Under the pieces are notes generated by a model that saw nothing but the letters and a program-made list of their open reading frames with translations, did no database searches and was not told the origin of the DNA. From Gammaproteobacteria bacterium (GTDB taxonomy: Bacteria; Pseudomonadota; Gammaproteobacteria; GCA-001735895): a DNA stretch of 39,520 nt. Shown here in pieces: positions 1-39,520 of the stretch (position 1 is its first letter; each line of letters starts with the position of its first letter). Location: contig JBNKUM010000015.1 of NCBI GenBank assembly GCA_050298595.1, forward strand, positions 1 to 39,520. Reading direction: 5' to 3'. A program made the translations under genes and the position numbers.

Positions 1-113
1 GCTTTTTTAATTATTCCAGCAAAGTATTCTGGAAATGTAGCTAAGCACCAGGTTCGATAATCTCTCGGACTTATGTAATCATCGAAGCTCCTCTCTTTAT
101 TCCTATGCGCCGA

Positions 114-2210
114 TTAAGGCTGGTCCGGATCGAAGAAGCGAATAATACCCTTGCCTCTTCGCTTGGCCTGGTACATCGCCTGATCGGCATGCCGCAGCAG
201 CAAATCAGGATCCGCATCGTCTTGCGGAAACAGTGCAACGCCAAGACTTGCACTGACCGAAACCGAATGCCCTTCGAGCTGGATCGGCTGCGCAACTTCA
301 TCGAGCAGCCGTGTCAGTACCATCTCGCATTCCTCAAGGCCTTCAAGGTTCATCAGTAGAATCACGAACTCATCGCCGCCGATACGGCCCACGGTATCGC
401 CAGAGCGCACACATTCCTGCATTCTTTTGCCAATCATAACCAGTACAACATCCCCGGCTTCATGTCCATAGCGGTCATTCACCGGCTTGAAGCCATCAAG
501 GTCGCCATAGCACACAGCGAGGAGGCTGCCAGTACGCCGCACCTGGGCTTCTGCCTGCTTCAACCGATCCAGGAACAGCAGGCGGTTGGGCAGACCTGTC
601 AGGGCGTCGTGGTGGGCAATGCGCTGGAGCTGCTGCTCCTGCTTCTTGATCAGCGTAATATCGGAAAACACAGCAACGTAGTGGCTAAGTCTGCCCTGTT
701 CGTCATTTACCACGGAGATCGTCTGCCATTCGGGATACTCCTCGCCATTCTTACGCCGATTCCATATTTCGCCCACCCAATGGCCGGTTTGCTGCAGGTT
801 TCGCCACAGTTCGGCATAAAACCCTGGGGGCTGCCGCTGGGAGCTTAGAAGTTTAGGATTCTTGCCGATCACCTCCTCTCGTGTATAGCCGGTAATTCGG
901 GTAAATGAGTCATTGACGTCGATAATCAGATTATCGGCACTAGTGACGATGATGCCCTCATTGGTATTAGTGAAAACGCTGGCAGCCAGCCGCAGCTTCT
1001 CCTCTGCGCGCTTGCGTGCGGTAATATCGTGCCCAATGGCGAGAGCGCCTACCACTTCGCCGTCGCTATCAAATTCGGGAACTATGCGTATCTGGTTCAC
1101 GTACGTTTCCCCGTCTGGACCGGGAAGCAGCTTTTCGAGCTCCCCCGCTTCACCGCTGGCGAGCACTGCGTCGAGCAATTGCGCATAATCTTCAAATGAT
1201 CCGTCTGGATGGTATTCGCGCGTGGTCTTACCGATCATCGCGGCGGCACTCTCTCCCAGGGTTCGTTCGAGCACCGGGTTGAAGTAAACTGTCACGCCTT
1301 CCCGGTCGTAGCGAATGATACTGTCCGGCAGGCTTTCCGCCAGGCGGCGGAACTCGCGCTCACGAGTGGCAAGCGTCATCTCCGCTTGCCTGCGCTCGGT
1401 GATATCACGAGACAACGCAATGAAGCGTCTGTCGGTGTCGCTGGAGCCAGGTTTTCTTGAAACGGAAAGTTCAAACCAGCGCTCCCCCTGAGGAAGCTCT
1501 ATATGCATAACCTTACCGAAGGAAGAGCCCTTACGATCAGCTTCCTCAATGGCGGACATGGCAGTTTCCGCAGCATCGGGAGGGAGTCCATCGTGGATGG
1601 TACTGCCCAACAGTGTTTCCTTTTGCAGGACCAGAAGTGCCGGGTCCTGTGCCCAGACGTTGAGGTACGTTCCGTTCAGGTCAAATTCGAACAACAAATC
1701 TGGAATCGCGTTTATAATCCCTTCGATAGATTCCAGCGCCTGCTTCAGCTCCTGTTCTGCATCACGGATGGCGGTGATTTCACGGTTCAGGACCAGCACG
1801 GTACTGACCTGCCCTTCGGCATCGCATTCGGGTATCAGCAGCATGTTGTAGCTGCGTGTATGCCCCTGTTGATCTGCGAAGACAACTTCGATCTCCTGCT
1901 TTTCGCCGGTCTCGAATACGCGGCGGATGCCATCAAGCAATTTACGGTTTTCTCCCGAATCGAGGAGTGGATTATCGGAGGGCGATTTACCGACGATATC
2001 TTCCACCGACACGCCGAAAAGCCTGGTGACGGCCGGACTGACATAGAGACGACGGCCCTGTCGGTCATAGCGAAAGATCAAATCCGGGCTATTCTCGGCC
2101 AGGGCCAGGAATCCCTGTCTGTCCTGTCTCAGAGCCCGGTTCCTGCGCTGCTGGATTATCGACAGGATGACCAGTACCAGGCAGGTGATACTGAGTAGAA
2201 CTATTAACAT
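114..2210 (-). CDS. Membrane-anchored multi-PAS/PAC diguanylate cyclase (GGDEF)
   Basis: N-terminal hydrophobic helix, four PAS-like repeats ending in DITxR-type motifs, HDALTGLPNR, DLDGFKPVND, intact GGDEF with RxxD I-site (RSGD). The ATG at 2210 has a GGAGGA RBS; the ORF track starts at 2240. Confidence 0.93.
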   Translation of the reverse strand: MLIVLLSITCLVLVILSIIQQRRNRALRQDRQGFLALAENSPDLIFRYDRQGRRLYVSPAVTRLFGVSVEDIVGKSPSDNPLLDSGENRKLLDGIRRVFETGEKQEIEVVFADQQGHTRSYNMLLIPECDAEGQVSTVLVLNREITAIRDAEQELKQALESIEGIINAIPDLLFEFDLNGTYLNVWAQDPALLVLQKETLLGSTIHDGLPPDAAETAMSAIEEADRKGSSFGKVMHIELPQGERWFELSVSRKPGSSDTDRRFIALSRDITERRQAEMTLATREREFRRLAESLPDSIIRYDREGVTVYFNPVLERTLGESAAAMIGKTTREYHPDGSFEDYAQLLDAVLASGEAGELEKLLPGPDGETYVNQIRIVPEFDSDGEVVGALAIGHDITARKRAEEKLRLAASVFTNTNEGIIVTSADNLIIDVNDSFTRITGYTREEVIGKNPKLLSSQRQPPGFYAELWRNLQQTGHWVGEIWNRRKNGEEYPEWQTISVVNDEQGRLSHYVAVFSDITLIKKQEQQLQRIAHHDALTGLPNRLLFLDRLKQAEAQVRRTGSLLAVCYGDLDGFKPVNDRYGHEAGDVVLVMIGKRMQECVRSGDTVGRIGGDEFVILLMNLEGLEECEMVLTRLLDEVAQPIQLEGHSVSVSASLGVALFPQDDADPDLLLRHADQAMYQAKRRGKGIIRFFDPDQP

Positions 2211-2260
2211 ATATCCTCCAGTACGCCTGTCAGGGTTCACTTAAAAAATGCAGCAACCCT

Positions 2261-2278
2261 TATTGTTTCGAAACAATA
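2261..2278. promoter_or_regulatory. Perfect 18-bp palindrome, candidate operator upstream of the diguanylate cyclase
   Basis: TATTGTTTCGAAACAATA is its own reverse complement and lies about 50 bp upstream of the start codon. Confidence 0.4.
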
Positions 2279-3116
2279 GAGAATTGAAAAACAGGCTCCA
2301 ACAAGTCTTTATATAGTAGAGTTTGCTGGTCTTGCCCATGCCCCCTTCGGATTGTCACTCAAATAAACTTGTTAAAAAGTTAAAGCCAGACACTTTCTAA
2401 TCCTGTTTCTACAGCACTCGAGCTCCTGTTTCTCCCTGTATTAGCACGTTCAATACCTTGCCCCCTTTTCAGGCTCAAGGGCATTCGACTCTGCCCCTTT
2501 GATTCGCCGAAGCGGCACCGCAGTGCCGCGAGTCCTTTGAAGCCCTTTTTATAACAGCAGTAACTCATGTTGTCCCAGATCCTTTAAGATGAGTTTATTG
2601 ATTTTTAATGTAACTATAAATACCGGCGTAGAAAAATGAAAGCAAGGTTTTTATTGTTAATTATCCTACATTTGACGTATGGCGATTCTCAAATGCTTTT
2701 TTAATTCGAAGCCAGGACATTTTAAAATGATTATTTTTAATTATGAAACCCAATGCCTTTTAACGCTTATTTTAATACCGTTTTTTTAACACATGGTTTC
2801 TAGTTTTTAAACCAACTACATGAATCTTTCTTTTAAGTTATAAAAGTTTTATAGCAGGTATCCGAAATAGTTGTACTAATCCGGATTCCGATTTATTCAT
2901 AATTGAAAATAATTCAAAATCATATTAATCAACGGGCAAATAAATTGTCAACGCCACCGTCAAATAATATAAAACACCTCCTGAACAATTACTTAGCCAC
3001 ATAATTTCTTAGCATTTCACTTCCAGTTTCTATCCTGAAAAGTATTCGTCTGAAATGTACATTCAGAAATAGTACGGAAACTATCGTCAATTAAAACTTG
3101 AGGAACATAGAAAACT

Positions 3117-4262
3117 TCAAACCATCTCCTGATCAACAAACCTCCCAGTAGATCTAATCGCAGGAAGAAGCACTTCATCTGAGTAATCACACCCTATGAT
3201 ACCAGGATCAACCTGTTCCGTTTTATCTGCCATGTCTGGAGAATGACCTCCACCTTTGTTCAGTACCTGTAGTAGCGGATCATACCCCGCAGGCCAGGCC
3301 TGAGCATGAATAAATCGCTGACGCAACGCTTTTAAGATAGCCATACCCGAGTAGTCAAGATCTCCCCAGAACCAGACCGGCCACAAGGAGTCTGTTTCTT
3401 CAAACCAGTATGATTCAAATTGGTCTTTCATCGCTGCATGATAGCTACCCTGATAATGCAAACTAACGCCCTCACGCATTCTGATTCTCTCTGCACTACC
3501 ACGAAAACCTGCTACAAAAATCAGGGCCAGATCAGCCAGGGCTGCAGGACTACCCTTCAACGCCTGAATGTAGTTATCCTGATTTTCGATCAATAAAATC
3601 CCATTACATTTTTCAGGCAGGTGGACATGTACCAAAATCGGTCTGGGTGTTATTTGTATATCGGAATACAGTTGAAGTAACAACTCTTCTCTTGAATCAA
3701 GAACCTTGGAATTGCCCCAAAAACATCTGGCACTTAGTTGACGTAGCGTGAATCCGCAATCCAGATAATCAGCAATACTGGCATAGGCTCTCACTACTGA
3801 TGCTGCTGACTGTCCTGCAACTTTCTGAGGTCGAGTTCTAAGCGACAGACCATTATCAGTGAATACACTCGCATGTACTTCAAGCGCTTGCTCCCACTCC
3901 TGTTGATAGTGACTCCTGATGGGTCGAGATAGCCATTCACGACAGGTGTCTTCAGCACTGGCAATCATAACCAGGGATGCGCCTGCGAACTCTGCATCGT
4001 AGGGTGATCGCTTGCGCGTCAGCCGGATATCATACAACACTCCATCCAGCGATTTGATTAAGTCCCAGGTTCTATCTGCTGCCTCATCCTGCCTGAACAG
4101 CTTTGGTACATTTTTCTGTACCAATTTAAAGCTCGGCATTTTTTCTCTTTCACTGGCAGGCTGCTTATCCAGTCTATTGAGAAAATAGCTGATCGCTGCA
4201 ATAAGCTCTAACTCATCATCCAGCCAGGGTGGTCGAGGCAGAAGATTATCGTCCTGATTCAT
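3117..4262 (-). CDS. jetD: Wadjet nuclease JetD (DUF3322/DUF2220, Toprim fold)
   Basis: LRQLSARCFWGNSKVL, Toprim Glu in LIENQD, DxD in WGDLDYSG, C-terminal DQE. It is the last gene after the SMC-like ATPase, with an ATGA overlap. Confidence 0.88.
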   Translation of the reverse strand: MNQDDNLLPRPPWLDDELELIAAISYFLNRLDKQPASEREKMPSFKLVQKNVPKLFRQDEAADRTWDLIKSLDGVLYDIRLTRKRSPYDAEFAGASLVMIASAEDTCREWLSRPIRSHYQQEWEQALEVHASVFTDNGLSLRTRPQKVAGQSAASVVRAYASIADYLDCGFTLRQLSARCFWGNSKVLDSREELLLQLYSDIQITPRPILVHVHLPEKCNGILLIENQDNYIQALKGSPAALADLALIFVAGFRGSAERIRMREGVSLHYQGSYHAAMKDQFESYWFEETDSLWPVWFWGDLDYSGMAILKALRQRFIHAQAWPAGYDPLLQVLNKGGGHSPDMADKTEQVDPGIIGCDYSDEVLLPAIRSTGRFVDQEMV

Positions 4263-7200
4263 CCCGCCGCAAACTCTTCCATAAAATCTAGCTCGGCCTG
4301 CTGATAGACTGAGCGTCTATGTGTACTCCATAGCTCCTTGATGCGTTCCTTGTTGCATTGTTTTCTATCCACAAGAACTCGTGTCGATAGTTGCCCCCTC
4401 GGGGCTTCACTGGGCACCTTGGCAAACACGAACTCATTACTGATCAGATCCATAAAGGGGCCGCATTTGCTGGTGGGCATAATGAATACCAGTTGCAGAC
4501 CCAGCGATTCGGTCAGGTACTGGATAACTTCACGAGATCGTGTCTCATCCATTTTTGAAAATGCTTCATCTACCAGCACCATACGCAAGTGAGTTTTACC
4601 TTCGGAGAACCTGAAAGCCGAAGTGATCGCAGCCGAACGTATGATGTAGGCAGGCGTCTCCAACTGACCACCCGAACCGGTACCGTATTCACTCAGAGGA
4701 ATCGGCTCTTTACCTTCCACTTCTTTGTAGATTTCATAGCGGCGATAATTACGATAATCAGCAATACGCTCAAGATCACGCATAGCTCTATGCTCGTCTT
4801 CATCCAGCAGCATACGCATCAATTCATCGCGCACCTTACGTGATTTTTCACTCAACTCTGCGTCAAACAGCATCACTTCATCACCCAGCCCCGGCGTTTT
4901 AATCACTTCTTCGAAGAAGCGCGAATAGTCACGATATTCAGGCACCCAGTCGCTGGCAAAGCGGAAGGTTTCTCTGTCTGCGCCGAAGCGATGATGCTGC
5001 AATTCCTTATTCAGCAATTCAATCTGTCGCTTACTTTCACTCAATGCCTGATAGATAGCGTGGCATAGATGAGAGACAAAGGCATTGTTAAAAGACTCTT
5101 TCAGTTCGGATAAAGCTCTGTGCTTTTCTACCAGTACATTATTCTTCAGAATATTCTGCACACGATCCATCTCACGGCGTACATCACAGATTGCCTTGAA
5201 CAGCTGCGAACCATATTCACCACTAAAGGGGGCATAGATAATCGAATCGGAAGGGCGGCACTTCTGGTTGTGATTCATGATCGCTTCAGCGGTTTTTCTC
5301 TCTGCTGCGTGTAGTGCATTTTCCAGCTCTGTGCGTTGATCACGGGCAAACTCCACATTCAAATCACTGGCTTCTTCATCGGCTATATTCAGCTGGGCAT
5401 CCGCATCAAAGTCAGTCCAGATGGTGGTGATTGCTGCCAGCGCCGCTTCATGCTCTTCCACCTTTTCACGGTTCTGTTCCTGCAGCTCACTCAGTGCCTT
5501 TATCTGCTTATCGATTGTACCCAGCTCTGTTTCCAGTTTTCCTTTATCCTTATTGAGCTGATCTTTCTCCCTGCTATAGCCATCGCTCTTTTGCTGCAGC
5601 TCTGCCAGGCGATTCTCCAGATCTTCATGCTCGGTGAGATCAAGCTGGCTCAGTAGTTGTTCGTTTTTCTGCAGTGCACGGTAGAGTGTGAGGATATCCC
5701 TGAGTACATCACCGTAGCTCGAGCGTTTCAGGTTATCCACATTGCGCTGAAGTGCCACACAGTGCTGTAACTGGTCGTTCGCTGTATTCCAGTCGAGCTC
5801 GATAGATTCAAGCTCCTGTATCTTTGCTGCCAGCGCTCTTTCCCTTGCTGCCGAACCAAATACAAGTTCTCCATCGGGCAGGTCGCAGCGCCACATACTG
5901 TAGCCGCCTGAGCCCATGCCATCTTCGGTCACACCACGCCCAGTCTTGCGCAGCTCTTCTGCGGATTTTACCCGCATCACAGAGGCATAACTTGCGGTTA
6001 AATAAGCACGAGCTGTCTCGTGACTAAATTCAAGAACATGGATGATGGAGTCTTCATGGATGTTCATCCGCAGCGAATCCCGCGTTGCCTTTTGCCCCTG
6101 AATGACTTTGGCCCGATTATCTCGCCCCGCCATGTTACGAACGATACGAATAGACTCGGCCTCGTAGTCTTCGGCTACGATAATGGAAAAACGCGCGCCG
6201 CCTAAATAGCCTTCAATGGCAGCCTGCCAGCGCGGATCTTTTACTTCAACATGGTCACACAGCACCCGTGGGTCTGCCTGCGGACATTGTTGGCGTATAG
6301 CCTTTATAGCCCGTTCCACATAGGGCGGATAGGTCACCTGGTTGGAACTCAAGCGGGTAATCTCGCGCTTTTTTTCTTCCCTTTGTGTATTTAACGTGCT
6401 GTAACGCGTTTTGCGAGCATGGATAAGATCGGCCAGTTGATCACGATAACTGGATGCTTCGCGCGTCTCATGCCACAGCTCATACCAGTGGTTATGCGCT
6501 TGCTGAACCTGACGAAACACATCTAACTGCCCATCGATCACTGAAGCACTATCTGCAAGATCGCGCTGCACCAGATTGTGGATTTCCTGCAATACATTTT
6601 GCGAGGAATCGATTACTGCCTTTGCGATGGCCTGCCCTTCCAGACCTGAGATAGCAGGTAGAGCTAGCGCAATATCGCTTTCTGTTACAGCGCGTGTTAT
6701 GTCGCGCGTAGACTGGATATTCCCTGCAACAATCTGATCCTGCTCGAGTACGGTTCTCACACTGGCAATCAGATTTTTATTCAGCTCCTGCGCTTTATCT
6801 TCCAGCTCATCTTTCTGGCGCAGCGCATCTATGCCCTGTCTTTGCGCCTCCAGGCTAATCAGTTGCTGTTGCACAGCCTTTAACTGATCCTCTGCCATCA
6901 TTATGCCTTCGTCTACTTCAGTCAGTTTTATACGTTTCTCTTTCTGTAAATCCTTACCTCGGAGGTAGTCACTCTGGCGCAATTTGTATTCAGCCTGAGC
7001 CAGCGTATAGTCGAGTAGATTGAGTTCTATCCAGTTGTCGATATAGGACTGGGCATGCATTCTGGCCTGATCAATAATATTAATCGAGTCTACTAACTGC
7101 GCTGCATCCTGCTCCATGCCATGAATGGTTTTCAACTGCGAGGATACCGAGCGTATGGCTTCACCCAGATCTTTTTGTTCCAGTATTTCATCGGCGACAA

Positions 7201-7894
7201 AACGGTTTATACTTTTCACCGGCTTATAAGACATAAAGCGCGAGAATGAGCGAGCAGCTGCCACCGCTTCGGCTTCAGAGACTGCATCGGATTTTGCACG
7301 TAAAGCGCCATACAGCCGCCGCAGATAAGTCTTCTTGGCATCGTATCTTTCAACCTGTCGTTTGCCAAACTCCTGGATGAGCAGGGTCTGCAACTGGGTC
7401 AGGGCGACTATATATTTCTCACCCGCCCCTTCGCGCACAAAATGCCGCTGTTCAAGCTCAGCACCGGTCACAATAAAAAATTGTGCTTCTTCCTGTCTGG
7501 CGACGGTATTACTGCCTGCCAGATCAAGCCAGGCGCGTACCGCGATGATGGCAGTGAAAGGATCGCCAGATTCTCCCTGACTGGGGTGAAATACGGCCGC
7601 CAGATAACCATCGGTAGGATCAAGCCGTGCAAAACTGCCATCATCACAACCCAGCACATAGGATGAAATGGTGCGCACACGTTTACCACCGCGCCCACGT
7701 TGCGTGGTCTCATCCTGACCGGGGTTGTATTGAAACAGGTTTTCATGCGCAGCCGTCATCACGGTCTGTATCGCATCCGCTGCCGTGGTCTTGCCTGAGC
7801 CGTTACCACCGGAGAATAAATTAATGGGGCCAAACTCAAATTCTACCGCTGGAATATTGCCCCAGTTTATAAATACAAAGCGCTTAAGAAACAT
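4259..7894 (-). CDS. jetC: Wadjet SMC-like ATPase JetC (MukB/SbcC-like)
   Basis: N-terminal FINWG, Walker A GGNGSGKT, long coiled coils around a hinge, signature GSGGQ, Walker B VLVDEAF. Probable start is MFLKRF at 7894. Confidence 0.92.
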   Translation of the reverse strand: MFLKRFVFINWGNIPAVEFEFGPINLFSGGNGSGKTTAADAIQTVMTAAHENLFQYNPGQDETTQRGRGGKRVRTISSYVLGCDDGSFARLDPTDGYLAAVFHPSQGESGDPFTAIIAVRAWLDLAGSNTVARQEEAQFFIVTGAELEQRHFVREGAGEKYIVALTQLQTLLIQEFGKRQVERYDAKKTYLRRLYGALRAKSDAVSEAEAVAAARSFSRFMSYKPVKSINRFVADEILEQKDLGEAIRSVSSQLKTIHGMEQDAAQLVDSINIIDQARMHAQSYIDNWIELNLLDYTLAQAEYKLRQSDYLRGKDLQKEKRIKLTEVDEGIMMAEDQLKAVQQQLISLEAQRQGIDALRQKDELEDKAQELNKNLIASVRTVLEQDQIVAGNIQSTRDITRAVTESDIALALPAISGLEGQAIAKAVIDSSQNVLQEIHNLVQRDLADSASVIDGQLDVFRQVQQAHNHWYELWHETREASSYRDQLADLIHARKTRYSTLNTQREEKKREITRLSSNQVTYPPYVERAIKAIRQQCPQADPRVLCDHVEVKDPRWQAAIEGYLGGARFSIIVAEDYEAESIRIVRNMAGRDNRAKVIQGQKATRDSLRMNIHEDSIIHVLEFSHETARAYLTASYASVMRVKSAEELRKTGRGVTEDGMGSGGYSMWRCDLPDGELVFGSAARERALAAKIQELESIELDWNTANDQLQHCVALQRNVDNLKRSSYGDVLRDILTLYRALQKNEQLLSQLDLTEHEDLENRLAELQQKSDGYSREKDQLNKDKGKLETELGTIDKQIKALSELQEQNREKVEEHEAALAAITTIWTDFDADAQLNIADEEASDLNVEFARDQRTELENALHAAERKTAEAIMNHNQKCRPSDSIIYAPFSGEYGSQLFKAICDVRREMDRVQNILKNNVLVEKHRALSELKESFNNAFVSHLCHAIYQALSESKRQIELLNKELQHHRFGADRETFRFASDWVPEYRDYSRFFEEVIKTPGLGDEVMLFDAELSEKSRKVRDELMRMLLDEDEHRAMRDLERIADYRNYRRYEIYKEVEGKEPIPLSEYGTGSGGQLETPAYIIRSAAITSAFRFSEGKTHLRMVLVDEAFSKMDETRSREVIQYLTESLGLQLVFIMPTSKCGPFMDLISNEFVFAKVPSEAPRGQLSTRVLVDRKQCNKERIKELWSTHRRSVYQQAELDFMEEFAAG

Positions 7895-8549
7895 CGTCTT
7901 CCTCCTGTGGCGCATCTTTGGGCAGGGTCTCATCCAGTGCCGCTATGGCATCCTCGGAAACAAAAGCTACTATCATGGGATGAATCTTTAGCCCGGCTTC
8001 GCTGGTAACCAGATCATCCTCATGACGGTATTTGATCAGACGCAGTTTTCTCAGGCGCTCGAACACTCGTTTGCGATCAGTCAGCTTCTCCGGCAGCGAG
8101 CGCCCCAGGAAATTGCGCATGGCGATACCGATAGATTCAATAGACTCGGTGACAAAGCCGGCATCGTCTACCTGGCCCTCACGCAGGGCCTTGTCGTACT
8201 GTTGACGCAGCACCAGCAATAGCGCCACTTCATCCTGCTTAAGGCGAGTTCTCAGTCCGCTGGAAAATGCATGATCAGGTGCATCGTCCATACCCGGCAC
8301 CTGAGCACCCGGGGGATACAACCGCAGATAGGCAAAGCGCCGGTCATGAAACACCTGTATCCCAACCACCGCTAGATACTCATCAACCAGATCAGCGACA
8401 CGCAAATAGCGGTCGTACAACTGTTGCTCTATCTGGCTTTCATCCCGGCACAGTACGCCAAAGTTGAGTAGCCTGAGGCATAGTTCCTGGTATTCTTCCC
8501 AGCTAATGCCGGATTTTTCCAGGTGTTGTATAAGGGTGTCAGTCAGCAT
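7884..8549 (-). CDS. jetB: Wadjet KITE subunit JetB (DUF4194-like)
   Basis: 221 aa, overlapping both jetA and jetC; the LLLVLRQQYDKAL motif fits DUF4194 proteins. Confidence 0.82.
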   Translation of the reverse strand: MLTDTLIQHLEKSGISWEEYQELCLRLLNFGVLCRDESQIEQQLYDRYLRVADLVDEYLAVVGIQVFHDRRFAYLRLYPPGAQVPGMDDAPDHAFSSGLRTRLKQDEVALLLVLRQQYDKALREGQVDDAGFVTESIESIGIAMRNFLGRSLPEKLTDRKRVFERLRKLRLIKYRHEDDLVTSEAGLKIHPMIVAFVSEDAIAALDETLPKDAPQEEDDVS

Positions 8550-9981
8550 CGCTCGGCCGTGTCATCAGTTCTATAGTAAATTCGTCGGTGGCGTCAAAAT
8601 AATCGGTCTTGACGCGTTGATAGGTCGGGGTCACTTTGAATACAAATTCGCCGTTACTCACCGTCCCAACTTCTATGATATGGGCATTCATTAATAATTC
8701 TCTGGCATCCCGTATAGGTAAATTCTGGCTATGTATACGATGCCCTTCACTGAGAGCATTGACCACATAGTCTCGCTGTGTACTGCTGCTAAAGTTAAAC
8801 GCCAGATCAACCGCAGACTGTAAAAACATCTGTTTGCGCGATTCCAGGTCGTGCTCATAATTCGCTTCCACAGCGCCGTTAACCACTCTCGGCTTACGCG
8901 GGGCATACAGTCGGATGGAATCGGTATCGGCCAGTCCAACAGACAGTGTTGCCAGCGCATCACCGGCTTTCTCAAGCGACTCGACCTGTTGTTCTTCGGA
9001 GGCTTTTCTAAAGCGCTCACTGAGTTGCTGGAGCTGGTTATGACCAACGCCACCTGAGTAGCTAAGCTGCCGCATGATGATATCGGCGCGGCGGGTAAAT
9101 CCATTCAGCGCCTGCCGTAGCGCCGGCAGCATCACAGCGGATGCATTGTGCATGCGCGTGTCTATGCCGTCGAGTATGGCGAGCAATACCGATTGCCTTT
9201 GCTGGATTATCAATTCCGGCGCCGCACGACGTAAATCGCGCTCGGCCTGTGCCTTGAAATCCTTGCGCTTGCGCTTGATCCTTTCGATCAGCTCGCTAAT
9301 CTCGTCACGGTACTTTTCCACCGAGTCCGCAGAAAGCCGAATCGCCACATCGGGCATGAATCTTTTTTCCATAAAATCAAAAAACTCATCCGCCGCTCGC
9401 TGCACAATCTGTTGAGACTCTACCTCTTTCACAAGCTCTCGTCGGCGCTCGTCCAGCTCTGAAATCACATCCGAAAAGTCTGACACTATGCGCTCTGAAT
9501 ACTCATAGGCATCCAGTAAATCATACACCTCTCCCTTATCAAGAAAGGATTTCAACGCATTTCGCGTGTTGCGCGTATTGCGGTGGCGAGTGCGATAACG
9601 CCTGCCCGTCGCTTCCACCATGGGCTGGGTAAACAGGCGACCATAGCGGGTAAAGGCATAGGTGGCATGCAATGTCGCCTCATCCATCTGACGCTCAAGC
9701 CAGCCATGTTCCAGCAACAGATTCAGGATCCAGCCCGCCTGCTCACGCTGACTCTTTGAGCTACCGGTATATTCGTCGGCCTCATCTTCTTCGAACACAG
9801 GGCTACGCGCAATCGCCTCTTCCAGTATTTCCACTACTTGATCGCGCGTAAAACTTCGGCTGTAATCGGCCAGAGAACCATACAGTCGCCCGTAAAAAAT
9901 ACTCAGGCAATCAACCACCTGCCCTCTGAACTTACCATTCAAGGGGCGGAAGAAGTGTTCTCGACTTTCAGCAAATAGCAT
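8539..9981 (-). CDS. jetA: Wadjet kleisin JetA
   Basis: 480-aa first gene of the overlapping operon; FFRPL start and LLEHGWLE winged-helix motif. Confidence 0.8.
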   Translation of the reverse strand: MLFAESREHFFRPLNGKFRGQVVDCLSIFYGRLYGSLADYSRSFTRDQVVEILEEAIARSPVFEEDEADEYTGSSKSQREQAGWILNLLLEHGWLERQMDEATLHATYAFTRYGRLFTQPMVEATGRRYRTRHRNTRNTRNALKSFLDKGEVYDLLDAYEYSERIVSDFSDVISELDERRRELVKEVESQQIVQRAADEFFDFMEKRFMPDVAIRLSADSVEKYRDEISELIERIKRKRKDFKAQAERDLRRAAPELIIQQRQSVLLAILDGIDTRMHNASAVMLPALRQALNGFTRRADIIMRQLSYSGGVGHNQLQQLSERFRKASEEQQVESLEKAGDALATLSVGLADTDSIRLYAPRKPRVVNGAVEANYEHDLESRKQMFLQSAVDLAFNFSSSTQRDYVVNALSEGHRIHSQNLPIRDARELLMNAHIIEVGTVSNGEFVFKVTPTYQRVKTDYFDATDEFTIELMTRPSDAD

Positions 9982-10263
9982 TTGTTCTTTACTTCCTGAT
10001 TTGTTTACTTTCTGTATTCATGTTTAGACCGATGTAACTGGAAACAGCGCTTGATACTTTCTCATCAGCTTCTATTCACCAGCTTTTTGTTTGTGCATTA
10101 TATTTATCTGTACGCTGATAATGCAGCAGCTTATGGGAAATCGACGCTTGTTTTTAACATATTTCCATATTATGGTTGTCAATCTTAATTGCTCCAGCAG
10201 TTAGAATTTAGCGCTTAGTACTACACAGATAGACTATCGGTCTAAATACTCAAGGATTCCAAA

Positions 10264-10842
10264 ATGACAAGAATGTTAAGCTCCTCAATATTATTTATGC
10301 TAGTGGCCTGTACAGCAGGTAACCCTGTAACTAGCGACGATAGCGATATCAAATCACCAGCAACTGTGCAACAAATCAGTCTCGATTATCTACACGCCCT
10401 GCCCGAATATGCGCAGTTCAAACAATCTTCACTCGAATTAAAACTGATATCCAGCCAACAGGATCCATACGGAATGACACATCTGCGTTACCGGCAGGAG
10501 TTTAAGTCTGTGCCCTTGCTAGATGCCGAAATAATCACCCATATCAGGGACCAGTCGATTTATCGCATGGATGGGCAACTCGCTACTCTCGATCTGACAT
10601 CGGTGCAGCCATCGATTGGCGCTGAACAGGCAGTAGCACTCGTTGTGAAAAGCAAAAATCTCAGGCCACCTTTTTCTACCAGAGAATCTCTGGTCGTTGC
10701 CTCGACCACAAAATCCTATGACCGACTGGCCTGGCTAATCATCCTTAACAAGGCATTAAAGCGTTACATATTTCTAATCGATGCACACACAGCAACTATC
10801 ATACGTGAAATTCCCGGCATCTATACATCAACAATTGATTGA
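10264..10842 (+). CDS. Lipoprotein made only of FTP + PepSY (M4 propeptide-like) domains
   Basis: Lipobox LVAC; QDPYGMTHLRYRQEFKSVPL (FTP-like); RLAWLI...IFLIDAHTATII (PepSY-like); no HExxH. Confidence 0.72.
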   Translation: MTRMLSSSILFMLVACTAGNPVTSDDSDIKSPATVQQISLDYLHALPEYAQFKQSSLELKLISSQQDPYGMTHLRYRQEFKSVPLLDAEIITHIRDQSIYRMDGQLATLDLTSVQPSIGAEQAVALVVKSKNLRPPFSTRESLVVASTTKSYDRLAWLIILNKALKRYIFLIDAHTATIIREIPGIYTSTID

Positions 10843-10867
10843 TTCAGCTTAACTCCAGGGAGCCGCA

Positions 10868-13800
10868 ATGAAACAGACAGGGATTACAATAAGCGTTGCG
10901 ATAATAGTCATGTTAAGCAGTTCTGCAAGCAGTGCTAATCCGCCCAGCAGCTTGACCACTTATCAAATCACCAACCCTTCGATGTTGCAAACATTGCAGT
11001 CAGGCCGACCCTTGCCGAATGTTATGCACAGCTCGGGACGACGCCTGAAAACCGCTACAGGCAGTACCAGCACTGCGGCTGCAAACCAGCCCATGCTGGA
11101 TGCTTTTGCACAACGCCGTCAACACCGGATGCAGACAGACGCCAGAACAGCTGGTATCGATGTACCACAGCAGCAGGCATTATCCAGACTGGCTAGTAAC
11201 ATGCCAGAACAATCCAAAGAATTTCGCGCATATTTCAATCGTAATAATAATACTCCGACTTTCATCAAGTTTAACTCAAAGACTCCCAGCCTGGCCATGC
11301 GAGGCAGCAAGGATCAGATCGCGCAAGCCAGTTCTCGCAGCTTTATACAAGAATATAAGGATCTGTTAAAGATTGAAGATCCCGATCAGGAGCTTACCCT
11401 GGCGCGAGAACAGGCAGATTCATTTGGCAACCAGCATTTTCTGTATCAGCAAACGGTCAATGGCGTGCCGGTATGGGGTAGTGAGTTAATGCTGCATCTA
11501 CGCGACGATAATAGCGCGTATCTGCTTAATGGTCGTTTCCAGCCCAGTTTTCAGCTCGACACTAGCGCTGAGTTGACTGAAGCACAGGCCGAGGAACATG
11601 TACGTCAGGATCTGGGGGTTACCTCTACATACAAAATCAGCAGCAAGCTTGTCATTTATCCGGGAAAACAAACTGATCCACGCCTTACCTATCAGGTGGA
11701 TATACTCAGCGACCTGTCAAACCACTGGCTGTATTTTATCGATGCGCATAACGGTAAGGTAGTGCATCGCATTGATTATCGTCAAAAGATAGTGGTGAAT
11801 GCATCCGGCATGGATGAGTTTGGTAGCACAGTCAATTTCCGCGCCTGGCAGGATGGCTCCAACTACTTCATGGTTGATACAGAAGTGCCAACACCGGGTA
11901 GCAGCCCTGACCCGATTGCGAAATCTCCGGCTTCCGGTGACACCTTGATTCTCGATGCGCGTAATGGTCAGGGTGATAACCTGTATTTTGCCACCAGCAA
12001 TGCGGCCAATAGCGGTTGGGATACAACCGCAGTGAGTGCTATGGAAAATACCATGAAGGTGTATGACTATTACCTCAATACCTTCAATCGTAACAGTATC
12101 GATGAGGCCGGCAAGAACCTGATCTCTGTAATCCATTATGGGTCCAGCTACAATAATGCATACTGGAATGGCGAACTGATGGTTTACGGAGATGGCGACG
12201 GCCAGATATTCCAATCGCTTGCGCGTTGCAATGATGTAACCGCACACGAACTCACCCACGGTGTGGTCGGGGCCACAGCGGGACTTAAATATGAAAACCA
12301 GAGTGGTGCATTAAACGAAGCCTTTGCCGATATATTCGCCGCAATGGTTGATCGAGAAGACTGGACAATCGGTGAGGATTGCACAGTGGCTGCCCCCAGA
12401 TATCTGCGTAATATAGCGAATCCTGCTACAAGCCTTAATCCACAACCGACCAAAATGAGCGAATACCAGAATTTGCCCAATACTGAGCAGGGTGATAACG
12501 GTGGGGTACATGTGAATAACAGTATTCCGTCGCACGCGGCTTATTTGATAGCAGAAGGGTTGAGCGCAAAAGCCGTGGGAACTAGTATCGGGCGTGACAA
12601 AACCGAACAGATTTTCTACCGTGCCCTGACTACCTACCTGACTGCCTCTGCGCAGTTTATCGATGCGCGAAATGCGACGTTACAGGCGGCGGAAGATCTT
12701 TACGGAGCCAGTTCAGCTGAAACCAAAGCTGTAGCGCAGGCCTGGGATCTGGTTGAGGTGACCGATAATGGTACAGCCCCGCCAGATACTACACCGACTG
12801 ATACCGACCCGGTCAGCGGTGAGGATTTAATGGTTTATGTATATCCACATCAAGTTGGGTTCAACTATCTGTATGCGCAGATCATGAATGATCCATTGAC
12901 CTATATAGACGCTAATGACATACCGCTGCAGAATACGGTTTCCGCCAATCCTCAGGTGCGACCGGCTGCTTATACCAGTAATATTGAATCCGTGGTGTTT
13001 TATGTGGGAGAGGATGCAAATCTGTATGAAATCGACATCGCGCAGATCAGTCAGGCCACTCCCTCTTTCCCCTCGTATAAGATTTCCTCCTCTGCAGATT
13101 ACTGGAGTATTGCACTGGCACCCGATGGGCAATATTTCGCATTTACCAAAACGCTAGCGGACGACAATCATATCTACGTAATGGATCTTCTGGATAGCCA
13201 GCTCCCTACTTATAGCTATGTGATCACACCACCGAATTATTCGGATGGCAGCCAGTCGAGTACGCCAACAGTCCTGTATGCAGATTCTATGGCGTTCGAC
13301 TACACCGGCAGGTATATCACCTTCGATGCGCTTAACTGTATTTCTACCGAAACCAGCCAATGTAGTGCCGATGGTGGCTACCGCTACTGGTCGATTGGGA
13401 TCATGGATGCCAGTGATGGCAGTATTTCTTACCCGGTATCCAACCAGTCACCCGACACCAGTATCGGTTATCCAATCTTCGCAAAAAATAATAATTACGT
13501 TATTGCGATGGATGTTATTGACTACAGCCAGGATGTAAACAACCCTTCCTCACGTGTCATCGCTGTTGATTTCGAAACCCAGCAAACATCCCTGTTGCAC
13601 GATTTCGGATCTAACGGCGCGCCACATTTTGCAACGCCATCCTTCTGGGGAGATGACCAGAGCGTGACCATTTTGATGCCGGATTCCTCTGTCGATACCT
13701 ATGCAGTAAGAAAACGCCTGAATACCAATGGCGATGGTCGTTGGGCAGCAGCTCATGCTACTAGCGATACAATCAATGGATACAGCGTCAAAATGCCCGT

Positions 13801-14263
13801 TATGCACCGTCCTGGGCAACGTAGCAACACCGGCAATATCACACCGGCATCCAGTCAGGTCAACTTCGGTTCGGTCAATATCGGTGAACAGGCTCGCACC
13901 ACCCTGACCCTCAGCAATACAGGTAACAGCGATGTCAACATCACCAATATCCAGTTAAATGGCAATGACTTCACTCACAATGGCACCAACCTTCTTCTAC
14001 CTCGTGCAGGCAGTATCACCTGGGCGCTGACTTTCGCGCCTACTACAGCTGGAACTAAAATAGACAGCCTGACGATAACAACCGATGCGGCTGTATCCAC
14101 GGTCAGCGTGGCGCTGACAGGTACTGCGGTTGATCCGTCTGCGGGTGATAGCAACTCCTCCTCGGGTGGGGGTTTACCTGGATTGGGTATACTGCTGCCT
14201 GGACTGCTGCTGTGGATTGCGCGCCGTTATCGATTGCGATTTTTTCGTAAAACGCATTGCTAA
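10868..14263 (+). CDS. Secreted M4 (thermolysin-like) metalloprotease with propeptide, propeller-like region, Ig-like domain and GlyGly-CTERM-like anchor
   Basis: Signal peptide; FTP/PepSY propeptide; NNAYWNG, YGDGDG, HELTH, GALNEAFAD, DNGGVHVN; SIALAPDGQYFAF (TolB/WD-like); VNFGSVNIG...LTLSNTG...FAPT Ig-like domain; SSGGG + hydrophobic helix + RRYR tail. Confidence 0.92.
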   Translation: MKQTGITISVAIIVMLSSSASSANPPSSLTTYQITNPSMLQTLQSGRPLPNVMHSSGRRLKTATGSTSTAAANQPMLDAFAQRRQHRMQTDARTAGIDVPQQQALSRLASNMPEQSKEFRAYFNRNNNTPTFIKFNSKTPSLAMRGSKDQIAQASSRSFIQEYKDLLKIEDPDQELTLAREQADSFGNQHFLYQQTVNGVPVWGSELMLHLRDDNSAYLLNGRFQPSFQLDTSAELTEAQAEEHVRQDLGVTSTYKISSKLVIYPGKQTDPRLTYQVDILSDLSNHWLYFIDAHNGKVVHRIDYRQKIVVNASGMDEFGSTVNFRAWQDGSNYFMVDTEVPTPGSSPDPIAKSPASGDTLILDARNGQGDNLYFATSNAANSGWDTTAVSAMENTMKVYDYYLNTFNRNSIDEAGKNLISVIHYGSSYNNAYWNGELMVYGDGDGQIFQSLARCNDVTAHELTHGVVGATAGLKYENQSGALNEAFADIFAAMVDREDWTIGEDCTVAAPRYLRNIANPATSLNPQPTKMSEYQNLPNTEQGDNGGVHVNNSIPSHAAYLIAEGLSAKAVGTSIGRDKTEQIFYRALTTYLTASAQFIDARNATLQAAEDLYGASSAETKAVAQAWDLVEVTDNGTAPPDTTPTDTDPVSGEDLMVYVYPHQVGFNYLYAQIMNDPLTYIDANDIPLQNTVSANPQVRPAAYTSNIESVVFYVGEDANLYEIDIAQISQATPSFPSYKISSSADYWSIALAPDGQYFAFTKTLADDNHIYVMDLLDSQLPTYSYVITPPNYSDGSQSSTPTVLYADSMAFDYTGRYITFDALNCISTETSQCSADGGYRYWSIGIMDASDGSISYPVSNQSPDTSIGYPIFAKNNNYVIAMDVIDYSQDVNNPSSRVIAVDFETQQTSLLHDFGSNGAPHFATPSFWGDDQSVTILMPDSSVDTYAVRKRLNTNGDGRWAAAHATSDTINGYSVKMPVMHRPGQRSNTGNITPASSQVNFGSVNIGEQARTTLTLSNTGNSDVNITNIQLNGNDFTHNGTNLLLPRAGSITWALTFAPTTAGTKIDSLTITTDAAVSTVSVALTGTAVDPSAGDSNSSSGGGLPGLGILLPGLLLWIARRYRLRFFRKTHC

Positions 14264-14287
14264 AAACACCGACAGCGCATTTAGCCA

Positions 14288-14306
14288 AGGGGTCAACCTG
14301 ACCCCT
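14288..14306. terminator. Hairpin between convergent genes (terminator or REP-like remnant)
   Basis: AGGGGTCA-acc-TGACCCCT, a perfect 8-bp stem between the stop codons at 14263 and 14357. Confidence 0.4.
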
Positions 14307-14356
14307 AATTTGATATATCCAACGACACCAGTAGTGATCAGGCTTTTATCGTCGTG

Positions 14357-15646
14357 TTACGCCAATATCCCGTTAGCAGGGCCATTGGCATCATAAGCAC
14401 CGATAGTACCATAAACCCCCATATACTGTGCGACCGTATCCAGTAACCGATGATGATTAGCAACGCTAACAATACTGCCTCGATTCACCGCAGAGCCTCC
14501 ACCAGCAAACATGAAAGGCGCATCGGTACCTGTATGTGCACCCCCGTCCCCCATATCGGTAACCTGGACAACCAGCGTTGAATCGATCATTTTTCCACCA
14601 GCAGGATCATCGGTGTCCTTCAGGCGCTGGATCAGATGCGCGACCCGTTCGGAGAAATAGGCCCGGTAGTTCGCATAGGCATCATAATTCCCACTGTGAA
14701 TCGCACTATGGTAGGCCTCGCTTTTTCCAGAAACTGAAAAGTCGGACTGATGCGTACCCAACTGAATCGTCGCTACCCTGGTGATATTGCATTTAAGTGC
14801 CAGTAGCGCATTCTCGACCTGTAGATCGAACAGATTGGTGAAGTTGCTATCGACCTCTTCAGCGGACAGGTCAGCCGGATTGAATTGTGGATTACCACAT
14901 CCTATGGGTGCCGTACTGGAGGAAGCAGATGCAAGATCATTACGCAGTTTTTCAATCGCTGCCTGGTGTTGCTCCAGACGTTGTACTTCATAACTGCCGA
15001 GCTTTGTCTTTATTTCGGCCAGTGCTGCTTCATTCACATTAAGTTTTTTATTGTTACGTCGAGTTCCGATATCACTGCTATCAATCGAGCTACCGAACAG
15101 AGTTTCAAAGGCGGCTTGCGGACTATCCTGGAATGATGAACCGGACCAGCTTGCCCGCGCCGATATTGGGTCTTTAGTCTCTGTTTGTTCTGTACTCCTT
15201 CGATTACGCACACTTAGCCGCAACGAAGCAATCGGGGACGTCGCGCCCACGGTATCTTCCAGCGCCAGATCGATAGAAGCACTCACTCCACTGGCGAAGG
15301 CACCCAATACCCGCTGCGTAAGACCGTGACCACCTCCACCAATGATTTCCACATCCTTGAAGAACACACATTCATCCTTAACGCTTTCAAGCGGCAGCGA
15401 ACTGGTTTTCAGGGTCATATTCCCGTCAGGCAGGAACGAACTGGATGCCCCACCCGGCGAACCATCCGGTACATATATAAAAATGACCTTGCGTAGTGAG
15501 TTTCCTGCCGCTTCGGCCTGACGTGACAATATCAACCCCGCGCCAAGGGTGGAAGCCTGTAACAACGGCAGCGATAACCCGGCCTTACCAATGAATTTAA
15601 GGAAGTTTCGACGCTGCAATAACGCAGCCTGTTTTTCGTGACTCAT
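14357..15646 (-). CDS. Tat-exported DUF1552 (HXXSHH-family) protein
   Basis: RRNFLK twin-arginine signal ending AEA; IFIYVPDG, GGGHG, SIDLAL, ALKCNITRVATIQ, YHSAIH, MGDGGAH...PFMFAGG. Directly downstream of a DUF1592 gene, its usual partner. Confidence 0.85.
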   Translation of the reverse strand: MSHEKQAALLQRRNFLKFIGKAGLSLPLLQASTLGAGLILSRQAEAAGNSLRKVIFIYVPDGSPGGASSSFLPDGNMTLKTSSLPLESVKDECVFFKDVEIIGGGGHGLTQRVLGAFASGVSASIDLALEDTVGATSPIASLRLSVRNRRSTEQTETKDPISARASWSGSSFQDSPQAAFETLFGSSIDSSDIGTRRNNKKLNVNEAALAEIKTKLGSYEVQRLEQHQAAIEKLRNDLASASSSTAPIGCGNPQFNPADLSAEEVDSNFTNLFDLQVENALLALKCNITRVATIQLGTHQSDFSVSGKSEAYHSAIHSGNYDAYANYRAYFSERVAHLIQRLKDTDDPAGGKMIDSTLVVQVTDMGDGGAHTGTDAPFMFAGGGSAVNRGSIVSVANHHRLLDTVAQYMGVYGTIGAYDANGPANGILA

Positions 15647-15680
15647 ATAGAACCTCGTTTAGTCTTATCCGGTGTAGCGC

Positions 15681-18600
15681 TTAGCGCACAACATTTTTAC
15701 GGTAACGCACACTATCCATGGTGCCGAGAGCTTTAAGCAACTCGACCGGACTGTTGCCACTGGCCTGCATTTTTTCATCTAGTTTCTGGACCTCACAGGT
15801 ATAGCTCGCGACCTCGTCTGCCGACAGCTCGATACCCATAATCTGATCCAGGAAGGTCGAACCGGTACCCATCGCCATACGGAAGCCAGTCTCAACAAAG
15901 CACTGTCGTGTCACATCAAGGTTGGCGATTTTGTGAGCAAAATCTTTGGCACCAGTAAAACTAATATTATTGGAATCCGAAACACTGCCTACCCCGTACA
16001 ACATTCCAGATGCATCGACATCCTGGCCGTTATCCTGGGTTTGCGGCCGACCTACCGCATCAAAGTCCTCGAACCCGCCACCCAACGGGTTGATCATTTG
16101 CGCGTGGCAAGTCTGGCAGATAGGCGCAGAGGTCTGGTATTCGTATTTCTTGCGAGCTGTGGCTTTACCGTTATGTGCATCAAGATAATCTAACCATGCC
16201 TGGCGTGCTGCCTCACGTTCTGCATCGAAATCGACATTGCCAGAATCAGTCAGCGAGACGCCGGTCGGAGGAATCGGTATGTCATGGCAGAGGAGACGTC
16301 GGCGCAAGTAAGTCGCGCGGATAATCGGAGCGGTTTCCTCTTCGTGCGCATGGACAGCCAGGAAAGCACCGTTAGTCACCAGTCCGGCACGAGATGTTAC
16401 ATTCGACACTTTGCGCATCTCACTGCCGGTGACACCGCCAATACCATAGAACTCGGCCAGCGCCTGGTTGACGAAGGTGAAATTACCATCATACAAAGCG
16501 GTGAAAGGCTCGCCTTCATCAAGCACGACATGATTGAACACATCACGCACTTCCTGCGCCATGGCTTTGCGAACCTCGTCGGTAAAACCGGGGTATTTGG
16601 ACGCTTTCTTACCGGCACTCAACACGGGATCTGTACGCAGCCACTGGGCAGCGAAATTACCAAAGTGCTCTCTTGCTCGCGCGGTACCCAAAAGCCTTTC
16701 GACCTGAGTGGAGATCTGGGCATCGGTTTCGAGCCCACCTTCACCTGCAGCCTGCAGCAGGGTTTGATCGGGCGTGGAACCGGTGAAGGTATAGGCAAGA
16801 TAAGATGCAAGCTGATAAGGAGTCAGTACGTAAGCATCGCTATCAAGCGAGTCTGCCGGTGGGGTTGGCGGAGCCTGCGGGGCCTGCGTAACTTCCTGGG
16901 CCGGGGATACTTCAACCTTACTTACAATGAGAAGCCCATCATCATTTTGCCCATTTGCACTGGCATCATTCACTACCGCTATATATTTGTAATTATCAAT
17001 CAGTCCCTGGACAGGGAAACTATAAGCTTTATAGTCACTGTGGTTGATAACATAACTCTGGAAAACGAAACCATCCCCCATATCAAGCTTAAGTGTAGGC
17101 CATGTACCCTTTGAACCCTGTGTTCCTTTAACTACAACTGTAACCAGGTCACTTCCTGTAAAAACAACATTTCCTAGACCTATTCGATTGTAAGCTGTTA
17201 TCGACTGATCACTACTAACCAGTGTCTGAACACTCCCTGTTGCTTCATACTGGCTATCACCGGTACTACCACTCTGACCACCACCGGTACTACCGCTATT
17301 CAGGTCAGCATACGCGATACCACTTTCATCACGATACAGGAATTGCGGAGAAGTCAGCGCAGTGCGTAGCGCAAGCGCAAGGCCTTCGTTTACGTTGCCA
17401 CCCGTGTAATCAGGACCAAAAATCCCCTGATAGGCAGCCAATTCTGTATCCGTAAGTGGACGTCGAAATACACGTGGCAGGTAGCTATCAATAAAGCCTG
17501 CCTTACAGGCATCAGCAGCAAGTTGACTACAATCAATAACGCCTGAGAAATTATTTGCGGCCAGCAGATCCACCACCTTGTCGACAACCAGGTTATACGC
17601 CTGTAACGAACTACTGGAAATAGTCGTCATAATGTTATTGGAATAACCATTGATCAAATTATCGGCAGGGATCGTATCGTAGGTGCTCTGGCCCAGGTCT
17701 GAACGTATATTCACCCCAGTTAAATCCTCAACCGAGTTGGAAAACTCGTGCTTCGTCAACACCCGAATACTGCGCGGACCATAGGTCACACCACAGGAGG
17801 CCGTCGTATCCGTCCCCGAGCCACCACTGGCAACAGACCAGCTATCGATATAGGCGGCGATATCGGCTGCACAGGCGGCATCACAGCTTGCAGTATCAGC
17901 AGGTGGCATGGTATCCACAATGTAGGCGGCCAACATCTGGCTATTACTACCAAAACTGGTTTTTGTTGCGTCTATGAGTTTCGGACCGGCACCTTCAGTA
18001 CCATGACAGCTGGCACATTGATCGCCATACAAAGTCGCGCCATGAGTTGCATCAGGGGTGGAGGTGCTACCGCCACCGGAACTACTGCCGCCTCCGGTAG
18101 AGGGCATTCCGCCACAACCTACCGGCTCAGTCGAAACAACGATATCGTCCATCCAGATATCAGCTGTATTACCACTGAAGCTTTGAAAACCGAACATGAC
18201 GTAATTGAACTTATCGCTCATCCAGTCACTGGACAATGCACCATTATTCCAGTCGGAAGCAGATGTAATTGAATGCACCTCTTCGCCATCAACCCATAGA
18301 TGCACTTCATCGTATGTGGTATCCGCATATAAACCGGTCTCCACACAGTACCAGGTATCGGCTAGCAAAGCCTTTCCTGATTCCCATTGAGCTTGTTTCG
18401 GTGCAATATTGTCCGTTGGCACATCGTTGGTACCAAGAACGCCTTTGATCTGACCAATACGAACTTCGTTGTTGGCATCCTGAGTTTTCTTGATACCCAT
18501 GATATGTTCGTGATTATCGCCAGCCACATTGCCCATCTGTTTGCTCATACGGACATAAGCACGAAGGTACACACGTTGCGTATTGGCTGGTAACGCACGC

Positions 18601-19388
18601 ACGATCTGCGCCAGGCTACCTTTGAAATGTATCGACTGGCTGCCATTGTAGGCATAGGTATCGTCAATCAGCGCATAATTATCATTACTGACAGAGTTAT
18701 TAGTGTTGTAATTGTAGCCGAGAAAGTTATCCCAACCAGCGGGTTGAGTATCTAGACCACCATCTTCGAAGGTATCGGAAAAAATTACGCCTGCGCTACT
18801 TCCGCCCGAGGTGCTTCCACCTGAAGTGCCTTCACCTGAAGTGCCTCCACCTGAAGTGCCTCCACCTGAAGTACCTCCACCTGAAGTACCTCCACCTGAG
18901 GTACCTCCACCCGAGGTGCTACCTCCACTACTGGAACCCGAATTAAATTCAGTCAGGATGTAATCGGCTATTAGCGAACTACAGGCCGCATCGCATGAGC
19001 CTATATTTCTCGGCGGCATAGTCGTTTGGATGCTGGAGGCCAGGGTATTATGGTCACTACAGGAGCTACAACCAATCAGGCTGGTGCTACTGGATATACC
19101 CTGTCCGGAACTGCCATGACAATTAGCACACTGCGCAACATACAGGTCCTTACCAGAGGTTCCGCCTGATGCACTACCACCGCTTGTATCAGAGCCAGAG
19201 TTACTCCCACCTGAGTTATTGCTACTGCCACCTGAGTTTGAGTCTGACGAGTTATTTGAACCAGAATTACCGGAGTTAGCACCCGGGTCTCCAGAACCCG
19301 ATGAATCTGCACCGCCCCCACAGGCCTGAAGGCTGACCAAGAAAATTACTAACACTAGTCGCAAGCTAAAATATCGAAACCTGTACAT
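15681..19388 (-). CDS. Lipoprotein: cytochrome c - Cip1-like domain - cytochrome c - DUF1587/1595/1592/1588/1585 module (3 CxxCH)
   Basis: Lipobox LQAC; CANCH (19116-19130), CASCH (18003-18017), CQTCH (16104-16118); RVLTKHEFSNSVEDL, RVFRRPLT, LTSPQFLYR, YQLASYLAY...PD, RAGLVT...PIIRA, INPLGGGFEDFDAVGR. Confidence 0.85.
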   Translation of the reverse strand: MYRFRYFSLRLVLVIFLVSLQACGGGADSSGSGDPGANSGNSGSNNSSDSNSGGSSNNSGGSNSGSDTSGGSASGGTSGKDLYVAQCANCHGSSGQGISSSTSLIGCSSCSDHNTLASSIQTTMPPRNIGSCDAACSSLIADYILTEFNSGSSSGGSTSGGGTSGGGTSGGGTSGGGTSGGGTSGEGTSGGSTSGGSSAGVIFSDTFEDGGLDTQPAGWDNFLGYNYNTNNSVSNDNYALIDDTYAYNGSQSIHFKGSLAQIVRALPANTQRVYLRAYVRMSKQMGNVAGDNHEHIMGIKKTQDANNEVRIGQIKGVLGTNDVPTDNIAPKQAQWESGKALLADTWYCVETGLYADTTYDEVHLWVDGEEVHSITSASDWNNGALSSDWMSDKFNYVMFGFQSFSGNTADIWMDDIVVSTEPVGCGGMPSTGGGSSSGGGSTSTPDATHGATLYGDQCASCHGTEGAGPKLIDATKTSFGSNSQMLAAYIVDTMPPADTASCDAACAADIAAYIDSWSVASGGSGTDTTASCGVTYGPRSIRVLTKHEFSNSVEDLTGVNIRSDLGQSTYDTIPADNLINGYSNNIMTTISSSSLQAYNLVVDKVVDLLAANNFSGVIDCSQLAADACKAGFIDSYLPRVFRRPLTDTELAAYQGIFGPDYTGGNVNEGLALALRTALTSPQFLYRDESGIAYADLNSGSTGGGQSGSTGDSQYEATGSVQTLVSSDQSITAYNRIGLGNVVFTGSDLVTVVVKGTQGSKGTWPTLKLDMGDGFVFQSYVINHSDYKAYSFPVQGLIDNYKYIAVVNDASANGQNDDGLLIVSKVEVSPAQEVTQAPQAPPTPPADSLDSDAYVLTPYQLASYLAYTFTGSTPDQTLLQAAGEGGLETDAQISTQVERLLGTARAREHFGNFAAQWLRTDPVLSAGKKASKYPGFTDEVRKAMAQEVRDVFNHVVLDEGEPFTALYDGNFTFVNQALAEFYGIGGVTGSEMRKVSNVTSRAGLVTNGAFLAVHAHEEETAPIIRATYLRRRLLCHDIPIPPTGVSLTDSGNVDFDAEREAARQAWLDYLDAHNGKATARKKYEYQTSAPICQTCHAQMINPLGGGFEDFDAVGRPQTQDNGQDVDASGMLYGVGSVSDSNNISFTGAKDFAHKIANLDVTRQCFVETGFRMAMGTGSTFLDQIMGIELSADEVASYTCEVQKLDEKMQASGNSPVELLKALGTMDSVRYRKNVVR
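18801..18926 (-). repeat. 15-bp tandem repeat encoding a (GGGTS)n linker
   Basis: About 8 copies of CCTCCACCTGAAGT(G/A)-like units between cytochrome c 1 and the Cip1-like domain. Confidence 0.9.
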
Positions 19389-19481
19389 AGGAAATCCTTA
19401 TTGAAATTACAAAAACTTTATTGATGAAACCGCTTAAACAACAACCGCCACTCTATCTACTGGTGGTTGCCTCCAATCCAT

Positions 19482-21563
19482 TTAATCAAAATCACTTTCA
19501 CTGAGAGGTGGATAAGCATTTTCAATCAACATTAAAAACTGTTTGTGGAACCAGGCACCCGCATGCGGCGCCATTGCTGGTACCACATCCACCGTCACAT
19601 TCTCGCGTTGCTCGCCTGGGATACACATAGTATCCAGTGACTTTCCGGCATAAGCAGGATCGTTAGCCTGATCAACTATCGCTTTATCGATTGCATCCAG
19701 GTCGTTATACGCCTGAGTGCCCTGCGGGTAGTTTTTGACATCAAATGAAATACCGTCAGATTCACCCGGGGGTTTCATCCAGAAGAAGGCATCAACATAA
19801 GGATGCGCAGCAGAAGGACTGGCTTTTGGCGATTCACCGATACCTGCATGATTCACATTACACCAGTGACCACGATGTACTCGCTTATCAACACGATTCG
19901 CGTCAGTGACAGTGGTACCTTTGGTACTATTCGCAGGTGTTGGACGCCCTGGAGCACCCCAGCCATTTCTTGCAGTATCAATAATAAAGCCGAGCTTGTT
20001 GCTATCGAACGCAGCATTACCGATCGCAGAACCACTTGAAATGAAGTAGTCACGCAGCATGGTCGCATAGGTCAGCTCATCGACCGCCGGATTCCATTGG
20101 TAAAAAGGTAGACCGCCGTTTTGCATCAAGGCATCTCGGTTATCCAGCCCCCCTGCCAGCATAGGCTCATCAACCGGTGTATAGCCCGAGGTATTGGATG
20201 CAAATCCACGAACCATATCCAGTCCCTTCCCATCAATCTTGCCATCGGCGCCGTCGATCAACTGCTTGAAGTACTTGACGCCCCGCTTCATATTCGACGT
20301 CATTTCCTGTTTGCTATCCCAGCCTAACCAACCGGCATGACCTATATCCAGATAAGTGTAAACATTGGGAATATCGGCAAAAGAGCGGATTGCCAGACGT
20401 AATCCAGCGCCATATAGACCAAGCCCCGGATTCTCAGCAGTACCCTCTCCCTCAACACTGGTTCCTTCACCAGAATAGTTAAGAATGCGGTCACAGTAAC
20501 CACCACTGGCCAGAGATGCGTGGACATTAGAAGTCGTCAGACTGCTGTTGGCCTCAGGCGAGCCCGATTCATTGGTATTGGTAATCATGTTCGGGAATGA
20601 ATCGGGTTCCAGCAATGCCACAATGCGCAGGTCGCTGTATTTGGGGCGGCTGAAGATATCTGCGATCACAGCAATGTATTCATCCCGGTAGCGTTCAAAC
20701 CCATCACCATTCAATGGAGCACTGGATTCGGATGGCTTACCAACTTCAATCAATTTACCGTTTGAAGCATAAGCCGCGCAATCACGGTCAGGCAGGTCGT
20801 ATACGATAATAACAACCGTCATCGGTGCTTTTTGCCCACCATTTTGGTCGGCAAAGAATTGCTGCTGGGCCAATGCCGCGTCAAGATGACCTTCCAGCGA
20901 GCGTCGGCCAGCACCAGGTTTACCTGAAACAGTTTCAATGGAATCCATCCATACCGCACTAGGCTGGCGTTGAACATATTTGATTTTATTCGCTAACTCG
21001 GTATCGCCTTCTTTCTCAACGATATTCAGCGAGTAGTCCATCATCGTTTTGATGTCTGGACTGAGATAAAAATAAGCATCGTTAAATGGGTTGCCCGTAG
21101 TTTGTAAATCGGCTGAAGGGGTACCTTTCACTTCCTGCGTTAATGGAATATCGCCGGTATAGGTATCAGTCGAAATAACATCGATAGCACCCTGATCAGC
21201 AGTGCCCCCGGTATTGGTGCCCCCGGTATTGTTGCCTCCGGTATTGCTGCCTCCGGTATTGCTGCCTCCTGTATCGGTACCTCCTGTATCGGTACCTCCT
21301 GTATTGGTACCTCCTGTATTGGTACCTCCTGTATTGGTACCTCCTGTATTGGTACCTCCTGTATTGGTACCTCCTGTATTGGTACCTCCTGTATTGGAGC
21401 CTCCTGTATTGGTGCTATCTGTATTTGAACTGTTTCCGCTACTTGATGAATCATTAGCAGATGGTGTAGCGCCACCTTTAGACGAACCAGAACCACAAGC
21501 CTGAAGTGTTAGCAAAAGCGCGAGCAAAACCAGGCGTACTAAAAAATATCTAATCCAATACAT
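19482..21563 (-). CDS. GH6 cellulase (cellobiohydrolase-type) lipoprotein, no recognisable CBM
   Basis: Lipobox LQAC; AVWMD, YDLPDRDC, LEPDS (catalytic Asp), YLDIGHAGWLGW, IDTARNG, GHWCN, WMKPPGESDG, APHAGAWF. Confidence 0.93.
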   Translation of the reverse strand: MYWIRYFLVRLVLLALLLTLQACGSGSSKGGATPSANDSSSSGNSSNTDSTNTGGSNTGGTNTGGTNTGGTNTGGTNTGGTNTGGTNTGGTDTGGTDTGGSNTGGSNTGGNNTGGTNTGGTADQGAIDVISTDTYTGDIPLTQEVKGTPSADLQTTGNPFNDAYFYLSPDIKTMMDYSLNIVEKEGDTELANKIKYVQRQPSAVWMDSIETVSGKPGAGRRSLEGHLDAALAQQQFFADQNGGQKAPMTVVIIVYDLPDRDCAAYASNGKLIEVGKPSESSAPLNGDGFERYRDEYIAVIADIFSRPKYSDLRIVALLEPDSFPNMITNTNESGSPEANSSLTTSNVHASLASGGYCDRILNYSGEGTSVEGEGTAENPGLGLYGAGLRLAIRSFADIPNVYTYLDIGHAGWLGWDSKQEMTSNMKRGVKYFKQLIDGADGKIDGKGLDMVRGFASNTSGYTPVDEPMLAGGLDNRDALMQNGGLPFYQWNPAVDELTYATMLRDYFISSGSAIGNAAFDSNKLGFIIDTARNGWGAPGRPTPANSTKGTTVTDANRVDKRVHRGHWCNVNHAGIGESPKASPSAAHPYVDAFFWMKPPGESDGISFDVKNYPQGTQAYNDLDAIDKAIVDQANDPAYAGKSLDTMCIPGEQRENVTVDVVPAMAPHAGAWFHKQFLMLIENAYPPLSESDFD
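21205..21414 (-). repeat. 15-bp tandem repeat encoding a (TNTGG)x14 linker
   Basis: CCTCCTGTATTGGTA and variants; 14 units counted in the translation. Confidence 0.95.
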
Positions 21564-22184
21564 GCTTAATACATCCGTAGAGTCAAATTAATAATTCATT
21601 AAAGGCTGAAAATAAAGTTAATGACCGGACTAGATATGAAAAATTTATTCCTTTTTCATTAATCGTTTAAAATATATCTATGACGGGAATTCGAGAATCA
21701 ATCTCAACCTTATTGATACAATCTTGCAATTCTAGTTGTTTACATGGGCTTTTCAACAGTCTGGAACTGTTTCACAAAATCAATAAAGTCACATATTTTC
21801 TCTTTACTTTATCCGCCTGATTTGTTAACTGCACCCTCCTCTGTCAATACATCCTTTCAGCGAACAAGCTCCAGTTTTCATCGCTTGAATTTGATGGTCA
21901 GCGTTTTCCGAGGGATTGCGACGACGCTTCCGTTATCGCTGAAGATCAGTGATTTTCTCTTTAACAACAAACACTATATTGATAACGTCACAATCTAAGG
22001 TGTCAGAGTGCCAATATCAGAATTACTGTTTTAAAACAGGCTTTAATAGCCTATGCGACCACCGCTTCGTTCTCATCTATAAAGGTCGTTCCAAAAGCTA
22101 TGCGTTATTTATGAAAAGTTTTATAAGCAGGTTGATATTCTTTATGAGTACCGATATCTCAGTAAAAGATGAATCGGCCAGGGT

Positions 22185-23585
22185 TCACGCAAGGCTAGCA
22201 TAAACAACCACCCATACCGACAGGATAACGCCACAAATCAGGGTATAAACTCCATTCCAGCGCTGGCCTACATGCGCAGAGTTGACACCTGCAAAATTTC
22301 CGATAAGCATAGTGGTTGCGGTAAATGGAGAACTGACGCCGCTTAATAACCAGCCTGCAGTTAATGAGATGACTATCGCTACCGGTGACACGCCAAGTTG
22401 TGCGGCATCTGGTAACACCGGCGCTATTAACGCAACCGCCAATATCGGATTCATACCAAGCTGGCCTGCCAATGGGATAAGCCACACCATCAGCACCAGA
22501 ACACTCCAGGCGGGTAATACAGTTAAATCAATACTCAGTGTTGCCATCAATGAACCTAACAGCGGAGAAGCCACGGTTCCGATATAACCTGCCATCACCA
22601 ATAACACCAGTTCACCGCGAAAATCTGCCAGCTGTACCAGCAGGTATTCTGAACTACGTTTAGTTACCTGTTGCAAAGGATGCTGCGATCTATTCTGCAC
22701 TGCGATCCAGGCCATAGATAATAACGGTACTATAACCATCACCAATGCCAGCACTCGAATCCCCGTCAAGTAGTAGGCCACGCCCAGCAGTGATATCAGT
22801 ACTAACAGCAGTAATATCAAAGGCAATACGGCAAGCCAGCTGCCTTCAACCTGTCGCTGAGGGATGGCGGCAGTTAACAGTTTTGGTTTAAATACCGTAT
22901 CCAGAGTCCAGCCCACACCCACGAGTATGGCCCCATTAATCAGGCCGGGTAAGAAACATAAGGCCCATGAAGTACCGGGGATTAACGAAGTCGGTATGGC
23001 CATAGCAAAAGACAGCGGTGACCAGGAAAGAGTAGAAACAAAACCGCGTTGTATCGCCAGTAGCATACGCCTTACCCGATGATTACGAATTTCTTCGTTT
23101 TTCTCCAGGCTGGCATTAACAATCGTCATACTACCGAGTAGTGATATAGCCCCGTAATTCAGTAACAGGCCAAATAACTGACCACCAACCGTCAAAGCTG
23201 CGTAGCGTCTACCCGGCGGTTGCTGAGATAAAAAACGTCCACATAACTGTATCGCTGGTGATGTGGATGCCGCATATTTGAGTGTGGTTAAGGCTGCAAA
23301 AAAAGCAGCGATGAAAGAGCCCGTAGCAAAACCGGAAGTAAGGGTTTGCGAAGCCTGATCATTCCAGATCAGGTTAATCATCGTCAGAATCACCGCTATC
23401 AGGACATAAATTCTGCGCCCATACGAGACATAAAAGCTCAGCATGAATATCAACAGCACGAGCGGTATAAATATAACGCTGTCGACACCCGACCAGAGTT
23501 TGAATTCACGACACAGCACCAGTAGCCCGATACAGAGAGACAACAGGCCGGTCAATTTTCCCATCGATGGGGGTATAGCTTTCAT
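22185..23585 (-). CDS. Multi-pass membrane protein, probable secondary transporter of unknown substrate
   Basis: About 12-13 hydrophobic segments; RGF...WSPL and GMNPI motifs. Family not pinned down. Confidence 0.65.
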   Translation of the reverse strand: MKAIPPSMGKLTGLLSLCIGLLVLCREFKLWSGVDSVIFIPLVLLIFMLSFYVSYGRRIYVLIAVILTMINLIWNDQASQTLTSGFATGSFIAAFFAALTTLKYAASTSPAIQLCGRFLSQQPPGRRYAALTVGGQLFGLLLNYGAISLLGSMTIVNASLEKNEEIRNHRVRRMLLAIQRGFVSTLSWSPLSFAMAIPTSLIPGTSWALCFLPGLINGAILVGVGWTLDTVFKPKLLTAAIPQRQVEGSWLAVLPLILLLLVLISLLGVAYYLTGIRVLALVMVIVPLLSMAWIAVQNRSQHPLQQVTKRSSEYLLVQLADFRGELVLLVMAGYIGTVASPLLGSLMATLSIDLTVLPAWSVLVLMVWLIPLAGQLGMNPILAVALIAPVLPDAAQLGVSPVAIVISLTAGWLLSGVSSPFTATTMLIGNFAGVNSAHVGQRWNGVYTLICGVILSVWVVVYASLA

Positions 23586-23959
23586 GGATAGATGAGCTGC
23601 AATTATTAAACCGGGATTATAACCGGATACTTAACCAAACCCGCCAGTAAAGTTGGTCTAAGCCCGGCTCAATTATTCATAGTCAGCAATATAGATAGTA
23701 GCAGGATTCACCTGTTGGGTTTTCAGCATGGATGCTGTTATATCGCGAATGCATGGATGCATAGGAGCGTGAAAAGATAAACCGACTTTAATGGTCTAAG
23801 AAACAGTGGCTTACCCTCTTAATACAAGCGGTCAACTGCAAACCCCAGGATGATGCTTAAGACCTCACGTAGATTTCCTATGAACTTATTTGAAATTGTA
23901 TACTCATACCACTTAGCTACTCTTAAAGCCGTATACCTTTAACTCAAACCTTTTTTAAT

Positions 23960-24361
23960 GTGTGGTTATTGAGAATTCTCTCCCCAATGAACTGGCCCAA
24001 GCAAAAATTTCTACCATGGACTTTAATGCTGATAATGGTATTCAGCTCCGTACAGGCTGCAGTTAACGATTACTTTATGGAGCACAGTGTAAAATGTCCT
24101 ATGTCTGAAATGCATTTGGTAGCCGAACAATCTACATCGCTATCATCAGATAATGACCAGCCAACAAAGCTTGATACTACTCATAGCAACCATTGCCAAT
24201 TACACCCACAGTGTACTGCACATATAAATTTAACTTCGTTATTAGACTTAAATCTGGATCAGTTAGCCTTCAGACAGCCTATACGCAATATACTGATTTC
24301 TGGCGATGAATTAGTTCTCTCAATCTATCCAACCCTGTCTAAACGCCCTCCGAAGACCTGA
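23960..24361 (+). CDS. Small exported Cys/His protein ending in RPP (CopL/DUF2946-like)
   Basis: Hydrophobic signal ending VQAA, central HSNHCQLHPQCTAH, C-terminal YPTLSKRPPKT. Start codon uncertain. Confidence 0.6.
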   Translation: MWLLRILSPMNWPKQKFLPWTLMLIMVFSSVQAAVNDYFMEHSVKCPMSEMHLVAEQSTSLSSDNDQPTKLDTTHSNHCQLHPQCTAHINLTSLLDLNLDQLAFRQPIRNILISGDELVLSIYPTLSKRPPKT

Positions 24362-24563
24362 TCCACCTGGCTTAAACTCATAAGCCTTTTCGACGTTATC
24401 TGCTTTATCTTTATACAGCAGTAAAAGTGTCTGAGATAACTTAGCAATTGATACATATAGCAGTTAAGCATAATCCCAGATAACCAATGAAATTAATGCA
24501 AGTAGTGATATTTAAATAACCTGGAGTCATATGACTTCATTAAATAAGCAACGAGGAAATGAA

Positions 24564-24974
24564 ATGAAAACAATTAAAAGTTTGATATTAAGTACTGTAG
24601 TGATTGCAATGTCTTCAGCAGTTGGGGCTCAGGGAATGGACCCATCGATGATGCAACAGTACCCAGGCGGCATGACGCCTCAACAAATGCAGCAGATGCA
24701 ACAGCAAAGAATGCAAAATGGTATGCCCATGGGAGATCCTGGCACGATGCCGATGTACCAGCAAAATATGCCCATGATGGATTCACAGCGTAACCAGATG
24801 ATGATGGATCCGGTAATGCGCAAAAATATGATGCAATATCGTCAGGCATGCATGTCTGGGCAGGGCGGTATGATGCATCATCAAATGATGCAACACATGA
24901 CTCAAATGGAGCAGCGTCTGGATAAAATTGAAGCGATGTTAGCAGAGCTAATCAAGTTACAGAAAAGTAAATAG
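24564..24974 (+). CDS. Periplasmic Met/Gln-rich protein, possible Cu(I)/Ag(I) binder
   Basis: GAGGA RBS before MKTIKS, a signal peptide, very high Met content, MMHHQMMQHM and a C-terminal coiled coil. Confidence 0.65.
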   Translation: MKTIKSLILSTVVIAMSSAVGAQGMDPSMMQQYPGGMTPQQMQQMQQQRMQNGMPMGDPGTMPMYQQNMPMMDSQRNQMMMDPVMRKNMMQYRQACMSGQGGMMHHQMMQHMTQMEQRLDKIEAMLAELIKLQKSK

Positions 24975-25064
24975 AAACACCTACAAAGTTATTCGTGTGC
25001 AGAATTAGATATTTACCAGCACCCGGATAAATTATTTTGGGACACTTAAAGAGGTGATGAGATT

Positions 25065-25280
25065 ATGAACAGTTTATCAATGAGTATTGGTCCATTTTAC
25101 ATGATAGCCACCTGGGTATTAGTTGGATTTTCAACCTATGCACTTTTTAGATTCTTTTTTTCAAATACCCAGAACAACAAAGTCGAAAGCGATATTGATA
25201 TCCTGAAGAAGAGATATGCAAAGGGTGAGATTGACTCAGCAGAGTTTAATAAGATTAAAAATGATCTCCAACGATATTAG
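25065..25280 (+). CDS. Small membrane protein with SHOCT domain
   Basis: One TM helix followed by DILKKRYAKGEIDSAEFNKIK. Confidence 0.8.
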   Translation: MNSLSMSIGPFYMIATWVLVGFSTYALFRFFFSNTQNNKVESDIDILKKRYAKGEIDSAEFNKIKNDLQRY

Positions 25281-25442
25281 GGAACCTCTGATCAAATCGT
25301 GGATCGGTGTGTGGTGGCTGAAATAATCCGGATCAGCGTTAAAAAGTTTCGCAAGAGCTTGCTATTACGTGCACTTTTCGCCTTGATCCGAACTATTTCA
25401 TCTCACCACACCCTCGACCCAGAACTAATCATAGGTTCCATA
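25278..25442. mobile_element. MITE-like long imperfect palindrome
   Basis: Ends TAGGGAACCTCTGAT ... ATCATAGGTTCCATA; internal pairing GTGTGGTG/CACCACAC, TGAAATA/TATTTCA, CGGATCA/TGATCCG; TA at both ends. Confidence 0.7.
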
Positions 25443-25454
25443 GAGGTGTAAGCG

Positions 25455-25799
25455 ATGTCACAGACAAGTTTAGTAAGGCGTAAAATTTCATTATCTGCTC
25501 CAGTTTCGAACGAACAAATACAGAAATGTATTACATCAATGAGAGAGAATGAGGCCATACAAAACGTAGAGTATGGTCGGTCCAGTAACACCCTCTCAAT
25601 TGAATATGATCAGCTTTTAACGAACTACTCAACTCTATTAGCCCACCTGTCTGAGCTGGATATTGCTTATAAAGAAAGTCTTACTTTTAAATTACGAAAA
25701 AACTGGTATGACTACCTGGATGCAAACACCAGAGAAAATGCATTGGCACCGCCTGCATCCTGCTGTAATAAGCCGCCTAAAAAAACCAACTTAAAATGA
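25455..25799 (+). CDS. HMA-like small protein with C-terminal SCCNKPP
   Basis: GAGGT RBS; LSIEYD ferredoxin-like pattern; terminal CC motif; located in a metal-related cluster. Confidence 0.55.
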   Translation: MSQTSLVRRKISLSAPVSNEQIQKCITSMRENEAIQNVEYGRSSNTLSIEYDQLLTNYSTLLAHLSELDIAYKESLTFKLRKNWYDYLDANTRENALAPPASCCNKPPKKTNLK

Positions 25800-25888
25800 A
25801 ATTACCGGAGCTCATCTCATGAGCGAAGTTACTGATAAACGGAGATAAACGCGGACATATATTCACGCCAAATTTTTCATACGTGTAT

Positions 25889-26245
25889 CTACTCTTTTCT
25901 CAGAGGCAAACCACCAAGGGGAATAGTTAAAACTGAACCTAGCCACAGTATCGGAATACTGATAAGGGTAACCAAACCGCATTCATGTCCTTTACAAAGA
26001 TAAAAGTAATATGAAACAAGTATAGGAATAAAATAGGTAAGAATAGAGCTTATTAGGACCCTATGTGGAAATACAGACCAAAAACTTATTACAATAAAAA
26101 TTACAACTGGAATGAAAAATATGGATAAGACAGCTATGGAGTAGTACCCAAATTCAGAAAAATCAAATCCGCGCGTCAAAAAATATAGTTGTAATATTCC
26201 GAAAATTGCCGAAGTAATCACTGAAAGTATTGGAGTTATTTTCAT
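25889..26245 (-). CDS. AT-rich 4-TM hypothetical protein, probable integron cassette
   Basis: ATG lies 7 nt after the GTTAGGG of the attC; hydrophobic; CKGHECG loop. Confidence 0.6.
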   Translation of the reverse strand: MKITPILSVITSAIFGILQLYFLTRGFDFSEFGYYSIAVLSIFFIPVVIFIVISFWSVFPHRVLISSILTYFIPILVSYYFYLCKGHECGLVTLISIPILWLGSVLTIPLGGLPLRKE

Positions 26246-26252
26246 ATTGGTT

Positions 26253-26340
26253 CCCTAACGCTTACTTAAACAGCTGCGCCACAGAGGTAACGTGAGTGGC
26301 ACGATAGTTCCGCGAGTCCGTTTTAAAGTTTTTGTTTGGA
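26253..26340 (-). other. Integron attC recombination site
   Basis: Minus strand reads TCCAAAC-AAAAA-CTTTAAAAC...GCCAC..GTGGC...GTTTAAG-TAAGC-GTTAGGG: AAC/GTT core boxes, 5-nt spacers, L boxes with extra bases, 88 bp long. Confidence 0.7.
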
Positions 26341-26378
26341 TAATAATAAATTGGATGTTCTCAATTATCATTTTCTAT

Positions 26379-26678
26379 TTAGCCATCTCTTCTTTTCCAC
26401 AAAATAATAAACAAACTAGCAAAAAATACTGGAGTCCAAAACCATTTTGCTACCGTTACTTTATAAGCAAAACTATCTTGACTCGGTACCTCTATACCTA
26501 GTATTGAAATTGGAATGTCGGCCATTGAAATAACTATATCAGTGACAACAGGCACGGGGATTATTGCAAAAACAAACAAAACCAAAGGGAATATAAAGAA
26601 AAAAAATAAAGCAAAAATACTAGATACGATTGCCGCGGCAACAAATTGATTTACTTTATTTTTATTTTCATTATCCAT
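26379..26678 (-). CDS. AT-rich small membrane protein, probable integron cassette
   Basis: Preceded by GTTAGGA (26691-26685) 6 nt before the ATG and followed by the attC. Confidence 0.6.
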   Translation of the reverse strand: MDNENKNKVNQFVAAAIVSSIFALFFFFIFPLVLFVFAIIPVPVVTDIVISMADIPISILGIEVPSQDSFAYKVTVAKWFWTPVFFASLFIILWKRRDG

Positions 26679-26736
26679 TCAACATCCTAACCAGGCTGTA
26701 GAAAAATTAAGTTTTGAATACAGATATTCTCTAACC

Positions 26737-26937
26737 TGTAGTAGTTCAGACCCGATCTGACAGTTACCGGATTTTAGAAGTGACTGTCAGGTTAAATTTA
26801 GTTTAATAATTTTTCCTTCCAGATTTTCTTGCCATCGATGAGTGTCTCCATCGGTGTTCTACCGCAGCACATTTTACCTTGATGCGTGCGCTCATTATTG
26901 TAGTAAAGCATCCATTCGTCCAGATCATTTTGCAACT
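26737..26937 (-). mobile_element. IS481-family fragment (transposase C-terminus plus right end)
   Basis: Minus strand encodes LQNDLDEWMLYYNNERTHQGKMCCGRTPMETLIDGKKIWKEK, then ends ...CTGTCAGATCGGGTCTGAACTACTACA (TGT/ACA terminus). The 5' part is missing. Confidence 0.8.
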
Positions 26938-27048
26938 AATCTTTTTAAATCTTTTTAAATCTTTTTAGGACACCCAGTTTTTGATACTTGACATGACTAT
27001 AGATCAACGCTAACGTAAAATCCATTGACTCAACGCAAGGAGCGCATT

Positions 27049-28056
27049 ATACCTAAAGCTAGGAAAACTCAGGTTTCTATCGAAGCCACCCCTTACTACC
27101 ATTGTATTTCCCGCTGTGTACGCCGTGCTTTTTTATGTGGCAAAGACTCCCAATCCGGTCAGGATTATGAACACAGAAGACAATGGATCGAAGATCGACT
27201 ACTTTCATTATCTAAAATCTTTGCTATTGATATCGCCGCTTATGCGATCCTGAGCAATCACTATCATGTCGTTCTGCATATCGATCAGCAAAAGGCCGAA
27301 GCCTGGTCTATACGTGAGGTCTGTAACCAATGGCATCAATTGTTTTCTGGGTTTAGCCTGTCCAAACGTTTTATGACGGGAGAAGCCTTATCGCCTGCTG
27401 AAGAAGAGCAGTTAACGCTAAAAGTAGAAGACTGGCGACAACGCCTAATGGATATCAGTTGGTTCATGCGTTGTTTGAATGAACCTATTGCACGTCAGGC
27501 TAACCAGTAAGATAAGGCCACCGGAAGGTTCTGGGAAGGACGTTTCAAGTCTCAAGCCCTGCTAGATGAAAAAGCATTGGCTGCCTGTATGGCATATGTC
27601 GATCTCAATCCCATTTGTTCCCGTATGGCACAGACACCTGAAACATCGGATCACACCTCTGTTAAGAAACGCATCAAACACCAATCACAGACTAGTCCTG
27701 TTAACCCAGAAGCAATACGTGCTCAACCCAGTCAGTTACTTCCTTTCGCAGGTTACCCGAGTAACAAAATGCCAAAAGGCTTACCCTTTAGGTATACCGA
27801 TTATCTAGAACTTGTTGAATGGACTGGACGTATTCTGCGAGATGATAAAAAGGGATATATTCCTGACCATCTGCCAGACATACTGACCCGACTTAATATT
27901 GATCCCAGGCACTGGGTTTACCTGACAAAAGATTTTGAAAGCCCATTTAAATCATTGGTCGGTAGCGCTTATAAAATTAGGCAAGCCTGTGAACAAATGG
28001 GAAAGAACTGGGTGCACGGCGTGAAGCGCTGTGCTGAAGTTTTTCCTGACACATAA
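27049..28056 (+). pseudogene. REP-associated-type HuH/Y1 transposase pseudogene
   Basis: YYHCISRCVRRAFLCG, SNHYHVVL (HuH), GRFWEGRFKS, AYVDLNP. In-frame TAA at 27508-27510, and the codon after the AAGGAG RBS is ATA rather than ATG. Confidence 0.88.
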
Positions 28057-28241
28057 CTAAACAACCCCTTAAAAATTTCTTTCAAACACCAACTTGATAT
28101 CACAGGTTGCAGGATCATTTTGTCTTGAGAAGCAAGCCAGAGATAAAATTCACAATAAGGTTAAACAAAACCCTATTTTTGACTTAATACCCCCTTCATT
28201 TAACTGTAGCCATAGCTGAAGTTTAATTTCCTTTTCATTTA

Positions 28242-28367
28242 CTGGGTGTCTTTGTTTACTCTGGGTGTCTTTGTTTACTCTCTGGGTGTCTTTGTTTACT
28301 CTTGTTTACTCTTTTTTACTGTCTTTGTTTACTGTCTTTGTTTACTGTTGTTTACTGTTTGTTTACT
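28242..28367 (+). repeat. Variable-length tandem array with a shared 3' end
   Basis: CTGGGTGTCTTTGTTTACT x3, then six shorter units all ending in TTTACT. Confidence 0.9.
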
Positions 28368-28999
28368 CCTAATATCAATCCGCCATTACCACTTTTAATA
28401 TTTAAAAATAGTTTACACACCATAAGAACGACCGCTATTGGCACACCAGAGACATACGACTAGTAATCTTGAATGACCACTATTATCCGATTCTGACTGC
28501 GTATCGACGTTTTATTTTGACTGTTTTCATGACCATCACAGGTTAAATATTTCACTATTTTCAGTGGGTCTCATGATCGCATATCACTGCTATATCACTG
28601 TTTTATTAACTAATTAATTCACTACAAAGGAATTTGACAAGCATTTAGTATCTTGTCTTTTGCATTACTCTTCATAAACTAATTTTTTGACACTTGATTT
28701 TAATTAATAGCAGACCGTGGAAAGTTTTTTAAAGAGTTGTATCCATGTGCAAGTTACTGGCTATACATGACCTGACCCTTTTATAACTCAACTTACCACG
28801 TGCCAAAGGTAATGCTATTAATAACCCATAGTGTGTAATAAAGAATAGTTAATTATTTCCGCTACATTCGATCTAAAGCGGAATAAGATATTTTCAGATG
28901 TGTTCCTGAAGTGGATTATTTAGTATAGAAGATTACCAGGTTTGGTATACCCGATTAAGGATCACTTACATTTTTAAAACAACAATAGGTGGTCTAGTT

Positions 29000-30223
29000 A
29001 TGAGAGCAGGAACGTTACTGAAAAAAAGTCTCTTGGTGCTTGCAGTTTTCTCCGCTTCCGTTGGTGTGGTATCTGCTGATGTACCCGCATTAACTGTTAG
29101 TGGTAATCAAATTTACAGCGGAGGTGAAATTGCAGGTTTAGCTGGTAATAGCTTCAATGCAATTAATACTGGATCGGGTCATGAAAAAATGTACAACGCC
29201 AGTGTCGTGAAATGGCTTAAAGATGATTGGAAAAGCAGGATTGTCAGGATTGTAGTGGATGTTGACGATAGCACCCCACTTGTACTTGACGCTAATAAAA
29301 CTTTTAAGCGAGCCCTGGCGGTTTTTAATGAAGCTGTTGCCAATGACATGTACGTGATTGTCGATTTTCATACGCATCATGCTGAAAATAAAAAAAACGA
29401 AGCGAAACAGTTATTTGAATATGTGGCAGAGTATTACAGCAGCTATAACAATGTTATTTATGAAATATATAACGAACCACTAAACGTTAGCTGGGATAAT
29501 GTAATCAAGCCCTATGCGGAGGATGTAATTTCTACCATCCGCTCAATGGATCAAAATAATTTGATCATTGTTGGTACACCTAACTTGTCGCAGGACGTCG
29601 ATATTGCTTCCCTAAATCCAATCATGGGTGAAAATATTGCTTACGCACTTCATTTTGATGCGGGTACTCATGGGCAAAGCCTTCGTGATAAGGCGTTGAC
29701 GGCAATGAACAATGGTATCCCACTGATAGTAACGGAGTGGAGCTGCGTTAATCAAAATGGTGGTGGCGAAGTGAACCAAGCCAGTTGCAATGAATGGATG
29801 GCCTTTTTAAAAGAACACAATCTAACTCATCTAAATATGGCTGTGAGTAACAAAAATGAAGGCACTTCAATCATAAAGCCCGGTGTAAGCCCAAATGGAA
29901 ACTGGACAGCATCTGATTTAACTGCTTCAGGCACTTATGCAAAAAATGTTATCTCAAATTGGAGTACGTATCACGTTGATCCAGTAACTCCAGTTGATAA
30001 CCCAGTTGTTGATCCAGTTGACGACCCAGTTAATGACCCAGTTAATGACCCAGTTGTTGATCCAGTTGATAACCCAGTTGATAGCCCAGTTGATAACCCA
30101 GTTGATGACCCAGTTGTTGATCAAGCCGATCCTAATGTTAATAATGTTTTCACTATTATCACAGAGCTGGTTGATCAGGTTATTCAATGGGTAAGTAAAA
30201 TTAATTGGTCCAAATGGTTTTAA
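29000..30223 (+). CDS. Secreted GH5 (subfamily 2-like) endoglucanase homologue
   Basis: Signal peptide; VKWLKDDW, YVIVDFH, YEIYNEP (acid/base Glu), IIVGTP, IVTEW (nucleophile Glu), LTASG; Pro/Val/Asp linker. Confidence 0.9.
   Translation: MRAGTLLKKSLLVLAVFSASVGVVSADVPALTVSGNQIYSGGEIAGLAGNSFNAINTGSGHEKMYNASVVKWLKDDWKSRIVRIVVDVDDSTPLVLDANKTFKRALAVFNEAVANDMYVIVDFHTHHAENKKNEAKQLFEYVAEYYSSYNNVIYEIYNEPLNVSWDNVIKPYAEDVISTIRSMDQNNLIIVGTPNLSQDVDIASLNPIMGENIAYALHFDAGTHGQSLRDKALTAMNNGIPLIVTEWSCVNQNGGGEVNQASCNEWMAFLKEHNLTHLNMAVSNKNEGTSIIKPGVSPNGNWTASDLTASGTYAKNVISNWSTYHVDPVTPVDNPVVDPVDDPVNDPVNDPVVDPVDNPVDSPVDNPVDDPVVDQADPNVNNVFTIITELVDQVIQWVSKINWSKWF
29990..30121 (+). repeat. 12-bp tandem repeat encoding (PVxx)x11
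   Basis: CCAGTTGATAAC / CCAGTTGTTGAT / CCAGTTAATGAC variants. Confidence 0.93.
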
Positions 30224-30469
30224 ATGATTTGATTAACCAAGGCAGTCCGGTTGACCCTGATTCACGTGTCAATCAACTTGAATCAGAGTTTTCAGGAAAA
30301 TTATTGGGGTCTTACTTTCCATAAAGCCCAGGTAAAAATTCGCCCCATTTTTTAGATAACTACGACAATAAAAACGTTCGAGTAAACTCCCCTCGGCAAA
30401 TCCAGGGGATTTGGAATTTAGAGAATCAAAAAATCCTGGAATCAAGGAATAGAGGTATTACACACTATC

Positions 30470-30790
30470 CTTTAATGTTGCCTAGTATCGACCTCCCCAT
30501 AGGCTGCCGGTTCGCTTATAGATATAGTTAGTGTATTAAACATAATAACTCCCCAATATTTGCATCACTTTTCCGATACCATTTTCAGTGTGCAGTGTAA
30601 CGAGTATATGCACTCGATTTGTCATCAGTGTATCAGCATGAATATCACAATAATGTTTGTTTTCCGAATCGGTAAGCTTTTCCAGATACAACTGATAGCC
30701 ACCTTCTTCCCTAAAGATTTCCTGAAGGTTATTTCCACGCTGGATAATACTTGCCTAGCGGCCTGGTATCCAGGCTTACAGTCGAGGTAG
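30470..30790 (-). pseudogene. Decayed RAYT/Y1 transposase fragment (second type)
   Basis: Minus strand gives LPRL...IIQRGNNLQEIF...LYLEKL...DIHADTLMTNRVHILVT, then after a frameshift YKRTGSLWGGRY*ATL; several stops. Confidence 0.8.
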
Positions 30791-30791
30791 A

Positions 30792-31150
30792 GGCTCTTCA
30801 GAAACCGGTAACTTTAACAGGTACAAATGATGATAGCGCTACAGGCACTGAACTTGCGGGAAAAACTTTTAATATTGTACTGATTGTAGCTCACTGATTG
30901 CTGAACCAATTTCCCTTCTATTTCTACGACTGATGACAATAGTAGCAGTAACAACTCTGTGGTGATTTTTTCAGAAACTTTTCAAAATTCTAACGTTAAT
31001 TTACAGTCTGCAAATTTGGATAACTTCCTTAACTATAACTAAAATACGACCTATGTAGTTGATGGCGAAACCTATGCATTAGTCGATAATAGTATTGCTT
31101 ACAGCGGTAATAACTCTATACATTTTAAAGATAGTCTGGCACAGATAGTG
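30792..31150 (+). pseudogene. Relic paralogue of the N-terminal cytochrome c/Cip1-like part of gene 15681-19388
   Basis: 30962-31150 translates VIFSETF...DNFLNYN*NT...YALVD...AYSG..SIHFKDSLAQIV, an ungapped match to the intact protein (35 of 63 identical by hand count). CSSLIA at 30885-30902 also matches. Confidence 0.85.
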
Positions 31151-31299
31151 TTCAAGCAATCCGTTAATAGCCAACACCTGTATCTGTGCGCATTTGTCCG
31201 GATGAGCAAGCAAATGCAGAAGAGTTCAATATCAAGCTTCACTGCAATAGCTCAGCTACCTTTTTTAGGAGAGGTGGCAATTGAAAAGCAGATAACATC

Positions 31300-32880
31300 T
31301 TATTGCCTGTTTTGATTGAAATAATATTCCAGGTACCTATCAAAACTTACATCGTCTTCACTTTCCATCTGAAGTTGCTTCTGTATTGACTCGTCCGCCA
31401 TTTTTTTGAAAAAACTGACTTTTTCATCTGGTAAAACAGTATTTTTATAATACTGATAATGATGATGAGACATTCGCTTGGCATGTTGATAAAAACTCTC
31501 TCCACGTTCTCTCATATCCGCCAGCATCCTGGCCGAAGGTGTTAAATCCGGGTCATAAATAGCGGCAATCTGAGACTTTACACTGGAGAAGTAGTTTTCA
31601 CTATAATGTGCGCTATCCAGCAGGCTTGCGACTGCTTTCATTTCCTTGCATAGCTCGCCAGCCCATACCTGAAGTTTAATTTTTTCATCGCCACGTCCCA
31701 GACGTAAGCCCGCTTGTCTTCCCTTATGGGCAACCAGCAGAAGATTCTCATCGATGGCAAAAATTTCGCTTTTAGTTAAAACTGGGCTCTCATGAAGCAG
31801 GCAAAAAAGCATGAACACCTCCAGAAAATAAAGTTGTTCAGAATTGATTCCATGCGGGTCAAAAGCGTTCACATCTAGCGAACGCAACTCAAGATAGGCT
31901 ATGCCTCTTTTATGCAGGGCAAGGGATGGCATTTCATTGGCCTGCAATATTTGCTTAGGCCGGACTGAACTGTAATATTCATTTTCTATTTGAAGAATAT
32001 TGGCATTAAGCTGTTGATATTCTCCATCGACTTTAACGCCAAATGCTTCATAGCCGGAATACGGGGTATTAATCGCACACTGCAGACTTTTTACATAGGC
32101 ATCCAGTGTGTCATAATTGGCCTTAATACCGGTCAATTCCTCTTTATTATTTTGATAGCCTATATCACCTAGTCGTAATGATGTCGCGTAAGGCTCGTAA
32201 TAAGTATTACTGTCAAATTCCTGTAACAGGCTTTTCTTACCATGCAGGAATGATTTGCAAACCGCTGGAGATGCCCCAAATAAATAAGGCACTAACCAAC
32301 CGTACCTGAGCAGGTTACGAACTGCCCCCATATATTGCTTTGAAATAAAATCCTGCAATTCATCTGAATTATTGTTGAGTGATTGATATAGCTGCCAGAA
32401 TTCATTCGAAAATGAATAGTTAAAATGAACACCTGCAATAACCTGCATTGAACGCCCATAACGCAGGCCTAATCCACGACGATAAACTGTCTTCATCTGA
32501 GCAGCATTTGAATAACCGTATTGCGCTAATGGAATATCAGCATCTCCATCACAAACACAGGGCATACTGGTTGCCCATAAAATTTCATTGTCCAGGTTCT
32601 GGTATATAAAATTCTGGATATCATCCAGGGACTGGATAACCTCGGTCACCGAATTACAGGGTGGGGTAATCATTTCTGTGAGTGCTTCAGAAAAATCTGT
32701 GGTGATTTGCGAGTGAGTGAGCGCAGCCCCCCAGGCCTTAGGGTGTGGCATTTGCGAAATATGACCATCCGGAGTGACTCGCAGACTTTCTTTTTCCAGT
32801 CCTATTTTTGAAGATGATAAAGCCTCTTCAAAGTTAGAAGCAGTCAGCAGCGATAATCGTCTTTTTAATAATTCATACAT
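31300..32880 (-). CDS. gshA: Glutamate--cysteine ligase
   Basis: GLEKESLRV, HSQITTDFSE, SMPC, YRRGLGLRYGRSMQVIAGVHFNYS, ATSLRL, LQIENEYYSSVRPK, YLELRSLDVN. Start at 32880 or 32892. Confidence 0.96.
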   Translation of the reverse strand: MYELLKRRLSLLTASNFEEALSSSKIGLEKESLRVTPDGHISQMPHPKAWGAALTHSQITTDFSEALTEMITPPCNSVTEVIQSLDDIQNFIYQNLDNEILWATSMPCVCDGDADIPLAQYGYSNAAQMKTVYRRGLGLRYGRSMQVIAGVHFNYSFSNEFWQLYQSLNNNSDELQDFISKQYMGAVRNLLRYGWLVPYLFGASPAVCKSFLHGKKSLLQEFDSNTYYEPYATSLRLGDIGYQNNKEELTGIKANYDTLDAYVKSLQCAINTPYSGYEAFGVKVDGEYQQLNANILQIENEYYSSVRPKQILQANEMPSLALHKRGIAYLELRSLDVNAFDPHGINSEQLYFLEVFMLFCLLHESPVLTKSEIFAIDENLLLVAHKGRQAGLRLGRGDEKIKLQVWAGELCKEMKAVASLLDSAHYSENYFSSVKSQIAAIYDPDLTPSARMLADMRERGESFYQHAKRMSHHHYQYYKNTVLPDEKVSFFKKMADESIQKQLQMESEDDVSFDRYLEYYFNQNRQ

Positions 32881-33149
32881 AGTTAAGTTCACTAACAGTT
32901 AAAATACAACGCCAGTACAGATAGGGAACTTCTGATTACTTCAGAGCTTCCTTAGATATAAAGGTTCACATATACAGCACAGGCCAGCATTACCAGAAGA
33001 GTAACATTTTAACCTTTACTGTTTGTTTCTTTTTTAAGACACCCTGTTCATTGCGATAACAATTCCCATATTGCTATCCCGTTAGACTTATATTGGTAGG
33101 CTAGAGTCAATTATCAATGTACATAGATGAATATTTCACACGTATTGGC

Positions 33150-33273
33150 TAGGCCCTGTTAAGAATGGCACTTACCTTAGCCCAACGCTAAAAGAATTCG
33201 TCCTCGTAATGACAATGCATCAAGTCTTAAGTAAGTGCCATTCGGGCCTGTTAACACGTGTTAACAGGCCCTA
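33150..33273. mobile_element. Composite MITE-like repeat remnants
   Basis: GAATGGCACTTAC (33163-33175) / GTAAGTGCCATTC (33231-33243) inverted pair, plus the perfect 28-bp palindrome GGGCCTGTTAACACGTGTTAACAGGCCC (33244-33271) and a partial copy at 33150-33162. Confidence 0.6.
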
Positions 33274-34182
33274 AGGAATCTCTTCCCTTACCCTGGCCTG
33301 ATAGTTTTTGGGTGACAGACCCGTTTTCTCCTTAAAAAAGCGACTGAAATAACTCGGATCATTAAACCCCAGTTGGTAGGCGACCTCTGCAATAGGCATG
33401 ACTGTGTAGGCAAAACAGCGTTTGGCCTCCTGTATGATGCGATCATGAATGACATCCAGCGCCGATTTATCTGCTACTTCTCGACAGATACGGTTTAAAT
33501 GGGTTCCTGATATGCGCAAACGGGCAGCATATTCGGCGATGGTTAATTTTTGCGCAAGGTGCTGGCCAATCTGATTCTGGAACTGCCGGTAATACCAGGA
33601 AGCAGGACTATTCACTCCCCAGTTTTGCTCCTTCTGCTGTTCGTAATCGTGATAACGCAATAGTTTACCAATCACGATGCCAACCAGGCTCTGGATGGTA
33701 AGATTACGCGCCAGCTGTCTCTCATTGTATTCAGTTTTGATCTGTACAAATAGATTATCCAGCTGATTCAAAAAGTCTTCATGCTCAGACCCATTGATCA
33801 GCATCGGCCTGTTCAATAAATCTATCGCGGCTGGAGACGGAGCAATCAACGTTTTCATGTAATCTGCAGACAATGTTATAACTTCGCCTTCAAGATCACG
33901 TGATATATCAAATGAGTGCACTGAGGTCGGCGGAATATGCAAAAACACCGGAGCCTTGAAGTGATATTCCAGCTCTTCCAGCGTCAGCACACCTCCTCCC
34001 TGTCGAAACAGAACCAGTTGGAACAAATCATCATGCCGATGCGGATCCACCTTCCAGTTGTGTTGCCGCATGGATATGGTCACATCGTCAACATGAACCG
34101 GTTCGAAGGTCAGATCGGTATCAGGATCATGATCCCGATACAGCCTGTAGTTTGGAATGGCTCTCTTCATATCGTCTTGCAC
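33271..34182 (-). CDS. AraC-family regulator (PobR-like), divergent from ligAB
   Basis: Cupin PHRHDDLFQ, HLNRICR, EAKR, IAEVAYQLGFNDPSYFSRFFK. The start may be 34170. Confidence 0.92.
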   Translation of the reverse strand: MQDDMKRAIPNYRLYRDHDPDTDLTFEPVHVDDVTISMRQHNWKVDPHRHDDLFQLVLFRQGGGVLTLEELEYHFKAPVFLHIPPTSVHSFDISRDLEGEVITLSADYMKTLIAPSPAAIDLLNRPMLINGSEHEDFLNQLDNLFVQIKTEYNERQLARNLTIQSLVGIVIGKLLRYHDYEQQKEQNWGVNSPASWYYRQFQNQIGQHLAQKLTIAEYAARLRISGTHLNRICREVADKSALDVIHDRIIQEAKRCFAYTVMPIAEVAYQLGFNDPSYFSRFFKEKTGLSPKNYQARVREEIP

Positions 34183-34402
34183 TCACGCTTTATCTGACTT
34201 GTGCATACTTGCACAATCCGCACACTTTTTCTGTCCATGTTCGAATATTACCATTTTTATCGTGATTTTCTCATTCACCACAATCCTTCTTGCCCATAAA
34301 GTACAGACACTGATGAAGGCTTAAGCTCGATTCAAAAGGGTATTGCGAGATAAACGACAATGCAATTACTCATTAAAGTATAACTTTCGGGAGAAATGAA
34401 AT

Positions 34403-34753
34403 ATGACATTAAGGCATGAGAACCCTATTCCGGGCACGACCATGTTCGATGGTGATATGGCGATAAAAGGCTATGCATTGAACAAGATGTGCTACTCATT
34501 CAACAGTGCTGCAGCACGCGCTGAATTCCTAGCAGACGAAGAAGCCTACATGGAAAAATTCGGCCTCAATGACCAGCACAAAGATGCCATTCGTAACAAG
34601 ATAGTGCTGGACCTGATCGCAGCAGGCGGCAACATTTATTACCTGGCAAAATTTGCCGGTATATTTGGCCTGAATGTACAGGATGTAGGTGCGCAGCAAA
34701 CTGGCATGACGGTTGAAGCATTTAAACAGAAACTGCTAGCGGCAGGAGAATAA
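34403..34753 (+). CDS. ligA: Protocatechuate 4,5-dioxygenase-like alpha subunit
   Basis: IPGTTMFDG, KGYALNKMCYS, GGNIYYLAK; GGAGA RBS. Confidence 0.88.
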   Translation: MTLRHENPIPGTTMFDGDMAIKGYALNKMCYSFNSAAARAEFLADEEAYMEKFGLNDQHKDAIRNKIVLDLIAAGGNIYYLAKFAGIFGLNVQDVGAQQTGMTVEAFKQKLLAAGE

Positions 34754-34756
34754 ACA

Positions 34757-35596
34757 ATGGCAAAAATAGTCGGTGGATTGACCACATCACATATTCCAGC
34801 AGTCGGCAGCGCTATCGCCAATAAACTTTTCGACGATCCCTACTGGAAGCCTTTTTTCGACGCCTACCCTGCTGCGCAGGAATGGCTGGATGAAGTTAAA
34901 CCAGACATCGCTATCGTGGTATATAACGATCACGGTCTGAATTTCTTCCTGGATAAAATGCCAACATTCTCTATGGGTGCTGCAGCTCAGTACCATAATC
35001 AGGATGAAGGTTGGGGTATTCCTCAGATCGCGCCTTTCGAAGGTGATCAAAAATTCTCATGGCACTTGATCAACTCACTGGTAAATGATGAATTCGATAT
35101 GTGTAGCTGCCAGGAAATGGATGTAGACCATGGCTTTACCGTCCCCATGCAACTATTCTGGCCCGAGTATGAAAAAAGCGGCATCAAAACCGTACCTCTG
35201 TGTGTCAACACAGTTCAGCACCCCATCGCATCTCCTGCGCGTTGTCTGAAACTGGGTCGCGCACTGGGCAAGGCGATTGAATCCTACCCTGAAGATGTCA
35301 GGGTCGTGATCATTGGCACGGGTGGATTATCTCATCAGCTTGACGGAGAACGCGCTGGTTTCATCAACAAGGAATTTGACCTGATGTGCATGGACAAGAT
35401 TGTCTCTGACCCTGATTACTTCAATGACATGTCTATGCATGAGCTGATCGAAGAAGCAGGCGCACAGGGCGCGGAATTTATCCTGTGGCTGATCATGCGT
35501 GGCGCCCTAACCGGTGATGTGAGCAAGGTCCACAGTAATTACCACATCCCCATCTCTAACACAGGTGCGGGCATGATGGTGCTGGCGAACGATTAG
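34757..35596 (+). CDS. ligB: Class III extradiol dioxygenase beta subunit (protocatechuate 4,5-dioxygenase-like)
   Basis: TSHIP, YNDH, DEGWG, VDHG, GTGGLSHQL, EFILWLIMRGAL, YHIPISNT. Confidence 0.88.
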   Translation: MAKIVGGLTTSHIPAVGSAIANKLFDDPYWKPFFDAYPAAQEWLDEVKPDIAIVVYNDHGLNFFLDKMPTFSMGAAAQYHNQDEGWGIPQIAPFEGDQKFSWHLINSLVNDEFDMCSCQEMDVDHGFTVPMQLFWPEYEKSGIKTVPLCVNTVQHPIASPARCLKLGRALGKAIESYPEDVRVVIIGTGGLSHQLDGERAGFINKEFDLMCMDKIVSDPDYFNDMSMHELIEEAGAQGAEFILWLIMRGALTGDVSKVHSNYHIPISNTGAGMMVLAND

Positions 35597-35600
35597 TATC

Positions 35601-35632
35601 AAAAAAACCGGGGTTGCAATAACCCCGGTTTT
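35601..35632 (+). terminator. Rho-independent terminator after ligB
   Basis: AAAACCGGGGTT-gcaat-AACCCCGGTTTT just after the stop codon. Confidence 0.8.
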
Positions 35633-35669
35633 GCCTTCGAAGGTGAAACCTGTCCCACCAGTTATGTGA

Positions 35670-35792
35670 AACCACGAAGATCACGAAGGCATAAAGAAAT
35701 TAATCTCTGTGTTCTCAGTGTACTCTGTGGTGACATGCTTTAAGGTTTTACTCATAGCATTCCTTTAGAAAACCTTCGTGTTCTTCGTGGTT
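35670..35792. repeat. Intergenic inverted-repeat element
   Basis: AACCACGAAGATCACGAAGG / CCTTCGTGTTCTTCGTGGTT (19 of 20 match) enclosing CTCTGTGTTCTCAGTGTACTCTGTGG. Confidence 0.7.
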
Positions 35793-35954
35793 AAAATAAA
35801 CTATTTGCTAACCTGCACTCGAAGTGCAGATTAATTTGATCTTACTGAGCTTAATTTCCACGATTATTGAACAAATAAGCTACTGAATTCTTGAAATTAA
35901 GATGCTATTTTTAGCTCAAACTTAAATCAACCAGAATCACAGCAGAGAACTCAG

Positions 35955-37739
35955 ATGCCGAATTACACCCCGCCATTACGCGACATGCTTTTTTTATACA
36001 ACGAAGTGCTGCATGGCAAATACCTGCAATCCCTGCCTGGCTTTGAAGAAGTCGATGCCGAAACCGTAGAAGCAATTCTTGAGGAAGCCGGTAAATTCTG
36101 CGTGCATGAATTATTGCCGTTAAATCGTAACGGTGATGAAGAAGGCTGTCACTGGGACGATGGTAAGGTCACGACTCCAAAAGGGTTTAAGGAAGCTTAT
36201 CAGCTGTATACCGAATCTGGCTGGGGTTCGCTGGCGATGGACCCGGTGTTTGGTGGACAGGGATTACCCAAAACGCTGCACCTGATGATTGACGAAATGG
36301 TGTGCTCCAGCAATCTCTCATTCAGCCTGTACCCAGGGCTCACCAACGGCGCTTATGCAGCACTGATGGACTACGCCAGCGACGAAATCAAACGGCGTTT
36401 TGTACCCAAAATGGCCGAAGGCAGCTGGTCCGCCACTATGTGTCTGACTGAACCCCATTGCGGCACCGATCTGGGACTGTTACGCAGCAAAGCCCTGCAA
36501 CAGGATGATGGTAGTTATCTGATCAGCGGTACCAAGATTTTCATTACCGCCGGTGAACATGACCTGACTGACAATATACTGCATCTGGTACTGGCAAGAA
36601 CCCCGGACGCTCCCGCAGGAACCAAAGGTATCAGCCTGTTCATCGTGCCTAAATTCAGGGTCAATACCGATGGCTCTCTGGGCGCAGCCAATGGAGTCAG
36701 CTGTGGCTCGCTGGAGCATAAGATGGGCATCAAAGGATCTGCTACCTGCGTGATGAACTTCGATGACGCTCAGGGCTTTCTGATCGGCGAGTTGAACAAA
36801 GGTATGCGAGGCATGTTTAAAATGATGAATACCGAGCGTGTCGCGATGGGCATACAGGGTATAGGCGTAAGCGAAGCATCCTATCAGGGTGCAGTTGAAT
36901 ACGCGAAGGAACGCATTCAGGGGCGTTCACTTACGGGTGCAAAGCAACCCGAGCAGGCAGCTGATCCATTAACCGTACACCCCGATGTACGCCGCATGCT
37001 GCTTACTATGCGCGCGAATACCGAAGGCTCTCGAGCACTGGCAATCTGGCTCGGCATGCTTCTCGACAAGTCAGCACACGAAACCGACCCCATGAATAAA
37101 CAGCAGGCCGAAGACCTGATTGCGCTACTCACCCCCATAGCCAAGGCTTACCTGACCGATCTCGGATTTGAATCCACCGTACTTGGGCAGCAGGTTTTTG
37201 GTGGGCATGGATATATCCGCGAACATGGTATGGAGCAACTGGTACGCGACGCACGCATTGCACAAATCTATGAAGGGACCAACGGGGTGCAGGCGATGGA
37301 CCTGGTGGGTCGTAAATTAAACGCTGAAAATGGACGCTATCTAAACACATACCTCGAGATAATCTCGGGATATCTCGCTGAAAACGAAAACGATGCTGCT
37401 TTGCAGGAATTTATTCAACCGCTTGCCGAAGCCCTGTCACATCTACAGCAGGCAACCGACTGGTTAGCCAGGGCTGCCCGCAGCAATATGGATGAAGTGG
37501 GTGCCGCCGCTTATGATTATCTACGACTAGCCGGGCTAGTCACACTCGCATTCATGTGGGCTCAGATGGCACAGACTGCGTTGACCGCTAGCCAGCATTC
37601 CGATGAACTGTTTTATAAAAGCAAATTGAAAACAGCGCGCTTCTTTATGCAGCGACTGCTGCCGCAAACGGCCAGTTTAAATACCACCATACAATCTGGC
37701 GCTGCATTGTTGATGGATTTTGAAGATGATGAATTTTAA
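35955..37739 (+). CDS. Acyl-CoA dehydrogenase (~600-aa, DmdC-like family)
   Basis: YTPPLRDM, GGQGLP, TMCLTEPHCGTDL, GTKIFITAGEHD, EHKMGIKGSAT, QVFGGHGY, IYEGTNGVQA. Confidence 0.95.
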   Translation: MPNYTPPLRDMLFLYNEVLHGKYLQSLPGFEEVDAETVEAILEEAGKFCVHELLPLNRNGDEEGCHWDDGKVTTPKGFKEAYQLYTESGWGSLAMDPVFGGQGLPKTLHLMIDEMVCSSNLSFSLYPGLTNGAYAALMDYASDEIKRRFVPKMAEGSWSATMCLTEPHCGTDLGLLRSKALQQDDGSYLISGTKIFITAGEHDLTDNILHLVLARTPDAPAGTKGISLFIVPKFRVNTDGSLGAANGVSCGSLEHKMGIKGSATCVMNFDDAQGFLIGELNKGMRGMFKMMNTERVAMGIQGIGVSEASYQGAVEYAKERIQGRSLTGAKQPEQAADPLTVHPDVRRMLLTMRANTEGSRALAIWLGMLLDKSAHETDPMNKQQAEDLIALLTPIAKAYLTDLGFESTVLGQQVFGGHGYIREHGMEQLVRDARIAQIYEGTNGVQAMDLVGRKLNAENGRYLNTYLEIISGYLAENENDAALQEFIQPLAEALSHLQQATDWLARAARSNMDEVGAAAYDYLRLAGLVTLAFMWAQMAQTALTASQHSDELFYKSKLKTARFFMQRLLPQTASLNTTIQSGAALLMDFEDDEF

Positions 37740-38109
37740 TAGTAACGAATCGTAACAGGATATAACTTCAGGTAAATACTGCACTAGAGATTATCTAGCA
37801 TGAAGATACCCCACACTCGCATCTGACAATTAACCGTTAGAAATCTTACCATTGTTGATCTATCCGCTCGAAAGATCGGTAGCTTTAACGCAGTCGTTGT
37901 TCATCACTTTGGCTTAATATTGTTAACCACACTTTTTTTTGGGTCTTAATCACGGATTCATCATTTATATTTACAAATCAGACTGTTTTGAGACCCTGAG
38001 TGAGTTATAAACACTTAAATAAAAATAGAATTTTGTCACAATAACAATTATCGATTTTGACTATAAAAATACTTTATAGTCGAGAATCTTGATAGAGAAG
38101 TTTTACATC

Positions 38110-38877
38110 ATGATAAAGGAAGCCCCATCAACTACTGCAAACACTCCATTTAAACCTCTTGTTAATTCTATAAAAGATTCAACATATCAGCCTGATTTAG
38201 AACTACCTTGCGGCATAGAAACTGCCTTCAGAATTCCTGGCTCTGGTAGATTACGGTTAAATACCAGTAACTGGAACCGCGAGGCGACTAATTTTTTTAC
38301 TGCGCGCTCAGCACGTGACCCTGAAAACCTGTTTAACCATGCCCAACGCATAATTCATCATATTCAGCAAAAAAACACAGAGGGCGCGTATGGTGCTTTA
38401 CTTGATTTATTCATAGTACTCAAACATCATGGTCGACCTCTCAGAGAGCGTATGTTGCAATACGCCAGTCCATTATTGCAGGAAGAACAGTACCAACGAC
38501 TACATCGCCTACTGGATAATGAAAAATGGAATAAGCTGTCTCTTCCTAGCAGCAACTTTTCAATTCTTTCCAGCGGAGTTGATGGATCTCGCCCTCTGGT
38601 CGAAAAAAATTTCCAGCCTTCTGATACAAGATACAATCGATTAAATGAATCCAGAAGCTACATGGAAAATGGTCAGCTTATTGCTGCGAAGACTGTATTA
38701 GAAACTGCAGTTCTTAATGGTTCTTTAGAAACAGATATTCATAAGGACTTAATAGATCTGTATCGCAGAACTTATGACAAAATAGGTTTTCTTAAAATAT
38801 ACCCCCAGCTTCAAATCCAACAAAAATCGTTAACAATACTTTGGAAAGAGTTAAATGATTTCTTTACTCTGGATTAA
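38110..38877 (+). CDS. Hypothetical helical (possibly TPR-like) protein
   Basis: Open frame of about 256 aa with helical pattern, 2 nt before the next ORF. Start uncertain (38089 or 38110). Confidence 0.6.
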
Positions 38878-38879
38878 TC

Positions 38880-39520
<641 letters not shown>

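What the first reader, a model, noticed from the sequence alone, without database searches (positions are those of the whole stretch)
14357..21563. Candidate undescribed cellulose-redox system: GH6 lipoprotein + Cip1/tri-heme DUF1592 lipoprotein + Tat DUF1552
Seen: three co-oriented genes (gaps of 93 and 34 bp); an intact GH6; a lipoprotein with three CxxCH motifs and a Cip1-like domain; a Tat substrate with His motifs. Known: DUF1592-cluster and DUF1552 genes occur as a pair whose function, to my knowledge, is unknown, and Tat export often indicates a cofactor-loaded protein. Inference: a surface-tethered module in which GH6 releases cello-oligosaccharides and the DUF1552/DUF1592 pair oxidises them or moves electrons through the hemes, loosely analogous to fungal cellobiose dehydrogenase. 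This would give the DUF pair a substrate-level hypothesis.
Basis: partly seen in the sequence, partly recalled or inferred. Interest (0 to 1): 0.85.

Follow-up and report, generated by a model that had tools for sequence, protein, structure and literature searches.

The report
Cellulose-linked haem lipoprotein and partner
The three genes are real, but the large haem protein belongs to an already studied family of cellulose-associated bacterial redox proteins; what looks new is that its small neighbour is that family's constant, apparently overlooked partner, while the cellulase next door is a one-off local addition.

Summary
Three co-oriented minus-strand genes encode a GH6 cellobiohydrolase-type lipoprotein, a 1235-aa lipoprotein with three CxxCH motifs, a Cip1-like domain and a DUF1587/1595/1592/1588 module, and a Tat-signal DUF1552 protein.

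The haem protein is not undescribed. Its cytochrome and Cip1-like domains match crystal structures of Teredinibacter turnerae TERTU_2913 (E 1e-12 to 1.5e-75). Its C-terminal module is what the CAZy literature calls X132, also found in Cellvibrio japonicus Cbp2D.

The GH6 link is not conserved: 0 of 80 related loci have a GH6. The cellulose link is carried by fusions instead: 35 of 52 relatives carry CBM2, GH5 or Cip1-like modules.

DUF1552 lies directly downstream in 77 of 80 loci; the other three contigs end there. It models as an alkaline-phosphatase/sulfatase-superfamily fold with near-invariant histidines. A homologous pair scores strongly as a heterodimer (0.85, best control 0.04). I found no paper on Cbp2D or X132 that mentions this partner.

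Best reading: a two-subunit extracytoplasmic haem/metal enzyme of the Cbp2D/TERTU_2913 kind, with a lineage-specific GH6 that carries the same leader peptide. The chemistry remains unknown.

The parts
19482..21563 (-). GH6 cellobiohydrolase-type lipoprotein, 693 aa: leader and lipobox 1-23, Thr/Gly/Asn-rich linker to about 150, GH6 domain about 154-693
   Evidence: PF01341 E 5.6e-70. Best solved relatives are GH6 cellobiohydrolases. Catalytic-region motifs are present. The leader is of the X132-protein type.
21729..21756 (-). promoter-like site upstream of the GH6 gene (consensus match only)
   Evidence: 10 of 12 hexamer matches. The region as a whole has no more promoter-like sites than shuffled sequence.
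15681..19388 (-). TERTU_2913-type multi-haem lipoprotein, 1235 aa: X183 - X122 - X183 - X132
   Evidence: Pfam; matches to solved chains 8q1v, 8q1w, 8q2a, 8q28 and 7b21
19320..19388 (-). leader peptide with lipobox (VSLQAC-G, Cys23)
   Evidence: coordinates
18939..19163 (-). first c-type cytochrome domain (X183), residues about 76-150, CANCH at 87
   Evidence: 8q1v (TtX183) E 9.9e-15; PF13442
18105..18794 (-). Cip1-like beta-jelly-roll domain (X122), residues 199-428
   Evidence: 8q2a E 1.5e-75, 8q28 E 2.5e-74, Cip1 3zyp E 5.7e-8; PF21340
17829..18056 (-). second c-type cytochrome domain (X183), residues about 445-520, CASCH at 458
   Evidence: 8q1w E 1.4e-12, CjX183 7b21 E 1e-4
15684..17801 (-). 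X132 module, residues 530-1235: PSD3 542-608, PSD5 628-688 with SPQFLYR, beta-sandwich insert about 714-833, PSD4 855-983, PSCyt3 1000-1119 with CQTCH at 1091
   Evidence: Pfam. AF2 model pLDDT 92. No solved fold matches at E<=0.001; only the insert weakly resembles CBMs. C1091, C1094 and H1095 are invariant in 49 sequences.
14357..15646 (-). Tat-signal DUF1552 protein, 429 aa, alkaline-phosphatase/sulfatase-superfamily fold; predicted partner subunit of X132
   Evidence: PF07586 E 3e-33; RRNFL at 12; near-invariant His and Asp; AF2 pLDDT 87.4; Foldseek hits. The complex of a homologous pair scores 0.85 against 0.04 for the best control.
14288..14306 (.). GC-rich palindromic hairpin between the convergent DUF1552 and M4 protease genes; a possible terminator
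   Evidence: listed for the + strand; its function on the minus strand was not tested
29000..30223 (+). GH5 cellulase with a Sec-type signal, 7.4 kb upstream on the other strand; possibly the same functional neighbourhood
   Evidence: PF00150 E 4e-43. It is 78% identical to a GH5 about 8 kb upstream of the pair in the closest locus, L001.

Best explanation
The locus encodes a two-subunit extracytoplasmic haem/metal protein of the Cbp2D/TERTU_2913 kind, plus a locally recruited cellobiohydrolase.

Subunit 1 (P0002). It is Sec-exported, lipid-anchored and haem-loaded in the periplasm. It is a string of two small c-type cytochromes (X183), a Cip1-like jelly roll (X122) and the X132 module. X132 is the DUF1587/1595/1592/1588 module and has its own invariant CxxCH.

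Subunit 2 (P0003, DUF1552). It folds in the cytoplasm, probably around metal ions held by near-invariant histidines, and leaves by the Tat route. In the periplasm it docks its His-rich face onto the conserved SPQFLYR region of X132. This docking is inferred from a model of a homologous pair.

Proposed working. The X183 haems pass electrons along the chain to or from the X132 haem and the X132/DUF1552 site, and redox chemistry connected with cellulose breakdown takes place there. In relatives the electrons would come either from a fused PQQ sugar dehydrogenase or from a neighbouring DsbD-type, flavinylated DUF3570 electron-export system. The source in this genome is not in the window.

The GH6. 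It carries the same unusual leader peptide, so it is probably sent to the same place. It is a recent, lineage-specific addition, not part of the conserved system.

What is shown and what is inferred.
- Shown: domain identities, pair conservation, fusion patterns, predicted fold.
- Inferred: complex formation in this organism, metal binding, direction of electron flow, the substrate.
For: Family identity.
- X122 matches 8q2a at E 1.5e-75 and 8q28 at 2.5e-74. The X183 domains match 8q1v at 9.9e-15 and 8q1w at 1.4e-12, and CjX183 7b21 at 1e-4.
- X132 modules of CBM2-YceI-cytochrome (Cbp2D-type) relatives give the same four Pfam hits as the window protein.
- Branch 2021 (PMC8981238, passages) annotates DUF1587 in Cbp2D.

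Pair conservation.
- DUF1552 lies directly downstream of the X132 gene in 77 of 80 loci. The other 3 loci end within 80 nt of the X132 gene or inside it.
- Pairwise identities of the two proteins correlate at r = 0.94 over 1035 pairs from 46 loci. Shared descent could produce this correlation on its own.

Complex model.
- ipSAE was 0.85, 0.85 and 0.86; the best of 3 controls was 0.04.
- In the tool's calibration the mark was reached by 116 of 157 solved complexes and 2 of 215 mismatched pairs. These counts hold only roughly, because my own alignments were used.
- The runs agree in at least 81% of contacts and the partner's pLDDT is at least 85.
- Neither family has a solved relative (0 sequence hits; 0 fold hits at E<=0.001), so the pass is not from memory of a known complex.
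- The interface includes DUF1552 H227, H317 and H371, and X132 R539, S680, P681, Y685, P1040, P1041 and R1058 (window numbering).

Cellulose link.
- 35 of 52 representative relatives carry CBM2 (26), GH5 (3) or a Cip1-like module (6) in the same polypeptide; 10 carry PQQ-type GSDH.
- A Cbp2E-like CBM2-YceI gene lies directly upstream in 13 of 14 Cbp2D-type loci.
- The Cip1-like domain is 57-73% identical to domains in 25 other proteins. Of these, 19 also carry GH5 and 3 carry PF03067.
- cbp2D and cbp2E are required for growth on insoluble cellulose (PMC12542752, abstract and sections 19 and 22).
- CJA_2614 to CJA_2618 around cbp2D are all listed as up on cellulose, log2 change 2.1-2.7 (supplement file 1).
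- A CBM2 DUF1592 protein appears in a table of a straw-degrading community (PMC6004670, one passage).

Electron supply in relatives.
- Redoxin/DUF3570/ApbE genes lie beside the pair in 9 of 51 loci. DUF4266 was confirmed in L019 and DsbD in L026.
- This cluster is described as an extracytosolic electron-transfer system in PMC8238504 (passages).

Shared leader.
- The leader MYxxR...LQAC occurs in 7 of 82 X132 ORFs and in 1 of 953 other ORFs. That one is this GH6.
Against: - GH6 is next to the pair in 0 of 80 loci.
- No AA10 LPMO lies within 10 kb in any locus or in the window. This used one tblastn query, so sensitivity is limited.
- The window's own pair was not folded. It would exceed the 1000-residue limit, so a 33-41% identical pair from Teredinibacter waterburyi (L049) stood in.
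- Interface positions are not more conserved than the rest on the X132 side (0.51 against 0.60) and only slightly more on the DUF1552 side (0.55 against 0.50). The haem CxxCH is not among the confident contacts.
- No DUF1552 fusion proteins of 752 aa or more were found, which is weak evidence.
- 17 of 52 relatives carry no recognisable carbohydrate module.
- Published biochemistry on the closest relative is negative. The TtX183 domains did not drive the T. turnerae LPMO, and the X122 domains showed no activity or binding (PMC10916295, section headings and conclusions).
- The alkaline-phosphatase superfamily is, to my knowledge, hydrolytic or transferase-type, not redox.
- The window holds no DsbD/DUF3570/ApbE genes, no GSDH and no Cbp2E-like gene.
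- That CJA_2617 is a DUF1552 gene was not verified.
Confidence: 0.6

Rival explanations
1. First reader's model. GH6 releases cello-oligosaccharides and the DUF1552/DUF1592 pair oxidises them, passing the electrons through the haems like a bacterial cellobiose dehydrogenase.
For: - GH6 is adjacent, co-oriented and shares the leader type.
- Relatives with a fused PQQ-type GSDH and lactonase show that sugar oxidation can be coupled to this module: 10 of 52 have GSDH.
Against: - In those relatives the dehydrogenase is a separate domain that the window protein lacks.
- DUF1552 has an alkaline-phosphatase/sulfatase-type fold and no flavin, PQQ or NAD domain.
- The GH6 link is found in 0 of 80 loci.
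Confidence: 0.1
2. The haem protein is only an electron wire, to an LPMO or to extracellular acceptors. DUF1552 is a non-catalytic assembly, maturation or secretion helper for it.
For: - CjX183 from Cbp2D can reduce and activate LPMOs, though slowly (PMC8981238, passages).
- The authors of PMC10916295 suggest long-range electron transfer (conclusions).
- The classical Ser/Thr/formylglycine nucleophile motif is absent from DUF1552: no [CS]x[PA]xR.
Against: - Near-invariant His and Asp residues across 108 diverse sequences suggest a working metal site rather than a scaffold.
- TtX183 domains did not activate the LPMO (PMC10916295).
- No LPMO gene lies near any of the 80 loci.
- The family is very large (3579 representative clusters at E<=0.001) and occurs where no cellulose system is evident (PMC5615132, passages).
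Confidence: 0.2
3. DUF1552 is a hydrolase or transferase of the alkaline-phosphatase superfamily acting on a decorated glycan or on a phospho- or sulfo-ester. X132 is its substrate-targeting or regulatory subunit, and the GH6 adjacency is incidental.
For: - Foldseek matches sulfatases, phosphonate monoester hydrolases and LtaS (E 1.7e-6 to 1e-3).
- PSCyt genes neighbour sulfatases in Verrucomicrobia (PMC5615132, passages).
- The nearest other family by language-model features is DUF1501 (score 0.85, a lead only).
Against: - The fold matches are weak (TM 0.35-0.41, 9-15% identity).
- There is no sulfatase signature.
- This reading does not explain why the partner always carries an invariant haem site and usually an extra cytochrome domain directly before X132.
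Confidence: 0.1

Closest known systems
Teredinibacter turnerae TERTU_2913 ('putative lipoprotein'; X183/X122/X183/X132; PMC10916295)
   Same: - The same domain types occur, and no CBM is present.
- It is annotated as a lipoprotein.
- X122 matches at E 1.5e-75 and the X183 domains at 1e-12 to 1e-14.
- Its function is unknown.
   Different: - TERTU_2913 is described with three X183 domains; the window protein has two.
- Three of the eight residues of the published X122 conserved patch differ here: Trp29 to Tyr, Met131 to Val, His213 to Gln (read from the alignment).
- The TERTU_2913 neighbourhood could not be fetched, so its DUF1552 and GH6 context is unchecked. A T. turnerae DUF1552 protein does exist (P0253).
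Cellvibrio japonicus Cbp2D (CBM2-FN3-X158/YceI-X183-X132) with Cbp2E (PMC8981238, PMC12542752)
   Same: - The X183 cytochrome and X132 module are shared.
- Cellulose context: Cbp2D is induced on cellulose and required for growth on insoluble cellulose.
- Cbp2D-type loci in 14 other species all have DUF1552 directly downstream.
   Different: - The window protein has a lipid anchor instead of CBM2, X122 instead of YceI, and no Cbp2E-like gene nearby.
- Its X132 carries an extra beta-sandwich insert of about 120 aa.
Planctomycete/Verrucomicrobia PSCyt3-PSD proteins with their DUF1552 neighbour (PMC5615132; the original description by Studholme et al. 2004 is recalled, not read)
   Same: - The same Pfam modules occur and the same two-gene arrangement.
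- Some members carry CBMs, from which a carbohydrate role was already suggested.
   Different: - Those proteins also carry PSD2/DUF1585 and PSCyt1-type domains that are absent here (precomputed Pfam columns; the names of PF07624 and PF07635 are recalled).
- They were predicted to be periplasmic or cytoplasmic, not surface or cellulose-bound.
Fungal cellobiose dehydrogenase and AA12 PQQ pyranose dehydrogenase (cytochrome + dehydrogenase + CBM)
   Same: A modular cytochrome is tethered near cellulose. GSDH-bearing relatives (10 of 52) copy the dehydrogenase-cytochrome-CBM logic.
   Different: - No dehydrogenase domain occurs in the window protein.
- The haems are c-type, not b-type.
- An additional X132/DUF1552 unit is present, with no fungal counterpart.

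Membership tests
Glycoside hydrolase family 6 | GH6 catalytic domain with the conserved Asp-bearing motifs (DxxDRDCAA, EPDS, PGESDG regions) | tested here: met
   PF01341 E 5.6e-70. The motifs sit at 256, 319 and 599 and align with solved cellobiohydrolases. Which Asp plays which catalytic role is recalled, not tested.
Bacterial lipoprotein | Hydrophobic leader ending in a lipobox with an invariant Cys | tested here: met
   LQAC-G is present in both proteins. An L-x-[AG]-C-G box recurs in CBM2-less relatives, while CBM2-bearing relatives have ordinary signal peptides. The lipobox consensus is recalled. Lipidation and surface exposure are not testable here.
X183 c-type cytochrome domain (CAZy X-module) | Small domain with one CxxCH, related to solved TtX183/CjX183 | tested here: met
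   Residues 79-148 match 8q1v (E 9.9e-15). Residues 447-518 match 8q1w (E 1.4e-12) and 7b21 (E 1e-4). Haem attachment is not testable.
X122 / Cip1-like domain | Beta-jelly-roll related to TtX122 and Cip1, with the published conserved patch (Trp29, His100, Arg118, Asn129, Met131, Asp134, His213, Phe215 of TtX122A) | tested here: inconclusive
   Domain homology is certain (E 1.5e-75). The patch is kept at 5 of 8 positions (H293, R310, N321, D326, F404) and changed at 3 (Y225, V323, Q402), read from the alignment against the residues named in PMC10916295.
DUF1592-type protein (= CAZy X132 with DUF1587) | PSD3, PSD5, PSD4 and PSCyt3 in order, with a CxxCH in PSCyt3 | tested here: met
   All four Pfam models score above their cut-offs. 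C1091, C1094 and H1095 are invariant in 49 sequences. PSD2/DUF1585 is absent.
DUF1552 (Pfam 'HXXSHH') | PF07586 match, twin-arginine signal, eponymous HxxSHH motif | tested here: met
   PF07586 E 3e-33; RRNFL at 12. The motif reads H313-S-A-I-H317-S, so only its first and fifth positions are kept. Those two are the near-invariant ones in 108 sequences.
Formylglycine-dependent sulfatase (S1) | Cys/Ser-x-Pro/Ala-x-Arg signature | tested here: not met
   No [CS]x[PA]xR occurs anywhere in P0003. Pfam finds no Sulfatase domain. Only the fold resembles sulfatases.
Cellobiose dehydrogenase-like enzyme | Flavin (GMC) or PQQ dehydrogenase domain joined to a cytochrome | tested here: not met
   Pfam finds no GMC, FAD or GSDH domain in any of the three proteins. 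GSDH is present only in relatives.
Cbp2D/Cbp2E system | CBM2 and YceI (X158) modules, with a Cbp2E-like CBM2-YceI gene upstream | tested here: not met
   None of these occurs in the window. Only the X183 and X132 modules are shared.
DsbD / DUF4266 / DUF3570 / ApbE flavinylated electron-transfer cluster | Those genes beside the pair | tested here: not met
   Absent from the 39.5-kb window. Present beside the pair in 9 of 51 related loci. It may lie elsewhere in this genome; that is not testable here.

The most novel reading that the evidence does not exclude
The X132-DUF1552 heterodimer is a new class of extracytoplasmic enzyme. A c-type haem subunit and a histidine-rich metal centre in an alkaline-phosphatase-like fold together form one active site that performs oxidative chemistry on polysaccharides. 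[quoted passage not shown] Electrons would be fed through X183 cytochromes from the cell (DsbD, then flavinylated DUF3570) or from fused PQQ dehydrogenases. The thousands of PSCyt3/DUF1552 pairs in Planctomycetes and Verrucomicrobia would then be the same enzyme aimed at other glycans by other binding modules.
Probability: 0.2. Interest if true: 0.9.

Novelty: new member of a known kind. Interest (0 to 1): 0.6.

Why it matters
Two literatures describe the same module under different names and have not met in the papers I could search.
- One is 'X132' of Cbp2D and TERTU_2913 in bacterial cellulose redox biology.
- The other is the 'planctomycete-specific' DUF1592/DUF1552 pair.

Joining them gives the Cbp2D field a concrete missing component: a Tat-exported metalloprotein encoded directly downstream. 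In C. japonicus the neighbour CJA_2617 is induced on cellulose, but its identity as DUF1552 still has to be checked.

This may explain two reported difficulties: full-length proteins could not be produced, and isolated domains showed no activity. It suggests co-expression as the next experiment.

In return, the huge and functionally blank DUF1552 and DUF1592 families gain a genetically tractable model with a growth phenotype.

The window itself adds one more member, plus an unusual GH6 that has taken over the family's leader peptide.

Tried and rejected
- GH6 conservation. phmmer (E<=1e-5) and tblastn (E<=1e-3) over 80 loci (1,445,575 nt) found none. I rejected GH6 as a conserved part of the system.
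- LPMO adjacency. tblastn with one AA10 domain found none in the 80 loci or the window. One query only, so sensitivity is limited.
- Fused DUF1552 forms. A search among proteins of 752-2145 aa found none. The tool itself rates this as weak evidence.
- Recent duplication of the GH6 and DUF1592 5' ends. The DNA alignment shows only moderate identity, so a very recent copy is rejected. The leader type is nevertheless shared at the protein level.
- Conserved promoter upstream of the X132 gene. The alignment of the window against L001 was uninformative apart from a short stretch at the ribosome-binding region.
- NCBIfam gave nothing for GH6 or DUF1552 and only sub-threshold cytochrome hits for P0002.
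- X132 fold search. No solved structure matched at E<=0.001.
- C. japonicus and T. turnerae loci. The identity of CJA_2617 and of the TERTU_2913 and TERTU_3803 neighbours therefore stayed unchecked. A literature search for those locus tags found 0 papers.
- The window's own pair was not sent to complex prediction because 706 + 379 residues exceed the limit. Cutting off PSD3 risked an artefact, so a full-length homologous pair was used instead.

Full report
**1. What is in the window**

Three minus-strand ORFs lie at 19482-21563 (693 aa, P0001), 15681-19388 (1235 aa, P0002) and 14357-15646 (429 aa, P0003). From these coordinates the gaps are 93 and 34 bp.

Pfam gives the following:
- P0001: GH6 (E 5.6e-70).
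- P0002: two Cytochrome_CBB3 stretches, Cip1-like PF21340 (237-420), PSD3, PSD5, PSD4 and PSCyt3.
- P0003: DUF1552 (E 3e-33).

Other features:
- CxxCH occurs exactly three times in P0002, at 87, 458 and 1091. P0003 begins with RRNFL at residue 12.
- Both large proteins have leaders ending in LQAC-G.
- The GH6 is closest to solved cellobiohydrolases/exoglucanases and keeps the DLPDRDCAA, EPDS and PGESDG motifs.
- A consensus scan found no terminator-like site in the two gaps, a promoter-like site upstream of GH6, and a hairpin after P0003. This is compatible with one transcript but does not show it.

Surroundings: a Wadjet system (3117-9981), an M4 protease (10264-14263, convergent with P0003), a membrane protein (22185-23585), a low-GC stretch holding a GH5 cellulase (29000-30223), then gshA, AraC, LigAB and an acyl-CoA dehydrogenase.

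**2. The haem protein is a known kind**

A search against solved structures gave these matches:

| P0002 residues | Solved chain | E-value |
|---|---|---|
| 199-428 | 8q2a ('putative lipoprotein') | 1.5e-75 |
| 199-428 (region) | 8q28 | 2.5e-74 |
| 79-148 | 8q1v | 9.9e-15 |
| 447-518 | 8q1w | 1.4e-12 |
| 447-518 (region) | 7b21 (Cbp2D cytochrome) | 1e-4 |

These are the X122 and X183 domains of T. turnerae TERTU_2913 and TERTU_3803, and the X183 of C. japonicus Cbp2D.

Rajagopal et al. 2024 (PMC10916295; I read the introduction, section 2.1, the conclusions and passages) report the following:
- TERTU_2913 lacks CBMs and contains X122, X183 and X132.
- X183 and X132 carry CxxCH.
- The X183 domains did not drive the LPMO.
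- No activity or binding was found for X122.
- Full-length proteins could not be made.

Branch et al. 2021 (PMC8981238, passages) annotate a Pfam DUF1587 before X132 in Cbp2D.

I confirmed that the X132 modules of CBM2-YceI-cytochrome (Cbp2D-type) relatives give the same PSD3/PSD5/PSD4/PSCyt3 hits as the window protein. So 'X132' and the 'DUF1592 cluster' are the same module. P0002 is a TERTU_2913-type protein with two X183 domains rather than three.

**3. Related loci**

An alignment of 49 homologues was used to scan one genome per species. 271 stretches encode a relative, and the best 80 were kept with up to 10-kb flanks. They are nearly all Gammaproteobacteria, so they say nothing about other phyla.

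- DUF1552 lies directly downstream of the X132 gene in 73 loci by phmmer and in 4 more by tblastn (L004, L033, L040, L044). That is 77 of 80.
- L008, L010 and L030 end within 80 nt of the X132 gene or inside it.
- GH6 was found in 0 of 80 loci, by both phmmer and tblastn.
- The closest locus, L001, has proteins 75% and 92% identical. It has IS1595 transposase ORFs where the window has GH6. It also has a GH5, 78% identical to the window's, about 8 kb upstream.

**4. Architectures**

N-terminal parts of 52 representatives were scanned with Pfam. The representatives come from 56 clusters at 80% identity. The type letters below are my own labels.

| Type | Architecture | Number of 52 |
|---|---|---|
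| A | cytochrome - Cip1-like - cytochrome - X132 (the window's type) | 6 |
| E | PKD - cytochrome - GH5 - cytochrome - X132 | 3 |
| C | CBM2 - YceI - (cytochrome) - X132 (Cbp2D-type) | 15 |
| D | CBM2 - (gluconolactonase-like) - PQQ-type GSDH - CBM2 - cytochrome - X132 (TERTU_3803-like) | 10 |
| - | CBM2 - cytochrome - X132 | 1 |
| B and others | only cytochrome, PKD or no Pfam-recognised module before X132 | 17 |

Two further type-A cases (L013, L014) were seen only by phmmer.

Other points:
- 35 of 52 carry a cellulose-associated module in the same chain.
- Forms without CBM2 have lipoboxes, and CBM2 forms have ordinary signal peptides. The protein is therefore tied either to the cell or to cellulose.
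- The Cip1-like domain alone is 57-73% identical to domains in 25 other proteins. Of these, 19 also have GH5 and 3 have PF03067. The name LPMO_10 for PF03067 is recalled.

**5. Neighbours**

Up to three ORFs on each side of the pair were scanned in 51 representative loci: 282 ORFs from a simple ORF picker.

- A Cbp2E-like CBM2-(PKD)-YceI gene lies directly upstream in 13 of 14 Cbp2D-type loci. In the 14th (L020) the upstream gene is CBM2-GH5-YceI.
- Two Lcl_C (PF07603) genes follow DUF1552 in 13 loci, including 8 of the 9 GSDH-type loci. The 9th, L033, is undetermined because my ORF picker failed there.
- Redoxin, DUF3570 and ApbE genes lie beside the pair in 9 loci, which are 9 of the 19 type A, B or E loci. 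A DUF4266 ORF was confirmed in L019 and DsbD in L026.
- Méheust et al. 2021 (PMC8238504, passages) describe exactly this gene set as an extracytosolic electron-transfer system with a flavinylated DUF3570 and unknown function.
- Catalytic CAZyme neighbours are otherwise few: L020 and L031 (GH5; L031 also GH3 and esterases), L029 (pectate lyases) and L067 (alpha-amylase).
- None of these accessory genes is in the window.

**6. DUF1552**

- The family is large: 3579 representative clusters at E<=0.001 and 998 at E<=1e-10.
- In 108 aligned sequences, R12, R13, G62, H107, D126, P176, F184, H227, C250, C286, H313, H317, H371 and P377 are at least 90% conserved.
- The AlphaFold2 model is confident (pLDDT 87.4, pTM 0.83).
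- Its best structural matches are sulfatases, phosphonate monoester hydrolases and LtaS (E 1.7e-6 to about 1e-3, TM 0.35-0.41, 9-15% identity). This places it in the alkaline-phosphatase superfamily.
- It has no sequence relative among solved structures and no sulfatase signature.
- A language-model look-up puts DUF1501 nearest (score 0.85, a lead only).

This supports 'a Tat-exported metalloprotein'. It does not support 'a sugar oxidase'.

**7. X132**

- The model of residues 530-1235 is confident (pLDDT 92, pTM 0.82).
- It has a helical N part, a beta-sandwich insert (module residues 185-303) and a helical C part.
- No solved structure matches at E<=0.001. Only the insert weakly resembles CBM4, 6, 16 and 36 folds (E about 1e-2).
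- The insert is present in types A, B and E (module about 680-700 aa) and absent in types C and D (about 537 aa).
- Apart from H1095 of the CxxCH, I saw no invariant His or Met in the alignments. The distal haem ligand is therefore open.

**8. Do the two bind?**

The window pair is too long for the tool. I folded the complete X132 module and the mature DUF1552 of a Cbp2D-type locus from Teredinibacter waterburyi (L049), each with a 46-row alignment.

Results:
- ipSAE was 0.85, 0.85 and 0.86; the best of three controls was 0.04.
- In the tool's calibration the mark was reached by 116 of 157 solved complexes and 2 of 215 mismatched pairs. These counts hold only roughly, because my own alignments were used.
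- The runs agree in at least 81% of contacts, and the partner's pLDDT is at least 85.
- The model supports binding; it does not show it. Because neither family has a solved relative, the pass is not a memory of a known complex.

Mapped to the window proteins, the confident interface includes DUF1552 G108, R223, H227, H317 and H371, and X132 R539, D576, S680, P681, Y685 (the SPQFLYR motif), P1040, P1041 and R1058.

Points against:
- Interface columns are not more conserved than the rest on the X132 side (0.51 against 0.60) and barely more on the DUF1552 side (0.55 against 0.50).
- The haem motif is not among the confident contacts.
- No fused DUF1552 forms were found.

The pairwise identities of the two proteins across 46 loci correlate at r = 0.94. 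That fits co-inheritance, but common descent alone would also produce it.

**9. Published functional evidence**

Kakacek et al. 2025 (PMC12542752; abstract, sections 19 and 22, passages and supplement file 1) report:
- cbp2D and cbp2E belong to the six genes required for growth on insoluble cellulose, together with cel6A (a GH6) and lpmo10B.
- The authors propose a Cbp2D/Cbp2E heterodimer that cuts cellulose by a novel mechanism.
- Their RNA-seq table lists CJA_2614 (2.50), cbp2E CJA_2615 (2.70), cbp2D CJA_2616 (2.26), CJA_2617 'hypothetical protein' (2.21) and CJA_2618 (2.12) as up on cellulose, in log2 units.

By synteny with the 14 Cbp2D-type loci, CJA_2617 should be the DUF1552 gene. I could not verify this.

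Other papers:
- He et al. 2017 (PMC5615132, passages) had noted that PSCyt3 genes sit next to an unknown gene family and sometimes carry CBMs.
- Alessi et al. 2018 (PMC6004670, one table passage) list a CBM2 DUF1592 protein of Cellvibrio in a straw-degrading community.

**10. Is the partner in print?**

Searches of the held library:
- DUF1592/DUF1552: 5 papers.
- X132/X183/X158/X122: 3 relevant papers among the 15 listed of 26.
- PSCyt3/HXXSHH/DUF1588/DUF1595/DUF1587/PF07586: 6 papers.
- The neighbouring locus tags: 0 papers.

Within the three X132 papers:
- 'DUF' occurs only for DUF1587 (printed DUF1687 in one paper).
- 'neighbour', 'genomic context', 'adjacent' and 'twin-arginine' each found nothing in the paper where I searched for them.
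- 'operon' occurs once, in an unrelated context.

So I found no paper linking Cbp2D or X132 to a DUF1552 partner. Subscription papers were not searchable, including Gardner et al. 2014, which I know only through citations. Supplement S1 of PMC8981238 was not read.

**11. The GH6**

- Its adjacency is unique to this window.
- Its leader (MYWIRYF...LQACG) is of the type found on X132 lipoproteins of several genera. The pattern MYxxR...LQAC occurs in 7 of 82 X132 ORFs and in 1 of 953 other ORFs in the window and loci. That one is this GH6.
- Its first 136 residues are 50% identical to the N-terminus of an X132 protein in L003, although this region is low in complexity.
- At the DNA level, the 5' ends of the two window genes are only moderately alike.

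My reading is that a GH6 catalytic domain was placed behind an X132-type leader and linker in this lineage, after the split from the L001 lineage. This would give the cellulase the same export and anchoring route. That is inference; no GH6 homologue search was possible.

**12. Verdict**

- The locus is a new member of a known kind: a TERTU_2913/Cbp2D-family redox protein with the family's DUF1552 neighbour.
- The mechanism I commit to is a Sec/Tat-assembled haem/metal heterodimer, fed by X183 cytochromes and acting in oxidative cellulose breakdown. Confidence is about 0.6 for the whole statement: higher for identity and pairing, and much lower for the chemistry.
- The finding's value lies in connecting two literatures and naming a testable missing subunit.

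Noticed in passing
window 3117-9981 (-): A complete Wadjet anti-plasmid system: JetD 3117-4262, JetC-like SMC ATPase 4259-7933, JetB/DUF4194 7884-8549, JetA 8539-9981. Locus L009 has 46-55% identical JetA, JetB and JetC genes upstream of its own X132 pair.
   Followed up: no
window 10264-14263 (+): A 192-aa ORF with only a fungalysin/thermolysin propeptide (FTP) motif sits directly before a 1131-aa M4 thermolysin-type protease that has its own FTP and PepSY propeptide and an Ig-like C-terminus. It is either a duplicated propeptide ORF or a split gene.
   Followed up: no
window about 24000-33000: A low-GC stretch (0.36-0.40 against about 0.50 elsewhere) holds small ORFs without Pfam hits. The GH5 cellulase at 29000-30223 lies in it and ends in a (D/N)PV repeat linker and a hydrophobic tail. 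It is 78% identical to a GH5 near the pair in L001.
   Followed up: partly
window 21495-21563 and 19320-19388 (-): The GH6 carries the leader type of X132 lipoproteins. The pattern MYxxR...LQAC occurs in 7 of 82 X132 ORFs and in 1 of 953 other ORFs, which is this GH6.
   Followed up: yes
L009, L015-L019, L023, L025, L026 (e.g. L019:13366-16271): A Redoxin - DUF4266 - DUF3570 - ApbE gene set lies beside the X132/DUF1552 pair in 9 of 51 loci; L026 also has DsbD. It was published as a flavinylated extracytosolic electron-transfer system of unknown function (PMC8238504). Its link to X132 proteins was not mentioned in the passages I saw.
   Followed up: partly
L032, L034, L035, L037, L038, L041, L043, L048, L049, L064, L065, L066, L073: Two consecutive Lcl_C (PF07603/DUF1566) genes follow or flank DUF1552 in 13 of 51 loci (fused into one ORF in L043). 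This includes 8 of the 9 GSDH-type loci. Their role is unknown.
   Followed up: no
L003:7644-9797 (+) and L065:3287-5515 (-): Large PF00141 peroxidase genes (718 and 743 aa) lie next to the X132 gene in two loci. This hints at a link with hydrogen peroxide.
   Followed up: no
window 16890-17249 (-), P0002 residues about 714-833: A beta-sandwich of about 120 aa is inserted between PSD5 and PSD4 of X132. It is present only in lipoprotein-type and GH5-type relatives, has no Pfam hit, and weakly resembles CBM4, 6, 16 and 36 folds.
   Followed up: partly
L001:8340-9166, L029:7324-8292, L062:6026-6970: IS1595-family transposase ORFs lie immediately upstream of the X132 gene, or of its Cbp2E-like neighbour, in three loci. 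This suggests that the region upstream of the gene is a hotspot for rearrangement.
   Followed up: no
window 38880-39518 (+, runs off the end): An ORF with an acidic, proline-rich repetitive C-terminal part gives only a sub-threshold match to a trypanosome repeat family. This is probably low-complexity linker sequence.
   Followed up: no
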